From positions 15,695 through 79,694 of the forward strand of contig JAQUWT010000001.1 in the NCBI GenBank assembly GCA_028692765.1: a stretch of DNA of 64,000 nt, written 5' to 3'. Of the stretch, positions 1 through 64,000 are shown one piece after another. The notes below the pieces were generated by a model. It was not told where the DNA came from and did not search any database. It saw only the letters and a list, made by a program, of their open reading frames with translations. The position numbers were made by a program, and so were the translations under genes. The DNA comes from Patescibacteria group bacterium (lineage in GTDB: Bacteria; Patescibacteriota; Patescibacteriia; Patescibacteriales; UBA12465). Each line of letters opens with the position of its first letter. Position 1 is the first letter of the stretch.

Positions 1-1698
1 TCCCCATTCTTTTATTTTTGCCTGTTTTTCTTCGTCGCTATAAGCATAGGCTACGCTGGTGCCTTTCTTAATTTGATAGAGAGGAGGTTGGGCGATATAG
101 ATGTGCCCCTGTTCGATTAAGGGAGCGAAATGGCGGAAGAAGAGAGTTAGAAGCAGGGTGCGGATATGAGCGCCGTCGACATCGGCATCTGTCATGATGA
201 TAATGCGGTGGTATCTTAACTTTTCTAAATCGAATTGGTCGTCGATGTTAGCGCCTAGAGCGATAATCAAATTTTTGATTTCATTATTGGCCAGCATTTT
301 GTCTAATCGCGCCCTTTCAACATTAAGGATTTTGCCGCGCAGGGGAAGAATCGCTTGGAATTTTCGGTCGCGTCCTTGCTTGGCGCTGCCACCGGCGGAG
401 TCACCCTCGACGATATAGAGTTCGCATTCTTCCGGATGGCGGCTGGAGCAGTCGGCCAGTTTTCCTGGTAAGGTCATCCCTTCTAAGGCGCCTTTGCGCA
501 AAATAGTGGCGCGGGCGGTGCGGGCCGCTAAGCGGGCTTGGGCGGACAGGACGCATTTGCCGATAATCGCTTCCGCTTCCTTCGGGTGTTCTTCTAGAAA
601 GATATTAAAAGCGTCGCCCATTATCTGTTCGACATAGCCTTTCATTTCCGCGTTGCCGAGTTTGCCTTTAGTCTGGCCTTCAAATTGAGGTTCCGGCAGT
701 TTGACGCTAACAATGGCGGTGAGGCCTTCGCGCACATCTTCGCCGCTCAAATTTTCTTGTTTTTCTTTAAGAATATTTTTGGTGCGTCCGTAATTATTGA
801 GGGTGCGGGTTAAAGCGCTGCGGAAGCCGACCAAGTGCGTGCCGCCTTCGGGGTTATGGATATTATTAGCAAAAGCAAGGACGGTTTCATTATATTCATC
901 GTTATATTGCAGGGCGACTTCAACGCGGCAGTCATTAATTTCTTTATCAATATAAAAGACGGTTTCATTTTTGACGGTTTTGCCGCGGTGCAGGGATTTG
1001 ATATATGATTTGACGCCGCCTTCGAAATGGAAGCGGTAGTGTTTTTCTCGATGGCCTTCGCGCTTATCCAAAACGTTTAGGGTAATACCTTTAGTCAGAT
1101 ATGATTGCTGGCGCAAGCGGTCAAGAATTTTGCCCCAGTTGAATTCTAATTCTGTAAAAATTGAAGCATCCGGCTTGAAGGTGATGATAGTGCCGGTGCC
1201 TTCTGTTTTGCCGATATTTTTTACCGCTCCTTGCGGGATGCCGGTTTTATATTCCTGCACCCACGCTTTGCCGTCGCGGTGCACTTCCGCTTTGAGATAT
1301 TCGCTTAAGGCATTGACCACGGAAACGCCGACGCCGTGCAGGCCGCCGGAGACTTTGTAGCCACCGCCGCCAAATTTGCCGCCGGCGTGGAGTTTGGTCA
1401 AAACTGTTTCCAAAGCGGAAAGGCCGGTCACCTTATGTTTCTCTACAGGGATGCCGCGGCCGTTATCGGCGACTTCAACTAAACGTCCGGGTAAAAGAGA
1501 GACGGAAATTTCGTTGGCATAACCAGCCATCGCTTCGTCGATACAATTATCCACTACTTCCCAAATCAAATGATGAAGGCCGGCGGCGGAAGTCGAACCA
1601 ATATACATGCCCGGGCGTTTTCTGACCGGGTCAAGGCCTTCTAAAACGGTGATGGCGTCTGCCCCATAATTACTGTTTTTTTGTTCATCTTTAGCCAT
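1..1698 (-). CDS. gyrB: DNA gyrase subunit B, N-terminal ~566 aa; the C-terminal part runs off the window edge
   Basis: The reverse-strand translation starts MAKDEQKNSNYGADAITVLEGLDPVRKRPGMYIGSTS..HHLIWEVVDNCIDEAMAGY (GHKL ATPase N-terminus). The Toprim motif DADVDGAHIRTLLLTLFFRH lies near position 100. ATG at 1698 on the minus strand. The ORF track has no entry because the gene runs off the window edge. Confidence 0.9.
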   Translation of the reverse strand, partial: MAKDEQKNSNYGADAITVLEGLDPVRKRPGMYIGSTSAAGLHHLIWEVVDNCIDEAMAGYANEISVSLLPGRLVEVADNGRGIPVEKHKVTGLSALETVLTKLHAGGKFGGGGYKVSGGLHGVGVSVVNALSEYLKAEVHRDGKAWVQEYKTGIPQGAVKNIGKTEGTGTIITFKPDASIFTELEFNWGKILDRLRQQSYLTKGITLNVLDKREGHREKHYRFHFEGGVKSYIKSLHRGKTVKNETVFYIDKEINDCRVEVALQYNDEYNETVLAFANNIHNPEGGTHLVGFRSALTRTLNNYGRTKNILKEKQENLSGEDVREGLTAIVSVKLPEPQFEGQTKGKLGNAEMKGYVEQIMGDAFNIFLEEHPKEAEAIIGKCVLSAQARLAARTARATILRKGALEGMTLPGKLADCSSRHPEECELYIVEGDSAGGSAKQGRDRKFQAILPLRGKILNVERARLDKMLANNEIKNLIIALGANIDDQFDLEKLRYHRIIIMTDADVDGAHIRTLLLTLFFRHFAPLIEQGHIYIAQPPLYQIKKGTSVAYAYSDEEKQAKIKEWG

Positions 1699-1909
1699 AG
1701 AAAGAAAAAAAATTCCTGTTTGCGGAATCGTATTTTAATAAGTTTTACTATCAATTTCTTAATCTTATTATAGCAAAATTATTTGAGTAAAGCAAACTGG
1801 CTGGAAGCTTTATTTTTAGCTAAAAATAGTTATTATTAATTAATAATTTTAGCGTTTTAAAACTCTAAAAACTAATTATTTTATGTAGATTGTTTGGCAA
1901 ACAAAAAAA

Positions 1910-1936
1910 ACTTCCGTAATGTCTGGAAGTTTTTTT
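1910..1936 (-). terminator. Rho-independent terminator downstream of the hemerythrin-like gene
   Basis: Hairpin acttcc-N9-ggaagt flanked by an A-run upstream and a T-run downstream (aaaaaaaacttccgtaatgtctggaagttttttt). It reads as a terminator for the leftward transcript. Confidence 0.6.
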
Positions 1937-1944
1937 GAGATATT

Positions 1945-2361
1945 TTATTTAACGCCGTTGGCCTGGAGGAAGGGAACGTAGGCGCGATCGGTATTATTGA
2001 TATGCCAGGTCCACCAATTTTGAAGGAATTCAGATATTTCGAAAAAAATTGCCGGGTTCTTGTCTTGATTATAGCGCTGGCGCCATTCCTCTATTTTGGC
2101 CTTATACTGTTCATGAATTTTAATATGTTCATCCTTTTTTTCATAACCGAAAAGTTGAAAATATTTTTCTTCTGTGGAGAAATGGTAGATGGCGTAATCA
2201 GCCAATTCTTGGATTACATGGTCCATCTGATTGTTTTCCGTGTATTTTTTTTCATCAACCATGGCGTAGAGCTCATTAATGAGAGCAAGGATGCGTTGAT
2301 GTTGAGCGTCAATTTCGCTGATGCCCAATTTGAATTCGTCTTTCCATTCTATTAAAGGCAT
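1945..2361 (-). CDS. Hemerythrin-like metal-binding domain protein (bacteriohemerythrin)
   Basis: 138 aa. N-terminal motif WKDEFKLGISEIDAQHQRL plus downstream H/E/D ligand pattern typical of the hemerythrin HHE cation-binding domain. Confidence 0.8.
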   Translation of the reverse strand: MPLIEWKDEFKLGISEIDAQHQRILALINELYAMVDEKKYTENNQMDHVIQELADYAIYHFSTEEKYFQLFGYEKKDEHIKIHEQYKAKIEEWRQRYNQDKNPAIFFEISEFLQNWWTWHINNTDRAYVPFLQANGVK

Positions 2362-2461
2362 ATTTTTATTTTAGTTTTTAATACTAAAATAATACCATTT
2401 TTGTAAAATAGAGTCAAAAAATAAAAATGTTTTTTTCTAGTAATTGACAATTTTTTCCTTA

Positions 2462-2489
2462 TTGACAATTATAGTTTTTATGTTATATT
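2462..2489 (+). promoter_or_regulatory. Sigma70-type promoter (TTGACA-16 nt-TATATT); a second TTGACA box lies at 2444-2449
   Basis: Exact -35 hexamer at 2462-2467 and -10 TATATT at 2484-2489 with 16-nt spacing. The predicted transcription start is about 2496-2500. Confidence 0.55.
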
Positions 2490-2523
2490 GGTTTCTGTTG
2501 TTCATTCTAAATTGTAATAATTT

Positions 2524-2763
2524 ATGCGAAGAAAAAAGCAGAAAGAGACTACCAGCGTCTTTGAAATAGCTGGCAATTTGATAAAAGGTCTAAGAACAAA
2601 AAAGGTGGTCTTGCCATCAGTTGGCAGACCTAGTAACAAAAAACGCTGCCATGAATGCAGTACCTGGTATGATGACAATCGTACTGTGTGCCCAAATGCG
2701 CACATGCATCAGCCCGCCTATCGTCCGCCCATTGGCAGACATAGGGGCAATTTTGATTTTTAA
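2524..2763 (+). other. Short transcribed unit of uncertain nature: either a 79-aa basic zinc-ribbon-like miniprotein (CHEC...CPNAH) or a structured ncRNA
   Basis: Bracketed by the promoter at 2462-2489 and the terminator at 2784-2808. The ORF lacks an SD but starts ~25 nt from the predicted TSS. The 5' end cgaagaaaaaa can pair with the 3' end tttttacttcg, and there is an internal hairpin ggtcttgcca/tggcagacc. No conserved motif of RNase P, tmRNA, SRP or 6S RNA was recognised. Confidence 0.3.
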
Positions 2764-2783
2764 AATTTTTACTTCGTTGTTTG

Positions 2784-2808
2784 CCTTCCCCCAGGGGAAG
2801 GTTTTTTA
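2784..2808 (+). terminator. Rho-independent terminator
   Basis: Hairpin ccttcccc/ggggaagg followed by the T-run tttttt. Confidence 0.75.
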
Positions 2809-2864
2809 TTAAAGGCGTCATAAATATTTGGCAATTTTTTGCTTTTGCGCTATTATTTTCTTAT

Positions 2865-3794
2865 ATGTCAAAGATTTTAGTGACTGGCGGCGCCGGCTTC
2901 ATCGGTTCCACTTTAGTTGATAAATTAATTGATTTAGGTCATGAAGTTACCGTTTTGGATAACTTAATTTCCGGCTCCCGCGATTATCTTAATCCGCGGG
3001 CGGAGTTTTGGGAAATGGATATCCTGGATAATAGTCTACGGGAGCGTTTTCAGGCAGCTGCTTTTGAGTTGGTCTATCATCTGGCCGCCCAGATTGACGT
3101 GCGGAAATCGGTGGCCGACCCGGAATTTGATAATCAAGTTAATATTTTAGGCGGTTTGAATATCCTCCAAGCTTCTCAGGCGAGCGGGGTAAAGAAAGTC
3201 ATTTTTGCTTCTACGGGCGGCGCCATTTACGGCGAGGCGGAAGAAATTCCTACCAGCGAATACGCTCCGACTTATCCGCTTTCGCCTTATGGCATCAATA
3301 AGCTGGCTTTGGAAAAATACCTTAATTATTATTATCAGGTTTTTGGTTTAAACTATACGATTTTGCGTTTTGCCAATGTTTACGGACCGCGCCAGTACAA
3401 GGGCGGAGAAGCGGGGGTGATTGCGATTTTTACGGAGGCGATGGCTCACGATAAGCCTTGCATTCTTTACGGCGACGGCAAACAGACCCGCGATTTCGTT
3501 TATGTCGATGATGTGGTAGCGGCTTTAGTTTTAGCCGGTGATATTGATTGCCGCGGCGAGATTAATATCAGCACCGCTCAAGAAGTTGATATGTGGGCGA
3601 TGGTGGCGGCGATTGAAAGCGCTGCCGGCGCCAAATTGAAATTAGAATTAGCTCCGTCTAGAGCGGGGGAGCAGCGCCGCAGCGTCTTGCTCAATCGGCG
3701 GGCGCTGGAAACTTTGAATTGGCGGCCGCAGGTGGAATTTACTGAAGGCGTGCGCCGTACTTATGAGTGGGTAAAAAACAACGGTAAAAATTAG
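2865..3794 (+). CDS. NAD-dependent epimerase/dehydratase (UDP-glucose 4-epimerase-like short-chain dehydrogenase fold)
   Basis: MSKILVTGGAGFIGS Rossmann motif, and the Y in YGINK (YxxxK catalytic pair). The ORF-track start at 2781 is an upstream extension; the ATG at 2865 is the likely start. Confidence 0.85.
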   Translation: MSKILVTGGAGFIGSTLVDKLIDLGHEVTVLDNLISGSRDYLNPRAEFWEMDILDNSLRERFQAAAFELVYHLAAQIDVRKSVADPEFDNQVNILGGLNILQASQASGVKKVIFASTGGAIYGEAEEIPTSEYAPTYPLSPYGINKLALEKYLNYYYQVFGLNYTILRFANVYGPRQYKGGEAGVIAIFTEAMAHDKPCILYGDGKQTRDFVYVDDVVAALVLAGDIDCRGEINISTAQEVDMWAMVAAIESAAGAKLKLELAPSRAGEQRRSVLLNRRALETLNWRPQVEFTEGVRRTYEWVKNNGKN

Positions 3795-3824
3795 AGCCGG
3801 TTTTTATAATCTTCTTATATTCTT

Positions 3825-4553
3825 ATGAAAATATTTATTGCTAATTGGAAAATGCAGCTTAGCCCGGAAGAATCGGTGCGGACCGCCCGAAGTTTCGCGC
3901 GTGTTTTTAAAAATTACCAAGGCCAAGCGGTGCTGTGCCCGGATTTTCTTTCTTTGGCGGCCGTTTCAAAAATTTTAGCCAAGAGCCCCCTTGTCCTCGG
4001 TTCTCAGGATTTATCCGCCTTTGAACGCGGCGCCTATACCGGGGAAATTTCTCCTGTCGATTTGCAATCTTTAGGCGTAAAATATTCTTTAATCGGCCAT
4101 AGTGAGCGTCGCGCTTATCTTCAGGAATCAGATAAATTATTGGCGGCTAAGATTAAAGCGGCGGTTAGCAACAAGATTGTTCCGGTCCTCTGCGTCGGTG
4201 AAAACGCCTTAGAAAGAAAGCAGGGTAGGGCGATGGCGGTTATTAAAGCCCAGTTGAAAGGAGCCTTGCAGTCTTTGCCGACAGCGACTTTACGCTCTTT
4301 AATTATCGCCTATGAACCGGTGTGGGCTATCGGCACTGGACTTAATTGCGACCGTGAGCAAGCTTTGCGCGTCAAGGCGACTATTAATGAATGGTGCCGG
4401 CGCGGCGGTTTTAAGAAAATTCCCGTTTTATACGGTGGCAGCGTCAAGCCGGAAAACGCCGTTTCTTTCCTGGGTAATGACGGTTTTGACGGACTCTTAG
4501 TCGGCGGTGCCAGCCTTGAGGCCTCTAGTTTTTATCAGATTGCCGCGCTTTAA
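3825..4553 (+). CDS. tpiA: Triosephosphate isomerase
   Basis: NWKM, IGHSERR, AYEPVWAIGTG and YGGSV signature motifs. Confidence 0.9.
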   Translation: MKIFIANWKMQLSPEESVRTARSFARVFKNYQGQAVLCPDFLSLAAVSKILAKSPLVLGSQDLSAFERGAYTGEISPVDLQSLGVKYSLIGHSERRAYLQESDKLLAAKIKAAVSNKIVPVLCVGENALERKQGRAMAVIKAQLKGALQSLPTATLRSLIIAYEPVWAIGTGLNCDREQALRVKATINEWCRRGGFKKIPVLYGGSVKPENAVSFLGNDGFDGLLVGGASLEASSFYQIAAL

Positions 4554-4572
4554 TTTTTTTATCATTATTATT

Positions 4573-5385
4573 ATGCTCACCACCATTGCTTGGATTTTAG
4601 CTTCTCTATCTTTAGCCGCCATTATTTTTATTATCGTCCGCAAATTTCCCTCATTGGCGATTTTGAATGTAGACAATATTCCCGGAGAGAAAGAGGCAAA
4701 ATTTAAAGAGAAAATTATCCGCCAGCGAGTGGAGCGGGATTTTAATCGTCTGGGTACCGGCTTTGACCGCTTTCGCCGTCGCGTGGGTGGCATGATTAGC
4801 GGTTTTTTAAAGCGTCATTATCAGCTTTTAAGCAAGAAGCGCGATGATTTGCGCCGACAGAAGAAGCTAAGCTTTACGGAGAAGCGGGAAAAAATTTCGG
4901 CGTTATTCAATAAAGCGAAGGCGGCTATGTCTTTGGAAAGTTATGAAGAAGCGGAAAAGCATCTGATTGAAATCATCAGTCTTGATGCCAAGCGCTTGAG
5001 CGCATTTTTGGAATTGGCGGAAAGCTACCGTCTGCGCAAGAGTTTCCGAGAAGCGAAAGAAACCTTGGAGCATGCCTTGAAGCTGGCCCAGCAATTAAGC
5101 CGCGATCCGGAAATGCTTGAGGGAATAGTCCTGGCAGAAATCAGATTTTCTCTAGCCTGGGCTTGTTTTCAATTGGGCTTGCAAGCTGAAGCTTTGGAAT
5201 ATGGGCGCCAAGCCCTTGACGCCGAGCCTAATAATCCGCGCTACCTTGATTTAATTCTGGATTTAAGTATAATGAAAAAAGATAAAAAATCAGCGCTTGA
5301 CGCTTGGGAGAGATTGGCGGCAGTTAATCCGGAAAATAATAAGCTGCCGGAATTGCGCGCCAAGGTTGAGGAATTAGCTGATTAA
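4573..5385 (+). CDS. Membrane-anchored TPR-like repeat protein (hypothetical)
   Basis: N-terminal TM helix (LTTIAWILASLSLAAIIFII) followed by helical repeats with an A/L/E-rich TPR-like pattern. ATG at 4573; the ORF-track start at 4507 overlaps tpiA. Confidence 0.5.
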   Translation: MLTTIAWILASLSLAAIIFIIVRKFPSLAILNVDNIPGEKEAKFKEKIIRQRVERDFNRLGTGFDRFRRRVGGMISGFLKRHYQLLSKKRDDLRRQKKLSFTEKREKISALFNKAKAAMSLESYEEAEKHLIEIISLDAKRLSAFLELAESYRLRKSFREAKETLEHALKLAQQLSRDPEMLEGIVLAEIRFSLAWACFQLGLQAEALEYGRQALDAEPNNPRYLDLILDLSIMKKDKKSALDAWERLAAVNPENNKLPELRAKVEELAD

Positions 5386-5394
5386 GAAGATAAA

Positions 5395-5470
5395 GCCGTT
5401 TTAGCTCAGTTGGTAGAGCATCTCCATGGTAAGGAGAAGGTCTCGGGTTCAAGTCCCGAAAACGGCTCCA
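5395..5470 (+). tRNA. tRNA-Thr (anticodon GGT), CCA encoded
   Basis: Manual cloverleaf fold. Acceptor GCCGTTT/AAACGGC, D-arm GCTCAGTTGGTAGAGC, anticodon stem TCTCC/GGAGA with loop ATGGTAA, T-arm TCGGGTTCAAGTCCCGA, then TCCA. Confidence 0.85.
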
Positions 5471-5481
5471 GAAAAGAAAGA

Positions 5482-5509
5482 AGACTGCCTTTAAAGGCAG
5501 TCTTTTTTA
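5482..5509 (+). terminator. Rho-independent terminator after tRNA-Thr
   Basis: agactgcc-tttaaa-ggcagtct followed by tttttt. Confidence 0.75.
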
Positions 5510-5521
5510 TGGGTTCGTAAC

Positions 5522-5953
5522 TTATTTTTTAAAGTATTCAATCACAGCCTCGTCGCCGTGAAGGTCAGTGATGAATTCACCATGCTCGGCCATCTCCTCT
5601 TCAAAATAATGGACATCGCTTTCAAAGAAAAAAATTTTGATAGTTGGATTTTTTTCTTTGATTTTTTTGATTACATCAAGAAGAGCTTTTTCTGCACCAT
5701 CCCAATGCATTAGGATATCATCATAGTCCATGTTCGCAGGTAGGCAGAATAGCACATCGGCTTTTTCTGCTTTTTCCCAGAAATCTTCCCGGTCATCATT
5801 TATAAAGCCTCCGATAAATTCCCAACAGAGTTTTTTCCCGGCTAATTTTTCTGTCAGGTGGTGAATAGCGCCTCCGCGGCAAAAATAATGGTTGTTGTGG
5901 TTTTTTTCTGGATATTGATTATGCCAGAAGAGTACTCTAATTTCTTTTTCCAT
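5522..5953 (-). CDS. Hypothetical protein (143 aa)
   Basis: Clean ORF with a divergent AT-rich promoter region upstream (5954-6217). No family recognised. Confidence 0.5.
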   Translation of the reverse strand: MEKEIRVLFWHNQYPEKNHNNHYFCRGGAIHHLTEKLAGKKLCWEFIGGFINDDREDFWEKAEKADVLFCLPANMDYDDILMHWDGAEKALLDVIKKIKEKNPTIKIFFFESDVHYFEEEMAEHGEFITDLHGDEAVIEYFKK

Positions 5954-6217
5954 TTTAATGAACCTTTAAGTTAGTACTGAATTTTGCCTTATTATAGAAT
6001 AAAGATTTATTTATGTCAAGCTAAGTTTTTATGGTTATTTTGTGTAATTCTAGACAAATTATTGATAACTAAGTTGATTAAGTCTATGCTATTATTGACA
6101 TAATATTAAAAAAATGATATAATTTAGGGTCTAATAAGATAGGGTTCTATGCCTATCGATTAGATTGGCCTTTGAAAATTAAATAAAAACTAACATAAAA
6201 AGGGAGAACTTGGGTGC

Positions 6218-6883
6218 ATGAAAGAAGCCCGGTTATTGAAAATGGATTTAAAGAAAATCACATCAATCGGCGGGGTAATTCTTGGCCATGAATTGGTTGA
6301 GAAATTACTCGGCCTAGTATTTGAGGGCGTCCAGAAACATGGCGCCAAATTCATCCACTCTAACATCCTCGGTCTTGGGACCAACGATGAGGCCTTATTT
6401 AATTCCGCTATTGCTTATGCCATTTTTGGCTTGGGCGCTAATCCGGAAAAAATGATTATCGTTCTTGACGTCATTAACTCTTACGGCCGCCAGTCTAAGT
6501 CTAGAATCATACAGATTATAGGCAAGGATGAGCAGAGCGTGACCATTGAAGTCCCCGCCCTAAATGAAAATAAAGAGGTAATTACCGATAAAAAGGGAAA
6601 GCCACTTTTCAAAAAAGAGACCATCGTTGCCAATGTCCGGGGGGCTCAGACGTTACATTATTGGTCGACTTTGACCAAAGAGCAGGTAAAGACTGCCATT
6701 GAGGCTGGCAATATGCACAATCCCCTTGGCGATGCTGTTGCCAGGGCTATGTCTTCTGATAACATCAAGAGGTTTTTTGCCACAACTTATGATGCGACAA
6801 AAAATGGCTATGATAGTCTCGGTAGCGAATTGTTAAGAAGAGATAATCCAATAAGCCGTTGGGCTGACAAATTTCGTAAGTAA
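6218..6883 (+). CDS. Hypothetical protein (221 aa), first gene of an SD-bearing two-gene cassette
   Basis: Strong SD GGGAGA 10 nt upstream of the ATG, which is atypical for this genome. No family recognised. Confidence 0.55.
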   Translation: MKEARLLKMDLKKITSIGGVILGHELVEKLLGLVFEGVQKHGAKFIHSNILGLGTNDEALFNSAIAYAIFGLGANPEKMIIVLDVINSYGRQSKSRIIQIIGKDEQSVTIEVPALNENKEVITDKKGKPLFKKETIVANVRGAQTLHYWSTLTKEQVKTAIEAGNMHNPLGDAVARAMSSDNIKRFFATTYDATKNGYDSLGSELLRRDNPISRWADKFRK

Positions 6884-6903
6884 AATTTAAAGGAGGTAAA
6901 AAA

Positions 6904-8103
6904 ATGATAGCATTTATAGTTCCTATAGTTATCGTGGCCTTAGCAATCGGATTGATTGTTTCGCCAACTTTTCGCCAGGGAGTGGTCACAGTAGTCACTG
7001 ATGTAGTAACAATTGTTTTCGGTGTTACCAGGCAGTATGCCTTAATAGCCGGAGTAACAATTGCCGTGATGTTTTTCTGGATGTTTTTAGCCCTTATGAT
7101 TGGTTCCCCGATATTTTCGGGCTTAGTCTTTATAGCAGCAATTGCATTTTTCTTTGTCGTATGGCTGCCATTAGGGGCTGTTCTGAAAATTTTCGGTGTC
7201 AATAACGCCGTAGTTCCCGCATCAGTAAGGTCTTTTTTTGCCTGGATGGCCTTCGTTGGTTTCATGGCAATGATGACGCCCGATGTCTTTACCTTAAAGA
7301 CAACGTTAATTGCTTCTTTGGTCGCCATATTTATGGCGATGCTAACTTCCAAGTTTAATCTGCTTGAAAAGGTAGTCCTGCCACTCGTTGTCATTATGTG
7401 TTTGATTGGCGCTTGGAAATTAATTGCCCCAGACAGTTTCAGGGCGGTTGATCGTCACCGTTTAGCAATCGGCTCTTTATTCACCACTGCTAACGATCGT
7501 GGCTCCTTAAGAAAGGAGACCCGCGCCGCTTCTACCTTTGGCAAGCTTATTAAAGACGTGCCAGTTGTCTACATGGCTAATATGAATGGAGAAGAAATCA
7601 GTCAATTAACTGAAATTCAGGTTTCTTTGCCAAAAGGAACAATTGTCCTGCTATGCGACCAAAAAAAAGAAGTTAGTATTTTCCAGGGGCAATCATTTAT
7701 TGAGGTGAGACTCCCTAATAGCAATGGTTCTTTCGTTAATGGCCAGCGTTATTGGATTGAGTCTAATCTATTGGAAATTGGCACAATGGCCAGTTTAACT
7801 CCCGCCGAAACATCACGCGAGGAAAGACGGGTTGTCCGCGATACTGTTATATCTGTATCTTTCGGTCCCGGCACTCATCAGCTTCAGTTGAAGCCCGGCC
7901 AAATAGTAAGACTGATGACCACCCCATCAAAAGATGGGTGCGGCCTGCTTTCTATGTCTTCGCCAACCTATGCCTATCAGTTTAAATTTGATGGGCACAA
8001 TTGGGAGGCTGACGGGCCGGCTGTCCAATATCCGTACATGAGGTATCCCACCTGCTTGCTTCGCTCGCAGAGCGGGGATATCTTAACTATAAAAGTGCTG
8101 TAA
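6904..8103 (+). CDS. Hypothetical integral membrane protein (N-terminal ~180 aa polytopic, C-terminal ~200 aa soluble domain)
   Basis: Perfect SD AGGAGG 7 nt upstream. Multiple hydrophobic helices (IAFIVPIVIVALAIGLIV, IAGVTIAVMFFWMFLALMIGSPIFSGLVFIAAIAFFFVVWLPL, and others). Confidence 0.55.
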   Translation: MIAFIVPIVIVALAIGLIVSPTFRQGVVTVVTDVVTIVFGVTRQYALIAGVTIAVMFFWMFLALMIGSPIFSGLVFIAAIAFFFVVWLPLGAVLKIFGVNNAVVPASVRSFFAWMAFVGFMAMMTPDVFTLKTTLIASLVAIFMAMLTSKFNLLEKVVLPLVVIMCLIGAWKLIAPDSFRAVDRHRLAIGSLFTTANDRGSLRKETRAASTFGKLIKDVPVVYMANMNGEEISQLTEIQVSLPKGTIVLLCDQKKEVSIFQGQSFIEVRLPNSNGSFVNGQRYWIESNLLEIGTMASLTPAETSREERRVVRDTVISVSFGPGTHQLQLKPGQIVRLMTTPSKDGCGLLSMSSPTYAYQFKFDGHNWEADGPAVQYPYMRYPTCLLRSQSGDILTIKVL

Positions 8104-8194
8104 AAACAGCGCTAAATCTATAGAGGTAACCATCACAGGTTGCCTCTTTTTTCTTTTTTGGGAAAATGTTATAATTAAATAAGAATTTATCTAT

Positions 8195-8560
8195 ATGAAA
8201 AAATTTATAATAGCTATTTCATTTTCTGTTTTTCTGTCGTTTAGTATTTTTTTTCCCGCTCTTGCCGGAACTTCCGCTTGCCCAAGCGGTGGCGTTTGCA
8301 TAGACAATCCTTTAGCCGCTGGCGGTATCGATTCTCCTCAAACTTTAATCGGTCGGGTTATTAATAGTATTCTGGGCGTGGTCGGTTCTTTAGCTTTAGT
8401 GATGTTTGTTTATGGCGGTTTATTATGGATGACTTCCGGCGGCAGCGCCGAACAGGTGAAAAAGGGCCGGGATATCCTTATTTGGGCGGCTATCGGCCTG
8501 GTAATCATCTTTTCCGCCTACGGTTTGGTACGTTTCGTGATTCAGGGTGTCGGCGCCTAA
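8195..8560 (+). CDS. TrbC/VirB2-like type IV secretion system pilin family small membrane protein
   Basis: Signal peptide (AGTSAC lipobox-like), then two TM segments bracketing GGLLWMTSGGSAEQVKKGRDIL. This pattern matches the T4SS pilin family common in CPR and Gram-positive bacteria. Confidence 0.55.
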   Translation: MKKFIIAISFSVFLSFSIFFPALAGTSACPSGGVCIDNPLAAGGIDSPQTLIGRVINSILGVVGSLALVMFVYGGLLWMTSGGSAEQVKKGRDILIWAAIGLVIIFSAYGLVRFVIQGVGA

Positions 8561-8591
8561 GTTATTTCATTTTTTAACAGATATTTCTTAA

Positions 8592-8626
8592 ACCGCGCGG
8601 CGCTTCAGCGATTAGCGCGGTTTTGT
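8592..8626 (+). terminator. Rho-independent terminator
   Basis: GC-rich hairpin accgcgcggcgcttcagcgattagcgcggt followed by tttt. Confidence 0.6.
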
Positions 8627-8654
8627 TTGACAATTACTGAAAATTTTATATAAT
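8627..8654 (+). promoter_or_regulatory. Consensus sigma70 promoter (TTGACA-16 nt-TATAAT) driving tRNA-Tyr
   Basis: Exact consensus hexamers at 8627-8632 and 8649-8654, about 35 nt upstream of the tRNA 5' end. Confidence 0.7.
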
Positions 8655-8689
8655 GGAAACAGCCTGGATTCAGGCGCTTTGTTTTAAAA

Positions 8690-8772
8690 GGGTCGGTACC
8701 GAAGCGGTCAAACGGGACAGACTGTAAATCTGTTGGCTCGCGCCTTCGCTGGTTCGAATCCAGCCCGGCCCA
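8690..8772 (+). tRNA. tRNA-Tyr (anticodon GTA), class II long variable arm, CCA not encoded
   Basis: Acceptor GGGTCGG/CCGGCCC, anticodon stem ACAGA/TCTGT with loop CTGTAAA, long variable arm, T-arm GCTGGTTCGAATCCAGC. Confidence 0.8.
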
Positions 8773-8780
8773 CTTGATTA

Positions 8781-8808
8781 AAAACTCCTTTTTGGAGTTT
8801 TTATTTTT
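8781..8808 (+). terminator. Rho-independent terminator after tRNA-Tyr
   Basis: aaaactcc-tttt-ggagtttt followed by a T-run. Confidence 0.7.
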
Positions 8809-8940
8809 CTCTTTTTCTGCTATAATCTTCTTATATGCCTTTAATCGACCCTGATAAAATCGGTTGGAGTTTGACCAAGATTTTTGCCGTGGAACTTTTT
8901 TCGCTGGCCATTATTTTATCCTTGGTCTTTATTTTATAAT

Positions 8941-9822
8941 ATGCCGGAATTACCCGAAGTGGAAACCGTGCGCCGGGATTTGCAAAAATATATTGTCGGC
9001 GCCAGTTTCCAGAGTGTAAAAATTATCGATTTTAAGAATGTCGCTCCCGGGGCGGCTTTTTTGGCTAAGTTTTTGCCCGGCAAGAAAGTGGTGGCGGTCA
9101 GGCGCCGGGGCAAGCTGCTTATTTTGGATTTGGCGGGTACGGACGAATATCTGCTCCTGCATCTGAAGATGACCGGCCAGCTTATCTTTATCGGCGGCAA
9201 TAAAAAGATGGCCGGCGGGCACAGTTTGTCGGATGCTTCCTTTGCGGCGGCGGTCGGCGGGGAATTGCCGAATAAATTTACCCGCGCTTATTTTGAATTT
9301 GATAACGGCGGCCGCCTGTTTTTCAATGATTTGCGTAAATTCGGTTACATAAAATTAGTTGACGGAAAGTCTTTAGATAAGATTCTGGCGGATAATTACG
9401 GACCGGAGCCCTTAGATAAAGATTTGGATTTTCATTATTTGCAGGCGATGGTTGCCAAGAGACAGGCGCCGATTAAGGCGGTGATTCTCAATCAGAAGCT
9501 TATCGCCGGCCTAGGCAATATCTACGCCGATGAATCTCTATTTATCGCCGGCATTAAGCCCAACCGGTCGGCTAGCAGTCTAAAATCAGCGGAAATAGAG
9601 AAGCTGCAAGCGGCGATGAGAGATATCATCAAGCGGGCGATTAAAGCTAGAGGCACGACTTTTCGCAATTTTGTTGATGGACAAGGGAAGAAAGGCAATT
9701 TTGTGGCGCAATTGCAGGTCTATCAGCGCCAGGGCCAGGCCTGTCCGCAATGCGGCCGTAATTTACAGAAGATGAAAGTAGCCGGCCGTGGTACCCATTA
9801 TTGCCAATATTGTCAAAAATAA
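8941..9822 (+). CDS. mutM: Formamidopyrimidine-DNA glycosylase (Fpg/MutM)
   Basis: N-terminal MPELPEVETVRRDL (catalytic P2/E3), H2TH region, and a C-terminal zinc finger CPQCG..THYCQYCQ. The ORF-track start at 8884 is an upstream alternative-start extension. Confidence 0.9.
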   Translation: MPELPEVETVRRDLQKYIVGASFQSVKIIDFKNVAPGAAFLAKFLPGKKVVAVRRRGKLLILDLAGTDEYLLLHLKMTGQLIFIGGNKKMAGGHSLSDASFAAAVGGELPNKFTRAYFEFDNGGRLFFNDLRKFGYIKLVDGKSLDKILADNYGPEPLDKDLDFHYLQAMVAKRQAPIKAVILNQKLIAGLGNIYADESLFIAGIKPNRSASSLKSAEIEKLQAAMRDIIKRAIKARGTTFRNFVDGQGKKGNFVAQLQVYQRQGQACPQCGRNLQKMKVAGRGTHYCQYCQK

Positions 9823-9967
9823 GGATTTTTACTCTATTTATAGCCAATCATTTGACTTTTATCCTGTTTTTATCTATTGTATTAGGGTAATTAATTTCTA
9901 AGCGTGAACGGCTGACCCGCGTGTTCAAGATTTTCAAGAATCGCGCTCCGCTCGTTTTTTCCTTACT

Positions 9968-10123
9968 ATGTCCCAGGACAACATGATTAAACTTGAATGC
10001 ACCGAGTGCAAGACCGTCAATTATTTTTCCCGCAAGAACAAGAAGACCTTGAAGGAAAGATTGGAAATGATGAAGTATTGCGATACCTGCAAAAAGCACA
10101 CTCTGCACAAGGAAACAAAATAA
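9968..10123 (+). CDS. rpmG: 50S ribosomal protein L33 (51 aa); absent from the ORF track, presumably because of its short length
   Basis: Translation [51 protein letters not shown] shows the L33 CxxC...CxxC zinc ribbon and the KHTLHKE signature. Confidence 0.85.
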
Positions 10124-10135
10124 ATTTTTTCCGGC

Positions 10136-10200
10136 CGCTTTTTGCGGCTCGGTTTTTATAAACTTGGTTTTTATTCCGGCCGCTTCGGCGGCCGCCCCAT
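10136..10200 (+). repeat. Two tandem GC-rich stem-loops sharing the core ttccggccgct (terminator/attenuator-like)
   Basis: ccggccgc-ttttt-gcggctcgg followed by tttttat, then ccggccgc-ttcg-gcggccgc immediately before the next start codon. Confidence 0.5.
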
Positions 10201-10206
10201 GCAATT

Positions 10207-11385
10207 ATGACTAAAAGCCTGACTAAGCCTTTCCTGCTAATCCTTTTGGGATTGGTGCTGGTGGGTTGCTATTTCGTTTTTCGCCCCTTTTTAACGGAAA
10301 TTCTGGTGGCCGCTATTTTGGCTTCCATTTTTTATACCCCATATCTTAAATTGACCAAATTTTTAAAAGGGCGCCAAAATCTGGCCGCCCTTTTAATGTG
10401 TCTTTTTTTGGTGATGCTGATTATCATTCCGACGGTGCGCCTGGTTATCTATGCCGGCCAGCAGTCGGTGACCGCTTATGCGCAGGCAGTTAACTTCTTC
10501 AATAGCCACAGTATTAACGGCGTGATTCAGCCCAGTGCCTTGCCGGAAAAGCTGTTTGGCACTATTAATCTTGCCCAGTATTATGACAACCAGACTTTCA
10601 AGAATCTATTCTTAGATATTTTAAAGCAATCAAGCAATTGGTTGTTATCGGGCGCAACGATGCTGGTAAAAGGCACGACTAATTTTATTGTTTCCTTGTT
10701 CGTGATTATCATTACCATGTTCTTCTTTTTTGTCGACGGCAAGAAGATGTTGGAGCGCTTGATGTATCTTTCTCCTCTGCCCAATGTCTATGACCGGGAA
10801 ATTTTTCAAAAGTTTAGGACTGTTAGCTACACCACCATTTTATCTACCTTCGTGACCGCTTCGGCGCAGGGCCTGGTCGGAGCCATCGGTTTCGCTATTG
10901 TCGGCTTTCCCGCTTTCTTGGCCGGCGTTATTGTCGCTCTCTTGTCGCTTCTGCCTTATCTCGGTTCCATGATTTTCTATGTGCCGGTCGGCCTGTACTA
11001 TCTTTTGGTAGGCAAGATTTGGCAGGGTATCTTTATTCTCCTCTGGGGTGCGATTGTCATCGGCAATATCGACAATATTATCCGCGCCTATATGATAAAA
11101 GGCAAGGCGCAGGTGAATCCGATTTTTGTGGTCTTTTCCATTCTGGGCGGCATCGTGCTCTTCGGTTTCTGGGGCGTCGTCCTCGGTCCGCTGATTATTG
11201 CTATTGCCGTCACCATTTTCCATATCTATGAGTTGGAATTCTGTGATTCGCTTGACGGCGGCTGCAATGCCGAGACCAGAGAGGTAAAAATTGCTGAAAA
11301 GAAGGTTAGGGAAGAGCGGGAGGAAGAAGCAGAAAAAGAGAAAAAAAGACATAAGGAGACTTTGAAAAAATTGGGACGAAGATAA
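10207..11385 (+). CDS. AI-2E family transporter (PerM/UPF0118-like permease) with a Lys/Glu-rich C-terminal tail
   Basis: About 8 TM helices with an arrangement typical of AI-2E/PerM permeases. C-terminal tail KKVREEREEEAEKEKKRHK. Confidence 0.6.
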   Translation: MTKSLTKPFLLILLGLVLVGCYFVFRPFLTEILVAAILASIFYTPYLKLTKFLKGRQNLAALLMCLFLVMLIIIPTVRLVIYAGQQSVTAYAQAVNFFNSHSINGVIQPSALPEKLFGTINLAQYYDNQTFKNLFLDILKQSSNWLLSGATMLVKGTTNFIVSLFVIIITMFFFFVDGKKMLERLMYLSPLPNVYDREIFQKFRTVSYTTILSTFVTASAQGLVGAIGFAIVGFPAFLAGVIVALLSLLPYLGSMIFYVPVGLYYLLVGKIWQGIFILLWGAIVIGNIDNIIRAYMIKGKAQVNPIFVVFSILGGIVLFGFWGVVLGPLIIAIAVTIFHIYELEFCDSLDGGCNAETREVKIAEKKVREEREEEAEKEKKRHKETLKKLGRR

Positions 11386-11399
11386 TTAAGATTAATAAT

Positions 11400-11930
11400 A
11401 TGCTGGGAGAAAAAACTAAAAAGAATTTAGAAACTGCTTTTGCCGGTGAATCGATGGCGCGCAATAAGTATGATTATTTCGCCTCCGTTGCCCGCAAGGC
11501 CGGTTATGTCCAGATTGCTAATATTTTTACTGAAAGCGCTTTAAACGAAAAAGAGCACGCCAAGCTCTGGGCGAAGCAATTGGAATTAATTAGCGAAGAT
11601 ACCCTGAAGAATCTGGCCGAAGCGGTTAAGGGCGAAACTTATGAATATTCGGAAATGTATCAGCAGATGGCGGCCGATGCCGCCGAAGAGGGGCATCATG
11701 AATTAGCGGCTTTATTCCGCAATGTCGCCAAAGCGGAACAGGCGCATGCCGCCCGTTATCAGAAATTGCATGATAATTTGGAGCAGGGAGAAGTGTTTAA
11801 GAAAAAGGAAGTGAAGCGGTGGAAATGTAATAATTGCGGCTATATCCATGAAGGCACGGAAGCGCCGGAGAAGTGTCCCTCTTGCCAGCATCCGCAAGCG
11901 CATTTTGAAATCTTTGTAGAAACTTATTAA
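11400..11930 (+). CDS. rbr: Rubrerythrin
   Basis: Ferritin-like diiron domain (E..EH pairs) plus a C-terminal rubredoxin-like CNNCGY...CPSC. Confidence 0.9.
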   Translation: MLGEKTKKNLETAFAGESMARNKYDYFASVARKAGYVQIANIFTESALNEKEHAKLWAKQLELISEDTLKNLAEAVKGETYEYSEMYQQMAADAAEEGHHELAALFRNVAKAEQAHAARYQKLHDNLEQGEVFKKKEVKRWKCNNCGYIHEGTEAPEKCPSCQHPQAHFEIFVETY

Positions 11931-11940
11931 TTTTAACTAT

Positions 11941-12081
11941 ATGAGTGATAGAGTGGATAAAACTTATTTTTGCCGGACTTGCGGCAATGAGGTCAAGTTC
12001 GTTAAAGACGGCGGCGGCCAGTTGATTTGTTGCGGCCACCCGATGGAAATTAGGAAGCCGGGCTTTGACGGGGAAGAATAG
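11941..12081 (+). CDS. Desulforedoxin-type small iron protein (46 aa); absent from the ORF track
   Basis: Translation MSDRVDKTYFCRTCGNEVKFVKDGGGQLICCGHPMEIRKPGFDGEE carries the desulforedoxin signature CxxCGN...CCG. It sits directly downstream of rubrerythrin. Confidence 0.7.
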   Translation: MSDRVDKTYFCRTCGNEVKFVKDGGGQLICCGHPMEIRKPGFDGEE

Positions 12082-12104
12082 GCTTTTGTTTGATAGATGA
12101 TAAT

Positions 12105-12130
12105 AAAACCGCCAAACCGGCGGTTTTATT
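12105..12130 (+). terminator. Rho-independent terminator
   Basis: accgcc-aaacc-ggcggt followed by tttatt. Confidence 0.7.
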
Positions 12131-12283
12131 GGTTCTTTGGCGAAGGGATATTTGTAAAAATCAATTTTCTGTGTATAATAAACCGCATACTGAAAGAGTG
12201 CTTGTCAATTAGATATAAAGATAGTAAGATATTAAAAGAAATTTTTTATTTTTATCAAAAGATTGCGGATTTTAGTTAAAATT

Positions 12284-12354
12284 GCGGGATTGGTGTAGTG
12301 GTAACATGCGACTCTCCAAAAGTTGAGACGGGGGTTCGATTCCCTCATCCCGTG
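12284..12354 (+). tRNA. tRNA-Trp (anticodon CCA), CCA not encoded
   Basis: Acceptor GCGGGAT/ATCCCGT, anticodon stem CGACT/AGTTG with loop CTCCAAA, T-arm GGGGGTTCGATTCCCTC. Preceded by a promoter-like TTGTAA-16-TATAAT near 12150-12185. Confidence 0.8.
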
Positions 12355-12357
12355 CGT
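12343..12357 (+). repeat. attL-like copy of a 15-nt direct repeat (cctcatcccgtgcgt) covering the last 12 nt of tRNA-Trp plus 3 nt
   Basis: Identical 15-mer found again at 20389-20403. Confidence 0.7.
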
Positions 12358-12542
12358 GGACATTTCTGTGTAAAATGACCCGAAAACCGAGCATTTTTGA
12401 GTTCTAAACCCACAAAGGTGCTAGTCACCTTGGTGGGAATCGGAACAGCACAGAAAGCAATATTCTAGCAAAAGCACCTCGAAGGGGGTGTTTTTGCTAT
12501 GGGAACGGAGATTAAAATATGGTATTATAATATTGTAATATT

Positions 12543-13325
12543 ATGCCAAATTTTAATGATTTAAATTTAGAAAACTGGAAAGATTCTGATATCTGGACAG
12601 ATAGCCTTTGGATTATTCAGGAACGTGATAAATCGGGGAAACACGATGGTTTTTATCATGGAAATTTTGTGCCACAGATTCCTCGTCAACTTATAAAAAG
12701 ATATACCAAAGAGGGGGATGTCGTTTTTGATCCATTTTTAGGAAGTGGCACAACTGCTTATGAATGCGAAACTCTAAAAAGACATTTTATTGGGATTGAA
12801 ATACAGCCTAGTTTAGTAAGGCACGTTCAAACAAAGCTGGACAGTAAGAAAAATTTTTTTGAGATCTTGGCGGCTGATAGTACTGAGGAAAAAACATTTA
12901 TTAAGGTTAGTGAATCGCTAAAAAAGCATCGTCGCACTAAAGTCCAATTGGCAATACTGCACCCGCCATATGCCAACATAATTAAATTTAGCGATAATAA
13001 GAAAGATTTATCAAATGCCAAGGATTTAAGGCAGTTTCTTGACGAATTTTCAAGTGTAGTTAAAAATACTTTAACCATCCTAGAAAAGGGAAGGTATATG
13101 GCTATTGTTATGGGTGATAAATATGAACAGGGTAAGTGGATTCCTTTAGGATTTTATTGTATGAATGAAGCTTATAAGCTTGGATTAACTTTAAAGAGTG
13201 TTATAGTTAAGAATATGGAAGGCAACAGAGCAAAGCAGAATAAAGAGGGTATTTGGCGTTATAGAGCCCTGGCAAGTGATTATTATATTTTTAAACACGA
13301 ATATATATTAATTTTCAAATATTAG
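12543..13325 (+). CDS. DNA methyltransferase (N6-adenine/N4-cytosine amino-MTase), permuted motif order
   Basis: HGNFVPQIPRQLIKRYTKEGDVVFDPFLGSGTT matches the beta-class HPAxFP...DPFxGSGTT SAM-binding block, but here it is N-terminal. The PPY-type motif (LAILHPPYANI) lies downstream. AT-rich. Confidence 0.7.
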   Translation: MPNFNDLNLENWKDSDIWTDSLWIIQERDKSGKHDGFYHGNFVPQIPRQLIKRYTKEGDVVFDPFLGSGTTAYECETLKRHFIGIEIQPSLVRHVQTKLDSKKNFFEILAADSTEEKTFIKVSESLKKHRRTKVQLAILHPPYANIIKFSDNKKDLSNAKDLRQFLDEFSSVVKNTLTILEKGRYMAIVMGDKYEQGKWIPLGFYCMNEAYKLGLTLKSVIVKNMEGNRAKQNKEGIWRYRALASDYYIFKHEYILIFKY

Positions 13326-13326
13326 T

Positions 13327-14007
13327 ATGACAAATAATGAATTATTTCTAGAACTTGCGAAACCAAACAAAGACGGAGTAAGTCGTTGGGTTCCAGTTTC
13401 AGAATTTATTGGTAAATATAAAAAACTTCAGCTCGGAAATGGTGGAAGTTGGTGTCGAGCTAGCTCGAGTTTGGCGAAGAAATATATCGTTGAATTTGAT
13501 AAAAGCAAAACGGCCGGAAATTCAATCGATAGAGTTCGCTTAATTGGTTTTAATAAAAAAAAGATATTAAACCAAAATATTAGAAAGGATATAAAAGATT
13601 TTTATAAAGTGCAAAATTGTGTAATGCTTGGGGTTAATGGTAGCTCTGAGAATACAAAAATTGAAATTGATCATAAAGACGGTAGAAAAGAAGATCATAG
13701 ACTTTCAAATTTATCAGAACAACAAATCACTGATTTTCAGCCACTTTCAAAAGCGGCAAATGATATTAAAAGACAGATTTGTAAAAGATGTAAGGAAACC
13801 AATAAGCGTTGGAATGCTAAAAACATCAAGGGGAATCCATTTGATTTTTACGCAGGAGACGAAAATTATTCTGAAGAATTAGGATGCAAAGGTTGTTACC
13901 AGTATGATCCGGTGGAGTATAGGAAAGTTGTGGTTAGAAAGGTTGGCGAACTATCAGCCAGGGAAGCAGTTGATAAAGTTTTTAAAAAATTATATCCAGA
14001 AGGATAA
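13327..14007 (+). CDS. HNH-family endonuclease, putative cognate restriction enzyme
   Basis: EIDHKDGRKEDHRLSNL...ICKRCKETNKRWN matches the HNH pattern D-H...N...N-L...C-x2-C...N. One-nt gap after the MTase stop, so translationally coupled. Confidence 0.5.
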   Translation: MTNNELFLELAKPNKDGVSRWVPVSEFIGKYKKLQLGNGGSWCRASSSLAKKYIVEFDKSKTAGNSIDRVRLIGFNKKKILNQNIRKDIKDFYKVQNCVMLGVNGSSENTKIEIDHKDGRKEDHRLSNLSEQQITDFQPLSKAANDIKRQICKRCKETNKRWNAKNIKGNPFDFYAGDENYSEELGCKGCYQYDPVEYRKVVVRKVGELSAREAVDKVFKKLYPEG

Positions 14008-14016
14008 TGATAAAGT

Positions 14017-15699
14017 ATGAATAACTCTCCTCAAAAATCTGCAATAAATTCTCAAATTAACGATTTGATTAGTTTGAAATATTTAGGTTTAAATAAAGGA
14101 TTGCAAAGAGGTGCGGCATTTAACGAATTATCTGCCTCAATAATATGCGAGTCTGATATTCAGTCTGAAGACATTGTGGATGGTGATGATGACAATGGTC
14201 TCGATGTTGTTTTTATAAACTCTAATGACCAGGGAATTTTTATAAACATATTAAATTGTAAATCATCAGAAACTGAAAAATTTTCCGAGGTTGAGTTGGG
14301 TAAAATTAAAAATGGTTTATTTTATACATTTGAGGCTGATAAAAAAAAATATAAAAAACTAGAAAATCAAAACCTTTTAGCAAAAATAGAAGAAATAAGA
14401 GAAGACAAAGAAAATATCGTGGAGGTTAACTGTTTTTATTGTGCTTTTAGCGGTGATAATAATAAAGATAAAAAAATAAAAAGAGAAGTGGAGGAAATTC
14501 AAAATTATTTTAGCGAATATTTTAAAACAGTTTATCCAAATGCAAAATTTAATTTAAGTTTAATAAATGCAGAAGATTTATTCTACATAGATGCTCAGAG
14601 AAAACAGAGCCTTAGAAATGAAAAAATTTCTATACCGTATTATGGTGATAAAGTTATTTCAAATGAAGTAGAAACAGAAAAAATTGATGGAAGATTAGCA
14701 ACAGTAAGAGGAGAGGAAATTGCAAAGTTGGTTGAAAAATACGGAGAGTCTTTATTTGAAAAAAATGTTAGAGGTTGGATGAGCTTCAGAAAATATAATA
14801 AAGATATTTTATATTCCTGTTCCTCTGATAATGAATCGGAGCTTTTTTGGTTTTTAAATAATGGATTAACTATAGTATGTGATAAATGTGTTCCAGAGCC
14901 AGATAAGAAAATTTTAAAGTTAACAGCACCACAAATAATCAACGGACAACAAACCGCCAGAGTTTTAGAAAAAGCTTATAAGGATGGTATTTTAAAAGAA
15001 AATGTTAAAGTTTTATTAAAAATTTATGTAACTACTGCTCCTGATATAATAATTAAAGTTGCGAAAGCGACAAATAGCCAGCTTGTAGTCAAATCTCGCG
15101 ACTTAGTTTCTAATAATACTGAACAACTAGCTATTCAAAATGAATTTATAAGAAATAAATATGGTTATGAGAGACAGCGTGGTGAAAAAAAATCTAAGAC
15201 TGCTGACATAAAAGAAAATTTTAATAATTTTTTTGTAGCTCAATCAGTTCTATCTACTTTATTTGGGCAACCAAGCTTTGCAAAGAAAAAACAGGAGGAT
15301 AAGATTTTTGGAGAACCAAATTATTCCAAGATATTTAGAAATAATTCTGTGGATGAAATATTGACGGTTACTTTGTTGTGTAATTTCTGTTTAGGTGAAG
15401 GGCTTAAGCTGGAAAGAAAAAATATATCTGATCAAATAAAGTATTTTGCCTTTTTTCATATTGCCAGAATAATATGGTTTAATCTAAAAAATAAGGAAAA
15501 AATGAAAAATGATGAAATAATATCAATTATTCAAAATCATAAAAACAAGAAAAAATTAAATAATATATACACTAAAGCTTCTAATATATTATTAGGTGTA
15601 TATAAAAAATATAATAAGAAAGAAAAAATTATAAGTATTGGGCATTTGTTTTCTAGGTTGGAAGTTGATAAAGATATAAATAAATTATTATTTAAATGA
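14017..15699 (+). CDS. Large (560 aa) AIPR-like abortive-infection/defence protein
   Basis: Central IINGQQT motif, as I recall from AIPR proteins, which are often embedded in R-M operons; it is also distantly like the DGQQR motif of ParB/DUF262. K/N-rich, about 28% GC. Assignment is from memory only. Confidence 0.4.
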   Translation: MNNSPQKSAINSQINDLISLKYLGLNKGLQRGAAFNELSASIICESDIQSEDIVDGDDDNGLDVVFINSNDQGIFINILNCKSSETEKFSEVELGKIKNGLFYTFEADKKKYKKLENQNLLAKIEEIREDKENIVEVNCFYCAFSGDNNKDKKIKREVEEIQNYFSEYFKTVYPNAKFNLSLINAEDLFYIDAQRKQSLRNEKISIPYYGDKVISNEVETEKIDGRLATVRGEEIAKLVEKYGESLFEKNVRGWMSFRKYNKDILYSCSSDNESELFWFLNNGLTIVCDKCVPEPDKKILKLTAPQIINGQQTARVLEKAYKDGILKENVKVLLKIYVTTAPDIIIKVAKATNSQLVVKSRDLVSNNTEQLAIQNEFIRNKYGYERQRGEKKSKTADIKENFNNFFVAQSVLSTLFGQPSFAKKKQEDKIFGEPNYSKIFRNNSVDEILTVTLLCNFCLGEGLKLERKNISDQIKYFAFFHIARIIWFNLKNKEKMKNDEIISIIQNHKNKKKLNNIYTKASNILLGVYKKYNKKEKIISIGHLFSRLEVDKDINKLLFK

Positions 15700-16757
15700 A
15701 TTACATAGGAAGTAAATTATCATTATTGGAGTTTTTAGAGGAATCAATTAATAAAGTAGTTAAAAAAGACTGCAATGTTTTTTGTGATCTTTTTGCTGGA
15801 ACGGGGGCGGTCGGGTCATATTTTAAAAGAAAAGGATATAAAGTTATATCTAATGATATCCAATATTATAGCTATGTTTTAAATAGACACTATATTAAAA
15901 ATCATCAACCACTTGAATTTAAAAAATTATTTGATGTTGTTAATGGCTTAGAAAAATCATCCGTTTCTGATAGAAGTATTTTAGTCGTAGAGTATTTGAA
16001 TAATTTAAAAGGTCAAAAGGGATTTATTTTTAATAATTATTGTTTGGGTGGAACTAAAAATAAAGCAGAACAAAGAATGTATTTTTCTGATGAAAATGGG
16101 GCTAAATGTGATGCAATTAGAAAAAAAATAGAGGAATGGAATAGTGCTAGTTTAATTAATGGAAATGAATATTACTTTTTGTTAGCCAGTTTAGTTGAGT
16201 CAATAGATAAATATGCAAATACAGCTTCAGTTTATGGAGCATTTCTTAAGCAACTAAAGAAATCAGCTCAAAAATTAATGGTGCTTCAACCGGCGGAGTT
16301 AATTATTAATGAACAAGACCATGAGGTATACAATGAAGATATTAATTCTGTTATCGGAAAAATAAAGGGTGATATTCTTTACTTAGATCCGCCGTATAAT
16401 CAAAGGCAGTATGCAACCAACTATCATGTATTAGAGACTATAGCCAAATATGACAAGCCCAAAGTGCATGGCAAAACTGGGCTAAGAGATTATTCTAAAC
16501 AAAAATCCTTATATTGTTCAAGAAATCAAGTTAAAAAATCATTTAAAGATTTGATTGATAACGCGAAAGTTAAATATATATTTTTAAGCTATAATAACGA
16601 GGGGCTGATGAGCGCTGATGATATTAAAGAAATTATGGGCGCGCGCGGTAAGTATGGTGTTTTCACGAAAGAATATTCTAGATTTAAAGCTGACAAGAAT
16701 AGAGAATATAAGGCTGAAAAAACCGTTGAATATTTACATTATGTAGTATGCCGTTAA
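15696..16757 (+). CDS. Dam-like (MT-A70/D12 alpha-class) N6-adenine DNA methyltransferase
   Basis: MNYIGSKLSLL (Dam/MboI-type N-terminus), motif I DLFAGTGAV, motif IV LYLDPPY. ATGA overlap with the upstream gene. Confidence 0.85.
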   Translation: MNYIGSKLSLLEFLEESINKVVKKDCNVFCDLFAGTGAVGSYFKRKGYKVISNDIQYYSYVLNRHYIKNHQPLEFKKLFDVVNGLEKSSVSDRSILVVEYLNNLKGQKGFIFNNYCLGGTKNKAEQRMYFSDENGAKCDAIRKKIEEWNSASLINGNEYYFLLASLVESIDKYANTASVYGAFLKQLKKSAQKLMVLQPAELIINEQDHEVYNEDINSVIGKIKGDILYLDPPYNQRQYATNYHVLETIAKYDKPKVHGKTGLRDYSKQKSLYCSRNQVKKSFKDLIDNAKVKYIFLSYNNEGLMSADDIKEIMGARGKYGVFTKEYSRFKADKNREYKAEKTVEYLHYVVCR

Positions 16758-18469
16758 TAAATAAAATTTCAATAAAAAATTTTAAATGTTTTAGAAATAA
16801 AATTGATATTCCATTAAATCAAGGGAGTTATTTAATTGGTGCTAATAACGCAGGAAAAACAGCCGTACTTAATGCTATTAATTTCTTTTTTGATTCTTCT
16901 CTTTTTTTTGATGAGTCATTTTTAAACAGGACAAACTATTTGGCAAAAAAATCAGGATATAATAAGTCGGAAATTACTCTTAGTTTCGATTTAAGTTATA
17001 TATCTAATAGTTCACTTAAAAATAAGTTAGTAAAATTTTTTTCTTCCGAAATGGCAACAATTAAGAAGGTTATAATATTTTCTCCAGATTCTGGCAGTAT
17101 TAACTTGAGTTATGATATAAAGGGTAATAATTATACTTATGATGATTTAAATGAAAATGTTAAAAAAATGATTAGTAGTGTAAAGATTGTATATATACAC
17201 CCGCAAGAAGGTCGTGAATTGTTATTGAATGCTCAAAATAAACTACGTACGAGATTATTAGCAAATTGGGGGAGAAATGCTAAGCTTTCTCATAGTATCA
17301 AGGATCTGCAAGATAAATGGAGTGTTTTAAGAAAACAGGCCAGAGAATATCTTTCTGGATCTTTGTCAAATAGTCTACAAAATATGTGGCCAGGTGGATC
17401 TGCTTATATAGATTTACCAAAAGAAATTTCGGATATTGTGGCTATATCCGATATCACTTTTAAAGGTAATATTTCTTTGCCAGATATTAATTTAACAGCG
17501 CAAGGAACTGGCGCACAAACTACCATTTTATATTTAACTCATTATTTATTAGATAGCGATCGATCTTTACACAGAGGCGAATATCATCCAATTTGGCTAT
17601 TAGAGGAGCCGGAGTCATTTCTTCATGCTGATTTAATAGCAAAATTTGCATCTCAGCTAAATTCAGAATCTTGGATGAGCAATATACAGGTTGTGGTTTC
17701 TACGCATTCACCTATTTTACTTTCAGTAAGTAGAATGGGTAAGAATTTAGTTTCTTGGAGTTTGCTTGATAATTACGAACCACAGATATCAAAGAATGTT
17801 ATAGATTGGAGCCATGAAGAAATTTTTAATGTTGGCAAAAAAATGGGCGATCCAAATTTCTCAGTATATTTTTCCGTTTCACAAAATGGTCCTATTGTAT
17901 TTTTAGAAGACAAAAAAGATATTACAATAGATAGATTTAAAAAGGCCGGAATTTCCATTACTAGTGGGTTGGGCGGTGTTTCTGAGGTTGTTAGACATAT
18001 AAGTGTATTGATCTCAAGTCCTAGATTGTCGTCTAGCAAAATATACTATATAGTTGATGGCGATCGCGGCTTTAATAATTTTGTTAATTTTATTGATGGC
18101 GACCCCGTTAAGTCTATTGGGGGATTAAATAAGTTTCAATTAAAAGATTTAAATGATGTATATTTATTATCACTTCCAAAAAATAGAGCTATAGAAGAAA
18201 TGTTTGATGAGTATGAACCCTATTTGTTATCTTTAATTAATCAAATATGGGATCCGCATACCTGGAATTTTAGGCAAAAAATTCCTAGTGTTTTGTCAAC
18301 TATCTGCGCCTCTTCTAAGAAAAAAAATATAAATTCACTTGGCAGTGCTCAAAATGCTATAAAAAATTCTGATGATGTTAAATATATGTTTTGGAAAAAA
18401 GTTGAAAAAGAGAATTTAAGTTTTAGTAAAGTATTTATTTCTAATTTGGTAGCTATTCTAAATGATTAA
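16748..18469 (+). CDS. OLD/GajA-like nuclease: ABC-type ATPase fused to a C-terminal Toprim-like domain
   Basis: N-terminal ISIKNFKCF...GANNAGKT (Walker A), WLLEEPESFLHADL (Walker B/D-loop), STHSP (H-loop). C-terminal VFLEDKKD...YYIVDGDRGF fits the Toprim E...DxD pattern. Overlaps the MTase by 10 nt. Confidence 0.6.
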   Translation: MPLINKISIKNFKCFRNKIDIPLNQGSYLIGANNAGKTAVLNAINFFFDSSLFFDESFLNRTNYLAKKSGYNKSEITLSFDLSYISNSSLKNKLVKFFSSEMATIKKVIIFSPDSGSINLSYDIKGNNYTYDDLNENVKKMISSVKIVYIHPQEGRELLLNAQNKLRTRLLANWGRNAKLSHSIKDLQDKWSVLRKQAREYLSGSLSNSLQNMWPGGSAYIDLPKEISDIVAISDITFKGNISLPDINLTAQGTGAQTTILYLTHYLLDSDRSLHRGEYHPIWLLEEPESFLHADLIAKFASQLNSESWMSNIQVVVSTHSPILLSVSRMGKNLVSWSLLDNYEPQISKNVIDWSHEEIFNVGKKMGDPNFSVYFSVSQNGPIVFLEDKKDITIDRFKKAGISITSGLGGVSEVVRHISVLISSPRLSSSKIYYIVDGDRGFNNFVNFIDGDPVKSIGGLNKFQLKDLNDVYLLSLPKNRAIEEMFDEYEPYLLSLINQIWDPHTWNFRQKIPSVLSTICASSKKKNINSLGSAQNAIKNSDDVKYMFWKKVEKENLSFSKVFISNLVAILND

Positions 18470-18549
18470 TTTTATAGTTTAATATTCAGGTACAAAAATA
18501 TCAGTCCGCGCCTTCGGGCTGATATTTATTTTAACTTTATTATCTTTTT

Positions 18550-19098
18550 TTATTCCTCAAACACCAGGCTATCGATAATCGTCGGCATTGATGCCAAGGG
18601 AGCGGTAATCACGAATATATTGCTATCTTTGGAAAAAATGATGATTTGCGGGTCGGGAAAGTCTTCGCCATTGTTTGCGACTTCATGCGCAGAGATGCCG
18701 CTTTGCCCGGCAATGTCGATGTTTTCGTCTTTAAGATATCGACTGGATTTTAATTTTTTATTTTCTGTTTCCAGCCAAGATTCCGCATCGGGAAATTGTT
18801 GTTTGGCAAAAACTTGGATGCTTATACCCGGTCCACCTCCTTGAGAAAAGACAACGCCGTTATTTTCCAAGGAAATGACATCCAGATTGCCGGGGTAGGA
18901 TAATCTATATTTAAGAGGCCTATTAGTATAGGTTTTTAATTTTATTTCTCCCACGTTCTCCGCTTGGCTTTTTGTTTGATTATAGTAAGCAATTTGCCGG
19001 CATTTGCTTTGGATAAGGAGAATTGCGGTCATTAGAGCCAGTACGATGATGGCGCTGCCGGCAACGATTATTTTTTGATTGTAAGTATTTTTAATCAT
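18550..19098 (-). CDS. Hypothetical membrane-anchored protein (182 aa)
   Basis: N-terminal TM helix IIVAGSAIIVLALMTAILLI. No family recognised. Confidence 0.5.
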   Translation of the reverse strand: MIKNTYNQKIIVAGSAIIVLALMTAILLIQSKCRQIAYYNQTKSQAENVGEIKLKTYTNRPLKYRLSYPGNLDVISLENNGVVFSQGGGPGISIQVFAKQQFPDAESWLETENKKLKSSRYLKDENIDIAGQSGISAHEVANNGEDFPDPQIIIFSKDSNIFVITAPLASMPTIIDSLVFEE

Positions 19099-19343
19099 AT
19101 AAATTAAGATGCTTTTATATTATAGCATAATGGCATAACATTTGTTTAAAAAATAAATAGAATTAATTAACGATATATAATCGTATAAAGCGGCGGGGAA
19201 GCTCCAGAGATTTGCCGACAGGCAAATGTCGCGGCGGATGAGCCGATTAGTGTCCTAATTTTAGAGTAATTTTTTATATATTCTCAAACAGGATTAGAAT
19301 ATAAGCGCTTATTTTAGTATAATGATGATATAGAGCTACATTT

Positions 19344-20339
19344 ATGAAAATAAAAGACATCAATCAAGGCGTCAGAAAAGCGGCCGCCGAAACCGGCTTT
19401 AAAATCGGTAAGGAAATTTATCGGGGAACTTATTACACGGAAGGCAATTTGAGAAATATTATTTATGACGGTTTTTATAAAAACAAGCCGGCCGTATTGA
19501 AATTTTATGATGATCCCCGAATTACGGATGAAGCGGCCTCGCTGAAAGAGTTTTTAAAAAATAATAAAAGCGTAATTTTGACGGCGCCGAAACTATACAG
19601 AAGCAAAGTTCTTTCGGCTCATTCGGGGTGGATGATTGTCGAGAAAATACCCGACAGTTATCATAAATATGAAATTCCATTGGATAAGATTGAGCGGGAA
19701 GAATTTTTGAAAATATTTTTGGAATACAGAAAGAATTTTTCTCTTAAGCCGGGCAGGAAATTATTTTTAACCGAAAAGCTTTCGTCTGATAATTTTTATA
19801 TTTTTAGAATAAGCAGGTGGTTGGAATTGGCGCAGAATAAAGAGGCCGACAGGCTGATGAACGGCAAGCGCAATCTTCTCGATGAAGATTTTTTAAAGAT
19901 GCTTGCGCCGGCTTTATCGAAGATAAGAGAGGAATGCAAAAACATCAAGATGATTTGGTGCCACGGCCACTTCAAGCCGTCTGAAATTTTTACCGACCGG
20001 GCAAGGACTAAGTATTATTTGACCGATTTTGCGCACACCGCCATGTTTCCCGAAGGATATGAACTCGCCTTTATGATCTGGTCCGATTATTTAATGGCGG
20101 ATGATAAGTGGAAGATGCCGTATCGGCACTGGAAGAAGGGCCTTGATGCTTGGATTATGGATGTCGAAAAAATAGCCAAGGAATTGGGATTTAATAATTA
20201 TAAAAGGTTAATTAGAGTTAGCTTGATAGAGAGAGTCTTGGGGACGATATTGGCTGACATTACCGCCTCGGATAGGCTGGAGCAAGAAAAAGAAAGGGGA
20301 ATCAGCCTAATGACGAGGCTTTTAAAAGATTTATTGTAG
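19344..20339 (+). CDS. Phosphotransferase (APH/kinase-like fold) family protein, divergent catalytic loop
   Basis: HGHFKPSEIF aligns with the HGDxxxxN catalytic loop, and YLTDFAHT aligns with the DFG/DFE metal-binding motif. D to H and N to E substitutions suggest altered or lost kinase activity. Confidence 0.4.
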   Translation: MKIKDINQGVRKAAAETGFKIGKEIYRGTYYTEGNLRNIIYDGFYKNKPAVLKFYDDPRITDEAASLKEFLKNNKSVILTAPKLYRSKVLSAHSGWMIVEKIPDSYHKYEIPLDKIEREEFLKIFLEYRKNFSLKPGRKLFLTEKLSSDNFYIFRISRWLELAQNKEADRLMNGKRNLLDEDFLKMLAPALSKIREECKNIKMIWCHGHFKPSEIFTDRARTKYYLTDFAHTAMFPEGYELAFMIWSDYLMADDKWKMPYRHWKKGLDAWIMDVEKIAKELGFNNYKRLIRVSLIERVLGTILADITASDRLEQEKERGISLMTRLLKDLL

Positions 20340-20388
20340 CTGGGCGATTATAATATTATTTTATCATATAAATAATGAGGCGAAACTT

Positions 20389-20403
20389 CCTCATCCCGTG
20401 CGT
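20389..20403 (+). repeat. attR-like copy of the tRNA-Trp 3'-end direct repeat (cctcatcccgtgcgt)
   Basis: Exact 15/15 match to 12343-12357, or 16/17 with one flanking mismatch. Immediately followed by a terminator. Confidence 0.7.
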
Positions 20404-20410
20404 AATAAAA

Positions 20411-20433
20411 AACCAGATTTCTCTGGTTTTTTT
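20411..20433 (+). terminator. Rho-independent terminator
   Basis: aaccaga-tttc-tctggtt followed by ttttt. Confidence 0.7.
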
Positions 20434-20453
20434 GTGTTTAGCGATTCTTATCT

Positions 20454-21014
20454 TTACCTATTGCAAAATGCAAATCGTCTTAAGGTCTTCCTTTTTACAA
20501 ATGAGCCTCCGTTTCCAGAGGAAAAGATGCGACCCATTATAATTTCATTGAGCGCTAGGATAATATAATTGTATCCCGTCTTTGTTACCCTTTCTTCTAA
20601 AGTTTTGGCAGTATCTTCCGGTCTTATAAGTACCGGAATTTGAATAATGCCAGAACCGCGATTTAGTTTATTGACAAAGTGCATTGATATAGCGCTTTGA
20701 TCAATTTCTCCGCGTTTATAAGCGGCAATAATTTCTTTATAAATTTTTGATCCTTGCAAATTTTTATCATTAATCCATGGGAACGGTCCGTGACATATAT
20801 TGATAATCCTTCCTTCTTCCGATTCCGCGATTGGCTTTGGCCAATCTGCATAGATAATATAGTCTGGCTGAAATTTTGTAATTATATTTTGATACTCTTC
20901 AGTATTATTTGGTTCCATAAAATATATGAAAGGAATTTTTAAAGATTGAGCTCTTTGAAAAATTTCGCCGTTATGGTAGTCAAAGACGACCCCTACAACT
21001 TTGGCTTTAATCAT
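20454..21014 (-). CDS. Formyltransferase domain protein (PurN / methionyl-tRNA formyltransferase N-domain-like)
   Basis: INICHGPFPW...SMHFVNKLNRGSGIIQIPVLIRPEDTAKTLEERV aligns with the formyl_trans_N core (N..H..D catalytic region). Confidence 0.6.
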   Translation of the reverse strand: MIKAKVVGVVFDYHNGEIFQRAQSLKIPFIYFMEPNNTEEYQNIITKFQPDYIIYADWPKPIAESEEGRIINICHGPFPWINDKNLQGSKIYKEIIAAYKRGEIDQSAISMHFVNKLNRGSGIIQIPVLIRPEDTAKTLEERVTKTGYNYIILALNEIIMGRIFSSGNGGSFVKRKTLRRFAFCNR

Positions 21015-21257
21015 TGCCGGGTTCGTTCTTGACCTTTCGATAATTTCTTGAAACCAATATCCGCTCTTGATTTTTTTCCGGATTCAAAAATAAGAATTTT
21101 TTTCATTTTGCTTTGGTTTAATTGATTTAAGGTACGAGAATTTTTGGGAAAAATTAATTTTATAGCATAAAGCTTTTTATACTTTTTGTAAAGACTGCTC
21201 GTTTTACCTTTTTATCTTTTTGGCCTTTTTTCGGTTTTTAGGGTAGAATTAAGATGT

Positions 21258-21761
21258 ATGCCAAAAACCATTATCGTTAACGATTTAATGCAAAAGGGCT
21301 ATAGGTACCAGCTGACGGAGCCGATGGGCCGTAATTTTGATTCCGAATTCAAACCGGAGCTTAGCCCCAAGGAAATGCTGGCTCTCGGCGTTTTCGGAGG
21401 CAGATACATGACCGATTGCCGGCAGGAATTCCCGGCCGACTGGTATCGGGGGGCGAAGCTGTGCGCTCGCTTCCACGACCCGAAGTTAAATTTCTTCGGC
21501 GTTAATGCCAGCCAGCCTTTATCGGTCTGGCGCTTTAAGGGCTGGATTCACCCCGATGATCCCAGGGGCTGGTTCCAATGGTATTGCCGCTATTATCTCG
21601 GCCGGCGGCATGAGGATGATAAAAGGCAGATTAGGCGCTGGCGGGCTTTCCGCCGCCATTTACTGGCGGTACAGAAAAATTGCCGGCGGGGTGATTTTAA
21701 GTGCCGACCCAAACAGAGGCAAGCGCTTTTGCACTGGGCCTATGACAGCCGGAAAGCCTGA
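21258..21761 (+). CDS. Conserved hypothetical protein (167 aa), Arg/Trp-rich, conspicuously GC-rich relative to neighbours
   Basis: GWFQWYCRYYLGRRHEDDKRQIRRW block. No family confidently recalled. Confidence 0.45.
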   Translation: MPKTIIVNDLMQKGYRYQLTEPMGRNFDSEFKPELSPKEMLALGVFGGRYMTDCRQEFPADWYRGAKLCARFHDPKLNFFGVNASQPLSVWRFKGWIHPDDPRGWFQWYCRYYLGRRHEDDKRQIRRWRAFRRHLLAVQKNCRRGDFKCRPKQRQALLHWAYDSRKA

Positions 21762-21825
21762 AGAGTATTTATTTCAGATAATAAAAAACTATCCTTTTGG
21801 GGATAGTTTTTTGATTTGATGTCTT

Positions 21826-22878
21826 TTATATTTCCGGCGCGTGTGCCAAGCCATGCGCTTGGCTTTCGTGATAGCCGGCACTGCTGATTTCTATAAAGTC
21901 GGCTTTGCCTTTTAAAGATTCGATATCTTTGGCGCCAATATAAGTCATGCCTGAGGCGAGCCCGCCCAGCAGTTTGTTGACTATGGGAACAATCGACCCT
22001 TTGTATGGAATTTTAGTCATTTCACCTTCAACGTGAACCACTTCATCTATCTTCGAGCCGTCAAGCGTCATTTTTTTCACGGTTGCCAATAGGCTCGCCA
22101 TGCCTCGATATTCTTTGTATTGTCTATCATCGATAGTGATGATTTCACCGGGGCTTTCAGCGGTGCCGGAAAAGAAAGAGCCGGACATAATACAGTCAGC
22201 GCCGGCGCCGATAGCTTTGACGATATCTCCAGAGTATTTTAAGCCCCCGTCGGCGCACAAAGGCACTCGCCCCTGGCTGGCTTCATAGACATCCATAATA
22301 GCAGTTAGTTGTGGGACGCCGGCACCGGCCATAATCCGCGTTGTGCACATGGAACCGGGGCCGATACCGATTTTAATTGCATCCGCTTTTTTACTGATAA
22401 AATACTCAGCCGCATCTTTCGTGGCGACATTGCCGACCATGACATCTATTTGCGGGTACTTGGATTTGATGTAATCCAGCGTTTTGCCGGCTCTTTTGGA
22501 ATGCCCGTGAGCGACATCAAGAACAATTATATCGACGCCGGCAGTAATTAAAGCCGGCAGGCGCTCTTCGTAATCCTTAATGCCTAAAGCGGCGGCGCTT
22601 AATAATTTTTGTTTTTTCACTTTAGCCACTTCTTGCGCCTGTTGTTCAATGCTTAAAAAACGATGAAGAATGCCTAAACCTCCTAAGCGGCCGAGGGCAA
22701 TCGCCATTTCGCTTTCGCACACCGTATCCATGTTAGCGGCCAGAATGGGAATATCGATTTTATGATTTTTGGTGACTTGAGTTTGAAAATTAACATCTCG
22801 CCGAGATATAATTTTATTATATTTAGGCACAATGAGCACATCGTCAAAAGAATAGCCGCGGCCAATGATTCTTGCCAT
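21826..22878 (-). CDS. IMP dehydrogenase/GMP reductase family protein (no CBS insert)
   Basis: [11 protein letters not shown] catalytic cysteine loop, TIM barrel, 350 aa. Confidence 0.85.
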
Positions 22879-23040
22879 ATTTTTATATTTTAAAAGTTTA
22901 AATCCGTTGTTTATTATGCTCTTTTTATGGGGATAAGTAAAGGAGAGTTAAATTACAATACCACCCTTAAATCCGGTAATTACTATCTATTTTCCTTGAT
23001 GTGCGCTAAAATATAGCTATATATCTTAATATTTAAACCT

Positions 23041-23781
23041 ATGAACTTAGAAAACAAAGTCGCGATTGTCACCGGTGCCGGACGCGGTATCGGCCGGGGC
23101 ATCGCCTTGGCCTTAGCTAGCGCCGGCGCTTCGGTGGTGGTCAGCGATGTCAGTTTAGTCGATTGCGTCAGCGCCGCCGCCGAAATCAAGGATAAGGGCG
23201 GCAGAGCTCTAGCTTTGCCATGCGATGTCGCCGATAGCGAAGCAGTAAGCAAGCTGATGACCGATACGATGGCGGAATTTGAGCGGATAGATATTTTAGT
23301 CAATAATGCCGGTATCTACCCCTTTAAGCCGTTTTTGGAAATGAATGTCGATGACTGGGATAAAGTCATTGATGTTAATTTGAAGAGTATTTTTCTCTGT
23401 TCGCAAGCGGCGGCTAAATTAATGCCGGAGGGCGGAAAAATCGTCAGTATCTCTTCAATCGCCGCTTTTGTCGGCTTTGCCGGCTTGACTCATTACTGCG
23501 CTTCCAAGGGCGGTATCGTCGGCATGACCAGAGCGCTTGCCTTGGAATTGGCGGCTAAGAAAATTAATGTAAACAGCGTGGCTCCGGGGGCGATTGAAAC
23601 GCCGGGCGCCAGTACGGGCATGACGCCGGAGGCTAAGAAGCAGACCGAAGCGATGATTCCTTGGGGCAGGATGGGGGTGCCGGATGATATTGCCCAGGCA
23701 GTTGCTTTTTTGGTTTCGCCCCAAGCCGATTATATCACCGGCCAGACTTTAATTGTCGATGGCGGCTATACTTTGCGCTAG
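23041..23781 (+). CDS. SDR family oxidoreductase (3-oxoacyl-ACP reductase FabG-like)
   Basis: TGAGRGIGRGIA Rossmann motif, NNAG, and an S...YxxxK catalytic triad (YCASK). Confidence 0.85.
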   Translation: MNLENKVAIVTGAGRGIGRGIALALASAGASVVVSDVSLVDCVSAAAEIKDKGGRALALPCDVADSEAVSKLMTDTMAEFERIDILVNNAGIYPFKPFLEMNVDDWDKVIDVNLKSIFLCSQAAAKLMPEGGKIVSISSIAAFVGFAGLTHYCASKGGIVGMTRALALELAAKKINVNSVAPGAIETPGASTGMTPEAKKQTEAMIPWGRMGVPDDIAQAVAFLVSPQADYITGQTLIVDGGYTLR

Positions 23782-23809
23782 GGAGACTCAGTTTTAACAG
23801 AGATTATTT

Positions 23810-24136
23810 ATGCGTTTTGATTCACCCTTATCTTATCTATTATTATGCTGGCTGGTGGTGAATTTATCGGCTTTCATTTTAATGATGATTGACAAGATGA
23901 AAGCGGCTGATGCCGGCAGCCGCCGCATTTCTGAGGGGCAATTATTTTTTATGGCCGCCGCTTTTGGGGCTGTCGGAGTATATGCCGGGATGTTCGCCTG
24001 CAGGCACAAAACCAGAAAATGGTATTTTATATTAGGCGTGCCCTTGCTGATTGCGCAGAATTTTGCTTTTATATATCTATTGTCTCAGTTATTTTTTATT
24101 CCAGACGGAAATTTTCAATTTATTTTTTTAAGATAG
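23810..24136 (+). CDS. DUF1294 family membrane protein
   Basis: IDKMKAADAGSRRISEGQL...RHKTRKWYF matches the DUF1294 signature. Confidence 0.6.
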   Translation: MRFDSPLSYLLLCWLVVNLSAFILMMIDKMKAADAGSRRISEGQLFFMAAAFGAVGVYAGMFACRHKTRKWYFILGVPLLIAQNFAFIYLLSQLFFIPDGNFQFIFLR

Positions 24137-24157
24137 AAGATAATATTATTTAAATTT

Positions 24158-24697
24158 ATGAAAAATTTTAGAGGAGAAACGAGGCGGTCGGGTGGATTCG
24201 GAGGAAAAAGAGACTTTGGCGGACGCGCTTCCTTTGGCAAGCCGCAGCGCGGCTCTTTCGGCGGACATGACAAGGAGCGTCCGGCTATGTATCAAGCAGT
24301 CTGCAGCGATTGCGGCGCTGCTTGCGAGGTTCCTTTCCGACCCACTTCCGGCAAGCCGGTTTTTTGCGATTCCTGTTTCCGCGGTTTTGACCAAAAGCGG
24401 CCGGAAGCCAAGATGCCTCCGCGTGATAATTATCGGGAACAGTTAAGCGCCGTTCATACCAAGCTTGATCGCATTATCGATATTTTGCAGGCGGATGATT
24501 TTTTGACTGCGGCGGCTGGGAAGATAAAGCGTTTTGAAAAGGCGGAGATAGCTCCTGCCGTCAAGAAATTGGAAAAAGCGGCGCAGTCGGCGGCGGAAGA
24601 CATTGAATCCGGTATTAAATCAGCCAAGAAAATTGTTAAAAAAGTGAAGAAAGAAGCAAAGGCGACGATTGTCAAGGCGAAGAAAAAAATTAAATAA
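24158..24697 (+). CDS. Zinc-ribbon protein with an RGG/FG-rich N-terminus and a Lys-rich C-terminal tail
   Basis: YQAVCSDCGAACEVPFRPTSGKPVFCDSCF is a CxxC-x17-CxxC ribbon. C-terminal tail KKIVKKVKKEAKATIVKAKKKIK. Confidence 0.5.
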   Translation: MKNFRGETRRSGGFGGKRDFGGRASFGKPQRGSFGGHDKERPAMYQAVCSDCGAACEVPFRPTSGKPVFCDSCFRGFDQKRPEAKMPPRDNYREQLSAVHTKLDRIIDILQADDFLTAAAGKIKRFEKAEIAPAVKKLEKAAQSAAEDIESGIKSAKKIVKKVKKEAKATIVKAKKKIK

Positions 24698-24734
24698 GCA
24701 GATTGAAATTTCAAAAATTCGTTGCTAAGATAGA

Positions 24735-24762
24735 AAGACGGGTCTTTATTCCCGTCTTTTTA
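24735..24762 (+). terminator. Rho-independent terminator
   Basis: aaagacggg-tctttatt-cccgtcttt followed by a T-run. Confidence 0.7.
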
Positions 24763-24782
24763 TTCAAACTATAATCAACTTC

Positions 24783-26066
24783 ATGAAAAATATATCTTGG
24801 CGTCTGGCTCCGGTGGCGGGCGCTCTGGCCATTATCGCCGCCGCTTTGCTTTGGAGCGTAGACGGCCTTTTCCTCCGTCCCCAGTTTTATGTCCTTCCCG
24901 CCGCTTTAGTGGTTTTTTGGGAACACTTTTTCGGTTTTTTAGCTCTGAGTCCTTTTTTATATGTCTATCGCCGGCAAATTAGAGCTTTAAGTCGCCAGAG
25001 CTGGCTGGCAATATTTTGGATTAGTCTTTTCGGCGGCCTGGTCGGCACTTTGTTTATCACCAAAGCTTTTTTTGCCGCTTTTGCCGGCAGTGTCAGCTTT
25101 GCCACGGTCGTTATTTTGCAGAAGTTGCAGCCGATTTTTGCCTTGCTGTTAGCGCGGCTGGTTCTGAAAGAAAAATTGCCGCGCCAATTTTATTTATGGG
25201 CGGGGCTAGCGATTGCCGCTAGTTATGTCTTAGCTTTTGCCGCTTCCGGTTTGGATATAAGGGCCATCGATTGGCGCCATAGCGCCGCCTTGTTTGCCTT
25301 TATTGCCGCTTTTGCTTTCGGCTCTTCCACAGTTTTTGGCAAGCGCATCGCCAATCATTTGAATTTTCGGGCGGTAGCAGCTTTACGCTTTGCGCTTACC
25401 AGTCTTCTATCTTTAATTTTATTGCTTGCTACCGGTGCTTTTAGGAGCGATTTAATCGCCGCGTATCAATGGTGGCTTCTTCTCCTTATCGTCTTTACCA
25501 GCGGCGCCGGCGCGATGTTTATATATTATTTCGGCCTGCGCCGGGTGAGTGCCTCCGCGGCCACGATTCTGGAGTTATTCTGGCCTTTTTCCGCTCTTAT
25601 TCTTGATTATGTTTTTAATCATAACTATTTGAATTTAGCGCAGAGCCTGGCTTTTTTTGCCCTCTTGTTTGCTTTTCTAAAGGTATCGGTTCTAAGCAGG
25701 CACAGTTTGCCCTCCTTTTCTGCGCGAGTTATTCGCGGCCAAGGACGGGGCAGGGGTTTGGGCTTTCCGACGGCTAATCTTGATAGGGCGGATTTGGATA
25801 TGCCTCACGGCATCTATGCTGTCAGTGTCGGTCTGGGAGATAGGAGATATGGCGGATTGATGCATTTCGGCTTTAAAGACGTGTTTAAAGAAGATGTATC
25901 GATGGAAGTGTTTATTAAAGATTTTTCTGGAGATATCTATGGCGAAGTTTTGCAGGTTAAAGTGTTGCAGAAAATCAGGGAAGTGCGCCGTTTTGAGAAT
26001 CAAGACGAGTTGATTGCCGCTATCAATGGCGACTTGCAGGTTTTGGAGGCTTTAGGGGAGAAATAG
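24783..26066 (+). CDS. Fusion protein: N-terminal EamA/DMT-family 10-TM transporter plus C-terminal riboflavin kinase (RibF C-domain-like)
   Basis: Residues ~1-300 are a polytopic membrane domain with duplicated EamA-like halves. Residues ~310-427 (RVIRGQGRGRGLGFPTANL...HGIYAV...YGEVLQVKVLQKIREVRRFENQDELIAAINGD) match the riboflavin kinase fold (GxGRG..GFPTAN, ..E..F). Continuous ORF. Confidence 0.7.
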   Translation: MKNISWRLAPVAGALAIIAAALLWSVDGLFLRPQFYVLPAALVVFWEHFFGFLALSPFLYVYRRQIRALSRQSWLAIFWISLFGGLVGTLFITKAFFAAFAGSVSFATVVILQKLQPIFALLLARLVLKEKLPRQFYLWAGLAIAASYVLAFAASGLDIRAIDWRHSAALFAFIAAFAFGSSTVFGKRIANHLNFRAVAALRFALTSLLSLILLLATGAFRSDLIAAYQWWLLLLIVFTSGAGAMFIYYFGLRRVSASAATILELFWPFSALILDYVFNHNYLNLAQSLAFFALLFAFLKVSVLSRHSLPSFSARVIRGQGRGRGLGFPTANLDRADLDMPHGIYAVSVGLGDRRYGGLMHFGFKDVFKEDVSMEVFIKDFSGDIYGEVLQVKVLQKIREVRRFENQDELIAAINGDLQVLEALGEK

Positions 26067-26338
26067 GCCTTATCTTGACATTTTTTACATTTTAGATTAG
26101 CTTAGATATATAAGATATTATGTACATTATATTGGGTGTGGCAAGCTAAGCTTAGAACCTTATATTTCTAGCCGCTTGCGCGCGCCTCTCTTCCTAGACG
26201 GCCCTTAGTTTCATTGGTTTGTAAATGCATGGTTTGGTTAAGTTTGCCTTTTTCGGGCTGTCTTGCCTCGGCTGCCTTTAACTTATGTTATTGGCAGCTT
26301 TCTTTTTAAGCGGCTTTAAAGCTTGCTTTTTTTAATGG

Positions 26339-26369
26339 ATTAACTATAATTAATTTACTTATAGTTAAT
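26339..26369 (+). promoter_or_regulatory. 11-bp perfect inverted repeat (attaactataa-N9-ttatagttaat); candidate Rrf2-regulator operator
   Basis: Perfect palindrome arms separated by 9 nt, ending 15 nt upstream of the Rrf2 regulator start codon. Confidence 0.55.
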
Positions 26370-26383
26370 AGATATATATTATC

Positions 26384-26779
26384 ATGTTTCAAATTAACGC
26401 TAAAACCGATTATGGCTTATTGATTATGTTGCAATTAGCCAAATTACCCGGAGAAATCATGCCCCTATCGCCCTTAGCCAAACATCTGAGGGTGTCTTCG
26501 CCATATTTAAGCCAGATTGCCAATTCTTTACAGAAAGCCGGTTTAATCAAGAGCCGGGAAGGGGCCGGCGGCGGCTATTATCTCGCCCGGCCGGCGCAGC
26601 AGATAAAAGTTTCGGAAATTCTGGAGGCCTTGTCCGGGGAAATGAAGGTGCGCTGCACCCACAGCCGGAATAAGACTTGCCCGCATTTTCAGCAATGCGG
26701 CCTCAAGAGCGCCTGGCCTTTGCTTTTAAATGATATTAAGTCCAGTTTAGCCAAGAGAAGTTTGGCTTCGCTGTTATAA
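26384..26779 (+). CDS. Rrf2 family transcriptional regulator (IscR/SufR-like, Fe-S cluster-binding)
   Basis: N-terminal wHTH, GAGGGYYLARPAQQIKVSEILEA block, and C-terminal cysteines C-x7-C-x5-C (VRCTHSRNKTCPHFQQCG). First gene of the suf operon. Confidence 0.85.
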   Translation: MFQINAKTDYGLLIMLQLAKLPGEIMPLSPLAKHLRVSSPYLSQIANSLQKAGLIKSREGAGGGYYLARPAQQIKVSEILEALSGEMKVRCTHSRNKTCPHFQQCGLKSAWPLLLNDIKSSLAKRSLASLL

Positions 26780-26785
26780 AATAAT

Positions 26786-27529
26786 ATGGATTTGTTATTA
26801 GTAAAAAATTTAAGCGTTTCCGCCGGCGATAAGGAAATTTTGCATGAGCTCAGTTTCTCCGTAGCTTTGGGCGAGAGCGTTGTTATTATGGGGCCGAACG
26901 GCTCCGGTAAAAGTACTCTGGCCAAGGTCTTGATGGGCCATCCCGATTATCAAATTACCGGCGGTCAGATTATTTTTCGGGATAAGGATATAACTGCGGC
27001 TAAGCCGGAAGAAAGAGCGGCGGCGGGTTTATTTTTAGCTTTTCAGGAGCCGCGGGAGATCGCCGGTTTAGAATTGTTTCCGTTTTTATTCGATGCCTAC
27101 AAGGCTTTGCAGGCTGCCCGCGGCCAAGATGCCGGCAGTGTTTTTGCTTTTAAGGCGAAATTGGATGATGAGTTAGCGGCCTTGGATATTAAGAGCGATT
27201 GGTCTAACCGCCATTTGAATCAGGATTTTTCCGGGGGTGAAAAGAAAAAAGCCGAACTTTTGCAATTGGCGCTGGCCAATCCGGTCTTGGCAATTTTTGA
27301 TGAAATCGATTCCGGTCTAGATGTTGATGCTTTAGAGGTGGCGGGCAAAGCCATTCAACGTTTTAAGAATGGTGATAATAGTCTCTTGGCGGTCACCCAT
27401 TATCAGCGCGTTCTTAAGTATATCAAGCCGGATAGAGTTTTGGTGATGTCTAAGGGTCGGATTGCGCAGAGCGGCGGGCCGGAACTGGCCGCTCGTTTAG
27501 AAAAAGAAGGATTTGCGAGCGTTATTTAA
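26786..27529 (+). CDS. sufC: Fe-S cluster assembly ATPase SufC
   Basis: ABC ATPase with Walker A GPNGSGKST, the SufC-specific HPDYQITGG, signature LSGGEKKK, Walker B and H-loop (VTHY). Confidence 0.9.
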   Translation: MDLLLVKNLSVSAGDKEILHELSFSVALGESVVIMGPNGSGKSTLAKVLMGHPDYQITGGQIIFRDKDITAAKPEERAAAGLFLAFQEPREIAGLELFPFLFDAYKALQAARGQDAGSVFAFKAKLDDELAALDIKSDWSNRHLNQDFSGGEKKKAELLQLALANPVLAIFDEIDSGLDVDALEVAGKAIQRFKNGDNSLLAVTHYQRVLKYIKPDRVLVMSKGRIAQSGGPELAARLEKEGFASVI

Positions 27530-27534
27530 TTATT

Positions 27535-28929
27535 ATGGCTGAAGACTTAAAGTCACATGATTCCCTCTGGGATGACTATAATCAAGCCGATTACATGGCT
27601 CAAACCAAAAGCGGCCTGGACGAGGCTTTGGTGCGCCGTATTTCTGCGGAGAAAGAAGAGCCGGCTTGGATGCTGGCGAAGCGCTTGGAGTCCTTAAAGA
27701 TTTTTCAAGAAAAAGCTTTGCCGGCTTGGGGTCCGGATTTATCCCGCTTGAATCTGGATAAGATTACCTATTACGCCAAAGCGATGGAAGGGCAGGCGCA
27801 GAGCTGGGAGGATGTGCCGGCTGACATCAAAAATACTTTTGATAAGCTGGGAATTCCCAAGGCGGAGCAGGAAGTTTTAGCGGGTGTGGGCGCGCAGTAT
27901 GAATCAACCGTCGTCTATCATAATCTTAAAGCCGAGTTTAAACGCCAGGGCGTTATTTTTGAAGACATGGATTTGGCTTTAAAGAAGCACCCGGAATTGG
28001 TCGAGCCTTATTTTATGAGGGCGATGCCCAATACTCTGCATAAATTCGCCGCTTTGCACGGAGCGGTTTGGAGCGGCGGCACTTTTTTATATATTCCCGC
28101 CGGAGTGAAAATAAAAGAGCCTTTGCAAGCCTATTTCCGGATGAACGCCAAAGGAATGGGTCAATTTGAACATACCTTGATTATCGTTGAAAGCGGCGCT
28201 CAAGCGCATTATATTGAAGGTTGCAGCGCTCCCCGCTACGGCGTCGATTCTTTGCATGCCGGCGGAGTGGAAATTTATGTCAAAGAGGGTGCCCGTTTCC
28301 GCTACAGCAGCGTGGAGAGCTGGAGTAAGGATGCCTATAATTTAAATACGAAGCGGGCAATCGTGGAGAAAAAAGCGCACATGGAATGGGTGGGCGGTAA
28401 TTTCGGTAGTAACGTGACGATGCTCTATCCTTGTTCTATTCTTGTCGGCGAGGGGGCGAGCGCCGACCATCTCGGCGTCGCTTTTGCCAACGAGGGCCAA
28501 ACTCAAGATACCGGCGCCAAAGTCATCCACGCCGCTAAAGATACCAGTTCTAACATCGTGATGAAAAGTATCAGCAAGGGCGGTGGCAAGGCGATTTATC
28601 GCGGCTTGGTGGAAGTCGGTCCGCAGGCCGAAGGCGCCGCCGTCTCCGTAAAATGCGATGCCTTGATTTTAGACGAATTGTCGGTTTCCGACACGATTCC
28701 GGTAATGAAAATCAATAATCCAAGTGCCACTATCGCTCATGAAGCCAGCGCCGGCAAAATCAACGAAGAAGATTTATTCTATCTGCGCAGTCGCGGTTTG
28801 AAAGAAGCGGAAGCGGCCGCTATGCTGGTTAACGGTTTTATCGAGCCGATTACCAAGGAATTGCCTTTGGAGTATTCGGTGGAAATGAACCGGATGGTGG
28901 AATTGGAAATGGAAAATAGCGTCGGTTAA
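27535..28929 (+). CDS. sufB: Fe-S cluster assembly protein SufB
   Basis: 464 aa. Conserved C-terminal beta-helix region ..IAHEASAGKINEEDLFYLRSRGL.. Confidence 0.9.
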   Translation: MAEDLKSHDSLWDDYNQADYMAQTKSGLDEALVRRISAEKEEPAWMLAKRLESLKIFQEKALPAWGPDLSRLNLDKITYYAKAMEGQAQSWEDVPADIKNTFDKLGIPKAEQEVLAGVGAQYESTVVYHNLKAEFKRQGVIFEDMDLALKKHPELVEPYFMRAMPNTLHKFAALHGAVWSGGTFLYIPAGVKIKEPLQAYFRMNAKGMGQFEHTLIIVESGAQAHYIEGCSAPRYGVDSLHAGGVEIYVKEGARFRYSSVESWSKDAYNLNTKRAIVEKKAHMEWVGGNFGSNVTMLYPCSILVGEGASADHLGVAFANEGQTQDTGAKVIHAAKDTSSNIVMKSISKGGGKAIYRGLVEVGPQAEGAAVSVKCDALILDELSVSDTIPVMKINNPSATIAHEASAGKINEEDLFYLRSRGLKEAEAAAMLVNGFIEPITKELPLEYSVEMNRMVELEMENSVG

Positions 28930-28934
28930 TATCT

Positions 28935-29681
28935 ATGAATAATTTTTTAGAATTAAAAGCGGAAGAGGAAATCAAGCTGGCCGGCGGCCGGCCGTCTTTG
29001 TTGATAGAGCGCTGGTCTCAGAGTCCGGCTTTAGCTAAGCGTAAATTTTTTCTTGAAGCCGGCGCTGAAGCCAGCTATCTATTGATTGTCGATAAGCCTG
29101 TCGAGATTGACGCGCTTGAACGCCGGTGGCTTGTCGGCCCCGGCGCCAAAGTTAATTTATATTATCTTTTTTTGGAGCCGCTTAAAACGGAAATTAAATT
29201 TATCCATGATATCGGCGCCGGCGCTATTGTTAATAGTAATTCTTTATTTTTGGGCAATGATAATGATGATTGGCATATCCAAGCTTATTATAATTTCCAA
29301 GATAAGGACAGCTTCGGCCGGGTTAAGGTAGAGGCGTCTTTGCGCGAACAGGCGCATCTGGATTATGCCGCCAATATGAATGTGTCGCCGGCGGCGCAGA
29401 AAAGCGATACCAGAGTCGATATGCGTTTATATCTGGAGGGGAAGGCGCGCGGTCAAGTTATTCCCGGCCTTAATATCGCCGCCAATGACGTTAAAGCCGG
29501 GCACAGCGCCAGCACTTTCAAATTGGCTCCGGAAGACTTGTTTTATCTGCAGAGCCGCGGCTTGTCTCCGGCTGATATCAAAAAAATGTTAAGCTTGTCT
29601 TTGGCGAAAAATTTTATCCAGGGTTTTCCCGATGAAGCTTTAAGCAAAGAAGTCTTAGATTTAATTTCGGTTAATTTATGA
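28935..29681 (+). CDS. sufD: Fe-S cluster assembly protein SufD (short form)
   Basis: C-terminal block AGHSASTFKLAPEDLFYLQSRGL is paralogous to SufB. Positioned between sufB and sufS. Confidence 0.75.
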   Translation: MNNFLELKAEEEIKLAGGRPSLLIERWSQSPALAKRKFFLEAGAEASYLLIVDKPVEIDALERRWLVGPGAKVNLYYLFLEPLKTEIKFIHDIGAGAIVNSNSLFLGNDNDDWHIQAYYNFQDKDSFGRVKVEASLREQAHLDYAANMNVSPAAQKSDTRVDMRLYLEGKARGQVIPGLNIAANDVKAGHSASTFKLAPEDLFYLQSRGLSPADIKKMLSLSLAKNFIQGFPDEALSKEVLDLISVNL

Positions 29682-30889
29682 AAGATTATCGCTTAGATTT
29701 TCCTTTGTTGAAAAGGAAATATAATAATCAGCCCCTGGTGTATTTTGACAATGCCGCTACCGCGCCCAAGCCGCAGGCGGTGATTGCCGCCGTTAACGAT
29801 TATTACCATTTGCATAACGCCAATGTCCATCGCGGCCCTAATTTTTTATCCGAGGAAGCGACTTTATTGTATGAAGGCGCCAGGAAGAAGGTGGCCGATT
29901 TTATCGGGGCGGATAAAGAGGAAATTATCTTTACTGCCGGTACGACCGCCGGCCTTAATCTTTTGGCCAGGGCTTGGGGCGAGAATAATTTAAAAGCCGG
30001 CGATATTGTCGCTTTAAGCCGGGCCGAACATCACGCCAATATTGTTCCTTGGCTGCAGCTGAAGGAAAAGCTCGGTATTGTTTTAGAATATATCGATGTG
30101 AAGTCCGACGGCGCTTTTGACGAGCTTAGTTTGGACAAAATTTTTGACCAGCCTCGTCTGCGCGTTTTAAGCATCACTCAAGCTTCCAATGTTCTCGGCC
30201 AGTTTTATGATTTAAAATCAATCTTGGCGCGGGCGCAAGCGCGCGGAGTTTTAACGATTGTGGACGCGGCCCAAAGCATTGCCCATCGCCCGCTCGATGT
30301 CAGGTCTTTTGATTGCGATTTTCTAGTTTTTTCCGGCCATAAGCTTTTTGCGCCTGCGGGCCTCGGCGTTCTTTATGGACGCCGGGATTTATTGGACAAG
30401 CTGCCGCCGTTTTTGGGCGGCGGCGGCATGATTTCCGAGGTGAAGGAGCAGTCTTTTTCTCCTTTGGCAGACAGCCTGAAGCTGGAGGCGGGTACGCCCA
30501 ATATTGAAGGCGCTATCGCTTTGGGGGCGGCTTGCGATTATTTGCGGGAAATATCCTGGCCGGCAATAATCGAGCGAGAAGAAGTTTTAGTGGATTATTT
30601 TTTTAAGAAATTAGAGACTTGCGATTTTGTCCGTCTCTTGGGAGGAAGGTCCGGCCGTTTACCTCTTTTCGCTTTAGATCTTCAGGGTTTTCATCCTCAT
30701 GATGCCGCTGATTTGCTCGGCGAACAGGGAATTGTTACCCGCGCTGGCCATCATTGCGCCCAGCCTTTGCATGACGCTTTGGAAGTGAGCTCCAGCTTGC
30801 GCGCCAGCTTGTCTTTTTATAACACGACTGCGGAAATAGATATTTTTTTCCGGACCCTGCAGTCGATTAAAAAATCTTTTTCTTTCTAA
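29678..30889 (+). CDS. sufS: Cysteine desulfurase SufS (class V aminotransferase)
   Basis: PLP-lysine motif SGHKL and active-site RAGHHCAQP. 4-nt overlap with sufD. Confidence 0.9.
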   Translation: MKDYRLDFPLLKRKYNNQPLVYFDNAATAPKPQAVIAAVNDYYHLHNANVHRGPNFLSEEATLLYEGARKKVADFIGADKEEIIFTAGTTAGLNLLARAWGENNLKAGDIVALSRAEHHANIVPWLQLKEKLGIVLEYIDVKSDGAFDELSLDKIFDQPRLRVLSITQASNVLGQFYDLKSILARAQARGVLTIVDAAQSIAHRPLDVRSFDCDFLVFSGHKLFAPAGLGVLYGRRDLLDKLPPFLGGGGMISEVKEQSFSPLADSLKLEAGTPNIEGAIALGAACDYLREISWPAIIEREEVLVDYFFKKLETCDFVRLLGGRSGRLPLFALDLQGFHPHDAADLLGEQGIVTRAGHHCAQPLHDALEVSSSLRASLSFYNTTAEIDIFFRTLQSIKKSFSF

Positions 30890-30890
30890 T

Positions 30891-31268
30891 ATGGATATTT
30901 ACGCTAAGAACATTCTTGATCACTATCAGTGTCCGCGGCATCGGGGAGAGATGCCTTCAGCCGACGCTTGTTCGCGCGAGCTTAATCGCAGTTGCGGCGA
31001 CGAGATAACCGTTTATGTAAAAATAAAAGACGGCGTTGTAAGCGCCATCTCTTTTACGGGTAAGGGCTGCGCTATTTCCACGGCTGCCATTTCTATTTTA
31101 AGCGAAGAGCTTGTCGGCCGGAATAAGGATGAAATCTTAAAGATGGATATTGAAGATATCCGCAAGATATTGGGCATTGAAATCAGCTGGCGGCGGGAAA
31201 AGTGCGCCATTATCGGTTTGTGCGCTCTGCAGGGAGCTTTGCGCGCTTCTGAGAAAAACGCATCTTGA
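30891..31268 (+). CDS. sufU: SufU/IscU-like Fe-S scaffold/sulfur acceptor
   Basis: NifU-N-like domain with conserved cysteines in CGDEI, GKGCAIS and the C-terminal region. Confidence 0.85.
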   Translation: MDIYAKNILDHYQCPRHRGEMPSADACSRELNRSCGDEITVYVKIKDGVVSAISFTGKGCAISTAAISILSEELVGRNKDEILKMDIEDIRKILGIEISWRREKCAIIGLCALQGALRASEKNAS

Positions 31269-31861
31269 TTATGGTGTTAAATGCCCGGGCTTTGCGCCGT
31301 TTGTCTCCCGCGGAAGCGGAAAAAATTCGCGGCAAAAAATCGCGCCAAGATATTTATTTGATTTTAGAAGATGTTCTGGATACATATAATATCGGCGGAT
31401 TTTTTCGTCTAGCCGATGCGGTCGGCGCCAAAGCCGTCTATCTTTGCGGCGCCTGCGCGACGCCGCCTAATCATCGCATCGTTAAAGCTTCGGTCGGCAC
31501 TTACCAGCTTGTGCCTTGGCAATATTTTTCCGATTCGCTTGAAGCGATTAGAGAGCTTAAAACCTTAGGCGTCTCTATTTTTGCCGTTGAACAAACAAAA
31601 ACAGCCCGCGATTATCGGCGAGCTGATTACGTCGGTCCGGTCGCTTTTTTATTCGGCAATGAAAGCTACGGACTTGGGGACGAAGCTTTAGAGGCGGTTG
31701 ACGGGTGCGTGGAAATTCCGATGTATGGATTCAATAAATCTTTAAATGTAATGGTAGCGGCCGGCATCGTCCTTTACGAGGCTCTCAACCGTTTTCACTC
31801 TTTTCCTGTTCGGCGTTCAATCTTAGCCAGGCTTCTTCCTTGTCGGCGATGGCGCGCTTGA
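31265..31861 (+). CDS. TrmH/SpoU family RNA 2'-O-methyltransferase
   Basis: SPOUT knot motifs NIGGFFRLADAVGA, FGNESYGL and IPMYGFNKSLNVMVAAGIVLYE. The last ~25 codons overlap the convergent ABC-F gene. Confidence 0.8.
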   Translation: MIMVLNARALRRLSPAEAEKIRGKKSRQDIYLILEDVLDTYNIGGFFRLADAVGAKAVYLCGACATPPNHRIVKASVGTYQLVPWQYFSDSLEAIRELKTLGVSIFAVEQTKTARDYRRADYVGPVAFLFGNESYGLGDEALEAVDGCVEIPMYGFNKSLNVMVAAGIVLYEALNRFHSFPVRRSILARLLPCRRWRA

Positions 31862-33560
31862 TGTCCTCCAGTTCCTGAGTTTTTTCCGGACTATATTCCT
31901 GATAATGCTCCAAAAAATAAGTAAGCAATTCTTGCTTGTAGGCCTGCATTTTTTCCAATTCCTTTTCCAGGGATTGGATTTTTTTCTGCCTGTCTTTGTT
32001 TGCCAGATAGCGGGCGCGTTCCGCCATTTTAACTGTTTCTGCGGGAAGCCCGTTGTCCTCGGTTTGAGACCAGAGCTTTTTTTCCAGATTGATAATATAA
32101 TCATCGTAATCTTCATGGAGGCGCTTTGCCCGGCCTTGGCTTATTTCCACGATGCCGGTGGCGATTAGGCTAGAAAATGTCCGGTCATGGCTAGCAAAGA
32201 GCAGGGTGCCGTTGAATTTTTTTAAAGCCATTGCCAAGGCTTCGGTCGTTTCAAAGTCGAGATGGCAGCTGGGTTCGTCGAGCAGGAGGATGTCCGGTTT
32301 CGATAGCAAAAGTCCGGCCAGCAGCAGGCGCGAACGCTCGCCTCCGGAAAGGACGCTTATCGGTTTTTTTAATTCTTCATCGCGGAATAAAAAATCGCCG
32401 GCCATTTTTAAAACGGCTTCAGTTTTTAATTCGGCGGAAGCCAGGCGCCGCAAAAAATCTCCGGCTTGCTCCTGGCCGTTCATCATTTCCATTTCTTCCT
32501 GTCCGTGATAGGCGATGCGGCTGGCGGCGGCAAAGCGGAAAGAGCCGTTAAGGGCGGGAATGCGCCCGCTAAGAGTTTTAAGCAGAGTGGTTTTGCCTTG
32601 TCCGTTTAAACCCAGAATCACTAATTTTTCTCCGGAGCGGCAATCAAAATCAATATCGCTGACGACTGTGCTGTTACCGTAGCCGATGTCCAGATTATTT
32701 ATTTTAAGGGCGAAGTTATGGCGTTTGGCGACGGGTATCATATTTATCCTGGTGATGCCCGCTTGGTGTTCGATGCTTATTCTTTTTGTTTCCAGCTTAT
32801 TTATTTTTCGAATCATCGCTTGCGCCTGTTTGGCCTTTGAATCTTTGGAGCGGAAACGGTCGACGAATTCCTGCCAATGCTGTTGCTGCCTTTCCAAGCT
32901 TTCATTAGCTTTTATAATCGTTTCCAACTTCTTTTCTTTGAAAGCCAGATAGGCTTCAATATCGCCGGGATAGTGATAGCAGCCGTTTTTGGAAATTTCG
33001 ATAGTTTCTTTGCAGGTGCGTTTTAAGAACTCGCGGTCGTGGGAGATTATCATAAAGCTGCCGCGATAGGCTTGCAGATATTTTTCCAAAAGCAGGAGGG
33101 TGTTGAGGTCGAGATAATTGCTGGGTTCATCCAAGAGAAATATATTCGGGTCCTTCAGGAGCATGCCGCTAAGTTTCAGGCGCATGCGCCAGCCACCGGA
33201 TAGGCTGGAGGCTTCTTGCGCCAGTTTGTCCCGTCCGAGTTCGAATTTGCTGGCCAGCTGGCGGACGCGCCATTCCGGCCGGGAGCTTTGCCTTTGCAGA
33301 TAGGCCAAGGCGCTTTCATTTTCGCGCCAATCGTCATTTTGGCGGAGATAGCCGATGTTGGTTTCTTCGTTGATAATCAATTCGCCGCTGTCGCTCGCTT
33401 CTTCGCCGCTGAGGATTTTAAAAAGCGTAGATTTGCCGGCGCCGTTACGGCCGATAACACCGATTTTTTGTTTTTCGGATACGGCGAAAGAAAGGCCGCT
33501 GAATATTTTCTGGCCGCTATATTCTTTGCTCAAATTGCTGGTTTGGATAAGAATGGGCAT
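31785..33560 (-). CDS. ABC-F family ATPase (EttA/Uup-like translation factor, tandem ABC domains, no TMD)
   Basis: Two Walker A sites (GRNGAGKST, GLNGQGKTT), two LSGG signatures, an inter-domain linker, and a C-terminal coiled coil. Confidence 0.85.
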   Translation of the reverse strand: MPILIQTSNLSKEYSGQKIFSGLSFAVSEKQKIGVIGRNGAGKSTLFKILSGEEASDSGELIINEETNIGYLRQNDDWRENESALAYLQRQSSRPEWRVRQLASKFELGRDKLAQEASSLSGGWRMRLKLSGMLLKDPNIFLLDEPSNYLDLNTLLLLEKYLQAYRGSFMIISHDREFLKRTCKETIEISKNGCYHYPGDIEAYLAFKEKKLETIIKANESLERQQQHWQEFVDRFRSKDSKAKQAQAMIRKINKLETKRISIEHQAGITRINMIPVAKRHNFALKINNLDIGYGNSTVVSDIDFDCRSGEKLVILGLNGQGKTTLLKTLSGRIPALNGSFRFAAASRIAYHGQEEMEMMNGQEQAGDFLRRLASAELKTEAVLKMAGDFLFRDEELKKPISVLSGGERSRLLLAGLLLSKPDILLLDEPSCHLDFETTEALAMALKKFNGTLLFASHDRTFSSLIATGIVEISQGRAKRLHEDYDDYIINLEKKLWSQTEDNGLPAETVKMAERARYLANKDRQKKIQSLEKELEKMQAYKQELLTYFLEHYQEYSPEKTQELEDIKRAIADKEEAWLRLNAEQEKSENG

Positions 33561-33562
33561 AT

Positions 33563-34099
33563 TTATTCCGTTTCGATGCCGATGATTTTATAAATTTTTT
33601 CTTGTCCGTTAATTTGTATTTTAATTTCTTCTCCCAATTTTTTTCCGAGCAGGCCGGCGCCGAGCGGGGAATTATGGGAAATAATGCCATCGGCGGGATT
33701 GCTTTCGCTGGCGCCGAGAATGGTATATTGCTTTTCTTTGCCCGCGCTGACGATGGTGACTTTGTGGCCGATTTTGACCGAGTCGATATCTCTATCCGGC
33801 AGGATTATCTCGGCGCGCTTGAGCAGATTCTCCAAATCTAAAATACGCTGGTTCAGGCCGCGTAATCTGCCTTTGGCTAATTGATAGCCGGCATTTTCGG
33901 AAAAGTCGCCCATTTCCGCCAGCCTTTTTACTTCCGCCGCTTCTTGCGGATGGCGCGCTTTCAAGCGGGCAAGCTTGTGCTGCAATTCTTCATATTTTTT
34001 TGGACTGAGATGATAGTCGGTGGCGGTAAAAAGACGGGCATCGCCTTTACGTTTAGGTAATTGCATAAGATTGATGATTATAGCTTTATAATAAGACAT
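33563..34099 (-). CDS. greA: Transcription elongation factor GreA
   Basis: GDFSENAGYQLAK acidic finger-tip motif and the FKBP-like C-domain. The true start may be the internal M at about 34066. Confidence 0.85.
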   Translation of the reverse strand: MSYYKAIIINLMQLPKRKGDARLFTATDYHLSPKKYEELQHKLARLKARHPQEAAEVKRLAEMGDFSENAGYQLAKGRLRGLNQRILDLENLLKRAEIILPDRDIDSVKIGHKVTIVSAGKEKQYTILGASESNPADGIISHNSPLGAGLLGKKLGEEIKIQINGQEKIYKIIGIETE

Positions 34100-34182
34100 G
34101 CACCTTTGAAAGGCAATATTTATGGCTGGCGTTTCTTATTTTAACAAAAGATGCTAAAATTATATTAAATCAATCTATTTTT

Positions 34183-34758
34183 ATGAAAATTAAATTTTCC
34201 CGCCCGGTTCTTTATTTCGGGCTCATATTATTAGCTCTAGCCGCTGTCTTCTTACTTAATCGTTTTTGGCCATCGTCTCCGGGCGCGGAAAATAGCGCTG
34301 CTCCAATGATGCTGGATGAACAAACTCCGGGCGCAGGCGTTCCGGAAATGCTGCCGGAGTTTGCTCCGCCTGATGTTCCGTCGGAAAACGAGGTTTTTGT
34401 CGACCCGATGGCGCTCGAAGCGGGCGAAGCGGCAGTGGCTAATCCCGCTTCCGCTAATTGTGTAGAACAGGGAGGAGATGTCCATATTCAAAATCGCGGC
34501 GACGGCGGACAGTTCGGCCTTTGCTATTTCGAAGATAATAGAGCCTGCGAAGAATGGGCGCTGTTGCGGGGCGATTGCCCGGTAGGCGGCCGGCGGACCA
34601 CCGGTTATGATACCGAAGCACAAAAATATTGCGCTTGGCTAGGCGGCGAAGTTCTGGCGGAAACAGACGCAGTTTGTACTTTGCCGGACGGACGTCGCTG
34701 TTTGGCGGCTGATCTTTATCAGGGCTATGATTGTCCGGTAGCGGCTTCTCGAAATTAG
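34183..34758 (+). CDS. Secreted DUF333 domain protein (putative hemolysin-like)
   Basis: Signal anchor, then NPASANCVEQGG...GLCYFEDNRACEEWALLRGDCP matching the DUF333 cysteine pattern. Confidence 0.65.
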   Translation: MKIKFSRPVLYFGLILLALAAVFLLNRFWPSSPGAENSAAPMMLDEQTPGAGVPEMLPEFAPPDVPSENEVFVDPMALEAGEAAVANPASANCVEQGGDVHIQNRGDGGQFGLCYFEDNRACEEWALLRGDCPVGGRRTTGYDTEAQKYCAWLGGEVLAETDAVCTLPDGRRCLAADLYQGYDCPVAASRN

Positions 34759-34873
34759 GCGCGGGCATTTATTTGACTTATATTCTATTTTTGTGTTATA
34801 TTAAAGACAGGATATGCTTCTCCATCTTATTATTTTATAATCGTTGAAGTGGCTCTATAGCCGCTTATTTTTT

Positions 34874-36652
34874 ATGTCAAAGAATGAAATATCGTCTTCG
34901 GAAGCCAAGCTGGACTTTTCTGGTTTAGGAATCAAGGACTCAATTTTAAAAGTGATTGCCGATTTGGGGTTGAGTACTCCCACCCCCATTCAGCATCAAG
35001 CCATTCCTGCGGCTTTAAGCGGGGAAGATATTGTCGGGATTGCCCAGACGGGTACCGGCAAGACTTTTGCGTTTGGCATCCCCATGCTTCAGCGCCTGGC
35101 GACAGTGAAGGGGCGCGGTCTGATTTTATTGCCGACGCGTGAATTAGCCGGACAAGTGGAAAATAGTCTGCGCAGCTTGGGCGGACCTCTGGGCTTGCGG
35201 ACCGCCGCTTTAATCGGCGGCGAAGCTATCGGCCGCCAGTTAAATGCTTTGCGCCGTCGCCCTCATATTTTAGTGGCGACGCCAGGGCGCTTAATCGATC
35301 ACCTTAAGCGCGGTTCTGTCCGCTTGGATGATATTTCCGTTTTAGTTTTGGATGAAGCGGATATGATGTTTGATATGGGTTTTGCTCCGCAGATTGAAGA
35401 AGTTCTCAAAAAAGTTCCCGCCAATCGCCAGACCCTTTTGTTTTCCGCCACCATGCCGGCGGCGGTGATGAAATTAGCGGAAAAGCACTTGCGGGCGCCG
35501 GTCAGGATTGAGGTTTCTCCTGCCGGGACGACGGCCGAATTGGTTGAACAGGAAATGCTGCTTTTGCCTCGCGATAGCCGCCTTGAACAATTGCTGCTGC
35601 TATTAAAAGATTACAAGAATTCAGTTTTAATTTTTGTCCGTACTAAGCACGGCGCTTCTAAATTGGCTAAGAAGCTGCAGGCGGAGAAGTATCAGGCAGC
35701 GGAAATCCATTCCAATCTTTCTTTCCCGCAAAGACAGGCGGCTTTAGCCGGTTTCCGCAGCGGCCAGCACCGTATTTTAGTGGCTACCGATGTAGCGGCG
35801 CGGGGCTTGGATATAAACGGTATTGAATTGGTAGTTAATTTTGATTTGCCCGATAATTCTGAGGATTATGTGCACCGTATCGGCCGGACCGCCAGAGCGG
35901 GCAGAAAGGGAAAAGCGGTTTCTTTTGTCGCCCCCGATCAAATCAGGGAAATCCAGAAAATTGAACGTCTTATCCGCCAGACCTTGCCCGTACGCCGGAT
36001 TGGCGCTGTGTCCGCCAAGAATCGCGGCCCGGTAGATAGGCCCGCCTCTTACAAGGCCAAGGAAAAATTAAGAGAGGGTACAAAATTTGTACAGACGCGC
36101 CCCCGCCGGTCTATTAATGGGCGTCCGGCGGCCAGAGAAAAATATGAAAGTCTCGGTTTTAGCAAGCGCTCGGAAAATATTGATGTAACCTCTACTCCCG
36201 ACTATTTGCAGCCGCGTCTTAGGAAAAATGGCAGAAATGCCGCCAAACGCCAGCCTTCTTTTGGACCTTCATCAGACTTCTCTAAGAAAAATGATAAAAG
36301 AAAAGTGCCACGTGCAGGGCGCGAGAATAGAATTTCTACCAAGGATGGGCACTATGAATCAATTCCTCCGATTGTCAACCCGACTTTTGAAGGCGGCAAT
36401 CGCTATGCCTTCCGTCGCGCCATGTATCTTTTAAAAGAAGAAGCCAAGGGTCGTCCTGTCAAAAGAAAAACATCTTCTTCCAAGCCTGAGCGCGAGAGCT
36501 TAAATACGGTTGGCCGCCATCCCCTTCAAGTCGGTGTGCGCGCTTCCGGATTTAAGATTTTCAAGGGAGCCAGCGATTCGGCTCCGCGTGCCGAGTCGGG
36601 CCGTTCGGCTTTTAAAGCAAAAACTTTTAAGCCGCGCTTTAAACGAAAATAA
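34874..36652 (+). CDS. DEAD-box ATP-dependent RNA helicase with a long basic RG/K-rich C-terminal extension
   Basis: Q-motif, AQTGTGKT, DEAD (LDEADMMFDMGF), SAT, HRIGRTAR. The ORF-track start at 34844 is a TTG; the ATG at 34874 is preferred. Confidence 0.9.
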   Translation: MSKNEISSSEAKLDFSGLGIKDSILKVIADLGLSTPTPIQHQAIPAALSGEDIVGIAQTGTGKTFAFGIPMLQRLATVKGRGLILLPTRELAGQVENSLRSLGGPLGLRTAALIGGEAIGRQLNALRRRPHILVATPGRLIDHLKRGSVRLDDISVLVLDEADMMFDMGFAPQIEEVLKKVPANRQTLLFSATMPAAVMKLAEKHLRAPVRIEVSPAGTTAELVEQEMLLLPRDSRLEQLLLLLKDYKNSVLIFVRTKHGASKLAKKLQAEKYQAAEIHSNLSFPQRQAALAGFRSGQHRILVATDVAARGLDINGIELVVNFDLPDNSEDYVHRIGRTARAGRKGKAVSFVAPDQIREIQKIERLIRQTLPVRRIGAVSAKNRGPVDRPASYKAKEKLREGTKFVQTRPRRSINGRPAAREKYESLGFSKRSENIDVTSTPDYLQPRLRKNGRNAAKRQPSFGPSSDFSKKNDKRKVPRAGRENRISTKDGHYESIPPIVNPTFEGGNRYAFRRAMYLLKEEAKGRPVKRKTSSSKPERESLNTVGRHPLQVGVRASGFKIFKGASDSAPRAESGRSAFKAKTFKPRFKRK

Positions 36653-36662
36653 ATTATGAGCA

Positions 36663-36691
36663 AGCCGCCGCTTTTAAAGCGGCGGCTTTTA
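36663..36691 (+). terminator. Rho-independent terminator
   Basis: agccgccgc-ttttaaa-gcggcggct followed by ttt. Confidence 0.75.
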
Positions 36692-36750
36692 TATTAGCTT
36701 GATTAAAAATAATGTTTTATAATATGAATATTGAGTTATAATAATTTTTT

Positions 36751-37623
36751 ATGTCAATTTCCTTATTTTCATTTCCTATTGCCAAGAATATGAAGCTAAA
36801 TGGTGTTTGGCTGGGAACAGCCAAGCCGGAAACGCTCTATATATTTATCCATGGGCTTGGCGGCAGCGTTTTTTCCCGGTCGCCTTTAACGACTCGTTTG
36901 GCTTCCGGGCGAGAGGCGGTTTTAGCTTTCAATAATCGCGGTTCCGGTACGATTAATTATTTAAAACAGGGGCGAGGCAAAAGTAAAAAATATTTTCCCG
37001 CCGGCGTAGCGCATGAAGTGTTTAGTGAGTGCCTGGATGATATCGACGGCGCCGTCGCTTATGCTCGCGCGCAAGGAGTGAAGCGGATTTTCTTGCTCGG
37101 CCATTCTACCGGTTGCCAGAAAAGCATTTATTATTTGGCCAAGCGTCCGAAAACAGCGGTTAGGGGAGCAGTTTTATTGGCGCCAATCAGCGATTACGCC
37201 GATGTTTTAAAGCCGGAAATGAAGCAAAAATACGGGCGTGCTTTAGCTATTGCCAAGCGCTTGAAAGCGCGCGGGCGTTTTCATGATTTATTGCCGGCGT
37301 CTGTTTGGCCGGCGCCTCTTGATGCCCAGCGTTTTCTCAGTTTATATACCCTTGAGAGTGCGGAAGAAATTTTTACTTATGCTTCCGGCAAGGAGCCGAG
37401 AACCTTGTTGGCTGTAAAGAAGCCGATATTAAGCCTCCTGGCCGAAGACGATGAATTTGCCGACCGTCCGGCATTAGAGATAAAAATGTGGTTTGATAAG
37501 AAATTAGCGGCCGGCAACAAGCGTAATCAAAGCGCCGTTATTAAAGGCGTAAGCCATGGCTTTGAAGGCGGGGAGAAAGAAGCCGCCGCTTTGATTCGTC
37601 TTTGGGCAAAAAGCGTTAAATGA
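36751..37623 (+). CDS. Alpha/beta hydrolase fold protein
   Basis: GHSTG nucleophile elbow (GxSxG), HGLGG oxyanion region, C-terminal His (SHGF). Confidence 0.7.
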   Translation: MSISLFSFPIAKNMKLNGVWLGTAKPETLYIFIHGLGGSVFSRSPLTTRLASGREAVLAFNNRGSGTINYLKQGRGKSKKYFPAGVAHEVFSECLDDIDGAVAYARAQGVKRIFLLGHSTGCQKSIYYLAKRPKTAVRGAVLLAPISDYADVLKPEMKQKYGRALAIAKRLKARGRFHDLLPASVWPAPLDAQRFLSLYTLESAEEIFTYASGKEPRTLLAVKKPILSLLAEDDEFADRPALEIKMWFDKKLAAGNKRNQSAVIKGVSHGFEGGEKEAAALIRLWAKSVK

Positions 37624-37645
37624 TTTAATTTTTCATATTGCCGCC

Positions 37646-38188
37646 ATGGATTCTGGAAATTTTGAAATACAAGTGGTGTTTAAAAGAGTGCGCCGTTCCC
37701 GGCATTTGCGCCTTAGTTTCGGGGCCGATGGACGTGTCTTATTAACCCGTCCTTTTTGGGTTTCTGAAAAAGTCGCGCGTGAATTTTTAAAATCTAAAGA
37801 AGCGTGGCTGCGGGAGCAATGGCAGAGATTACAGCTTAGTGAGGATAATTATTTCCGTCGTGGTGGAAGAGAAGATTATCTTAAACACAAGGAGAAAGCT
37901 CGTATTCTAGCGAGGGAGAGGTTGTCGTATTTTAATCAGTTTTATAATTTTAAGTTTAGCCGTGTAAGCATTCGCAATCAGCGCAGTCGCTGGGGCAGTT
38001 GTTCAAAAAGCGGAGGACTCAATTTTAATTATCGGATAATTTTTTTACCCCCTGATTTGGCCGATTATCTAATTGTCCATGAGCTCTGTCATTTGGGCGA
38101 ACTTAATCATAGTCTAGCTTTCTGGCGCTTAGTCGCCCAGACTATTCCCGATTATGAAAGTCGTCGCCGTTTGTTGCGGAAATTGTAG
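37646..38188 (+). CDS. YgjP-like (DUF45/M48-related) metal-dependent hydrolase
   Basis: WGSCSKSGGLNFNYRIIFLPPDLADYLIVHELCHLGELNHS carries the HEXXH zinc motif embedded in the DUF45 signature. Confidence 0.85.
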   Translation: MDSGNFEIQVVFKRVRRSRHLRLSFGADGRVLLTRPFWVSEKVAREFLKSKEAWLREQWQRLQLSEDNYFRRGGREDYLKHKEKARILARERLSYFNQFYNFKFSRVSIRNQRSRWGSCSKSGGLNFNYRIIFLPPDLADYLIVHELCHLGELNHSLAFWRLVAQTIPDYESRRRLLRKL

Positions 38189-38234
38189 ATTATTTAGCAT
38201 TATTTTTTTGCTTAATATCACTTGTTTAATAAAA

Positions 38235-38264
38235 AAGCCCGTCTTTATTTAAGGCGGGCTTTTG
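38235..38264. terminator. Bidirectional hairpin terminator between convergent genes
   Basis: aagcccg-tctttatttaagg-cgggctt with T-runs on both strands. Confidence 0.6.
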
Positions 38265-38281
38265 CGAAATTTTATTTATCT

Positions 38282-38947
38282 TCAATCTTCGAGACTGTCG
38301 ATAAGATCAATTTCGCTTTTTATTTTTTTTTCAATAATTTGCAAGATTCGATTTTCTTCGGCGTGAATCTTTATCTTTATAGATCCGCGCAATCTATCTG
38401 CGTAATCTCCCCAGCCGATTGCTTTGATGTGTCCCAATAATTCTCGGACATTATCGCCAATGATAGCGTCAAAGCTAGGTTGGCGCTCAGAGTCAAATAT
38501 AGCTAAGAATAAAAATGGTTTCAGCACGTAGGAGAAATTTTCTTTCTCCAGAAATTTGTTAAGCTTGTCCATAGTTTTTTGGTCTTTATGATAATACTGG
38601 AGCAAGGCGGCAATGCGCTGGCTAATGGCTTCATGTTGATGTTGGAAATTCTTTATTTTTTTCTCGCCTTTTAGCAGTTCATCTTTTCTCCGCTTTAAAC
38701 AGCGGTTGTAGTATCTGCTCGATATTAAGAAAAAAAATCGAGCGAATAGAATGATGCTTACCAAAAACAATATTGAACAGATTATAAGGTTAGGAATCTG
38801 ATTGTTTGTTAGAAGCGGCTTCGGGCGCAGAGTTAGCCACCCTATAACCAGCATTAGGATAAAGGCGGTCAAAACCGCGCTAGCTCCGATTCGTGTCGTT
38901 GTAGACAGATTGTCTGTCGTCTTTTTAATATAATCAGCTTTTTTCAT
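38282..38947 (-). CDS. Hypothetical membrane protein (two N-terminal TM helices, charged coiled C-terminal region)
   Basis: Clean ORF, no family recognised. Confidence 0.5.
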   Translation of the reverse strand: MKKADYIKKTTDNLSTTTRIGASAVLTAFILMLVIGWLTLRPKPLLTNNQIPNLIICSILFLVSIILFARFFFLISSRYYNRCLKRRKDELLKGEKKIKNFQHQHEAISQRIAALLQYYHKDQKTMDKLNKFLEKENFSYVLKPFLFLAIFDSERQPSFDAIIGDNVRELLGHIKAIGWGDYADRLRGSIKIKIHAEENRILQIIEKKIKSEIDLIDSLED

Positions 38948-39094
38948 GGGTATTAAATTTTAAAGAAAGTTTGTGTAATGATTAACATTGTACTTTATAA
39001 TTTTTTTTATTTTATGTCAACTTTCCTTTTCTTATTCAGTGTTTTTCTGCTATACTAACAGTAGATTAAAAATTATTTCTATTCTGATTATTTT

Positions 39095-41029
39095 ATGAAA
39101 AAAGCAAAAAAATGGCTTTGGATAGTGTTAACTTTAGTGGTATTAATTGCTTTGCTCTGGTGGTGGTTGTCTAAACGCAATCAGGCGCCTGCCTATTCGA
39201 CGGTGACAGTTACTTCCGGATCACTGGTACAAACGGTCAGTGAGACCGGTACGCTTAAGCCGGTGAAAGAAGTAGCTCTCAATTTTCTGTCTTCCGGCCG
39301 GATAAAATCTATTGCCGTGAAAGTCGGCGATAAGGTTAGTGCCGGCACTGTCTTGGCTTCTCTTGATGACAGCACGTTGCAGACAAAAAAATTGGAGGCG
39401 GAAGCGGGTTTGCAGATAGCGCAAGCTTCTTTATCCAAGACCTTAGCTGGAGCCAGCAGCCAGACGGTAGCGATTAGCCGTTCTACCGTCAATCAAGCTC
39501 AGGCCAGCGTCGATGCCGCCAAAATTGATTTAGATAAGACCCGCCAGAATGTGGCGGAAAATATCCGCCAGGCAGAAAAAACTTTAGCTGATTTAGAGTC
39601 GGATTCCAGCACTACTTTGACTCCGGCCGAACAGGCGGTGGCGACCGCGCAAACCGCTTTGGATAATGCCCAGAAGACCGGCAAAAAGAATGTCGATAAT
39701 GCCCGTAATTCCGCGCTGTTATCAATGAGCGATAAGATATTAAGCGCCCAAATCGCTTTAGATAATATTAATACAATTTTGGAAGATGATGATGCCAAGC
39801 CGGTTTTAAGCGTCAAGAACAGTTCGCTCTTGGCTAAAACCCGCGATTCCCGTCTTGATGCTTTGGCTTTGATTTCTCCCGCCAGCCAAGCTGTCGATTC
39901 GGCCAAATCGCTGATGAGCGAAGCGGCCGTCAGCAGTGCCGGCAATGCTGTTTTGGCACTTTTGTTACAAGCAGACCAAGCTTTGGATTATGCTTATTCA
40001 ATGCTGGAAGCCACCATTACCAGCGTTGATTTTTCTCAGACTAAATTAGATTCATATAAGAGCTTGATTAGCAGTCAGTCTTCCCAAATTAATGCGGCCA
40101 GTACTGGTATTGAAAATTCTATTCAAGCTTTTCATAATGCTTTGCTCAACCAAGAAACTTCGGTGGCAGCCGCCCAAGATAATTTGAATCAAGCACAGTC
40201 TTCTTTAAGTAATGCTATTTTGGCCGCTAGAAATAATCTAAGCACTTTGAAATTAAGCGGCGATCAGCAGATTACCTCCGCTCAAGCACGTTTAGATAGC
40301 GCTAATCAGAGCTTGGCTTTAGCGCAGGCTCAGCTTAACAATACGGTGGCGCCGGCCAGAACGCAGGATGTCGCTTTAGCGCAGGCTCAAGTCAGCCAGG
40401 CTCAAGCCAGTGTGGCGGGCATTGAACAGCAGATTAGCGATATGATTTTATCCGCTCCTTTAGACGGTGTCGTCACTGCCGTTAATTATGAAGTCGGGGA
40501 GCAGTTCGGCGCCGGTGGCAAGGCGATGATGACAATCTTGGTCAACAATAGCTTTAACGTCGAAGTAGATATCGCTGAATCGAATATTAGTAAAGTGAAG
40601 ATTGGCGACGAAGTTGATATCACTTTCGATGCTTTTCCCGATGATTTTATCTTAAAAGGCAAAGTCAGCTTCATCGAGCCGGCCCAGACCCTTATCCAGG
40701 ATGTAGTTTACTATAAAGTCAAGATTGATTTCTTGAATTTAGGCGAAACTATGAGTCAAGTGGAAGCGCGGTCTTTATCTCTTAAGGCCGGCATGACCGC
40801 CAATATTATCATCACCACTGATAAGCGCAACGAAGTCGTGCAAGTGCCGGCTCGAGCCATCATTGAGCAAGATGGGCAGAAAATCGTACGCTTATTAATT
40901 AACGGCACGGCACAAGACCAAGCGGTAGAGACCGGCATCCGCGGCGACGAGGGCATGGTAGAGATTATCAGCGGTTTAAAGCCAGGCGATACGGTTATTA
41001 CTTTTGTGAAAACTACCGCCTCTAATTAA
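39095..41029 (+). CDS. HlyD-family periplasmic adaptor/membrane fusion protein (MacA-like) with a very long coiled coil
   Basis: N-terminal TM anchor, biotinyl/lipoyl-like hairpin halves (GTLKPVKEVALNF..., ...DGVVTAVNYEVGE), about 350 aa of A/Q/S-rich coiled coil, and a C-terminal beta-barrel. Confidence 0.8.
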   Translation: MKKAKKWLWIVLTLVVLIALLWWWLSKRNQAPAYSTVTVTSGSLVQTVSETGTLKPVKEVALNFLSSGRIKSIAVKVGDKVSAGTVLASLDDSTLQTKKLEAEAGLQIAQASLSKTLAGASSQTVAISRSTVNQAQASVDAAKIDLDKTRQNVAENIRQAEKTLADLESDSSTTLTPAEQAVATAQTALDNAQKTGKKNVDNARNSALLSMSDKILSAQIALDNINTILEDDDAKPVLSVKNSSLLAKTRDSRLDALALISPASQAVDSAKSLMSEAAVSSAGNAVLALLLQADQALDYAYSMLEATITSVDFSQTKLDSYKSLISSQSSQINAASTGIENSIQAFHNALLNQETSVAAAQDNLNQAQSSLSNAILAARNNLSTLKLSGDQQITSAQARLDSANQSLALAQAQLNNTVAPARTQDVALAQAQVSQAQASVAGIEQQISDMILSAPLDGVVTAVNYEVGEQFGAGGKAMMTILVNNSFNVEVDIAESNISKVKIGDEVDITFDAFPDDFILKGKVSFIEPAQTLIQDVVYYKVKIDFLNLGETMSQVEARSLSLKAGMTANIIITTDKRNEVVQVPARAIIEQDGQKIVRLLINGTAQDQAVETGIRGDEGMVEIISGLKPGDTVITFVKTTASN

Positions 41030-41037
41030 TCGGCAAT

Positions 41038-41760
41038 ATGGCTAAAGTTTTATTAGACATCAAGAATCTTGCCAAAACTTATGTCAGCGGCGATTTGGTG
41101 ACCGAGGTTTTAAAAGACATCAATTTTCAGGTGGAAGCCGGAGAATTCGTATCGATTATGGGTCCATCCGGTTCCGGCAAGTCGACCTTGATGCATATTT
41201 TGGGTCTCCTTGAGCGCGCCAGCGGCGGCATTTATAATTTTGCCGGCAAGGATATCGGCGCTTTAAACGATGAAGAATTGGCTCATTTGCGCAATCGGGA
41301 AATCGGTTTCGTTTTTCAAGCTTTTAATCTTTTGGCCCGCACTAGCGTGCTGGACAATGTCAAATTGCCTTTGATTTATTCCGACAATAAAAAAAAGATG
41401 GATGAGCGGGCGCGTAAGGTTTTAAAGAGCGTCGGCCTTGACCATCGTTTGTCTTATTTTACCAATCAGATTTCCGGCGGCGAAAAGCAGCGCGTGGCGA
41501 TTGCCCGCGCTTTAGTTAATAATCCGGCTCTTATTTTTGCCGATGAGCCAACCGGCAATCTTGATTCCAAATCGGGCGTGCAGGTAATGCAGATTCTGCA
41601 GAAATTGAATGCGGAGGGAAGGACTATTATCTTGGTGACGCACGAGACTTTTACGGCCGAGCATGCCCAGCGCATCATCCAAGTCCATGACGGGCGGATT
41701 GTCAGCGATAAGGCCGTGAAGAACCGGCGTTTTGCCAAAGACGGCGAATTATTGAAGTAA
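41038..41760 (+). CDS. ABC transporter ATP-binding protein (MacB/LolD family)
   Basis: GPSGSGKST, LSGGEKQRVAIARAL, IFADEPTGNLD. Confidence 0.9.
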   Translation: MAKVLLDIKNLAKTYVSGDLVTEVLKDINFQVEAGEFVSIMGPSGSGKSTLMHILGLLERASGGIYNFAGKDIGALNDEELAHLRNREIGFVFQAFNLLARTSVLDNVKLPLIYSDNKKKMDERARKVLKSVGLDHRLSYFTNQISGGEKQRVAIARALVNNPALIFADEPTGNLDSKSGVQVMQILQKLNAEGRTIILVTHETFTAEHAQRIIQVHDGRIVSDKAVKNRRFAKDGELLK

Positions 41761-41764
41761 AAAT

Positions 41765-43012
41765 ATGTGGGAAAATTTCCGCCAGATGATGAGCCTAGTT
41801 TTCCGAGCCTTGTTGAGCAATAAGACTCGGAGTTTTTTAACGATGCTCGGCATTATTATCGGCGTCGGCGCGGTGGTGCTTATCATGTCTTTGGGAGCGG
41901 GAGCACAGTCTTTGATTTTGGGTCAATTGGAAGGATTTGGCAGTGATTTAGTCGGTGTTTTGCCGGGGCAATCGGACGCCAAAGGGCCGCCGGCTTCCGT
42001 TTTCGGCGTCAAGGTAACCAGTTTGAAATTAAGCGACGCCGAAGCTTTTCGCGATGAAAAAAATGTGCCTCATTTAACGGCAGTAGTATCGTATTATCAA
42101 ACCAGTGTTTCTTTGTCTTGGCGCGATCAGAACTATGATACGACTCTGCAGGGAATCGACGGCGATTATTTGGCGGTTGACGGAGGCGAGGTGGCGGCCG
42201 GACGTTTTCTCAGTAAAGAAGAGATGTCGGCCGATTTGCGCTTGGCCGTGCTTGGCAGTACGGTTGCGACCGAACTTTTCGGCGGCAATGACCCCATCGG
42301 CCAGAAGATAAAAATAAAAAATCAAAGCGCGACTGTTATCGGCGTAATGAAGGAAAGGGGGCAGGTTGGTTTTTCCAACTATGATGATTTGATTTTTGCG
42401 CCCTTATCTTTTGCGCAAAAAGAAATTGCCGGCGTCAATTATTTAAGCATGGTTCGGGCCAAGGTGAATAATGTAGAAAACATCGACGAAAGCATGGAAG
42501 CAATCCGCCAGACTTTGCGCGAGCGCCATGATATCGATAATCCGGAAGATGACGATTTTTCCGTCCGCAGCTTCCGCGATGCTTTAGATTTGGTTACCAG
42601 CATTACCGATGCTTTGCGTTATTTTTTGGCGGCGATGGCCGCTTTGTCTCTGTTGGTCGGCGGTATTGGTATTATGAATATAATGCTTGTGAGCGTCACC
42701 GAAAGGACCAGGGAAATCGGTTTGCGCAAAGCCCTGGGAGCGACCAATAGCCAGGTACTGAGCCAATTTTTATTCGAAGCCATCGCCTTGACTTTAATTG
42801 GCGGCTTAATCGGTTTGTTGGCCGGGGTTTTGCTTTCTTATTTGGTGGCGCTTGTTGTCCGCTCTCTCGGCTATCGCTGGGATTTTGTCGTTTCTTTGTC
42901 TTCAATCTTGTTAGCGGTCGGACTATCCACTTTTATCGGCATGATTTTCGGCTATTATCCCGCTCGCCGCGCCAGCCGTTTGAGTCCGATTGAAGCTTTG
43001 CGCTATGAATAA
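41765..43012 (+). CDS. ABC transporter permease (MacB/FtsX-like, 4 TM with a large periplasmic domain)
   Basis: N-terminal TM, ~230-aa extracytoplasmic domain, three C-terminal TMs with the conserved TERTREIGLRKALGA motif. Confidence 0.85.
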   Translation: MWENFRQMMSLVFRALLSNKTRSFLTMLGIIIGVGAVVLIMSLGAGAQSLILGQLEGFGSDLVGVLPGQSDAKGPPASVFGVKVTSLKLSDAEAFRDEKNVPHLTAVVSYYQTSVSLSWRDQNYDTTLQGIDGDYLAVDGGEVAAGRFLSKEEMSADLRLAVLGSTVATELFGGNDPIGQKIKIKNQSATVIGVMKERGQVGFSNYDDLIFAPLSFAQKEIAGVNYLSMVRAKVNNVENIDESMEAIRQTLRERHDIDNPEDDDFSVRSFRDALDLVTSITDALRYFLAAMAALSLLVGGIGIMNIMLVSVTERTREIGLRKALGATNSQVLSQFLFEAIALTLIGGLIGLLAGVLLSYLVALVVRSLGYRWDFVVSLSSILLAVGLSTFIGMIFGYYPARRASRLSPIEALRYE

Positions 43013-43015
43013 AGT

Positions 43016-44242
43016 ATGAGAATAATTATCGCCTTCCAACTCGCTTTGCGCGCCTTGCGTCTCAATCTGGTCCGTACCAGTTTGACGGTTTTGGGCGTGG
43101 TCATCGGCGTCGCCGCCATCATTATCGTTTTTTCGGCCGGCGACGGCATCAGCCGTCTTGTGTCCGGGGAAATAGAATCTTACGGTACTAATGTTGTGCA
43201 AACGGAAGTGAAGACGCCGGGAAAAAATAGCGCCAGTTCGGCCGAGGTTACCACTTTGAAATTGGCGGATATGGAAGCGATTAATAAGCTGGATAATGTT
43301 GTGAACAGCTACGCCGCCTCTTTGGGCCAGCAGAAAATGTCCTATGGCTCGGAAAGCAAGAAAGGATTTGTCTTCGGAGTGAGCGCTCCTTATGCGCAGA
43401 TAGATACCAAAACCAAATTGGCAGCCGGTTCTTTCTTTACGGAAGAAGACGACCGTAGCCAGGCGATGGTGGCGGTTTTGGGCGCGACTTTAAAAGAGAC
43501 TTTATTCGGCGAGCAGGAAGCTGTCGGCAACTTCATTAAAATCGGAACAAAAAAATTCCAGGTTATCGGGGTACTGGCGGAACAGGGAGGGAGCGTGACT
43601 TTCTTAAATTTTGACGAGATGGCCTATATTCCCATCAAGACTCTGCATAAGCGTATTCTCGGTATAGATTACGCGATGTATTTTATGCATCAATTGCGCG
43701 ATGTTAGCCGAGCCGAGGAAACGGCTGATGAAATCCGTTCTTTATTGCGGGAGCGCCATGAAATTAGCGACCCGGATAAAGACGATTTCCGCGTTTCCAC
43801 AATGGCGGAAATGCTTGATACACTCGGCACCGTCACCGATGCCGTTACTTATCTCTTGCTGGCCATCGTGCTTATCTCTCTTTTGGTCGGCGGCGTCGGC
43901 ATCATGAATATAATGTATGTGACCGTGACCGAAAGGACGCCGGAAATTGGTTTACGCAAAGCGATGGGAGCGACCGCTAAAGATGTAGCCTGGCAGTTCT
44001 TAATTGAATCTTTGCTCATTACTTTCTGGGGCTGGTTGCTGGGTACGGTACTGGGCATCTTGGCCGCTTATGGCCTCAGCCTACTGGCCCAGGCTTTTAA
44101 TCTTAATTGGCATTTTCTTTTTCCTTGGCAGGGAATAATTTTTTCTTTATTTTTTTCCCTTATTTGCGGCTTGCTTTTTGGCTACCGTCCGGCTAAGCAG
44201 GCAGCCAAGCTTGACCCGGTGTCGGCTTTGCGGGTTGAATAA
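43016..44242 (+). CDS. ABC transporter permease (MacB/FtsX-like), second paralog
   Basis: Same architecture as the preceding permease; motif TERTPEIGLRKAMGA. Confidence 0.85.
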   Translation: MRIIIAFQLALRALRLNLVRTSLTVLGVVIGVAAIIIVFSAGDGISRLVSGEIESYGTNVVQTEVKTPGKNSASSAEVTTLKLADMEAINKLDNVVNSYAASLGQQKMSYGSESKKGFVFGVSAPYAQIDTKTKLAAGSFFTEEDDRSQAMVAVLGATLKETLFGEQEAVGNFIKIGTKKFQVIGVLAEQGGSVTFLNFDEMAYIPIKTLHKRILGIDYAMYFMHQLRDVSRAEETADEIRSLLRERHEISDPDKDDFRVSTMAEMLDTLGTVTDAVTYLLLAIVLISLLVGGVGIMNIMYVTVTERTPEIGLRKAMGATAKDVAWQFLIESLLITFWGWLLGTVLGILAAYGLSLLAQAFNLNWHFLFPWQGIIFSLFFSLICGLLFGYRPAKQAAKLDPVSALRVE

Positions 44243-44413
44243 TTGGATTTTAATTATTAGATTATTATTTAAAAATTTAGTTATCAATTGAAGCTTATAT
44301 TTATTTACATTGACAATGATATTGTAATATAGTATTATAGTTAGTTATTTATAGAATTATGTTCTTTTATAATTTGCAAGTAAGATTAATTACCACCTAA
44401 AAACCACATTAAG

Positions 44414-44980
44414 ATGTCAAGTAAAAAATACAGAAAAAGTTTAAAGCGTCATTATTACGCTATTAATAATAGCTGGGAAAATGAACAAAAAGTTAAGCGG
44501 TTTATCGAGAAAGAACTGCCAGATTTTTCAGTTACTTTTCCCGAAATTAAATCTCTACCGATTAAATTGGGTAAATTATTTTTTGCAACCATAAAAATAG
44601 GATATGATCATGCGCAGACTCAAAGATTATGTTATGCAACGATTCCAATACCCATGGGGACGGAAATTTCATTTAATCATGAATTTGCAAAATTAAAAAT
44701 TAATAAGAAGCAAAGATTGATTACAGCCCCACCGGTAGGTAGTAAATTGTTGGTCACCCCGGTTTTTATGGTTTTTTATCCAATGAATTTTTTGGGGTCT
44801 ACAATGTGCCCCATGAAACAATTTAATTGGTATGGAAGGGAAAAAATTATTGTGTCCGAAATATCAGCATGCCCACCAAATATTTGCGACCGGATTTATA
44901 CGCCGGTTTGTTTACCAGAAAATATGATAATTGCGGGGAATCTGATTGGCAGGGAATTGGATGGGATAGACTGTTTGTAA
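44414..44980 (+). CDS. Hypothetical protein (188 aa), Cys-containing, AT-rich orphan gene flanked by long AT-rich spacers
   Basis: Candidate promoter ttgaca-17-tataat at ~44311-44339. No recognisable domain. Confidence 0.4.
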   Translation: MSSKKYRKSLKRHYYAINNSWENEQKVKRFIEKELPDFSVTFPEIKSLPIKLGKLFFATIKIGYDHAQTQRLCYATIPIPMGTEISFNHEFAKLKINKKQRLITAPPVGSKLLVTPVFMVFYPMNFLGSTMCPMKQFNWYGREKIIVSEISACPPNICDRIYTPVCLPENMIIAGNLIGRELDGIDCL

Positions 44981-45276
44981 TAGCATTTCGGATAGTTCTT
45001 TCTATCAACATTATTATTAAGGCCTCTGTTTTTATTCAGGGGCCTTTTTCATTTCTTTAAATTAGTTTTTATGTCTAAAAATAGAATAAATATAATTTTA
45101 TTTTAAATAATAAAATCAATAAATGTTATTGATTTAGAGATTTGCAAGAAAATCTGACAAGATGCGTATTAAGTGTCAGAGGCGCCCGACTATATTGGTT
45201 TATAAATTTAAAAATAATATTTTTTTCAACTTCAGCCGCTTTAAGCGATAGCTGGGGAAGAAAAATCCATAAAAAT

Positions 45277-45780
45277 ATGAAAAAGAAAAATATCATTACC
45301 GCCAGCGCTTTAAGCCTGGCCACCATCGCTTTAGCCGCCGGCTTTGCTTTCAGTGCTTATGCTCAAACCGGCGATACCGCTACCGCCAATCAGGCCGGTA
45401 ATAGAACAGGCCGCCAGTTTAGAATGGAAAATAATTTGACCGATGAGCAGAAAGCGGAGATGGAAGCGAAACGGACGGAGATGGAAGCAAAGATGGAGGC
45501 TAATCGCGCCGCGATGCAGACCGCCATCAATAGCGGCAATTATGATACTTGGGTAGCCGCCGTGAAAGCGCAAATGGGCGAGCAGGCTCCGATTCTAAGC
45601 CAGGTAACGGCGGATAATTTTTCCCAATTCGTTGAGGCGCATCAATTAATGGACCAAGCTCGAGAGAAATTGCAAGCCATTGGCGTCGACGAAGGCATGG
45701 GCTTCGGTCACGGTCCGGAAAAAGGCATGGGTCGCGGCTTTGGTTTTGCCCATCAGGCGGATGCCGCTGATGCCCAGTAA
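45277..45780 (+). CDS. Secreted LTXXQ-motif (CpxP/Spy-like) helical protein
   Basis: Signal peptide MKKKNIITASALSLATIALAAGFAFSAYA, then an LTDEQKAEMEAKRTEMEAKMEANRAAM helical repeat. The ORF-track start at 45142 is an upstream extension. Confidence 0.5.
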   Translation: MKKKNIITASALSLATIALAAGFAFSAYAQTGDTATANQAGNRTGRQFRMENNLTDEQKAEMEAKRTEMEAKMEANRAAMQTAINSGNYDTWVAAVKAQMGEQAPILSQVTADNFSQFVEAHQLMDQAREKLQAIGVDEGMGFGHGPEKGMGRGFGFAHQADAADAQ

Positions 45781-45835
45781 TTGATAGTAATATAAATAAT
45801 CAGCTGGGCGGCGGTTAATCCTGCCGCCCAAGCAA

Positions 45836-45862
45836 AGAGCCTCCGAAGAAGAGGCTCTTTTG
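45836..45862 (+). terminator. Rho-independent terminator (a second GC hairpin lies at 45806-45829)
   Basis: agagcctc-cgaagaa-gaggctct followed by tttt. Confidence 0.7.
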
Positions 45863-45906
45863 TTATTCAATAAAAAAACGGTTTTGCTTTACGTTTTTTT
45901 GTCAAA

Positions 45907-46977
45907 TTAGAGTACTTGGAAAATATTCCACGCCAGATAGAGCAGATAAATGCTGATAAGGCCGAAGCCGGCAAATTTATTGATATGCCATTTTTTGGCC
46001 AATAAGAAGAGGAGGACGGAAATAACGGTCGCAAAGAGCAGGAAGATTGAACTGGTGAGATTTTCGGTGGCTACCGGTATGATTTTTCCGCCGATAGACA
46101 CTATGGCCCAGGGAAGGCCCAGGCCGATTAGGATGTCAAAAATATTGGAACCGATGGCATTGGAAATCGCCATGCCGCCGCGTCCTTGTCTGGCGACGAT
46201 AATGGACGACATTAGGTCGGGGATGCTGGTGCCGGCCGCCAAGACGGTTAGGCCGATAATAACCGCCGGGATATTGAGGATATTGGCAATTTCTACCGCA
46301 CTCTCTACCAGCACCCAGCTTAAGGCGGCGATAAAGAGAATGGAAATAAAGAAGACGCGGTAATAGTATTTTTCAGCCGGGAAAATGAAGTCTAAGCTTT
46401 TATTAACGGCGCCGATTAAGCGGCCGAATAAATTTTTCTTTTTTTCTTCCTCTTTCAAGCCTTCTTCTAGCACCTCTGTCGGCTCAATCGCCTCGTCTTT
46501 ATATGGTAGGATTTCCCGCCATTTCATAACCGCAAATACATAGACAATATAAAGAGCTAAAAATAGTCCGGCTTCGAAAAAAGTGATGCGTCCGTCCCAA
46601 AAGGCGAGAATAAGAAGAACGATGCTTAGAGAATAGAAGGCGGTATCTCTGATTACCGGCTGCCAAGCGATTAGAGCTTTGCGCGCGAGCGCCGAAGCGC
46701 CGATTATGACCAGAATGTTAAATAGAGCCGAACCGACAATCGTACCGGCGCCGACCGCTTCGTTTCCGGGATGGAAGAGGGCGATGAAAGAGACAAAAAG
46801 TTCGGGGGCACTGGAGCCGATAGCCATCAGCGTCGCTCCGGCCATGTCGGAATTCATTTTTAGTTTTTCCGCGATTTTATCCAACGAGAAGACAAAATAG
46901 CGGTCGCAGACCACTGCCAGCAGATAAAAAGAAGCCAGCAAAGCGAGCGTGTAGAGAATTAGAGCCATAGGTTGCAA
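45907..46977 (-). CDS. Ca2+/Na+ antiporter family protein (CaCA, YrbG-like)
   Basis: Two alpha-repeats (GSSAPELFVS...GTIVGSALFNILVIIG and GTSIPDLMSSIIVARQG...SNAIGSNIFDILIGLG). Confidence 0.85.
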   Translation of the reverse strand: MQPMALILYTLALLASFYLLAVVCDRYFVFSLDKIAEKLKMNSDMAGATLMAIGSSAPELFVSFIALFHPGNEAVGAGTIVGSALFNILVIIGASALARKALIAWQPVIRDTAFYSLSIVLLILAFWDGRITFFEAGLFLALYIVYVFAVMKWREILPYKDEAIEPTEVLEEGLKEEEKKKNLFGRLIGAVNKSLDFIFPAEKYYYRVFFISILFIAALSWVLVESAVEIANILNIPAVIIGLTVLAAGTSIPDLMSSIIVARQGRGGMAISNAIGSNIFDILIGLGLPWAIVSIGGKIIPVATENLTSSIFLLFATVISVLLFLLAKKWHINKFAGFGLISIYLLYLAWNIFQVL

Positions 46978-47091
46978 TTAAATATTTATGGTTATAACTT
47001 AACATATTTATTTATTTTTGTCAGCCGACTTAATTTGTTGCCGGCCTTGTTTCTGTGTTATAATTAATATTATCCCTTTTAATTATCATGC

Positions 47092-48768
47092 ATGGAATCT
47101 AATCTTTTTTTACAGCTCAGCGCCCTTTTAGCCATCACTGTCAGCGTGGCTTTTTTTGTGCGCCTAGCTAAGCAGCCGTTATTAGTTGCTTATATTGTCG
47201 CCGGCATTATCGGCGGCCCGCTGCTTTTGAATATTTTGCCGGCCGATGAGCCGATGTATCATGCTTTCGCCAATTTCGGCGTGGTTTTATTATTATTTAT
47301 TATCGGCTTGGATTTGAATTTTGCTTATCTGAAAAAAATCGGTAAGGAAGCGATTATTATCGGCGCTCTCCAGTTTCTATTAAATTTTGCTCTGTTACTG
47401 CCCCTGGCTCATTATTTCGGCCTCAGTTGGCAAGGTTCTTTGTTTTTGGCTCTGGCGGCTTGTTTTTCCAGTACCATTGTCGTTTTAAAGGTATTGAATG
47501 ACAAGCAGGACGAAGAAGCGGTTTATGGCCGCTATACCATCGGCTTGATGCTGGTCCAGGATTTGATTTCTATCTTAATTCTATTATATCTCAGCTTTTC
47601 TGCCCCCGGCAGCTTGATGGCTGATAATTCCGTGTGGTTTATTGTTAAGGCGGTAGCGGTTATTGCCGGTATCATTATCGCCGCTAAATATCTCTTGCCT
47701 TTTATACTGGCTAAAATTTCTTCGTCTGGAGAATTCCTATTTATCTTTACGGTGGCTTGGTGCTTCGGAGTCGCTTCTTTGCTGCTCTGGAGCGGATTTT
47801 CTTTGGAGGTCGGAGCGGTGATTGCCGGTCTTAGTCTCGGTTCCTCTCGGTTCCAGGCGGAAATCGCCAGCCGCATCAAGCCTCTGCGCGATTTTTTCAT
47901 CGTTATCTTTTTTCTGTTATTGGGAAGCGGCGCCGATTTTACCCATTTACATTCCGTATTGGCGCCCGCCTTATTGCTGTCCATTTTTATTTTAATTGTT
48001 AAGCCGATAATTTTATATATATTATTCCGTAGCCGCCGCTTTACGCGCCGCAATAGTTTTTTAGCGGCATTAACAGCCGGCCAACTGAGTGAATTTGGCT
48101 TTATCATCTTATTTGCCGCTTCCGCTTTCGGCTATCTTAGCGGCAGCGAGACCGCCATATTTACGATAGCCGCCATTATCACCATCTTTTTTTCATCTTA
48201 TGCTATGACTTTCAGTTATAGGCTGTATAATTTTTTCCTGCCTTTATTTTTGCTGTTCGGTCCGGATACGCGCATCCAGGAAGAGGATAAGAAAGAGACG
48301 TTTGAAGCTATTATTTTTGGCTATCATCGCACCGGCTGGAAAATAGGGCAGGCATTAAAAAAGAAAAAAATCAGTTTTGCCGCGGTTGATTTCAACCCTG
48401 AGAGCGTTGTTAATTTCAAGCGCCAGGGCGTGCGTTCTTTTTTCGGCGACGCTTCCGATATCGAATTTCTGCAGTCTCTGCCTTGGGACTCGGTTAAAAT
48501 AGTTATTTCTACCATTCCGTCGCCCGAGGACCAGTTGGTGTTGATTAATTTCGTGCGCCGCTCTAATCCTAAGGCGATTATCCTTGCCAGTTTGTATCAA
48601 AAGAAATATCTGCCGTCTTTATATGAAGCCGGGGCCGATTATGTTATTTTGCCTCATCTGCTGGGTGGCGCTTGGACGGCGGCAGTGATTGCCGGCGGCG
48701 CTTTATCCCGCCGCTCCGATTGGCAGAAATATCGCCGTCAGCAGGCTCGCGATCTTAACGGCAGCTAA
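47092..48768 (+). CDS. Monovalent cation:proton antiporter-2 (CPA2, KefB-like) with a C-terminal TrkA-N/RCK domain
   Basis: 12-13 TM Na_H exchanger domain, then FGYHRTGWKIGQAL (Rossmann GxGxxG-like of RCK). Confidence 0.8.
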   Translation: MESNLFLQLSALLAITVSVAFFVRLAKQPLLVAYIVAGIIGGPLLLNILPADEPMYHAFANFGVVLLLFIIGLDLNFAYLKKIGKEAIIIGALQFLLNFALLLPLAHYFGLSWQGSLFLALAACFSSTIVVLKVLNDKQDEEAVYGRYTIGLMLVQDLISILILLYLSFSAPGSLMADNSVWFIVKAVAVIAGIIIAAKYLLPFILAKISSSGEFLFIFTVAWCFGVASLLLWSGFSLEVGAVIAGLSLGSSRFQAEIASRIKPLRDFFIVIFFLLLGSGADFTHLHSVLAPALLLSIFILIVKPIILYILFRSRRFTRRNSFLAALTAGQLSEFGFIILFAASAFGYLSGSETAIFTIAAIITIFFSSYAMTFSYRLYNFFLPLFLLFGPDTRIQEEDKKETFEAIIFGYHRTGWKIGQALKKKKISFAAVDFNPESVVNFKRQGVRSFFGDASDIEFLQSLPWDSVKIVISTIPSPEDQLVLINFVRRSNPKAIILASLYQKKYLPSLYEAGADYVILPHLLGGAWTAAVIAGGALSRRSDWQKYRRQQARDLNGS

Positions 48769-48773
48769 TTGTT

Positions 48774-50279
48774 ATGGAAGATTTTTCTTTATCAAATTTA
48801 GCTTTTTCCAGACGCCGCCATGAGGTGCGGCGTTCTTGCGCGCATCCTTTACTGACTCAAGAGAGAGTATTTCGTTATTTGATTAATAAAGGGCGCCGGA
48901 CAGCTTGGGGCCGCCAGTATGGCTATAAAGACTTTAAAGATTATAAAGATTTTCAGAGCGCGGTGCCCATCAGTTCCTATGAAGATTTACGCGTTTATAT
49001 CGAGCGTCTTCTGCAGGGAGAAAATTATATCCTTTGGCCGGAAAAGATAAAATATTTTTCTAAATCTTCCGGCACTACCGGCAGTAAAAGCAAGTATATT
49101 CCGGTCAGCGCCAGCGCTCTTAACGATTGCCATTATCGCGGCGGCCGGAGTCTTTTCGCCACTTATTTCGCTCAAAATTTCGACTCCAATCTGTTGTTGG
49201 GGCAGAATTTTGCTTTAGGCGGGAGCCGCCAGTCTGATGGCATCGGCGCGAATAAATATATCGCCGACGTTTCCGCCATCTTAATGAAAAATTTGCCTTG
49301 GTGGGCGCAATTGCGGCGTAGTCCGCGTTTCAGCGTGGCCGCTATGGGCGAATGGGAAGAAAAATTAGAACGCATCGCCGAGATTATCGCCTATCAGAAT
49401 ATCGTCAGTATTTCCGGCGTTCCTTCTTGGAATTTAGTGCTGGCCAAAAAAATCTTAGAAATTACCGGTAAAAAAAACTTGCGGGAAGTCTGGCCTAATT
49501 TAGAATTATTTATCCATGGCGGCATTAGCTTCGCTCCTTATCGTTCCCAATTTGAAGCTTTAATTCCCGGAAAAATGAATTATTTGGAGGTCTATAACGC
49601 TTCCGAGGGTTTTTTCGCCTTTCAAGACGATTTGTCTCGCAGCGACATGCTTTTATTTTTAAACGGCGGCGTTTTTTACGAATTTGTGCCCTTATCGGAA
49701 TTATCGAAATCATCGCCGCGGGCCCTTACTCTGGCCGAAGTGGAATTAGATAAGCATTACGCTTTAGTGATTTCCACCAATGCCGGTCTTTGGCGCTATT
49801 TAATCGGAGACACCGTTAAGTTTACCTGCCTTAATCCTTTCCGCATTATCATATCGGGTAGAACCAAGAGCTTTATCAATGCTTGCGGCGAAGAATTGGT
49901 AGTGGAAAACGCCGAACAAGCGGTGCAAGCGGCCTGTGTTCGCTGTCAAGCTATTGTGAAGGAGTATACGGCCGCTCCTAAGTTTTCCGATAACGCCGCG
50001 GCCGCCTATCACGAATGGCTGTTTGAATTTGAGCAAGAGCCTCTTTCTTTGTCGGAATTCGCTCGGGCCTTAGATGAAGAATTAAAAAAGCGCAATTCCG
50101 ATTATGAAGCGAAGCGTTATAAGGACTTGAATTTGTCGGAGCCTGTGCTGATGAAGGCGCGTCCAGGGCTATTTTATAACTGGCTTAAAGCCAATAAACG
50201 TTTGGGCGGACAGTCAAAAATACCTCGTTTAGCTAATGACAGACAAATATTTGCTTCTTTGCTGGCTTTAAACCGATAG
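48774..50279 (+). CDS. GH3 family (acyl-acid amido synthetase / auxin-responsive GH3-like) adenylating enzyme
   Basis: SSGTTGSKSKYIP motif and overall 500-aa ANL-superfamily layout typical of bacterial GH3 proteins. Confidence 0.7.
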   Translation: MEDFSLSNLAFSRRRHEVRRSCAHPLLTQERVFRYLINKGRRTAWGRQYGYKDFKDYKDFQSAVPISSYEDLRVYIERLLQGENYILWPEKIKYFSKSSGTTGSKSKYIPVSASALNDCHYRGGRSLFATYFAQNFDSNLLLGQNFALGGSRQSDGIGANKYIADVSAILMKNLPWWAQLRRSPRFSVAAMGEWEEKLERIAEIIAYQNIVSISGVPSWNLVLAKKILEITGKKNLREVWPNLELFIHGGISFAPYRSQFEALIPGKMNYLEVYNASEGFFAFQDDLSRSDMLLFLNGGVFYEFVPLSELSKSSPRALTLAEVELDKHYALVISTNAGLWRYLIGDTVKFTCLNPFRIIISGRTKSFINACGEELVVENAEQAVQAACVRCQAIVKEYTAAPKFSDNAAAAYHEWLFEFEQEPLSLSEFARALDEELKKRNSDYEAKRYKDLNLSEPVLMKARPGLFYNWLKANKRLGGQSKIPRLANDRQIFASLLALNR

Positions 50280-50329
50280 GAAAAGAAGAAAATAGCTGCT
50301 TAGGCGTATTATTTATATACAATATCATC

Positions 50330-50914
50330 ATGGATAATGCCCTTAAAACTAAAGATTTGGAGGATGCAGAGCTGGTGAGGCTGAGTTTGGCCGACCCGGA
50401 CAAGTTTTCGCTTGTCATTGGTCGCTATCAAGAAAAATTGTCCCGTTATGTTCGGCGTTTAGGCGCTTCCAGCCCCGAGGATGCCGAAGATATTTTGCAG
50501 GATATTTTTTTGAAGATTTATCTCAACTTAAATGATTTTAACCCCGATTTAAAGTTTTCCTCCTGGGTTTATCGCATTGCCCATAATCAGGTAATTAGCC
50601 ATTTCCGCAAGCGCCAAGTGCGCCCTGAAGCCCATTCTTTGCCGATTGACAGCCCCGGCTTCCAGCTACTGGCCGATGATATCTCTTTGGATAAGCAATC
50701 TGATATCAATTTGCGCCAAGCAGCTATCACTGAAGCTTTAAATAAGCTGGATGCCCGCTATCGAGAAATTTTGATTTTGAAATTTTTTGAAGACAAGAGC
50801 TATCAAGAAATTTCTGATATTTTGAAAAAGCCGGCCGGTACGGTCGCATCTTTATTAAATCGCGCCAAGAAATCCTTAAAGAATTCTTTGCCAGCTAAAA
50901 TGGCAGAATTATAA
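50330..50914 (+). CDS. ECF-subfamily RNA polymerase sigma-70 factor
   Basis: Region 2 (DILQDIFLKIY...FSSWVYRIAHNQV) and a region 4 HTH (SYQEISDILKKPAGTVASLLNRAKKSLK). Confidence 0.85.
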   Translation: MDNALKTKDLEDAELVRLSLADPDKFSLVIGRYQEKLSRYVRRLGASSPEDAEDILQDIFLKIYLNLNDFNPDLKFSSWVYRIAHNQVISHFRKRQVRPEAHSLPIDSPGFQLLADDISLDKQSDINLRQAAITEALNKLDARYREILILKFFEDKSYQEISDILKKPAGTVASLLNRAKKSLKNSLPAKMAEL

Positions 50915-50918
50915 ATAT

Positions 50919-51884
50919 ATGTCCGATAATTTAGAACAAAAAATAATAGAGAAAATTAAGCACGAAAGCTTGGCGCCGACGCCGCGCTGGCATTTTTTGC
51001 TCAAAGAATGGCTGGTCTGGCTGGTGGGCGTTTTATCTCTGTTGGTGGGCGCGGCTGCTGTTTCTGTCATGATTTATCTGTCAAAGAATAATGACTTATT
51101 CATTTACGACCAAGTCGGCCGGAGTTTTAGCGGCTGGCTCCTGCTTTCTCTGCCTTATTTCTGGATTGTTTTTTTAACCCTGTTCGTTTGGATTCTTTTT
51201 TATAATATCAAGCACACCAAGCGCGGTTATCGCTATCCTCTATTTTTAATCGCTTTGTTTTCTGTTTTTGCCAGCGTATTGTTGGGCGGCGCCTTTTCTT
51301 TGTTTGGTTTGGGGGAAAAAATAGATGATGTGCTGGGCCGGCAGGCGCCGTTTTATGATATTATCTTTAACCCCCATGTCGATATCTGGTCGCGGCCGGA
51401 GGAAGGCCGTTTATCCGGTTTGGTAATTTCTAATTCCAGTGAAAACACTTTTGTCCTTGTCGATAGGGAAAGGGAAGAGTGGCAGGTTGCTTATTCCGGA
51501 AAAGAAGGTAGCGGCGGCAATAATGCCGTAATTGTCGGGCAGCCCGTAAGAGCAATCGGCAAGGTTACTGGAGAAGGTTTGTTTTCTGCTCAGAAAATTA
51601 TGGCGATGCAGCCAGGAAGAGAATTTTTCCGACGGCTCAAGCCGGAAGGGGCGCCACCGCTGAATTTCGGTCCAGGCAAGGATGCTCCGGCCTGTTTAGC
51701 CGATAGAGGGAAATTGTTAGATTGGCTGCGGCAGTATCCTGAATTAAAGCAAGCCTTAGAGCAAGGATTGCTTGATAATCAAGATTTGATTAGAGAAATT
51801 AGCGCCGATAATCCCGATTTTCTGCCGATGCTTCAATCTTTAAATGTTTCTCCCGAAACTATTCAAATAATCTTTAGCCGATAA
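50919..51884 (+). CDS. Putative membrane anti-sigma factor / hypothetical membrane protein co-transcribed with the ECF sigma
   Basis: 4-nt gap after the sigma gene. Short cytoplasmic N-terminus, three TM segments, and a ~170-aa extracytoplasmic domain. Confidence 0.4.
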   Translation: MSDNLEQKIIEKIKHESLAPTPRWHFLLKEWLVWLVGVLSLLVGAAAVSVMIYLSKNNDLFIYDQVGRSFSGWLLLSLPYFWIVFLTLFVWILFYNIKHTKRGYRYPLFLIALFSVFASVLLGGAFSLFGLGEKIDDVLGRQAPFYDIIFNPHVDIWSRPEEGRLSGLVISNSSENTFVLVDREREEWQVAYSGKEGSGGNNAVIVGQPVRAIGKVTGEGLFSAQKIMAMQPGREFFRRLKPEGAPPLNFGPGKDAPACLADRGKLLDWLRQYPELKQALEQGLLDNQDLIREISADNPDFLPMLQSLNVSPETIQIIFSR

Positions 51885-51901
51885 TAGAGAATTATCAAAA
51901 A

Positions 51902-51928
51902 ACTCGAATCTGTTGATTCGGGTTTTTT
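51902..51928 (+). terminator. Rho-independent terminator
   Basis: ctcgaatc-tgtt-gattcggg followed by tttttt. Confidence 0.7.
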
Positions 51929-51987
51929 AATGGAAGAAAATTTCCGGTTTTGCGTATTATTAATTAAAGAAAGCTAATTTTTATTTT

Positions 51988-54087
51988 ATGGTCAACAACT
52001 CTCCGTCCGCCCCTGGTTTAGCTAAAGCTAAAAAAACTCGTTGGCGGCGAATTTTGCGTTCAAAATGGTTTTACGCCTTACTGCTGGTTTTAGCGGTGGG
52101 CTCTTTCTATTATTACCGCCAAGCCCAAGGCCTCGGTTCCGAGACGCGCTATGTGCTAAGCGCTGTAGCTACCAGTACGGTGATTAACACAATCTCCGGC
52201 ACCGGTGAAGTATCGGCTACCAATCAAATTAGTATTATACCCGGAGCTTCAGGCGATATTTTAGAATTAAACATTAGCGCCGGACAAAAAGTGCAAGCCG
52301 GAGAGGTCATCGCTCGTCTGGATGATTCCGATGCCCAATCACAAGTGCGCCAAGCAAAAAATTCCTTATCATCCGCTCAAGCTAACTTAGCGGTGAAGCT
52401 GGCCGGTCCCAGTGAGCAGGAATTGGCAGTGTCGCAAAAATCCGTAGATTCCGCCAAAATGTCTTATGATATTTCTTTGAAGAATCTGGAATACGTCAAA
52501 CAGTCTAATGAAGATAGTCTTTCTAAAGCCCAATTGGCTCTTGATAATGCGCAAAGAGCTTATGACAATGCCGTCGCTTCCTCCGGCCTATCTTCGAGTT
52601 CCGATACTAACAGCTTGGATAAGGCCTATAGCGACGCTAAAGGCGCTTTGGCTTCCGCTCAAGTATCTTTACGCTCAGCTTTAGTTTCGGCTGATAATAT
52701 TTTAGAAAAAAATAATTATAATACTGCCAGCCATAATTACAAGCCGTATTTGGGAGTGCGCAATTCCCAGTCTATCAATAATGCGGATAGCGCTTATGAA
52801 GCCGCTCGCCGTAGTTTTATCGATTTATCTGAAGATTATGCCGCGGCTTCTACTGCCTGGACTAATGACAGCATCAAATCTTTATTATCGGAGACAAAAG
52901 AGACTGCCGGCTTGATGCAGTCTTTATCAACCGCTGTTTCCAACATGCTGATTAATTCAATTACCGCCGCTGACTTCAGCCAATCTACTCTCGATTCTTA
53001 TAAACAGTCGGCTTCTTCCCAGGAATCATCCATGATTTCCTTGTCTAATTCTTTGCAGTCTTCTATCCAATCTTTAGCCAATGCCGAACTTAATTCTTCT
53101 TCTTCCGATTTATCTTCGAACAATAGCGTAGCCAATGCCAAGTCTTCTTTGACTTCGGCTCAAAATACTTTGAAACAGACCATTTTAGATAATCAAAAAA
53201 GCCTTGATTCCGCCAATAACGATGTTGCCGCCAAAAGGAATTCCTACGAGAGCGCCCAAGCGCAGTTAGATTTGAAAACGGCCAAGCCGCGCGAGGTGGA
53301 ATTAACTTCTTATTATCTGCAAATTTCTACCGCTGAGGTCAACTATCAGGAGGCTCTGGATAATTTGGCGGAGACCGAGGTTAAAGCGCCGATTGACGGC
53401 ATCATCGCCCGAGTAAATAAGAAGGTCGGTGACAGTATCCGGGACAGCGATGCCGGCGATCCTTTGGCTACGATTATTACAGAGGAGAAGATGGCGGTGA
53501 TTGCTTTAAATGAGGTCGATGTCGCCCAAGTAGCTAAGGGACAGAAGGCGATTCTGACATTCAGCGCTCTGGAGGATTTGGATATGACCGGGACGGTGGT
53601 AGAAATAAATGACATCGGTACCGTCAGCCAGGGAGTAGTGAGTTATGAAGTGAAGATTGTGCTTGATTCCCAAGACGAGAGAATCAAGCCGCAAATGACC
53701 GTTTCTGCCGATATCATCGTTGATAAGAGCGTTGATGTTTTGACCGTGCCTAATGCGGCGGTAAAATCTGATGATAACGGCGATTATTATGTGGATGTTC
53801 TGGAATTTTCCGGCACGCCCGATTCGTCCGGAGTGTCTTCCTCTAAAGAACCGGCGGCGGTTTATGTAATTACTGGATTATCGGACGATACCAACACGGA
53901 AATCAAGAGCGGCTTGGAACCGGGTCAGTATGTTGTGCTTAGGACTGTCATCGCCAGCGTCTCCTCCTCAAGTTCGGCTGATAATAAGACGAGCGCGGCC
54001 AGTCTCTTGGGCGGCTCCAGCTCTAATCGCGCTCTGCGTTCTTCTGGGGTTACTAGTATGCCAGCCGGGGGCCCTCCGGGAATGTAA
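51988..54087 (+). CDS. HlyD-family periplasmic adaptor (second MacA-like paralog, 699 aa, extended S/A/Q-rich coiled coil)
   Basis: Same architecture as the 39095-41029 product. C-terminal S-rich low-complexity tail. Confidence 0.8.
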   Translation: MVNNSPSAPGLAKAKKTRWRRILRSKWFYALLLVLAVGSFYYYRQAQGLGSETRYVLSAVATSTVINTISGTGEVSATNQISIIPGASGDILELNISAGQKVQAGEVIARLDDSDAQSQVRQAKNSLSSAQANLAVKLAGPSEQELAVSQKSVDSAKMSYDISLKNLEYVKQSNEDSLSKAQLALDNAQRAYDNAVASSGLSSSSDTNSLDKAYSDAKGALASAQVSLRSALVSADNILEKNNYNTASHNYKPYLGVRNSQSINNADSAYEAARRSFIDLSEDYAAASTAWTNDSIKSLLSETKETAGLMQSLSTAVSNMLINSITAADFSQSTLDSYKQSASSQESSMISLSNSLQSSIQSLANAELNSSSSDLSSNNSVANAKSSLTSAQNTLKQTILDNQKSLDSANNDVAAKRNSYESAQAQLDLKTAKPREVELTSYYLQISTAEVNYQEALDNLAETEVKAPIDGIIARVNKKVGDSIRDSDAGDPLATIITEEKMAVIALNEVDVAQVAKGQKAILTFSALEDLDMTGTVVEINDIGTVSQGVVSYEVKIVLDSQDERIKPQMTVSADIIVDKSVDVLTVPNAAVKSDDNGDYYVDVLEFSGTPDSSGVSSSKEPAAVYVITGLSDDTNTEIKSGLEPGQYVVLRTVIASVSSSSSADNKTSAASLLGGSSSNRALRSSGVTSMPAGGPPGM

Positions 54088-54090
54088 TAT

Positions 54091-54795
54091 ATGCATAAAA
54101 AAAATCAATCGGCCGATGAAGTGATATCGTGCCGTAACATAAATAAAATTTACCAGACAGGTGATGTCGTTACCCAGGTTCTTTTTGATGTTTCTTTTTC
54201 CATCAAGAAAGGGGAGTTCGTCGCTATTACCGGTCCGTCCGGTTCCGGTAAATCTACCATCATGCACATTATCGGAGCGCTTGATTCTCCTTCTTCCGGT
54301 TCCTATTCTTTAGACGGACAGGATGTTTCCCAATTATCCGATGATGAATTGGCCGATATCAGAAAGAATAAGATTGGCTTTGTTTTTCAGTCTTTTAACC
54401 TTTTAAAAAGGACAAGCGTCTTAAGGAATGTAATTTTGCCTCTAGTCTATGCTGAAGTTCCGGCAGGAGAGCGCCATCAGCTGGCCGCTAAGGCTTTGCG
54501 TGCCGCCGGCTTGGACGAGGATCGCTGGCAGCATCTTTCCAACCAGCTTTCCGGCGGACAAATGCAGAGAGTGGCGATTGCCCGCGCTCTAGTCAATAAT
54601 CCCGCTATTATTTTGGCGGATGAGCCGACCGGCAATCTTGATACTAAGACCGGAGAAATAGTTTTAGAAACTTTTCGGCGCTTGAATAAGGAAGAGGGGC
54701 ACACTATCGTTTTAATCACCCATGAAGCCGATGTTGCCGCCCATGCCGATCGGATAATCTATATTAAAGACGGTCGTCTGGCCGATAATCTCTAG
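54091..54795 (+). CDS. ABC transporter ATP-binding protein (MacB/LolD family), second paralog
   Basis: GPSGSGKST, LSGGQMQRVAIARAL, ILADEPTGNLD. Confidence 0.9.
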   Translation: MHKKNQSADEVISCRNINKIYQTGDVVTQVLFDVSFSIKKGEFVAITGPSGSGKSTIMHIIGALDSPSSGSYSLDGQDVSQLSDDELADIRKNKIGFVFQSFNLLKRTSVLRNVILPLVYAEVPAGERHQLAAKALRAAGLDEDRWQHLSNQLSGGQMQRVAIARALVNNPAIILADEPTGNLDTKTGEIVLETFRRLNKEEGHTIVLITHEADVAAHADRIIYIKDGRLADNL

Positions 54796-54800
54796 AGTTT

Positions 54801-56015
54801 ATGATGATAAAAGACCTGTATCAAGAAACTATTTCCGCCGTTACCGCCAATAAGGCGCGTTCCGGCTTGACGATTTTAGGCATCGTTATCGGTATCGCCT
54901 CGGTTATCGCTTTGATTGCGGTCGGACAAGGTACGCAGGATTCAATTAAAAGCAGCATCCAATCAATCGGTTCTAATTTAATCATGATTATGCCCGGCGC
55001 TCAGCGTTCCGGCGGCGTCAGCAGCGGGATGGGCAGCGCCCAATCTTTAACTCTGGATGATGTCACGGCCATCGGTAAGGAAATAAGCGGTATTAAGGCT
55101 GTAGCTCCGGAAATATCCAAGCGCTATCAAGTGGTATATGGCAGCAGCAATACTAATACTTCCGTGGTCGGCACCGATGTTTCTTATCAGCAGATTCGCA
55201 GTCTGGAAATTGAAGCTGGCGTATTTTTAAGCGCGGAAGATATTAATGCTTCCAGAAAAGTGGCGGTCATTGGTCCGACTGTCCGTGACGATCTTTTCGG
55301 TGAAGACGCTGATCCGATAGGGAAGACGATTAAAGTCAATAATATTAATTTCAAGGTTGTAGGCATGACAAAATCAAAGGGTGGCACGGGCACCAGCACC
55401 CAGGATGACCAGATTACCGTTCCTTATACGGTAGCGCAGAAATATTTTACCAACAATAAATATGTCAGCACCATCAGTGTTTCTGCGGAAAGCGAAGATG
55501 ATTTATCTTTAGTGCAAGAGCAAATCACCGCTTTGTTGCTTGATCGCCATGGCAAGACAGAGGATGAGGCAGATTTTAGGATAATGAACCAGGCGGATAT
55601 TGTTTCCGCCGCTTCGTCTATCGCCGGCACCCTGACGATGCTACTGGCGGCGATTGCCGGTATTTCTTTAATCGTCGGCGGTATCGGCATCATGAATATG
55701 ATGCTGACTAATGTCACCGAAAGGACTAGAGAGATAGGCTTAAGAAAAGCGATTGGCGCTAAGAAAAACGATATCAGTAATCAATTTTTAGCAGAATCAA
55801 TCACTTTAACTTTTTTGGGAGGCTTAATCGGTATCGCTTTGGGCTGGGCGATTGCGTGGGGAATATCGCAATTCGCTTCTTTAAGCACCAATGTTTCTTG
55901 GTCTTCAATTTTTTTGGCTTTCGGAGTTTCGGCGGCGATAGGCATCATTTTTGGTTACTACCCGGCGCGTCGGGCCGCCAAGCTTAATCCTATCGACGCT
56001 TTGCGTTATGAATAA
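54801..56015 (+). CDS. ABC transporter permease (MacB/FtsX-like), third paralog
   Basis: TERTREIGLRKAIGA motif, 4-TM layout. Confidence 0.85.
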   Translation: MMIKDLYQETISAVTANKARSGLTILGIVIGIASVIALIAVGQGTQDSIKSSIQSIGSNLIMIMPGAQRSGGVSSGMGSAQSLTLDDVTAIGKEISGIKAVAPEISKRYQVVYGSSNTNTSVVGTDVSYQQIRSLEIEAGVFLSAEDINASRKVAVIGPTVRDDLFGEDADPIGKTIKVNNINFKVVGMTKSKGGTGTSTQDDQITVPYTVAQKYFTNNKYVSTISVSAESEDDLSLVQEQITALLLDRHGKTEDEADFRIMNQADIVSAASSIAGTLTMLLAAIAGISLIVGGIGIMNMMLTNVTERTREIGLRKAIGAKKNDISNQFLAESITLTFLGGLIGIALGWAIAWGISQFASLSTNVSWSSIFLAFGVSAAIGIIFGYYPARRAAKLNPIDALRYE

Positions 56016-56041
56016 TTTAATAAGATAAAAATAATAAATTT

Positions 56042-56551
56042 ATGTTAAACAAAAAACAATTACCTTTTGCCATTGCCGCCGGCGTTATCTTGCTGGCCCT
56101 CTCTTTCTATCTCGGACGTTTGTCGGTATCTAAAAACAGCTCGGTGAAGAATTTTAATCCTTCTTCTTTCGCGGCTGGTCAGGGCCGGATGGATGGAACC
56201 GGGTCCGGCGCCAGAATGCAGGCCGGCGCGCAACAGCGCAATAATATGGCTAGCGGTGAAATTACCAGTAAAGATGAGCAGAGCCTGACACTTAAATTGG
56301 CCGACGGTGGCTCAAAAATAGTTTATTTTTCCGACAAGACCAGTATTGGCCAGACTACTCTCGCCGAGAGCGGCGATTTAGCCATAGGCCAGGATGTTAT
56401 CATTAACGGCACCGCTAATAATGACGGCAGCCTGATTGCCCAAATGATTCAGATTAGAAATGATGAGCTTAATGGGGCTGGACCGGCCGGATTTATGCCC
56501 GGGGAAGATGGCGCTAATCTTAACGGGCAAGCTCCGGTTAAGGCTGAATAA
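56042..56551 (+). CDS. Secreted/membrane-anchored hypothetical protein (Gly/Ala/Asn-rich)
   Basis: N-terminal signal anchor. No family recognised. Confidence 0.45.
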   Translation: MLNKKQLPFAIAAGVILLALSFYLGRLSVSKNSSVKNFNPSSFAAGQGRMDGTGSGARMQAGAQQRNNMASGEITSKDEQSLTLKLADGGSKIVYFSDKTSIGQTTLAESGDLAIGQDVIINGTANNDGSLIAQMIQIRNDELNGAGPAGFMPGEDGANLNGQAPVKAE

Positions 56552-56572
56552 TAAAAAAGATAGAGCAATTAA

Positions 56573-56612
56573 AGCGACCGGCGGCCTCATGGCTCGGCGG
56601 TCGCTTTTGTTT
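56573..56612 (+). terminator. Rho-independent terminator
   Basis: agcgaccg...cggtcgct followed by ttttgttttt. Confidence 0.7.
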
Positions 56613-56654
56613 TTATTTATGTTATAATATAAAAAATAAGATTAACTCATTTTT

Positions 56655-57134
56655 ATGAAGAAAAGAGACTATTATCTGCTGTTTTTCAGCTTAATTCTCA
56701 GCTTAGGCGCGGGTGCGGCCGGCTCTATTTTCACTTCCGCCAATATCTTGAGTTGGTATGATTTTTTAAATAAACCGTTTTTCAGCCCGCCTAATTGGCT
56801 GTTCGCTCCGGTTTGGACAATATTATATATTCTTATGGGCTTAGCCTTATTTTTAGTTTGGCGGCAGGGCTGGCATAGGGATGAAGTTAAGAGGGGGTTA
56901 AAGCTTTTTCTGATTCAGCTTGGTTTTAACGTGATTTGGTCTTATTTCTTTTTCGGTCTGCATGAGCCGCGCTTGGCTTTCTTGGAAATCATCGCTTTAT
57001 GGCTGGCTATTGCCGCTACCATTATTTCTTTCTACCGAGTTGATAAAAGAGCGGCCTGGCTTTTACTGCCTTATCTATTGTGGGTATCGTTCGCCGCTTT
57101 CTTAAATTATGCCTTTTGGCAGCTTAATCCTTGA
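56655..57134 (+). CDS. tspO: TspO/MBR family tryptophan-rich sensory protein
   Basis: LSWYDFLNKPFFSPPNWLFAPVWTILYILMG signature and five TM helices. Confidence 0.9.
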   Translation: MKKRDYYLLFFSLILSLGAGAAGSIFTSANILSWYDFLNKPFFSPPNWLFAPVWTILYILMGLALFLVWRQGWHRDEVKRGLKLFLIQLGFNVIWSYFFFGLHEPRLAFLEIIALWLAIAATIISFYRVDKRAAWLLLPYLLWVSFAAFLNYAFWQLNP

Positions 57135-57997
57135 TTATGGAAGATTTGATGTTCGTCCGGCGCGATAACTTCGAGCGCCAGAAACAGCGCTTGTTTAAAG
57201 GAGGGGCGGATAGGCTCAAGGTTCTGGCTGATTTTGACCGGACTTTAACCGCTAATTTTATTAAAGGACGCAAGGCTCCTTCTTTGGTGGCGGCTTTGCG
57301 AGACGGCCATTATCTGTCTCCTGACTATGCCGCCAAAGCCCAAGCTTTGTATGATTATTATCAGCCCTTTGAAGATGATGCCAGCCTTTCTCCGGAAAGT
57401 AAAAGCAGCTTGATGCTGGAATGGTGGCGTCTTCATTTTGAACTTTTAATCACTTCGGGTTTGCGCCAAGAAGATATTGCGGCGGCGATTGATAATCAGC
57501 TGGCTAATCTGCGGGCGGGTGTTTCGGAATTTTTATCTTTATTATCCCTTCGCGGCATCCCCGTAATAATATTTTCCGCCTCCGGTTTGGGGCGTTCCGG
57601 ATTAAAGTATTTTCTGACTAGGCGCGGCCTGTGGTCCGATAATATTATTTTGGCGGCTAATGATTTTATCTGGGGAGAAAAGGGCACCGCGGTCGGGATT
57701 TGCGAGCCCATCATTCACAGTTTTAACAAGAATCAGAGCGTCTTGCCTTCTTTTATCAACAGTCTGGATAATTTAAAAAGTCGCGATAATATTCTCCTTC
57801 TGGGAGACAGCTTGGGCGATGCCGCTATGGCTGACGGCATGTCGGCTGCCGCGGTTTTAAAAATCGGTTTTTTAAATGATAAGATTAGTGAAAATATTTC
57901 CGCTTATCGCCAGTGTTATGATGCTTTGATTCTTAATGACGGAGATTTTTCCCTACCTTTGGAAATTTTACGCAACTTACTTGCTTATGCCGATTGA
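57131..57997 (+). CDS. HAD-superfamily pyrimidine 5'-nucleotidase (UMPH-1 / eukaryotic-type cytosolic 5'-nucleotidase III-like)
   Basis: VLADFDRTLT (HAD motif I DxDxT), SASG (motif II-like), LLGDSLGD (motif IV). Overall similarity to the UMPH-1 family. Confidence 0.6.
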   Translation: MIMEDLMFVRRDNFERQKQRLFKGGADRLKVLADFDRTLTANFIKGRKAPSLVAALRDGHYLSPDYAAKAQALYDYYQPFEDDASLSPESKSSLMLEWWRLHFELLITSGLRQEDIAAAIDNQLANLRAGVSEFLSLLSLRGIPVIIFSASGLGRSGLKYFLTRRGLWSDNIILAANDFIWGEKGTAVGICEPIIHSFNKNQSVLPSFINSLDNLKSRDNILLLGDSLGDAAMADGMSAAAVLKIGFLNDKISENISAYRQCYDALILNDGDFSLPLEILRNLLAYAD

Positions 57998-58412
57998 TAA
58001 TAAACATATCCGCCCTCTGGCTTTGGCCCTGATTGAACACCAAGGGAAATTTTTGGCATGCGCCGGTACGGATTTAGTCAAGAAAAGAAAACATTATCGA
58101 CTTATCGGCGGCGGTATCGATTTCGGCGAAAGCGCGTCCGCCGCCTTGCGTCGGGAAATACGCGAGGAACTGGGTCTGGCTATTTTAAAGCCGGACTTAC
58201 TGGCGGTTATAGAAAATATTTTTACTTTCAACGGCCTGCCCGGGCATGAAATTATTTTTTTATATCGGGTTAAATTTAAATCCAAGAAAGCCTATCGGCG
58301 CGAATTTTTTCCCATTCTTGATTCCAAGCGCGGGCATCAGGCGGTCTGGGTTGGCCCTGAATCATTGGGCGGGAAAAAAATATATCCGCCGGAAGTTTTA
58401 AATTATATTTAG
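57990..58412 (+). CDS. NUDIX hydrolase
   Basis: Nudix box GGGIDFGESASAALRREIREELGL. The start at the internal M (MPIDNKHI) gives an 8-nt overlap with the upstream gene; the ORF-track start at 57936 is an extension. Confidence 0.8.
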   Translation, partial: PIDNKHIRPLALALIEHQGKFLACAGTDLVKKRKHYRLIGGGIDFGESASAALRREIREELGLAILKPDLLAVIENIFTFNGLPGHEIIFLYRVKFKSKKAYRREFFPILDSKRGHQAVWVGPESLGGKKIYPPEVLNYI

Positions 58413-58417
58413 CGCTT

Positions 58418-60520
58418 ATGTTTGACTTGAAATCTCTCCTTTCTCCTCGCACGATTGCGGTGGTCGGCGCCTCCACTCGTCCGGCAAGCGTCGGCCGAAC
58501 CGTTTTTGACAATCTGCGCCTCTCCGGCTTTAAGGGGAAAATTTTTCCGGTTAATCCAAAGACAAAAAAACTCGGCTCGCTGCGCTGTTATGCTTCTTTA
58601 ACGGATGTTAAAGCGAGGGTTGATTTGGCAATTATTGTGATTCCGGCAATTTTAGTGCCAGATGTTTTGGAAGAGGCAGGCAGATTGGGCATCAGGGCGG
58701 CAGTAATTATTTCGGCCGGTTTTAAAGAGTCAGGCAATGTTGATTTGGAAAATAAAGTGAAGGCCGTGGCCCGCCGTTATCATATCACTCTGCTTGGTCC
58801 GAATTGTTTAGGGTTTATTAATCCGTATCATCGTCTTAATGCCACTTTCGCTCCGATGATGCCGCTTAAGGGCGGTCTGGCTTTTTTGTCGCAGAGCGGC
58901 GCTCTTGGCACCGCCATTTTGGATAAGGCCAAAGAACTGTCTTTAGGCTTTTCTTTGTTTGCCAGCTTGGGAAATAAGGCCGCGCTCAATGAGGCGGATT
59001 TTTTGGATTATCTGCGGTCGGATTTGCAAACTAAAGTTGTGGGCATTTATGCGGAGCAGTTGGGCGAGGCCCAGCGTTTAAGCGCGGCTATCAATCTGTT
59101 TAATAGCGGCCGCCGCGCTCGTCCCATAATTATCCTGAAGTCGGGAGTGAGCGCTTTGGGTGCCGGCGCCAGTTCTTCCCATACCGGCGCTTTGGCCGGC
59201 AACGATGCTGTCTATGGCGCTTTTTTTAAGGACAATAATATTGTCAGGGCGCAGGATATGTCAGAGTTTTTTGATTATTTGCAGATATTTTATAATAACC
59301 CCTTAAAGTCGGCACGACGCTTGGCAATTATTACCAATGCCGGCGGGCCGGGCGTCTTGGCCGCTGATGCCGTTTCTAAAAATAATTTATCGCTAAGCAA
59401 GTTTGGAAAAAAAACCAGATTACATTTAGGGAAAATTTTGCCCCAGTCAGCTTCGATTGCCAACCCGATTGATATTCTTGGCGATGCCGCCCCTTCGCTT
59501 TATTTGTCAGCTTTAGAGTTGGCGGCGGCAGATAAATCTGTCCAAGCGCTTCTTGTTTTAGCTACGCCCCAGTCAATGACCGATATCGACGGTTTAGCGG
59601 CGGTTATCATAGATTGGCGCCGGAAAAACACCAAACCTTTGGCTGTTTGTTTGATGGGCGGCAATCTGGTCAAAAATGCCGCCACGTCTTTGCGTCAAGC
59701 GGGGATTGCCGTGTTTTCCTATCCTGAGCAAGCGGTGCGCGCTTTGTCGGCGTTGACTGATTTTGTCGAGCGTCGGTTGGAAAAAAAAGCAAAGAGGGTC
59801 CGTATCGCCGTTAAGACTTCAGCTAAGCTGAAGGCGGCGGAGATATTGGCCCGCTTGCGCCGGCAGGGCATTAAGGAAGTTCCGGAATTTCAAGCTTTAC
59901 CGGTTTTGCGGGCTTATAATCTGCCAACGTCAAAGTTTTTAATTTTAAAAAATCAAGCCGATGCGCTTAAGGCCGGAAAAAGATTCCATGGTCCCGTAGC
60001 CTTAAAAATCGCTTCTTATGATATCTTGCATAAAAGCGAAGCCGGTGGGGTGATGCTTAATGTGTCTCCTGATGATATTGCCCGCAGCTATCAGAATCTT
60101 ATTTTGAGAGTCAAAAAGAAAGCGCCGCAGGCTAGAATTGAGGGGGTTTTGGCGGCGCCGATGTCGCCTCCGTCTTTGGCGGAAATTATTGTCGGCAGCG
60201 TTTCCGATGAATCCCTTGGCCGCGCCTTGATGCTTGGCTGGGGCGGTATTTATACGGAAATACTTAAAGACGTGTCTTTCGGTTCGATGCCTTTGAATCT
60301 AGGAAAAATTAAGGGGATGCTCTCGGAACTGAAAGTAGGCTTAATTTTAGGGGGCAGTCGCGGCCATAGGCCGGCTGATTTTCAATCCCTGGCTAAGTTA
60401 TTGTTTAGCGTCGAGCGATTATTGTCTGATTTTCCGGAAATCAAGGAAATAGACTTGAATCCGGTGGCTGTTTCCTCGACCGGCTTGCGGATTCTTGATG
60501 CGCGTTTAATTTTGTCTTAA
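58418..60520 (+). CDS. Acetyl-CoA synthetase (ADP-forming), fused alpha/beta (NDP-forming acyl-CoA synthetase)
   Basis: N-terminal CoA-binding SPRTIAVVGAS, succinyl-CoA-synthetase-like ligase domain, and a C-terminal ATP-grasp. 700 aa. Confidence 0.85.
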   Translation: MFDLKSLLSPRTIAVVGASTRPASVGRTVFDNLRLSGFKGKIFPVNPKTKKLGSLRCYASLTDVKARVDLAIIVIPAILVPDVLEEAGRLGIRAAVIISAGFKESGNVDLENKVKAVARRYHITLLGPNCLGFINPYHRLNATFAPMMPLKGGLAFLSQSGALGTAILDKAKELSLGFSLFASLGNKAALNEADFLDYLRSDLQTKVVGIYAEQLGEAQRLSAAINLFNSGRRARPIIILKSGVSALGAGASSSHTGALAGNDAVYGAFFKDNNIVRAQDMSEFFDYLQIFYNNPLKSARRLAIITNAGGPGVLAADAVSKNNLSLSKFGKKTRLHLGKILPQSASIANPIDILGDAAPSLYLSALELAAADKSVQALLVLATPQSMTDIDGLAAVIIDWRRKNTKPLAVCLMGGNLVKNAATSLRQAGIAVFSYPEQAVRALSALTDFVERRLEKKAKRVRIAVKTSAKLKAAEILARLRRQGIKEVPEFQALPVLRAYNLPTSKFLILKNQADALKAGKRFHGPVALKIASYDILHKSEAGGVMLNVSPDDIARSYQNLILRVKKKAPQARIEGVLAAPMSPPSLAEIIVGSVSDESLGRALMLGWGGIYTEILKDVSFGSMPLNLGKIKGMLSELKVGLILGGSRGHRPADFQSLAKLLFSVERLLSDFPEIKEIDLNPVAVSSTGLRILDARLILS

Positions 60521-60530
60521 ATATAAAAAT

Positions 60531-61310
60531 ATGTACATGAATCTACTTTGGTTTTTGCCAGTTTTTGTCATTCTGTATATGGGGTTTTGGTTTCTGGTTT
60601 CATTACTCGTTGAACGACGCGATATTATCGATATTGCCTGGGGGGCCGGTTTTCTGTTTTTGGCCTGGATAACTTTTAGTTTTCGCGATTTAGATTTAGA
60701 TGCGCGTTCGGTCTTATTGCTATCAGCCGTTAGTCTTTGGGGTTTTCGCTTATCCTTCCACACGGTGAGACGTAATTTAAGTAAGGAAGAAGATTGGCGC
60801 TATCATCGCTGGAGCCAGGGGCAAGCCTGCCTGCATCCTGTGTGCGTTTTCTTTCAGGTCTTTCTTTTGCAGGGAGCTTTGATGATGATTATTTCCTTGC
60901 CTGTCGTTTATGGCTTGCGTCTGATTCATCTGCCTTTATTCGAGCTTAATTATCCGGGAATTGTTTTAATCGCTTTTGGTCTTATTTTTGAAGCCATCGC
61001 TGATCAGCAGCGTTATATTTTTTTAAGGAAGACGGAGAACCAAGATAAATTAATTACTACCGGTCTTTGGCGTTTTAGCCGCCACCCAAATTACTTTGGG
61101 GAAATGGTTTTCTGGTGGGGAATATATTTTTTAGTTTTAGGCGCGCCGAAATCCTGGATGTTGATTGTTTCGCCGCTGACGATAACTTATATTCTTTTAT
61201 TTGTTTCCGACTTGCCGATGGAGGAGCGCTATCGGGGTCGTCAAGATTTTGCTGAGTATAAGCGTCGAACCAGTGCCTTGATTCCTTGGTTTGTAAAAAA
61301 GAGCCGTTAA
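60531..61310 (+). CDS. DUF1295 / steroid-5-alpha-reductase-like membrane protein (ICMT-fold methyltransferase/reductase family)
   Basis: TTGLWRFSRHPNYFGEMVFWWGIYF C-terminal signature. Confidence 0.7.
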   Translation: MYMNLLWFLPVFVILYMGFWFLVSLLVERRDIIDIAWGAGFLFLAWITFSFRDLDLDARSVLLLSAVSLWGFRLSFHTVRRNLSKEEDWRYHRWSQGQACLHPVCVFFQVFLLQGALMMIISLPVVYGLRLIHLPLFELNYPGIVLIAFGLIFEAIADQQRYIFLRKTENQDKLITTGLWRFSRHPNYFGEMVFWWGIYFLVLGAPKSWMLIVSPLTITYILLFVSDLPMEERYRGRQDFAEYKRRTSALIPWFVKKSR

Positions 61311-61346
61311 TTGGCTCTTTTTTGTTTTTGACGTTTAGTGATAGTT

Positions 61347-63581
61347 CTATAATTTTTTATTCCTCAGCCGCAGAGAGTTCAGGACGACGGAAACGCTACT
61401 AAAAGCCATGGCGGCTCCGGCAAAAGCCGGGTTTAAGGTTAAGCCGAATAGGGGGTAGAAAGCGCCGGCGGCCAAGGGGATGCCGATAAGATTATAAATT
61501 GAAGCCCAAAATAGGTTTTGTCGGACAATAATGAAAGTAGCTTTGGAAAGATTAAAGGCGGTGACAGCTTTGTTTAGATTTCCGCCCAGGATGCTGATTC
61601 CCGCCGTCGCTAGGGCGGCGTCGGCGCCGGTAGCCATTGCCAAGCCGCTGTCAGCTTGTGCTAGGGCAGGGGCATCATTAATGCCGTCACCCAGCATTGC
61701 CACCGTATGGCCTTGATTTTGCAAATCTTTAACTACTGCCGCTTTATCAGCCGGCAGGACGTTGGCTTTAATTTCGTCGATAGCTAAAAGTTTAGAGATT
61801 CTGTCAGCGGCGGCTGCATGGTCGCCGGTAAGCATGATAGTTTTTAATCCTTTCTGCTTAAAATCCGCGATGACGGCCGGGGCTTCAGCTTTAATTTCGT
61901 CGCTACAGGCGATTTGGCCTAGCAATTCTTTTTCATTAGATATATTTATAACTGTTTCTCCTCGGGAACTTCGCTCTGTCTGCCAGGGACGATTTTCGGA
62001 TTTACTTTTCTCAATAATAAATAGTTGTCCGTCGATTTTCGCCTTTACGCCGTTTCCGGCTAAGGCCTGAAAATCACTAACCGCGATAGCGTTGTAGTCT
62101 AAGAAGCGATTTTTGGCTTCTTTGACAATCGCTTGGGCTATCGGATGTTCGGAAAAACGTTCGATAGCGGCGGCAATAGTTAAAAGTCTATTTTCATCCA
62201 TGTTTGCAGACAGGGGATTGATTCCGCTCATCTTAATTTGGCCGCTGGTGAGCGTACCCGTTTTATCCAACACTACCGTATCTGCATGTCTGAGATTTTC
62301 CAGGGCCTCAGCATTTTTGATAAGAATGCCTTGTTTGGCGCCGCGTCCAATCGCGACCATAAGAGCGGTTGGCGTGGCTAAGCCGAGAGCGCAGGGGCAG
62401 GCGATAACCAGTACGCCGATTAAGGCGGACAGAGCGTGGCTGAAGGCGGCGTCGAATCCTAGCCGGGGTGAACCGAAAATCAGCCAACTGGCGGCGGCGG
62501 CCACCGCTATGACTAATACCGCCGGTACGAAGACTGAGGCTATTTTATCGCTGAAGTTCTGGATGGGCGCCCGGCTATTTTGCGCTTCTTGGACCAGTCT
62601 GATAATTCTGGCCAGCACCGTATCGGCGCCTATTTTTTCCGCCTTTACAATGAGGGAGCCTTGGCGATTGATGGTGCCGCCGATAACCGCGTCGCCTATT
62701 TTTTTGTCTACCGGAATCGCTTCGCCGCTTATCATCGCTTCTTCGACGCTGGAGACGCCGTCAATTACCAGGCCGTCTACCGGAATTTTCATGCCTGGCT
62801 TAACGATGATAGTATCGCCGATGTTTATCGCTTCGGCGGCGATTTCTTCTTCACCGTCTGCTGTTTGCCGATAGGCGCGTTCGGCTTGCAGCGACATGAG
62901 TGCTTTAATTGCGGCGCCGCTTTTTTGCTTGGCTTGTTTCTCCAAGTATTTTCCTAAAATAACGAAGCCGATAACGACGATGGCGGCATCAAAATAATAA
63001 TGTGGCGCCAAGCCTAAACGCCTGGCTGTTTCTGGCAAGATGAAGAGGAAGAGACTGTAAAAATAAGCGCTGCCTGTGCCAAGGCCAATTAGGGTGTCCA
63101 TATTAGCGGAGCCGTAACGGAAAAATTTACCTAGAGATTTAAGAAAGCGCCAGCCCGGTCCGAACAGAATCAAGCTGGCGGCGGCCATCATAAAAATATT
63201 TATTACCTGCATTTTTAGCGGCAGGGGCGGCAGGAACTTTGATATATCGGCCAAGAGGGAATAAATCATCAGCAAAAAGACCAAGATAGCCAGAGGGGCG
63301 GCGATGATGAAATCTTTTTTTTCCTTTTTTTCCAGTGCGGACGACTCGGCACCTGGGCCTGTCTGTGTCATTTCCTCTTGAAGGCTATAGCCGATTTTTT
63401 TTAATTCATCGTTTAAGGATGTTAACGCTACAGCTTCGCCTTTAAATTCTATCTGTGCTTGTTCGCTGGCGTAGCTTATATCGGCTTTATTGATTCCGGG
63501 AATTTTTTCCAGCCGTGATTTGATAATTTGAGCGCAGCTGGCGCAGTGCATGCCTTGTACTGGATAGTTTTTTTTGACCAT
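61347..63581 (-). CDS. copA: Copper-translocating P1B-type ATPase
   Basis: HMA domain GMHCASCAQ, CPC (CPCALGLATP), DKTGTLT, GDGINDAPAL. The preferred start is the ATG at 63581 (MVKKNYPVQGMHCASC); the ORF-track start at 63701 overlaps the upstream gene. Confidence 0.85.
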   Translation of the reverse strand: MVKKNYPVQGMHCASCAQIIKSRLEKIPGINKADISYASEQAQIEFKGEAVALTSLNDELKKIGYSLQEEMTQTGPGAESSALEKKEKKDFIIAAPLAILVFLLMIYSLLADISKFLPPLPLKMQVINIFMMAAASLILFGPGWRFLKSLGKFFRYGSANMDTLIGLGTGSAYFYSLFLFILPETARRLGLAPHYYFDAAIVVIGFVILGKYLEKQAKQKSGAAIKALMSLQAERAYRQTADGEEEIAAEAINIGDTIIVKPGMKIPVDGLVIDGVSSVEEAMISGEAIPVDKKIGDAVIGGTINRQGSLIVKAEKIGADTVLARIIRLVQEAQNSRAPIQNFSDKIASVFVPAVLVIAVAAAASWLIFGSPRLGFDAAFSHALSALIGVLVIACPCALGLATPTALMVAIGRGAKQGILIKNAEALENLRHADTVVLDKTGTLTSGQIKMSGINPLSANMDENRLLTIAAAIERFSEHPIAQAIVKEAKNRFLDYNAIAVSDFQALAGNGVKAKIDGQLFIIEKSKSENRPWQTERSSRGETVINISNEKELLGQIACSDEIKAEAPAVIADFKQKGLKTIMLTGDHAAAADRISKLLAIDEIKANVLPADKAAVVKDLQNQGHTVAMLGDGINDAPALAQADSGLAMATGADAALATAGISILGGNLNKAVTAFNLSKATFIIVRQNLFWASIYNLIGIPLAAGAFYPLFGLTLNPAFAGAAMAFSSVSVVLNSLRLRNKKL

Positions 63582-63594
63582 ATTTTTCGAATGT

Positions 63595-64000
63595 TTATTG
63601 ACAGCCGTTAATGTTGCAGACCGGTAAGCCGGAATTTTCCGCTTGATTGCCCTGGTCCGCCGCCTTGTTATCAATATCAGTTGTTCCTGTCGGGACAACA
63701 TTAATCACGCCGCTGTACATGCCCATGGAACAGGTAAATTTTATTTGCCCTGTTTGCTCGGGTGTAAATTCGATGATATTTTCTCCTTGTTTTAGCTGTT
63801 GATTCAGGCGCAGGGACGGGACGACTAGGCTGCTGGCGCAAGAATAAGGGACGGTGCTGTTGATAATCCAGCGTACGGGCCGGCCCGCTTCTACTTTAAA
63901 GTTATTTGGCAGATAGCCGTGGCCGTTTTGTTCCATGCGGATAATTTGCGGGCTAGCCTGGCTGTTATTATTTTTTTGTTCAGTTTGAGTTATTGTCTTG
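63595..64000 (-). CDS. Cupredoxin-like domain protein (partial; N-terminus lies beyond the window end)
   Basis: The reading frame stays open to the window edge. FKVEAGRPVRWIINSTVPYSCASS...FTCSMGMYSGVINVV resembles cupredoxin_1 strands. Sits adjacent to copA. Confidence 0.4.
   Translation of the reverse strand, partial: KTITQTEQKNNNSQASPQIIRMEQNGHGYLPNNFKVEAGRPVRWIINSTVPYSCASSLVVPSLRLNQQLKQGENIIEFTPEQTGQIKFTCSMGMYSGVINVVPTGTTDIDNKAADQGNQAENSGLPVCNINGCQ

Follow-up and report, generated by a model that had tools for sequence, protein, structure and literature searches.

A probable composite genomic island without a recombinase gene at the 3' end of tRNA-Trp in a Falkowbacteria-like Patescibacterium

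We analyzed a DNA stretch of 64 kb (in the following called the window) from a Falkowbacteria-like Patescibacterium, in which the region 12358-20403, located at the 3' end of a tRNA-Trp gene, is probably a genomic island that contains no recombinase gene. The island is composite, with a recent, AT-rich defence cassette of 6 kb and, distal to it, two older genes of Patescibacteria type. A preliminary description of the same DNA had already regarded the region as an insertion at tRNA-Trp, and this reading is supported by the base composition, by the arrangement of tRNA and terminator in relatives, by the native type of the terminator at the far end, and by the absence of a recombinase.

Results

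A 15-nt repeat of the tRNA-Trp 3' end bounds the island

The attachment target is a tRNA-Trp (CCA) gene on the + strand, which is placed at 12284-12354 by Rfam (62 bits) and at 12284-12355 by ARAGORN. As the tRNA ends at 12354, the 15-nt repeat CCTCATCCCGTGCGT at 12343-12357 (+ strand), which constitutes the attL core, spans the final 12 nt of the tRNA plus the three nucleotides CGT, and the island begins at 12358, directly at the tRNA 3' end. The right copy at 20389-20403 (+ strand) constitutes the attR core and corresponds to the displaced 3' end of tRNA-Trp. This recurrence had been noted in the preliminary description and was borne out by an exact match search, which found CCTCATCCCGTGCGT exactly twice in the window. 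Allowing up to two mismatches yielded no additional match in the window, with a mean of 0.08 matches after shuffling. A terminator-like hairpin on the + strand (20407-20432) lies directly 3' of the second copy, as had also been described, and it is homologous to the tRNA-Trp terminators of relatives: in alignments with these native terminators, it reached a best score of 44 (with L006; related loci are given L numbers throughout), as compared to a maximum of 26 with shuffled sequences. The right junction was identical in an independent assembly (Logan SRR22315505).

Composition separates five genes from the host background

The region 12543-18469, which comprises the first five genes between the repeats, has a GC content of 29.9%, compared with 43.6% upstream and 45.9% downstream, and 46% in host genes. 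The GC3 values of these genes range from 0.19 to 0.29, whereas the host mean is 0.49 (sd 0.06; z = -3.3 to -4.9), and their K+N+I content is 0.25-0.32 versus 0.18. The last two genes, at 18550-19098 (- strand) and 19344-20339 (+ strand), are host-like, with GC3 values of 0.43 and 0.49, respectively. All of this agrees with the preliminary description, which had called the first five genes AT-rich and K/N-rich and the last two host-like, and the comparison of GC content and codon usage with the flanks that it had proposed as a check revealed a strong deviation at 12543-18469.

The AT-rich cassette carries predicted defence genes

The cassette begins with the gene of an N6/N4-type DNA methyltransferase (12543-13325, + strand; PF01555, E = 2e-27; PADLOC MTase_II, E = 1e-96), which is the partner of an IceA/NlaIII-family restriction endonuclease (13327-14007, + strand; PF05315 ICEA, E = 8e-119, 218 of 218 profile positions) and is positioned 1 nt upstream of the endonuclease gene. 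A full-length ICEA-family endonuclease directly after an adenine methylase gene is also the feature that likens the pair to the iceA1-hpyIM and NlaIII restriction-modification systems; the specificity of NlaIII is CATG, and the island pair is provisionally assigned by family match. The following genes encode an AIPR/AbiU-type abortive-infection protein (14017-15699, + strand; PF10592, E = 9e-32; PADLOC AbiU, E = 9e-49, 482 of 537 positions) and a D12-class (Dam-like) adenine methyltransferase (15696-16757, + strand; PF02086, E = 3e-51; PADLOC MTase_II, E = 2e-116), whose gene overlaps by 10 nt with that of an OLD-family AAA_15 ATPase (16748-18469, + strand; AAA_15, E = 8e-22; PADLOC Old, E = 6e-28), a probable ATP-dependent nuclease. 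The cassette is closed by a terminator hairpin (18496-18527, + strand).

Proteins of the OLD family, which include Gabija GajA, PARIS AriA/B, and the class 1 and class 2 OLD proteins, possess an N-terminal ABC-type ATPase and a C-terminal Toprim nuclease domain, and the named systems Gabija and PARIS have a partner gene, GajB or AriB. As the C-terminal 240 aa of the island protein had no match to any Pfam or NCBIfam family, and as the neighbour of the gene is the Dam-like methylase and neither GajB nor AriB, we do not assign it to Gabija or PARIS. The homologues of the OLD-like ATPase come from several phyla and do not exceed 57% identity, and therefore no donor can be named. The nearest exact protein matches of the restriction-modification pair were found on short metagenomic contigs only, exact protein matches of the cargo and flanking genes were restricted to short contigs of the same strain that offered no other genomic context, and in plasmid and phage collections the cassette DNA had matches to methylases only, all of them short. 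Judged by these family assignments, the cargo is predicted to be defensive, with an NlaIII/IceA-type restriction-modification pair, an AIPR/AbiU protein, and a Dam-like methylase with an OLD-family ATPase, and the present function of the island would be the defence against phages and foreign DNA.

The two distal genes encode a membrane-anchored protein of 182 aa with a weak PsbP_2 match (18550-19098, - strand) and an APH/choline-kinase-like phosphotransferase that is widespread in Patescibacteria (19344-20339, + strand). As both are host-like, and as L110 has a phosphotransferase homologue 2.5 kb downstream of its tRNA-Trp that is not followed by a repeat, this distal part might represent the ancestral neighbourhood rather than imported DNA. 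No intergenic gap between the repeats exceeds 245 nt, and neither repeats flanking the AT-rich cassette nor an internal att copy that separates it from the older genes were found. A 36-nt repeat with 75% identity (19077-19112 and 20346-20381), which brackets the phosphotransferase gene, was discarded as a probable chance similarity in AT-rich DNA.

Related loci vary at the same site

The window was compared with about 120 related loci, 99 of which are GTDB loci that have the same 23-mer at the tRNA 3' end. In most of these 99 loci, tRNA-Trp is directly followed by its terminator, and genes that form the right flank in the window (coding for a formyltransferase-like protein, a 167-aa protein, an IMPDH-like protein, and an SDR) are found 1-3 kb from the tRNA in L032, L049, and L095. 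In 16 of the 99 loci, tRNA-Trp has copies of its 3' end further downstream, in some cases as tandem arrays, and no homologue of the cargo was present in the related loci that were fetched. The closest relative, L102, shares 92% identity with the window over 4.2 kb upstream; from 12498 on, the homology is gone and L102 continues with different DNA. Its tRNA-Trp allele differs from that of the window at nt 19-49. The preliminary description had suggested looking for an empty site, and across species such sites were indeed seen, with the terminator following the tRNA and the cargo absent, but none came from the same species: a metagenome scan for occupied or empty junctions returned only three loci and no empty site. 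On the whole, the comparison with the related loci supports an insertion.

The left end is a module shared with other genomes

The first 140 nt behind the repeat (12358-12497, + strand) form a conserved module that is present in at least six other genomes with different cargo (L102, L084, L085, L082, L009, and L087), and the homology to L102 stops exactly at its end, at 12497. As this stretch is common to genomes with other cargo, the DNA that is unique to the genome begins at about 12498, which is why the left limit of the island is 12358 when defined by the repeat and 12498 when defined by comparison. The module contains a 41-nt trailer as well as two copies of parts of the tRNA, a degenerate one of the T-arm and 3' end (12399-12421) and an inverted one of the T-arm, GGGAATCGGAACAG (12435-12448), and it also has a hairpin at 12468-12497. 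Rfam searches of the window region and of 13 related loci found tRNAs only and no family for the module, which also had no match in viral contigs. Considered as a small RNA, the module has a stable fold (z = -6.3), with little covariation outside the terminator in a set of only five sequences, and its outer stem is broken in L082 and L009. Its sequence can also be interpreted as decayed T-arm copies in direct and inverted orientation that are stacked.

The right copy belongs to a longer motif

At the right end, the 15-nt repeat appears as the tip of a longer conserved motif. The element-side right-arm motif AATGAGGCGAAACTT (20374-20388, + strand) corresponds to the tail of a structured module of roughly 150-170 nt, termed E, which in relatives precedes the repeats and ends in a mimic of the tRNA-Trp 3' end. 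Within this motif, AATGAGGCGAAA (20374-20385) is identical to the E tail of L049 and L070 and represents a conserved element-side sequence upstream of the repeat, and the second copy together with the right arm matches the E tail and core of L049 at 26 of 28 bases (E-value 1e-5). A profile search of the window found no full copy of the E module, of which the last 12 bases (AATGAGGCGAAA) alone are present; a hairpin at 19206-19232 resembles hairpin 1 of E, albeit not significantly (E-value 2.5).

The modules on both sides invite a different reading, which we consider rather unlikely: two RNA genes would flank a variable hotspot, the second copy would be the 3' end of a degraded E-type structured RNA gene whose natural end is a tRNA-Trp-like sequence, and the cargo would owe its presence to homologous recombination across conserved flanks or to other routes, so that the two 15-mers would not be the attL and attR of one integration. 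In its favour, the E module has a conserved multi-stem fold in which 20 of 29 predicted pairs are kept by two-sided changes, and G-U pairs are tolerated better on the tRNA-sense strand than on the opposite strand, as expected for RNA, but the window lacks the body of this module. In L070, E and core are arranged as tandem units of about 208 nt, and in L089/L101 they occur three times, whereas in L113 the full E module and core are located at the far end of a serine-recombinase element, 8.5 kb from the recombinase gene. The occurrence of the left-end module next to different cargo and the phosphotransferase homologue near tRNA-Trp in L110 would suit such a hotspot; however, the terminator behind the second copy is of the type that natively follows tRNA-Trp, and within the tRNA the nucleotide match to L102 is confined to the first 18 bases and the 3' end, which is short for homologous recombination.

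More speculative, and somewhat less probable still, is the idea that the tRNA-Trp 3' flank of Falkowbacteria-like Patescibacteria is a dedicated docking platform for cassettes, in which the left module (140 nt, in the window) and the E module (about 170 nt, with only its tail in the window) serve as functional RNAs or recombination scaffolds and are used by CPR-specific large serine recombinases to stack and exchange defence cassettes, DGRs, and small prophages. If true, the site would function more like an integron or an SCC array than like a graveyard of old integrations.

Serine recombinases occupy the site in relatives

None of the seven ORFs between the repeats matched a recombinase family in Pfam, PADLOC, or NCBIfam, as the preliminary description had stated, and the search that it had recommended, run on the approximately 55 ORFs of at least 130 aa in the 64-kb window, detected no recombinase or transposase family. 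As the island has no integrase of its own, we file it as an integrase-less (CIME-like) remnant rather than an autonomous element. In relatives, large serine recombinases are encoded at tRNA-Trp. Their genes adjoin the tRNA in L012, L094, and the viral contig L118, are 100 nt away from it in L073, and lie beyond defence cargo at distances of 4.7 kb (L099/L111) and 5.4 kb (L115/L116). They belong to two unrelated-looking types of about 450 aa (L099 type) and about 600 aa (L094/L118 type). In L115, the recombinase is situated within a stretch of 15.6 kb that extends from the tRNA to a decayed fragment of tRNA-Trp with a terminator.

Tyrosine-integrase islands have a direct repeat of a tRNA 3' end as their hallmark, and the preliminary description had called the repeat a classic att core. 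The repeat itself holds, but in place of the tyrosine integrases to be expected from this term, large serine recombinases were seen at the site in relatives. A P4-like classical island whose tyrosine integrase gene was deleted would account for the hallmark repeat and would suit the palindrome ATGAGG N8 CCTCAT that the right-arm motif forms with CCTCAT of the core, but we regard it as improbable: a motif scan and an iterative profile search built on one seed, which could miss distant members, found no tyrosine recombinase beside tRNA-Trp in the window and the first 102 related loci, its sole hit was a Xer-like gene in L002 away from the tRNA, the called genes of the later-fetched loci list no tyrosine-recombinase family, and serine recombinases reside at the tRNA in six loci. 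In favour of a chance recurrence of the 15-mer next to a low-GC patch of host genes, 1 of 100 shuffles gave two matches with two mismatches allowed, but this reading can practically be dismissed, as the similarity to an independent family of tRNA-Trp-linked modules covers 26 of 28 bases, a native-type terminator follows the second copy, the site is variable among relatives, and GC3 z values go down to -4.9.

Discussion

For the recombinase-less island at tRNA-Trp, we propose a course of events whose order we infer from the arrangement of the site and its counterparts in relatives. A site-specific recombinase, probably a large serine recombinase by analogy with these relatives, would have joined the attP of an element to the T-loop and 3' part of tRNA-Trp, with attP bringing a replacement copy of the tRNA 3' end. 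A 2-bp crossover is sufficient for serine recombinases, and a long repeat made by such an enzyme would be explicable only if attP bears a putative copy of the tRNA end. After integration, the tRNA would have been intact at attL, and its original 3' end and terminator would have been displaced by about 8 kb to attR. The recombinase and the remaining element may subsequently have been lost, and the low-GC defence cassette could later have replaced or extended the tRNA-proximal cargo, with the two distal genes being older. Self-mobility would have been lost in this way, so that the island would be movable only with a recombinase from elsewhere or with an adjacent incoming element that acts on its att sites; we infer this mobility, as neither an empty site from the same species nor a circular junction turned up.

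To mobile-element specialists, the island is of an ordinary integrated type. SCC and pseudo-SCC cassettes of staphylococci are located at the 3' end of rlmH (orfX), have direct repeats of about 15 bp, and are moved by Ccr large serine recombinases; cassettes without ccr persist in tandem arrays and are movable in trans, and SCC often contains restriction-modification genes. Unlike the island in the window, SCC cassettes target a protein gene and not a tRNA, and they differ in host phylum and cargo. In Dehalococcoides, islands at ssrA occupy the 3' end of a tRNA-like gene, are bounded by 20-bp repeats with the crossover in the T-loop, have a conserved motif just upstream of each repeat, occur in tandem, are in some cases of low GC, and encode a large serine recombinase beside attL on the reverse strand; 15 of them have no integration module and were interpreted as cis-mobilizable elements (McMurdie et al., 2011; PMC3146451). 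The island of the window resembles this integrase-less class as well as the ccr-less SCC cassettes, and L012, L094, L118, and L073 fit the integrase-bearing class. The large serine recombinase next to attL that is typical of both ssrA islands and SCC is absent from the window, but it is found at the same tRNA in L012, L094, L118, L073, L111, and L115/116. The target of the Dehalococcoides islands is the tmRNA, whereas here it is tRNA-Trp in a Patescibacterium; their cargo is reductive dehalogenases and not anti-phage defence, their repeats are preceded by a 15-bp motif and not by a 150-nt structured module as in the relatives of the window, and they differ from the tRNA-Trp site of these relatives with its two serine-recombinase types (about 450 and 600 aa). 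The CIMEs of streptococcal ICESt1/ICESt3-type elements likewise have attL and attR flanks but no recombination or transfer genes, and accretion with an incoming element is the way in which they are proposed to move, as cited in PMC3146451. Streptococcal CIMEs, however, are associated with tyrosine integrases and conjugation, whereas neither conjugation genes nor a partner element were seen for the island of the window.

The genomes of Patescibacteria are tiny, and the ways in which these bacteria take up and exchange defence genes are poorly understood. In the part of the literature that we covered, no description of such islands in Patescibacteria was found, and the tRNA-anchored, repeat-bounded island minus its recombinase is a familiar solution that now appears in this group. 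The comparison points to tRNA-Trp as a lineage-wide hotspot, and the att sequences and candidate recombinases that it supplies can be used in experiments and to find islands and prophages in genome bins of CPR bacteria. As a further observation, the tRNA-Trp site of relatives holds large serine recombinases, small prophages, a DGR, GIY-YIG inserts, and restriction-modification systems.

The repeat-bounded interval at tRNA-Trp

The last 12 nt of tRNA-Trp(CCA) (12284-12354/5) and the following 3 nt form the 15-mer CCTCATCCCGTGCGT, which occurs at 12343-12357 and 20389-20403 and has no other match in the window, even when two mismatches are allowed; the mean number of matches in shuffled sequence was 0.08. 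The second copy is directly followed by a terminator hairpin (20407-20432). Both the exact repeat of the tRNA 3' end and the terminator behind it, as claimed in the preliminary description, were thus borne out, and the same right junction is present in an independent assembly (Logan SRR22315505).

The interval (12358-20403) contains an AT-rich cassette of five same-strand genes (12543-18469), which is a defence island. An N6/N4 DNA methylase gene (12543-13325) directly precedes the gene of a full-length ICEA/NlaIII-family endonuclease (13327-14007; PF05315, E = 8e-119), and genes follow for an AIPR/AbiU abortive-infection protein (14017-15699), a D12 (Dam-like) methylase (15696-16757), and an OLD-family AAA_15 ATPase (16748-18469). 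The last two genes overlap by 10 nt, and the C-terminal 240 residues of the ATPase had no family match. A hairpin terminator (18496-18527) lies at the end of the cassette. The distal genes differ in kind and encode a small membrane-anchored protein (18550-19098, minus strand) and an APH-like phosphotransferase (19344-20339, plus strand), of which more than 200 homologues (45-76% identity) occur across Patescibacteria. In L107 (L-numbers denote the related loci compared with the window), a 16.7-kb locus without the tRNA, a fragment of the tRNA-Trp 3' end and a terminator likewise come after a phosphotransferase homologue.

The proposed comparison of GC content and codon usage with the flanks confirmed the expected difference in composition. 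The five cassette genes have a GC content of 29.9% and GC3 values of 0.19-0.29, corresponding to z-scores of -3.3 to -4.9 relative to the 48 other genes of the window (mean 0.49, sd 0.06), and the two distal genes are host-like, with GC3 values of 0.43 and 0.49, respectively. The island is composite: its tRNA-proximal 6 kb are a recent low-GC defence cassette, and its distal 1.9 kb are older, Patescibacteria-type DNA.

Just beyond the island, a formyltransferase-like gene (20454-21014, minus strand) has an unusually low GC content (0.35), and its N-terminus lacks about 34 aa compared with the L032 and L016 homologues; the gene is possibly in decay or was itself imported. Further low-GC patches (0.35-0.38) at 38282-38947 and 44414-44980, with ORFs lacking a Pfam match, may be other small acquisitions.

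Comparison with related loci

With the 3' 23-mer of the tRNA as a query, we obtained 99 loci from GTDB species genomes, many of them from Falkowbacteria, Moraniibacteria, and other Patescibacteria, and about a third of the records being labelled Gammaproteobacteria. The gene order Fpg, L33, AI-2E transporter, rubrerythrin, tRNA-Trp is widely kept 5' of the site. As to the suggested search for an empty site, the tRNA is directly followed by a terminator in most genomes, all of other species; a same-species empty site was not found among the related loci, nor was a circular junction of the island. In the close relatives L032, L049, and L095, a distance of 1-3 kb separates the tRNA from the genes of the window's right flank (formyltransferase-like, 167-aa protein, IMPDH-like, and SDR), and homologues of the cargo genes were absent from every one of the compared loci. 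Integration into the tRNA predicts that its 3' end and terminator are displaced to the far side, and the terminator after the second 15-mer indeed aligns with native tRNA-Trp terminators (best 44, L006; shuffled maximum 26). The nearest relative found, the metagenomic L102, is 92% identical over 4.2 kb upstream of the site and across the 140 nt that follow the tRNA; all similarity is gone from 12498, with other DNA thereafter.

The tRNA-Trp gene itself is a mosaic. Its nucleotides 19-49 (12302-12332; D-loop, anticodon arm, and variable loop) show about 12 differences from L102, with flanks that are about 95% identical, and match the allele of the distant L084, L085, L087, and L094 exactly or almost exactly; L084 and L085 both show 98% identity over the first 49 nt. 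Such a pattern suggests that incoming elements have repeatedly replaced parts of the tRNA.

Sequence modules at the two ends

The 140 nt shared with L102 constitute a conserved non-coding left module (12358-12497) present in at least six genomes; it is also common to L084, L085, L082, and L009, L087 has its first 28 nt, and L099 retains a fragment. Where downstream sequence exists, the cargo after the module differs, with an XRE regulator in L085 and L009, the former also having a gene for a type I R-M methylase. Identity of the module between the window and L084/L085 is 91-100%, the rubrerythrin-tRNA spacer being unalignable (~55%), and this high identity suggests lateral spread or strong constraint. 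The predicted fold is stable (z = -6.3), with little covariation and no Rfam match. The module holds two T-arm copies, one direct and degenerate and the other inverted. Alternatively to a folded RNA, it may consist of decayed T-arm copies in both orientations; possible identities are an sRNA, an att arm, or a stack of att remnants. In L085 (oriented downstream 1250-6470), a ~5-kb insert carrying a ribosomal-protection gene similar to tet(M)/tet(O) together with a serine recombinase splits the methylase gene, which could reflect a real acquisition or a chimeric assembly.

At the right end, the match is longer than the 15-mer, as AATGAGGCGAAACTTCCTCATCCCGTGC (20374-20401) agrees at 26/28 positions with the 3'-terminal 28 nt of an L049 module (E = 1e-5). 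This module, termed E, comprises ~170 nt, begins with an inverted T-arm copy (GGGAATCGAAC), and ends with ATTCCCTCATCCCGTGC, followed by a terminator; its 3' end is identical to that of tRNA-Trp. Copies at L046:5220-5432, L049:2350-2550, L059:4802-5019, L070:1642-2133, L089:1519-4789, L069:7186-7390, and L113:582-798 are arranged singly, in tandem, or flanking gene cassettes downstream of tRNA-Trp, and the window retains the E tail alone. In the spacer 5' of the phosphotransferase gene, a hairpin (19206-19232) resembles E hairpin 1 of L049/L070 in 23/27 bases, which is not significant alone (E = 2.5).

The E hairpins show many compensatory changes (20/29 predicted pairs), and E, which matched no Rfam family, could represent a new RNA or a recombination scaffold. 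The main rival explanation, which we consider rather unlikely, is that E and the core form a structured RNA gene and that the interval is a recombination hotspot and not a single att-bounded insert. Copies of the tRNA 3' end are found 13 nt to 3.1 kb downstream of tRNA-Trp in 16/99 loci, sometimes in tandem arrays (L070, L089/L101). A full E in L113 runs directly into a tRNA-Trp-like core and this into a left-module-like trailer, with no tRNA present, which is the arrangement predicted for attP or a junction of stacked elements.

Recombinases at tRNA-Trp

No match to a recombinase family, in agreement with the preliminary description, or to a transposase family was found among the island ORFs, nor among ~55 window ORFs of at least 130 aa, and a motif scan and iterative profile search with Xer and serine-recombinase seeds found no recombinase in the window. 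As the island encodes no integrase, it belongs to the integrase-less class. Insertion by a tyrosine integrase that has since been lost is improbable; the motif scan and iterative profile search detected no tyrosine recombinase near tRNA-Trp in any related locus.

Large serine recombinases are instead present at tRNA-Trp in several relatives. Directly downstream of the tRNA and on the opposite strand, such genes converge on it in L012 (580 aa; oriented 1619-3361), L094 (613 aa; oriented 3585-5426), and L118 (L118:3121-4818). Their reading frames extend into the complement of the tRNA (…HGMRESNPR…), so that integration would alter the recombinase C-terminus. L118 is an IMG/VR viral contig in which Zot-like and Rep-like genes accompany the recombinase, and L073 has a truncated recombinase copy 100 nt after the tRNA. 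A ~450-aa serine recombinase, of a family very abundant in Patescibacteria, lies 4.7 kb from the tRNA in L099/L111 and 5.4 kb in L115/L116, beyond defence cargo and followed by phage-like genes. In L115, the stretch of 15.6 kb from the tRNA to a decayed tRNA-Trp fragment with a terminator includes this recombinase and is a complete example of a serine-recombinase island. On the viral contig L119, a relative of this recombinase (56% identity; 6595-7869) converges on tRNA-Asn (12193-12265), 4.3 kb away, and the same architecture may thus be used at other tRNAs.

Origin of the island and known systems

Taken together, the data support the proposed reading, which we regard as probable, of a repeat-bounded island that is anchored at the tRNA and lacks a recombinase. 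It likely arrived through the action of a site-specific recombinase, probably a large serine recombinase, on the T-loop and 3' part of the tRNA; the recombinase would then have been lost while the cargo turned over. A repeat arisen by chance is extremely improbable.

The island is a new instance of an already known type, to which staphylococcal SCC and pseudo-SCC cassettes and streptococcal CIMEs also belong; a literature search of incomplete coverage yielded no account of such islands from Patescibacteria. Among published systems, the ssrA islands of Dehalococcoides come closest. They repeat 20 bp from the 3' end of a tRNA-like gene, have their crossover within the T-loop, carry a conserved motif 5' of each repeat, occur in tandem, and have a CcrB-like serine recombinase on the reverse strand adjoining attL; 15 of them without an integration module were read as cis-mobilizable elements (PMC3146451).

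More intriguing than the island is the locus-wide pattern in relatives, with structured E, recombinase genes reading into the tRNA, and stacked cassettes. On this basis, the tRNA-Trp 3' flank might even be a dedicated cassette-docking platform, a speculative idea that we consider unlikely.

Other inserts at tRNA-Trp

In L007 and L014, small inserts 300-350 nt after tRNA-Trp code only for a GIY-YIG protein of ~85 aa. The tRNA forms one boundary and a repeat of its 3' part (40 nt in L007) the other, and the inserts resemble mini-elements of the homing-endonuclease type. In L069, the 3.1 kb between tRNA-Trp and E contain a diversity-generating retroelement that comprises a 355-aa reverse transcriptase, an accessory protein with a four-helix bundle, and a target protein whose C-terminal variable repeat matches an adenine-rich template repeat. 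A second class of tRNA-Trp remnant, in which a segment resembling the anticodon loop precedes a GC-rich hairpin and this in turn the 3' half of the T-loop and the 3' strand of the acceptor, was found 64-74 nt after the tRNA in L018, L055, and L088 and at L115:1191, the far end of the 15.6-kb serine-recombinase island.

Follow-up and report, generated by a model that had tools for sequence, protein, structure and literature searches.

The five genes at 12543-18469 of the window, the 64,000-nucleotide stretch of Patescibacteria DNA that we analysed, are a composite of known kinds of defence module and not one new five-part system. In the reading that we consider probable, the locus is a defence hotspot in which a mobile restriction-modification (R-M) cassette with the gene order M1-R-AIPR-M2 was joined by an independently acquired, stand-alone OLD nuclease gene.

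The ORF list agrees exactly with the arrangement given in the initial annotation, five genes on the same strand that are 1 and 9 nt apart at the first two junctions and overlap by 4 and 10 nt at the last two (Table 1). The single transcription unit that it proposed is plausible given this tight packing: no + strand terminator-like site of comparable strength to the hairpin after the last gene was found between the five genes, and this terminator-like hairpin would end the unit. The candidate -10 element, tattataat, was not called by a two-hexamer consensus promoter scan; it lies only ∼12 nt 5′ of the ATG, so the leader, if this is the promoter, would be very short. GC content falls from ∼45% to 26–38% directly 3′ of the tRNA-Trp gene, where the low-GC island starts (26–34% versus 43–50% in the flanks), and the interval between the rubrerythrin and GMP-reductase genes holds differing cargo in the relatives L084 and L085.

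Table 1. Features of the defence locus, in window coordinates
Feature	Position	Strand	Length	Start	Remarks
tRNA-Trp (CCA)	12284..12355	+			ARAGORN; left edge of low-GC defence hotspot
tattataat string	12523..12531	+			Read from sequence; possible -10 element of the operon (candidate)
ORF 1 (M1)	12543-13325	+	260 aa	ATG	
ORF 2 (R)	13327-14007	+	226 aa	ATG	
ORF 3 (AIPR)	14017-15699	+	560 aa	ATG	
ORF 4 (M2)	15696-16757	+	353 aa	ATG	
ORF 5 (OLD)	16748-18469	+	573 aa	ATG	
Terminator-like hairpin	18496..18527	+			13-bp stem, T-rich tail; directly 3′ of last stop

The first two genes were correctly called a permuted methyltransferase (MTase) and an HNH nuclease. M1 matches Pfam N6_N4_Mtase (2e-27) and PADLOC MTase_II (1.2e-96), and is permuted relative to the beta-class model because motif I (DPFLGSGTT, ∼aa 63–71) precedes motif IV (HPPY, aa 140–143) and an N-terminal part of the protein (aa 13–95) aligns to a C-terminal part of the model (positions 134–219). 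[quoted passage not shown] R is predicted to be an ordinary Type II restriction endonuclease of this ICEA/NlaIII family of HNH (His-Me finger) enzymes. As in the NlaIII and HpyI systems (iceA1-hpyIM, Type IIP, CATG), R is a full-length, high-scoring ICEA member whose gene adjoins DNA adenine-type MTase genes, but the window has two MTases instead of one and an AIPR gene between R and M2. NlaIII/IceA1-type enzymes are ∼230 aa in size, similar to the 226 aa of R, and the MTases M.NlaIII and M.HpyI belong to the alpha class (D12), as does M2.

M2 is predicted to be an alpha-class (D12) N6-adenine DNA methyltransferase from its matches to Pfam MethyltransfD12 (2.6e-51) and PADLOC MTase_II (2e-116) and from its motifs I (DLFAGTGAVG) and IV (DPPY); its homologues number >8000, the best 120 of them at 72–94% identity. 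The initial annotation had called it Dam-like, of which the D12 class stands while membership of the Dam subfamily was rejected (TIGR00571 30.7 bits, cut-off 114.85). One restriction enzyme, one D12 alpha-class MTase and one ∼260-aa N6_N4-family MTase are also the components of DpnII-type R-M, although the window restriction enzyme is HNH/ICEA and not DpnII-like, the gene order is different and the M1 motifs are permuted. DpnA in DpnII-type R-M is an accessory MTase, and an accessory role for the second MTase here would fit the observation that one MTase can suffice (L088, which has M2 only).

CATG is the most depleted 4-mer palindrome within HNH-type cassettes (26 observed, 58.6 expected), which hints that it may be the R site; the host genome itself shows no CATG avoidance (O/E 1.08). 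A Priestia plasmid carries an ICEA-like gene near a C5 MTase, not a D12 MTase, so the ICEA family need not always be CATG/m6A. GATC specificity is not supported, since GATC depletion belongs to the host genome and not to cassette carriers.

Profile searches against Pfam and PADLOC, which the initial annotation had called for, placed both large proteins in defence families: the 573-aa protein with AAA_15/AAA_21 and Old, and the 560-aa protein with AIPR (8.7e-32) and AbiU (9e-49), in agreement with its description as AIPR-like. By fold and motif, AIPR has an N-terminal Mrr/FokI-like PD-(D/E)xK nuclease domain, where the description in PMC3506569 has HEPN, and a C-terminal AIPR domain. Its place within an R-M operon is shared with other AbiU/AIPR (PF10592) proteins, whose tie to such operons has been on record since 2008 (PMC2292703, PMC3506569), with an example in Prevotella (PMC5608340).

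We scanned metagenomes by AIPR alignment and tblastn, covering AIPR relatives at ∼30% identity or more; the contig counts are raw, ignore kinship and include several near-duplicates. On this basis, 17 of the 22 contigs that could be evaluated have M2 as the gene immediately 3′ of AIPR, one more has R′ between them, and M1 lies upstream of AIPR in 17/20. Because the four-gene core is found in >20 other contigs, the grouping goes beyond chance. Identity to the window M1 is 98% in L084, 90% in L171 and 50–79% in 17/20 evaluable AIPR loci, and further instances of the cassette are L085-87, L088-89, L171, L172 and L173. M1-R-AIPR-M2 is a conserved, recurrent R-M cassette with AIPR embedded in it and a variable R slot, and no description of this conserved order was found in the literature searched. 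The R slot holds the ICEA type in the window, L084 (99.6% identity) and L173 (91%). Its alternative occupant is a distant HNH protein of 222 aa (PADLOC REase_II, 1.9e-35), usually accompanied by an HTH gene, and further alternatives are 277/299-aa proteins that carry a D...DxK motif and lack any Pfam match.

None of the accessory parts is indispensable, as reduced variants show. L084 has M1-R-M2 without AIPR, L088 has AIPR-R′-M2 without M1, L100 has M1-X-AIPR without M2, and in L099 AIPR stands alone among housekeeping genes, phosphatase-like on one side and valyl-tRNA synthetase on the other, with no MTase nearby; L095 also has the order M1-X-AIPR, with only ∼480 nt remaining 3′ of AIPR, too short to judge M2. 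AIPR is a clean module: its absence from L084 and presence in L173 amount to exactly one ORF's difference, between two ATGAAT start sites.

These variants bear on a reading of the locus as two back-to-back R-M pairs plus OLD, where M1 would counter the ICEA nuclease and AIPR would be a Type IIS-like restriction enzyme, cleaving through its FokI/Mrr-like domain and recognising DNA through its AIPR domain, with M2 as its cognate MTase. The tight stop/start overlap of AIPR and M2 and their adjacency in most contigs could indeed indicate functional pairing beyond co-inheritance. We nevertheless regard two pairs as rather unlikely, since AIPR occurs without M2 not only in L100 but also in L103 and L115 and without any MTase in L099, neither MTase gene is found near the more distant AIPR proteins (L119-L169), and M2 is retained without AIPR in L084. 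In addition, L088 has R′ with M2 alone, so M2 can protect against an R-slot nuclease. The histories of AIPR and M2 are also incongruent, as seen in their identities between the window and L172 (41% and 87%, respectively) and L171 (68% and 80%).

AIPR could alternatively be a backup or addiction module wired to the R-M genes and set off by loss of the cassette or by a block of restriction or modification such as phage anti-restriction proteins could impose; this would account for its place inside the operon. A coupling of immunity and suicide modules has been hypothesised (PMC3506569), and the position of AIPR between R and M2 is kept across cassettes with non-homologous R genes. AIPR alleles also diverge to 38–80% while the flanking MTases hold at 70–92%, which suggests arms-race pressure on AIPR. 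This wiring is quite unlikely all the same, because AIPR stands alone in L099 and is cleanly missing from the near-identical L084 cassette, and both loci fit a simple co-location of independent modules equally well.

The fifth protein was rightly described as an OLD/GajA-like ATPase-Toprim protein. It matches Pfam AAA_15 (7.7e-22) and AAA_21, and its best PADLOC match is Old (6e-28), in the N-terminal half only; a PDB sequence search likewise returned GajA and OLD for the N-terminal part only, and no Pfam Toprim or Toprim_OLD match was found. Across the family alignment E387 D388 ... D437xD439xG441 are invariant, and a Foldseek search with the AF2 model (pLDDT 84.5) returned GajA (8.7e-20), the retron Eco8 OLD nuclease and Thermus OLD (6p74) over approximately the full length, with sequence identity to solved OLD/GajA proteins of ∼14–17%. 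The protein resembles class 1 OLD (Thermus scotoductus, PDB 6p74) and GajA in its N-terminal ABC ATPase, C-terminal Toprim-like domain and conserved acidic residues. Unlike Gabija, the retron effector and PARIS, it has no adjoining GajB-type helicase, retron or AriB, and, as the initial annotation had noted, the partners of Gabija, PARIS and Septu are all missing. OLD is a stand-alone (class-1-like) ABC-ATPase and Toprim nuclease and a separate add-on module. Septu roles are not supported for either the ATPase, with PtuA models scoring 28.9 bits against a cut-off of 500, or the HNH protein, which is a full-length ICEA/NlaIII restriction enzyme and not PtuB-like.

Gene neighbourhoods agree with this separateness. 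None of M1, R, AIPR or M2 lies within 8 kb of an OLD orthologue at any of 29 genome loci, and no conserved neighbour family was found beside them. The neighbours are instead of other R-M types, with HsdS/HsdM in 4 loci and a MutH-like restriction enzyme, a C5 MTase and Vsr beside the closest homologue. DNA homology of the window to L084 and L173 stops in the last M2 codons, at the OLD ATG, and these two near-identical cassettes have PDC-S06/AAA_13, another single-gene defence ATPase, in the slot after M2. The slot holds AAA_14/DUF4143 in L085, a different AriA/Old-like ATPase in L090 and non-ATPase or housekeeping genes in other cassettes; the post-M2 ATPases (PDC-S06/AAA_13, AAA_14/DUF4143, AriA-like) belong to unrelated families. 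The integrated five-gene system of the initial annotation, in which the HNH and OLD-like ATPase cooperate by a split Septu-like logic and OLD depends in function on a tie to the second MTase, could draw on the shared strand, the gaps of ≤9 nt or short overlaps, the single final hairpin and the recurrence of assorted ATPase genes after M2 (window, L084, L085, L090), but it is very improbable and largely refuted by these comparative data, namely the 29/29 orthologue loci without the other four genes or any conserved partner, the swapped slot, the breakpoint exactly at the M2 3′ end and the unsupported Septu roles.

In the composite hotspot that we favour, the first layer (12543-16757) would be a horizontally mobile Type II R-M cassette with two MTases and AIPR nested inside. 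M1 and/or M2 would methylate host DNA, under some division of labour between them, and R would cleave incoming unmodified DNA, most likely at CATG or a related short site. AIPR may act as a second-line nuclease effector that would respond to some trigger and is co-inherited with the R-M genes without being essential to R-M. The second layer (16748-18469) would be an OLD gene recombined into the variable post-M2 slot that rides on the same transcript, its product working alone as an ATP-dependent nuclease like single-gene OLD systems. Since M2 and OLD overlap by 10 nt and the transcription unit has no internal terminator, OLD is probably expressed together with the cassette in this genome, where a functional interaction between the two is also conceivable. 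The locus as a whole may act against phage, and its main value, a modest one, is as a tractable model for the coupling of AIPR to R-M.

The locus does not represent a new class of defence system, nor does the five-gene logic proposed for it in the initial annotation hold. All its components belong to known families: a Type II restriction-modification (R-M) system of the NlaIII/IceA1 kind, an AIPR/AbiU protein and a stand-alone OLD nuclease. The gene calls themselves were reproduced exactly: five plus-strand open reading frames (ORFs) follow one another from M1 to OLD, separated in turn by gaps of 1 and 9 nt and then overlapping by 4 and 10 nt. They lie in a stretch with a GC content of 26-38%, compared with 43-50% in its flanks, and no terminator-like site comparable to the hairpin downstream of OLD was found between the five genes. 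A promoter-like site inside M2 offers a weak indication that OLD could be transcribed separately, the number of such sites in the promoter scan being no higher than the chance expectation.

Features of the locus, in window positions
Feature	Position	Strand	Remark
Variable hotspot	11400-22878		rubrerythrin to GMP reductase/IMPDH-family gene
tRNA-Trp	12284-12355		low-GC stretch starts directly after
tattataat string	12523-12531		possible promoter element (candidate)
M1, 260-aa permuted N6_N4 methyltransferase	12543-13325	+	ATG start
R, 226-aa ICEA/NlaIII-family HNH restriction enzyme	13327-14007	+	ATG start
AIPR, 560-aa AIPR/AbiU protein	14017-15699	+	ATG start
M2, 353-aa D12-class methyltransferase	15696-16757	+	ATG start
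Promoter-like site	16555-16582		TTGATA-16-TATATT, 10/12 matches; inside M2, ~165 nt 5' of OLD start
OLD, 573-aa ATPase-Toprim protein	16748-18469	+	ATG start
Terminator-like hairpin	18496-18527		13-bp stem and T-rich tail, just 3' of the OLD stop

The fifth protein has an ABC-type ATPase head (Pfam AAA_15 and AAA_21; PADLOC Old, 6e-28), in which the Walker A (GANNAGKT) and Walker B (LLEEPESFLH) motifs are invariant in the family alignment, as are E387, D388 and D437xD439xG441 in the C-terminal part. By sequence, GajA and OLD in the PDB were matched in the ATPase head only, and a Pfam search gave no Toprim match. The AlphaFold model (pLDDT 84.5), when searched with Foldseek, matched GajA (8.7e-20), the retron Eco8 OLD nuclease and Thermus scotoductus OLD over approximately its full length. 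Both features of an OLD-family nuclease, an N-terminal ABC ATPase with Walker A and B motifs and a predicted C-terminal Toprim domain, are present, and in accordance with its earlier OLD/GajA-like label the alignment and modelled fold identify the 573-aa protein as a predicted OLD-family ATPase-Toprim nuclease.

A genome scan recovered 29 OLD orthologue loci from many phyla (37-68% identity), and tblastn found none of M1, R, AIPR or M2 within 8 kb of the orthologue at any of them (0/29), which speaks directly against a novel five-gene system. All-against-all clustering of the neighbours at the same 29 loci yielded no conserved partner either. Since neither cassette genes (M1, R, AIPR and M2) nor a conserved partner are found nearby, the OLD family behaves as a free-standing defence-island gene. 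Type I hsdS/hsdM genes precede the orthologue in one four-locus subgroup only, and the closest homologue (57% identity) lies after a MutH-like endonuclease, a C5 methyltransferase and Vsr and before AbiEii. At a single orthologue locus, L002, an HNH-motif ORF lies directly upstream of the gene. The orthologues at L003:8001-9715, L013:2857-4578 and L026:4970-6898 are split into two ORFs and are probably pseudogenes or assembly frameshifts.

Among named systems, the locus qualifies as none of Gabija, PARIS, Septu, MADS and MZA. Gabija needs the UvrD-like helicase GajB beside GajA, and PARIS consists of AriA with AriB, a Toprim/DUF4435 protein; as previously noted for this locus, neither a helicase nor an AriB-like neighbour is present. 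The genes that follow OLD are a minus-strand PsbP_2-like ORF, a 331-aa ORF and a formyl transferase, none of them matched in the PADLOC search, while the Toprim-like domain is fused within OLD and the AriA model matches only the ATPase part of the protein (1.2e-23). The suggestion of a Septu-like logic split across an R-M scaffold fails on several counts: Septu places PtuA beside the HNH protein PtuB, whereas here the sole HNH protein is the ICEA enzyme two genes away, with no PtuB-like neighbour or conserved partner of OLD, and OLD scores 28.9 bits with the NCBIfam PtuA model, whose cut-off is 500. MADS and MZA call for an equivalog-level match to MAD3 or MzaE together with their other genes, and here the scores are 49.9 bits for MAD3 (cut-off 420) and 36.6 bits for MzaE (cut-off 1050).

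The 10-nt overlap between M2 and OLD had been taken as an operonic fusion of the two genes. We compared the breakpoint (window 16690-16830) with L084:6870-7030 and L173:3700-3860, on two contigs of relatives with homologous genes, and found that homology spans M2 and ends in its last codons, at the ATG of OLD. For this reason, we read the overlap as a module-swap scar and not as evidence of an ancient fusion. Different genes follow M2 in different relatives (see the table of arrangements), and single-gene defence ATPases are exchanged at this position. L084 and L173 have M1, ICEA, M2 and a 99%-identical AAA_13 gene in common, their sole difference being the AIPR ORF; in the junction alignment identity continues up to an ATGAAT start, beyond which either AIPR or M2 follows, such that AIPR is present or absent between two ATGAAT starts (L084:5815-5915, L173:965-1065, window 13960-14060 and 15650-15740). 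AIPR alleles are also shuffled relative to the methyltransferases, the window proteins being 41% (AIPR) and 87% (M2) identical to those of L172, and 68% and 80% identical to those of L171.

M1 matches Pfam N6_N4_Mtase (2e-27) and PADLOC MTase_II (1e-96). Because its N-terminal part aligns to the C-terminal part of the Pfam model and motif I (DPFLGSGTT) precedes motif IV (HPPY), its description as permuted is correct. HPPY is an unusual motif IV, in place of D/N/SPPY, and both an N6-A and an N4-C target are compatible with the sequence; the motif is kept in a 50%-identical M1 homologue bearing a ~125-aa N-terminal extension (L100:736-1902). M2 had been called Dam-like: it is an adenine methyltransferase of the D12 class (2.6e-51; PADLOC MTase_II, 2e-116), but it does not belong to the Dam subfamily, for which it scores 30.7 bits where 114.85 is the cut-off.

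R aligns over aa 3-223 to positions 2-218 of the 218-position Pfam ICEA model (PF05315; 7.8e-119, 395 bits) and by this profile is a full-length member of the ICEA family, that of the HNH Type II enzymes NlaIII and IceA1 (PMC5714182), with iceA1 52% identical to NlaIII (PMC2749054). Both parts of an NlaIII/IceA1 Type II system, an ICEA endonuclease and an adjoining methyltransferase, are present, as M1 ends 1 nt upstream of R and M2 adjoins R directly in L084. PDB sequence searches with R, AIPR and M2 returned nothing useful. A tblastn search of plasmids with ICEA gave a single partial match, on an unannotated Priestia megaplasmid; the neighbours of that gene are a C5 methyltransferase and a 351-aa ORF unrelated to M2, and they do not indicate the class of the cognate methyltransferase.

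Relatives of AIPR were collected by a metagenome scan with the AIPR alignment followed by tblastn with the window proteins, at ~30% AIPR identity or more. Counting per contig and uncorrected for relatedness, M1 (50-79% identical) lies upstream of AIPR in 17 of 20 evaluable contigs, and M2 (69-76% identical) lies directly 3' of it in 17 of 22, with one more in which another nuclease (R') stands between. More distant AIPR proteins (L119-L169) had neither M1 nor M2 nearby by tblastn. Apart from OLD, the genes of the locus thus make up a conserved cassette. The arrangements at L084, L085-87 and L088-89 were obtained by look-up of M2 homologues.

Gene arrangements in the window and in loci of relatives
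Locus	Arrangement	After M2
Window	M1-R-AIPR-M2	OLD
L173	M1-ICEA-AIPR-M2	PDC-S06/AAA_13 (PADLOC 4.5e-154)
L084	M1-ICEA-M2, without AIPR	PDC-S06/AAA_13 (PADLOC 4.5e-154)
L085-87	M1, 222-aa protein, HTH, AIPR, M2	AAA_14/DUF4143 protein
L171, L172	M1-R'-HTH-AIPR-M2	small ORFs of no assigned family
L088-89	AIPR, 220-aa protein, M2, beside serine recombinases; different genomic context; in L088, R' with M2 as only methyltransferase	recombinase (L088)
L090		AriA/Old-like 609-aa ATPase
L094		housekeeping genes
L100	M1 and 277-aa nuclease, without M2	
L095	order as in L100; downstream of AIPR too short to judge M2	
L099	AIPR alone between housekeeping genes	

The reduced variants (L088, L100, L084 and L099) argue that either methyltransferase can accompany a nuclease and that AIPR would require no dedicated methyltransferase. 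The slot between M1 and AIPR is filled by non-homologous nucleases, which are of the ICEA type, of a 222-aa HNH type accompanied by an HTH protein, or 277/299-aa proteins. The 220/222-aa proteins are distant relatives of ICEA (26-29% identity, E about 1e-8 to 1e-9) and match PADLOC REase_II (1.9e-35). The 277-299-aa homologues (L104:5081-5980, L100:1883-2716 and L095:5123-5959) are without a Pfam or PADLOC match, bear a GxDFF...FDxK (D...DxK) motif, and are probably uncharacterised PD-(D/E)xK restriction enzymes.

Judged by architecture, DpnII-type R-M, which combines D12-class and N6_N4-class methyltransferases, is the closest analogue of the cassette; the parts list of one restriction enzyme and one methyltransferase of each class is complete here, and in L084 M1, R and M2 are contiguous. 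The host part of the window (1-12360 and 21100-64000) is extremely poor in GATC (26 observed against 223 expected, O/E 0.12, z = -17), while the island shows no such depletion (21 observed against 27 expected). This scarcity was not accepted as support for a DpnII-like GATC specificity of the cassette, since the near-identical cassettes of L084 and L085 have flanks of normal GATC content, and the depletion is for that reason ascribed to something else in this genome. It suggests that a GATC-specific system elsewhere in the genome or lineage has long exerted restriction pressure. For a candidate CATG specificity of the NlaIII/IceA1 type, with m6A at CATG as the protecting mark, the evidence is indirect: no other 4-mer palindrome is as depleted as CATG inside cassettes of the HNH type (26 observed, 58.6 expected, O/E 0.44), but in the host it is not avoided (O/E 1.08). 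ACGT is nearly missing from cassettes that carry the 299-aa type (1 observed, 26 expected).

The profile searches bear out the AIPR-like label of the 560-aa protein, with both features of the AbiU/AIPR family present: a PF10592 domain (8.7e-32, 111 bits against a cut-off of 25) and a match to the PADLOC AbiU model over aa 48-538 (9.1e-49). In its N-terminal region, D52 and D63 are found in 29 of 29 sequences, N/Q80 in 28 and K82 in 26 of the 29. D...(Q/N)xK is a variant known from Mrr and MspJI, and Pfam Mrr_cat was weakly matched by one AIPR family member. We infer from these sequence patterns a putative effector, a DNA nuclease, attached to the AIPR domain; motifs and fold both suggest that this effector domain is of the Mrr/FokI-like kind. 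AIPR proteins have been assigned an N-terminal HEPN domain (PMC3506569), which the subfamily here does not show.

As early as 2008, and again in 2012, AIPR genes were recorded within R-M operons (PMC2292703, PMC3506569), and AIPR also occurs in a Prevotella Type II system (PMC5608340). The M1-R-AIPR-M2 cassette is a variant on this known theme; in the literature searched we found neither a description of the cassette itself nor a mechanism for the link between AIPR and R-M.

The cassette lies in a variable hotspot whose near boundary, rubrerythrin, is followed in the window by tRNA-Trp. L085:2779-14500 is the syntenic counterpart with different cargo; L084 has the upstream boundary in common with the window, and of these two relatives only L085 shows the GMP reductase on the far side. 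The L084 and L085 sites, in related Patescibacteria, read fpg, L33, AI-2E transporter, rubrerythrin and then the island. A search for att-like direct repeats bounding the island found none, and no integrase is present in the window's island. Serine recombinases, a terminase-like gene, a Rep-like gene or a Ser/Thr kinase stand beside some copies of the cassette (L088:8062-14452, L171:2316-5289 and L172:5075-6442), a hint that phage- or plasmid-like elements carry it as well.

We regard it as rather unlikely that M1-R-AIPR-M2 is a discrete mobile four-part unit, known to date mostly from Patescibacteria and other uncultured bacteria, in which AIPR is functionally wired to R-M. AIPR would then serve either as a guard that fires upon the loss or blockage of restriction or modification, or as another restriction activity from which M2 gives protection. 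Natural variants such as L173 and L084, with and without AIPR, would make the unexplained association of AIPR with R-M directly testable. The Mrr/FokI-like nuclease domain in AIPR is likewise a concrete, testable hypothesis, and the remaining interest of the locus is moderate. It shows how a defence hotspot is built in a CPR genome, with whole genes swapped precisely at start and stop codons, and it contains a recurrent cassette in which AIPR/AbiU is nested between an endonuclease and a second methyltransferase, with presence/absence variants and non-homologous endonucleases in the same frame.

What the first reader, a model, noticed from the sequence alone, without database searches (positions are those of the whole stretch)
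24783..26066. EamA/DMT transporter fused to a riboflavin kinase domain: a candidate import-and-trap module for riboflavin
It is a single continuous 427-aa ORF. The first ~300 residues are a 10-TM EamA-type permease. The last ~115 residues carry the riboflavin-kinase signature GxGRG..GFPTANL...YGE...E..RFEN. DMT/EamA family members (ImpX, RibN) are known riboflavin importers, and an organism without riboflavin biosynthesis must scavenge it. Fusing the kinase to the permease would phosphorylate riboflavin to FMN at the membrane, trapping it. No separate ribF or riboflavin-synthesis gene is seen in this window.
Basis: partly seen in the sequence, partly recalled or inferred. Interest (0 to 1): 0.6.

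Follow-up and report, generated by a model that had tools for sequence, protein, structure and literature searches.

The report
Riboflavin importer fused to riboflavin kinase
A tiny-genome bacterium encodes one protein that joins an ImpX-type vitamin B2 (riboflavin) importer to the kinase that converts riboflavin to FMN, and the same pairing has arisen independently in other ultra-small bacteria and archaea, which argues that uptake and phosphorylation are coupled on purpose.

Summary
Window 24783-26066 (+) is one intact 427-aa ORF with a 10-TM EamA/DMT permease (residues 1-304), a 6-residue linker and a complete riboflavin kinase domain (PF01687, residues 311-422). The kinase keeps the catalytic T330, N332 and E375.

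It is not a frameshift artefact. All 120 best homologs carry both domains, and 22 of 80 GTDB species loci hold an intact fusion.

- The permease half belongs to the ImpX family. It is 38% identical to the Fusobacterium nucleatum-group ImpX ortholog, which sits behind an FMN riboswitch. ImpX is an experimentally validated riboflavin importer.
- The same permease subfamily is linked to riboflavin kinases in four independent ways: fused to the ATP-type kinase (CPR bacteria); fused to the archaeal CTP-type kinase PF01982 (no significant sequence similarity to PF01687); in an operon behind an RbkR-like kinase/regulator gene (DPANN archaea); and next to a standalone kinase (Buchananbacteria).

Most likely function: riboflavin uptake followed immediately by phosphorylation to FMN at the inner membrane face, which traps the vitamin. 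Transport, energetics and any channelling are inferred, not shown. I found no published description. I rate it a new variant of a known kind, of moderate to good interest.

The parts
24783..26066 (+). Whole gene: ImpX-like permease fused to riboflavin kinase (427 aa plus stop)
   Evidence: Single ORF; both Pfam domains; identical to NCBI protein P0001.
24783..25694 (+). Permease domain, residues 1-304: 10-TM EamA/DMT fold, ImpX subfamily
   Evidence: EamA x2. 10 hydrophobic segments, with about 15 K+R on the predicted cytoplasmic side against 5 outside, giving N-in/C-in topology. Foldseek matches YddG 5i20 and LicB 7paf. 38% identity, E 7e-60, to the F. nucleatum-group ImpX ortholog P0494. All 25 subfamily-conserved positions are shared.
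25695..25712 (+). Short linker, residues 305-310, between TM10 and the first kinase beta-strand
   Evidence: DSSP on the AF2 model: helix 285-304, strand 311-317. The ELxWP-to-PTAN spacing is fixed at 64-65 residues in most family members.
25713..26048 (+). Riboflavin kinase domain (PF01687), residues 311-422, predicted cytoplasmic
   Evidence: Pfam 101.6 bits. PDB sequence hits 1mrz at 1.7e-18 and human RFK at 2.7e-12. Fold matches 1q9s, 5a89 and 1mrz at rmsd 2.0-2.7 A.
25767..25778 (+). PTAN motif (P329 T330 A331 N332), the nucleotide/Mg2+ site
   Evidence: Aligns with CaFADS 207-PTAN-210 and the human RFK PTAN (PMC5428420). T is invariant and N is kept in at least 90% of the family.
25905..25907 (+). 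E375 codon, the predicted catalytic base
   Evidence: Aligns with the E of 'SVESF' in the CaFADS RFK module, which is E268, the catalytic base (PMC5428420). Invariant in 120 and in 65 family members.
24770..24775 (+). TATAAT hexamer 7 nt upstream of the ATG (possible -10 box; leaderless or near-leaderless mRNA)
   Evidence: Read directly from the sequence. Not among the paired-hexamer sites. Inference only.
24735..24765 (+). 8-bp hairpin plus T-run after the upstream gene. It leaves only about 17 nt before the ATG, so there is no room for an FMN riboswitch.
   Evidence: Read directly from the sequence. No RF00050 match anywhere in the window.

Best explanation
The gene encodes a bifunctional riboflavin salvage protein. 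An ImpX-family DMT permease brings external riboflavin across the membrane. A catalytically intact ATP-dependent riboflavin kinase is tethered by a roughly 6-residue linker to the cytoplasmic end of TM10 and phosphorylates the riboflavin to FMN. FMN is charged and is presumably not a permease substrate, so it stays in the cell and the inward riboflavin gradient is maintained (metabolic trapping). Shown here: the architecture, its conservation, the cytoplasmic placement of the kinase, retention of the catalytic residues, ImpX-family membership of the permease, and repeated independent genetic coupling of this permease subfamily to riboflavin kinases. Inferred: the substrate, the direction of transport, that the permease works as a facilitator, and that fusion (rather than mere co-expression) improves capture. 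FAD synthesis would need a separate FMN adenylyltransferase, which is not found in this window.
For: 1. The fusion is real and under selection. All 120 best homologs have PF00892+PF01687. All 15 further divergent representatives (32-59% identity) of 409-455 aa scanned and carrying PF01687 have the same architecture. 22 intact fusions occur among 80 GTDB species loci spanning MAGs labelled Falkowbacteria, Magasanikbacteria, Parcubacteria/Paceibacterota and Saccharibacteria.
2. The kinase looks active. T330/N332 align with CaFADS T208/N210 and E375 aligns with E268, the catalytic base. T and E are invariant across the family.
3. Topology. 10 TM segments with a 15 vs 5 positive-inside bias place the C-terminus in the cytoplasm. 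The AF2 model has pLDDT 85.9 and pTM 0.84 for the whole two-domain chain.
4. The permease is ImpX family. A Fusobacteriia relative and the F. nucleatum-group ortholog both lie directly behind FMN riboswitches (108.8 and 115.1 bits). The published ImpX forward cloning primer matches upstream of that locus. The window's permease half is 38% identical, E 7e-60, to that ortholog. The ImpX-like cluster's nearest representatives rank 10th and 13th of 1.84 billion in an exhaustive search from the window's permease half. ImpX rescued an E. coli riboflavin auxotroph (PMC4418817).
5. Independent coupling to kinases. Four divergent proteins fuse the same permease subfamily to PF01982, the CTP-dependent archaeal kinase, which shows no significant sequence similarity to PF01687 (hhalign probability 20%). 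Their permease halves are nearest to unfused archaeal ones. An RbkR-like gene (HTH+PF01982) lies immediately upstream of the unfused permease in Aenigmatarchaeota-, Woesearchaeota- and Nanobdellota-labelled contigs, in at least two synteny contexts. A standalone 126-aa PF01687 kinase ORF overlaps the permease start in a Buchananbacteria MAG.
6. Precedent. Pnu vitamin facilitators are co-localised with kinases and work by facilitated diffusion plus trapping (PMC5749112).
Against: There is no experimental data for any fused protein. The transport mode of ImpX (facilitator or proton-coupled) is unknown, so 'trapping' may not be needed for accumulation. About 50 unfused bacterial family members have no kinase within 3.5 kb, and 19 of the 20 unfused bacterial loci tested have no FMN riboswitch, so substrate specificity across the whole subfamily is not proven. 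The neighbours of the fused gene are not conserved and include no flavin genes. Whole-genome absence of ribF and rib genes was not tested. The first position of PTAN is variable in the family, and two members have N replaced by S, so some copies may have altered activity.
Confidence: 0.78

Rival explanations
1. The kinase domain acts mainly as a flavin sensor or regulator of the permease rather than as the cell's riboflavin kinase. Binding of FMN, ADP or excess riboflavin would close or slow the transporter. This would give feedback control in organisms that lack FMN riboswitches and RbkR.
For: RFK modules are strongly inhibited by riboflavin, FMN and ADP (PMC5544777). Archaeal RbkR already uses a kinase domain as both enzyme and ligand sensor (PMC5397151). 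The window has no FMN riboswitch, and the 85-nt upstream gap leaves no room for one. The short fixed linker and pTM of 0.84 suggest a rigid domain arrangement.
Against: Invariance of the catalytic T and E across the family is what an active enzyme predicts. A pure sensor would be free to lose them. The two roles do not exclude each other, so this is more an addition than a replacement.
Confidence: 0.12
2. The permease carries something other than riboflavin (another flavin or deazaflavin, a nucleoside-like metabolite, or it is an exporter), and the kinase is simply the cell's housekeeping RFK that happened to fuse to a neighbouring gene.
For: EamA/DMT proteins have very diverse substrates and many are exporters; YddG is the top fold hit. 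Most unfused bacterial family members show no flavin-related context. One family member is fused to a HAD hydrolase instead (P0196).
Against: A chance fusion does not explain the same permease subfamily being joined to two kinase families that lack detectable sequence similarity and placed in operons with kinases in several lineages. FMN-riboswitch control in Fusobacteriia and the experimental ImpX complementation point to riboflavin. All 25 subfamily-conserved positions checked are identical between the ImpX ortholog and the window's protein, and nearly all are shared by the other fused proteins examined.
Confidence: 0.07
3. The single ORF is an assembly or sequencing artefact that joins two separate genes.
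For: One related locus (L029) is frameshifted, and one (L043) has the kinase and permease as separate ORFs.
Against: The ORF is continuous here and identical on an independently assembled Logan contig. The fusion is found in hundreds of proteins from NCBI, JGI, ENA and Logan assemblies with a fixed domain spacing.
Confidence: 0.01

Closest known systems
ImpX riboflavin transporter (DMT/EamA family; Fusobacterium nucleatum, Desulfitobacterium hafniense)
   Same: Same 10-TM EamA fold and same subfamily. 38% identity over 279 residues to the F. nucleatum-group ortholog. All 25 subfamily-conserved positions are shared. ImpX complements an E. coli riboflavin auxotroph (PMC4418817).
   Different: Known ImpX proteins are about 300 aa, stand alone, are usually monocistronic behind an FMN riboswitch, and were reported only in riboflavin prototrophs of Proteobacteria, Firmicutes and Fusobacteria. 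Here the permease carries a C-terminal kinase, has no riboswitch, and sits in a Patescibacteria genome.
RFK module of bifunctional FAD synthetase RibF, and monofunctional eukaryotic RFK (PF01687)
   Same: Full-length domain with a matching fold. PTAN motif and catalytic Glu are conserved.
   Different: There is no N-terminal FMN adenylyltransferase module. NCBIfam RibF models match only residues about 312-420, at 63-75 bits against cut-offs of 184-461. The N-terminal partner is a membrane transporter instead. The first PTAN position is variable in the family.
Pnu-type vitamin facilitators with co-localised kinases (PnuC/NadR, PnuT/thiamine kinase, PnuX=RibM for riboflavin): facilitated diffusion plus metabolic trapping
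   Same: Same proposed logic: uptake of the unphosphorylated vitamin followed by cytoplasmic phosphorylation that traps it. Transporter and kinase are genetically linked (PMC5749112).
   Different: The transporter fold is unrelated (Pnu versus DMT). In Pnu systems the coupling is by operon, not by covalent fusion. Facilitated diffusion has been shown for PnuT but not for any ImpX.
RbkR (archaeal bifunctional CTP-dependent riboflavin kinase/transcription regulator) regulons
   Same: The kinase is genetically tied to riboflavin uptake genes. In DPANN contigs an RbkR-like gene directly precedes the same permease subfamily.
   Different: The published RbkR regulons contain RibU (ECF) and RibT (MFS) transporters, not an EamA permease, and DPANN genomes were not analysed (PMC5397151). 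The window's protein has no DNA-binding domain and uses the ATP-type kinase.

Membership tests
ImpX riboflavin transporter family | 10-TM DMT/EamA fold | tested here: met
   Pfam EamA x2; 10 TM segments; Foldseek matches to YddG, LicB and TPT.
ImpX riboflavin transporter family | Specific sequence relationship to the experimentally validated F. nucleatum ImpX | tested here: met
   38% identity, E 7e-60, to P0494 (F. nucleatum subsp. polymorphum). P0494 lies behind an FMN riboswitch, with the published ImpX forward primer site upstream at 17 of 20 bases. Its nearest representatives rank 10 and 13 of 1.84 billion. 25 of 25 conserved positions are shared. Caveat: the ATCC 23726 protein itself was not available, and the reverse primer did not match within 3 mismatches.
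ImpX riboflavin transporter family | FMN riboswitch upstream (the way ImpX was originally recognised) | tested here: not met
   No RF00050 match in the window, and the upstream gap is only 85 nt. The feature is present in the Fusobacteriia relatives. It is a regulatory feature of some lineages, not of the protein.
ImpX riboflavin transporter family | Riboflavin uptake activity | not testable with these tools
   Needs complementation of a ribB-deletion strain or an uptake assay.
Riboflavin kinase, ATP-dependent (PF01687, EC 2.7.1.26) | Domain match above the curated threshold, full length | tested here: met
   101.6 bits against a cut-off of 19.6, covering profile positions 6-121 of 124.
Riboflavin kinase, ATP-dependent (PF01687, EC 2.7.1.26) | PTAN motif Thr/Asn and the catalytic-base Glu | tested here: met
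   T330, N332 and E375 align with CaFADS T208, N210 and E268 and with the human RFK PTAN and 'SMETH' Glu. They are conserved in the family.
Riboflavin kinase, ATP-dependent (PF01687, EC 2.7.1.26) | Six-stranded beta-barrel plus terminal helix fold | tested here: met
   AF2 secondary structure. Foldseek matches 1q9s, 5a89 and 1nb0 with TM 0.69-0.71 (normalised to target) and rmsd 2.0-3.3 A.
Riboflavin kinase, ATP-dependent (PF01687, EC 2.7.1.26) | Kinase activity and nucleotide preference | not testable with these tools
   Needs an enzyme assay.
Bifunctional FAD synthetase RibF | N-terminal FMN adenylyltransferase module (PF06574) | tested here: not met
   No PF06574 hit. RibF equivalog models match only the C-terminal kinase part, far below their cut-offs. 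No FMNAT motif is present in the window.
RibN riboflavin transporter family | Sequence relationship to Rhizobium, Ochrobactrum or Vibrio RibN | not tested
   No RibN reference sequence could be obtained with the tools. No library model named RibN matched.
Pnu vitamin facilitator family | Pnu transporter fold or sequence family | tested here: not met
   Only EamA and Flavokinase are found, and the fold matches are DMT proteins. The resemblance is functional only.

The most novel reading that the evidence does not exclude
The fusion is more than co-expression. The kinase active site may be docked at the inward-facing exit of the permease, so that riboflavin is handed directly to the kinase and leaves only as FMN. 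That would be vectorial phosphorylation resembling group translocation. Product (FMN/ADP) occupancy of the kinase might also gate the transporter, replacing riboswitch or RbkR control. This solution would have evolved twice: with the ATP-type kinase in CPR bacteria and with the CTP-type kinase, presumably in DPANN archaea (the source organism of those fusions was not established). It would make ImpX-kinase modules the main flavin entry route of these ultra-small symbionts.
Probability: 0.25. Interest if true: 0.8.

Novelty: new variant of a known kind. Interest (0 to 1): 0.6.

Why it matters
Patescibacteria (CPR) and DPANN archaea are thought to depend on other cells for vitamins, yet few of their uptake routes have been identified. 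This analysis gives a concrete candidate route for riboflavin.

It also extends the ImpX family. ImpX was previously reported only in riboflavin-proficient Proteobacteria, Firmicutes and Fusobacteria, and the authors called its absence from import-dependent bacteria 'intriguing' (PMC4418817). Here relatives appear in hundreds of CPR and DPANN genomes.

The same permease has been joined independently to two riboflavin kinase families that share no detectable sequence similarity, and placed in kinase operons. That is unusually clean comparative evidence for selection on coupling uptake to phosphorylation.

The protein is small and self-contained (427 aa). It allows a direct test of whether a DMT vitamin carrier works by facilitated diffusion plus trapping, and whether a covalent fusion gives channelling or feedback gating. 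A single gene conferring riboflavin capture and FMN formation could also be useful in engineering.

Tried and rejected
- FMN riboswitch in the window: none at Rfam gathering thresholds. Across 20 unfused bacterial family loci only one, the Fusobacteriia MAG, had it. Riboswitch control is therefore not a general feature of the subfamily.
- Conserved neighbours of the fused gene: none, and no flavin genes, in L001-L003. No context support from that direction.
- Literature: full-text searches for EamA/DMT plus riboflavin kinase fusion, Patescibacteria or CPR plus riboflavin kinase or FAD synthetase, and DPANN plus riboflavin transporter found no description of the fusion. The RbkR paper lists only RibU and RibT as RbkR-linked transporters. 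These searches cover open-access papers and bioRxiv only.
- F. nucleatum ImpX identity by primers: the forward primer matched with 3 mismatches and the reverse primer did not match. The held contig is from a different subspecies, so the identification rests on the riboswitch, the forward primer and the organism names.
- Second RFK, RibF or FMNAT in the window: none by local HMMs and motif search. Uninformative for the whole genome.
- RibL-like FAD synthetase as a conserved partner: found next to the module in only 2 of about 93 loci. Rejected as a general feature and kept as a lead.
- Frameshift or artefact explanation: rejected.
- Apparent broken ORFs in L021, L041 and L064: explained by UGA recoding, not pseudogenes.
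- PMC2168442 (Vogl 2007, RibM/PnuX) could not be read. PMC5749112 was used instead for the trapping precedent.
Full report
**Observation.** Window 24783-26066 (+) is one uninterrupted 427-aa ORF starting at ATG. Pfam assigns two EamA repeats (92.7 bits, cut-off 28.2) and a full-length Flavokinase domain PF01687 at residues 311-422 (101.6 bits, cut-off 19.6). NCBIfam RibF models match only the C-terminal 110 residues, at 63-75 bits against cut-offs of 184-461, so there is no FMN adenylyltransferase module. The C-terminal domain matches the kinase modules of T. maritima RibF (1mrz, 1.7e-18), S. pneumoniae FADS (3op1) and human RFK (1nb0/1q9s, about 2e-12). Hydropathy gives 10 TM segments. About 15 Lys+Arg lie on the loops predicted to be cytoplasmic and 5 on the others, so both termini and the kinase face the cytoplasm. 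An AlphaFold2 model built on 65 family sequences is confident (mean pLDDT 85.9, pTM 0.84). It has ten long helices, a linker at residues 305-310, then a beta-barrel and a terminal helix. Foldseek matches the N-terminal half to DMT transporters (YddG 5i20, the choline importer LicB 7paf, TPT, SLC35) and the C-terminal half to RFK structures (rmsd 2.0-3.3 A). No solved chain covers both halves.

**Not an artefact.** An identical protein is deposited at NCBI as 'MAG: riboflavin kinase [Patescibacteria group bacterium]', and the same gene is on an independently assembled Logan contig. All 120 best homologs (59-100% identity, 379-451 aa, from NCBI, JGI, ENA and Logan) carry PF00892+PF01687. So do 15 more divergent 50%-cluster representatives. 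In a scan of one genome per GTDB species with a permease-only query, 80 loci were kept out of at least 588 relatives. Of these, 21 held an intact fusion under code 11, one more (L021) is intact when UGA is read as a sense codon, one (L029) is frameshifted and one is cut by a contig end. The fused MAGs are labelled Falkowbacteria, Magasanikbacteria, Parcubacteria/Paceibacterota, Saccharibacteria and 'Patescibacteria group'. The spacing between the TM9 motif ELxWP and the kinase PTAN motif is 64-65 residues in most members, so the linker is short and fixed.

**Kinase competence.** In the profile alignment to the C. ammoniagenes RFK module, the family's GfPTAN aligns with CaFADS 207-PTAN-210. The invariant Glu aligns with the E of 'SVESF', which counts out to E268. 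PMC5428420 names 207-PTAN-210 and the catalytic base E268. In the window these are T330, N332 and E375. T and E are invariant in 120 and in 65 family sequences, and N is kept in at least 90%. The first PTAN position is variable in the family (R/H/Q/L/K/S), and two members have N replaced by S.

**What the permease is.** An exhaustive phmmer search of the permease half (residues 1-306) against 1.84 billion representatives returned only 971 hits at E<=1e-3 and 82 at E<=1e-30. This is a compact EamA subfamily in which fused (about 410-455 aa) and unfused (about 300-320 aa) members are interleaved. Of 20 unfused bacterial loci tested with Rfam, one, from a Fusobacteriia MAG (L089), has a complete FMN riboswitch (RF00050, 108.8 bits) ending 77 nt before the ATG start of the permease ORF. 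That permease is 58-59% identical to DMT proteins of F. periodonticum/pseudoperiodonticum, F. nucleatum subsp. polymorphum and F. massiliense, and 57% identical to that of F. varium/ulcerans. The polymorphum protein (P0494) lies behind an FMN riboswitch (115.1 bits). The published ImpX forward cloning primer matches 250 nt upstream of that riboswitch with 3 mismatches, and 0 of 200 shuffles reach this. The reverse primer did not match.

ImpX was predicted from FMN-riboswitch control. It was shown to rescue an E. coli ribB-deletion riboflavin auxotroph (PMC4418817). The window's permease half is 38% identical to P0494 over 279 residues (E 7e-60). The Fusobacterium proteins are 53-60% identical to representatives P0130 and P0133, which rank 10th and 13th in the exhaustive search. 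All 25 subfamily-conserved positions examined (including W24, D27, T89, Q113, K114, Q116, E130, T183, K187, R202, E264 and Q287) are identical in P0494. I therefore file the permease half as an ImpX-family member. The FMN riboswitch itself is absent here: there is none in the window, and the upstream gap is only 85 nt, most of it a terminator-like hairpin.

**Independent genetic coupling to riboflavin kinases.**
- One representative (P0138, 428 aa) joins the same permease subfamily to PF01982, the archaeal CTP-dependent riboflavin kinase (101.7 bits). A search with it found three more such fusions, 47-49% identical to it, on separate contigs.
- All four keep the archaeal GTLN phosphate-binding motif, which replaces PTAN in what is described as a 'completely distinct' enzyme type (bioRxiv 10.1101/2021.04.15.440061).
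- The ATP-type and CTP-type kinase domain alignments show no significant similarity (hhalign probability 20%, no phmmer hit). For three of the four, the best-matching permease half among the sequences held is an unfused one (53-61% identity); all four are only 40-44% identical to ATP-type fusions. The two fusions are therefore independent events. From memory, structural classifications place both kinases in one 'riboflavin kinase-like' superfamily, so I do not claim they are unrelated in fold.
- In contigs labelled Aenigmatarchaeota (L007), Woesearchaeota (L011) and Nanobdellota (L065), and in two further contigs with L007-type synteny (L009/L010, L012), the unfused permease starts 4-17 nt after, or overlaps, a 208-238-aa gene encoding HTH(MarR)+PF01982. 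That is the RbkR architecture. The RbkR paper reports RibU and RibT as RbkR-linked transporters and did not analyse DPANN (PMC5397151).
- In a Buchananbacteria MAG (L043), a standalone 126-aa PF01687 kinase ORF overlaps the start of the permease ORF.

Together with the riboswitch, these are five independent lines tying this permease subfamily to riboflavin and its phosphorylation.

**Mechanism.** The best-supported reading is uptake of riboflavin by the ImpX-like domain, followed by immediate ATP-dependent phosphorylation to FMN by the tethered cytoplasmic kinase. This retains the vitamin and keeps the gradient inward. The logic is documented for Pnu vitamin facilitators, whose genes are often co-localised with kinases and for which facilitated diffusion plus trapping was shown for PnuT (PMC5749112). 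The shown steps are the architecture, its conservation, the topology, the catalytic residues and the family membership. The inferred steps are the substrate, the direction, the energetics and any advantage of covalent fusion.

A compatible addition is feedback. RFK modules are strongly inhibited by riboflavin, FMN and ADP (PMC5544777), so the fused domain could also throttle uptake in a genome without riboswitch or RbkR control.

FAD formation needs a separate adenylyltransferase, and none is in the window. In two loci (L020 Parcubacteria, L065 Nanobdellota) a small PF01467 cytidylyltransferase-like ORF with GTFDxLHxGH lies directly upstream of the module. As I recall, RibL belongs to PF01467. 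The ORF's best solved relative is a 143-aa Thermoplasma protein, 3glv. No curated FAD-synthase model passes its cut-off, and the adjacency is rare.

**Limits.**
- About 50 unfused bacterial members (Ignavibacteria, Calditrichota, Bacteroidales, Marinisomatota, Cloacimonadota and others) have neither a kinase within 3.5 kb nor, where tested, a riboswitch.
- The neighbours of the fused gene vary and are not flavin-related.
- Only 64 kb of this genome was available, so auxotrophy is not demonstrated.
- RibN was not compared.

**Novelty and verdict.** Both domains and the trapping principle are known. The covalent ImpX-kinase fusion, its wide distribution in CPR, the convergent CTP-kinase fusion and the rbkR-impX operons in DPANN were not found in the searchable literature. 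Database names are only 'EamA family transporter' or 'riboflavin kinase'. The ImpX paper reported the family only in riboflavin prototrophs and found its absence from import-dependent bacteria intriguing; these data bear directly on that point. I rate it a new variant of a known kind, with interest 0.6 and confidence 0.78 in the import-and-phosphorylate function.

Noticed in passing
L021 1619-2965 (MAG labelled Candidatus Roizmanbacteria): The fused permease-kinase ORF is intact (449 aa) only if UGA is read as a sense codon. One in-frame TGA aligns with the family-invariant Gly51, which suggests code 25 (UGA=Gly) in a MAG not labelled Gracilibacteria. L041 and L064 (Gracilibacteria) also need recoding and are unfused.
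   Followed up: partly
L020 2345-2770 and L065 2196-2825: Small PF01467 cytidylyltransferase-like ORFs (motif GTFDxLHxGH, shared C-terminal 'KPEKYKSS', 108 bits to each other across domains of life) lie directly upstream of the fused gene (Parcubacteria) and of the rbkR-like/permease pair (Nanobdellota). They are candidate RibL-type FAD synthetases that would complete a salvage operon. Seen in only 2 of about 93 loci, and no curated FAD-synthase model passes its cut-off.
   Followed up: partly
P0196 (574 aa, Logan contig; no locus fetched): A member of the same permease subfamily is fused to a HAD-family hydrolase (PF12710/PF00702) instead of a kinase. It could be a phosphatase acting on a phosphorylated substrate. 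Its function is unexplained.
   Followed up: no
L043 3076-4388 (Candidatus Buchananbacteria MAG): A split version in the reverse order: a standalone 126-aa PF01687 riboflavin kinase ORF overlaps the start of an unfused permease ORF.
   Followed up: partly
L029 2789-4095; L036 3435-4766: L029 has the fused gene interrupted by a frameshift (pseudogene or assembly error). L036 has an insertion of about 28 residues inside the kinase domain.
   Followed up: no
window 24735-24782: An 8-bp GC-rich hairpin plus T-run (24735-24765) follows the upstream zinc-ribbon gene. A perfect TATAAT (24770-24775) lies only 7 nt before the ATG, with no Shine-Dalgarno sequence, which suggests a leaderless or near-leaderless transcript. 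Seen by eye; not reported by the consensus scan.
   Followed up: no
window 26067-26383: A 317-nt intergenic region between the fused gene and the Rrf2-family regulator that heads the SufC-SufB-SufD-SufS-SufU cluster (26384-31268). It has promoter-like sites on both strands and no Rfam match.
   Followed up: no
window 12543-18469: A block of genes that by eye look like DNA methyltransferases, a restriction-type endonuclease and an AAA-ATPase (restriction-modification or defence island). It lies just after tRNA-Trp (12284-12355).
   Followed up: no
L040, L017, L018; P0050: ATP-type fusions 60-66% identical to the window's protein occur in MAGs labelled 'archaeon', 'uncultured Gammaproteobacteria' and 'Proteiniphilum sp.'. 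Binning or labelling errors seem more likely than real occurrences outside Patescibacteria.
   Followed up: no
fusion family, kinase motif (window 25767-25769): The first residue of the PTAN motif is frequently R, H, Q, L, K or S in the fused family. Thr is invariant and Asn is nearly so. Two members (P0103, P0135) have TAS instead of TAN.
   Followed up: partly
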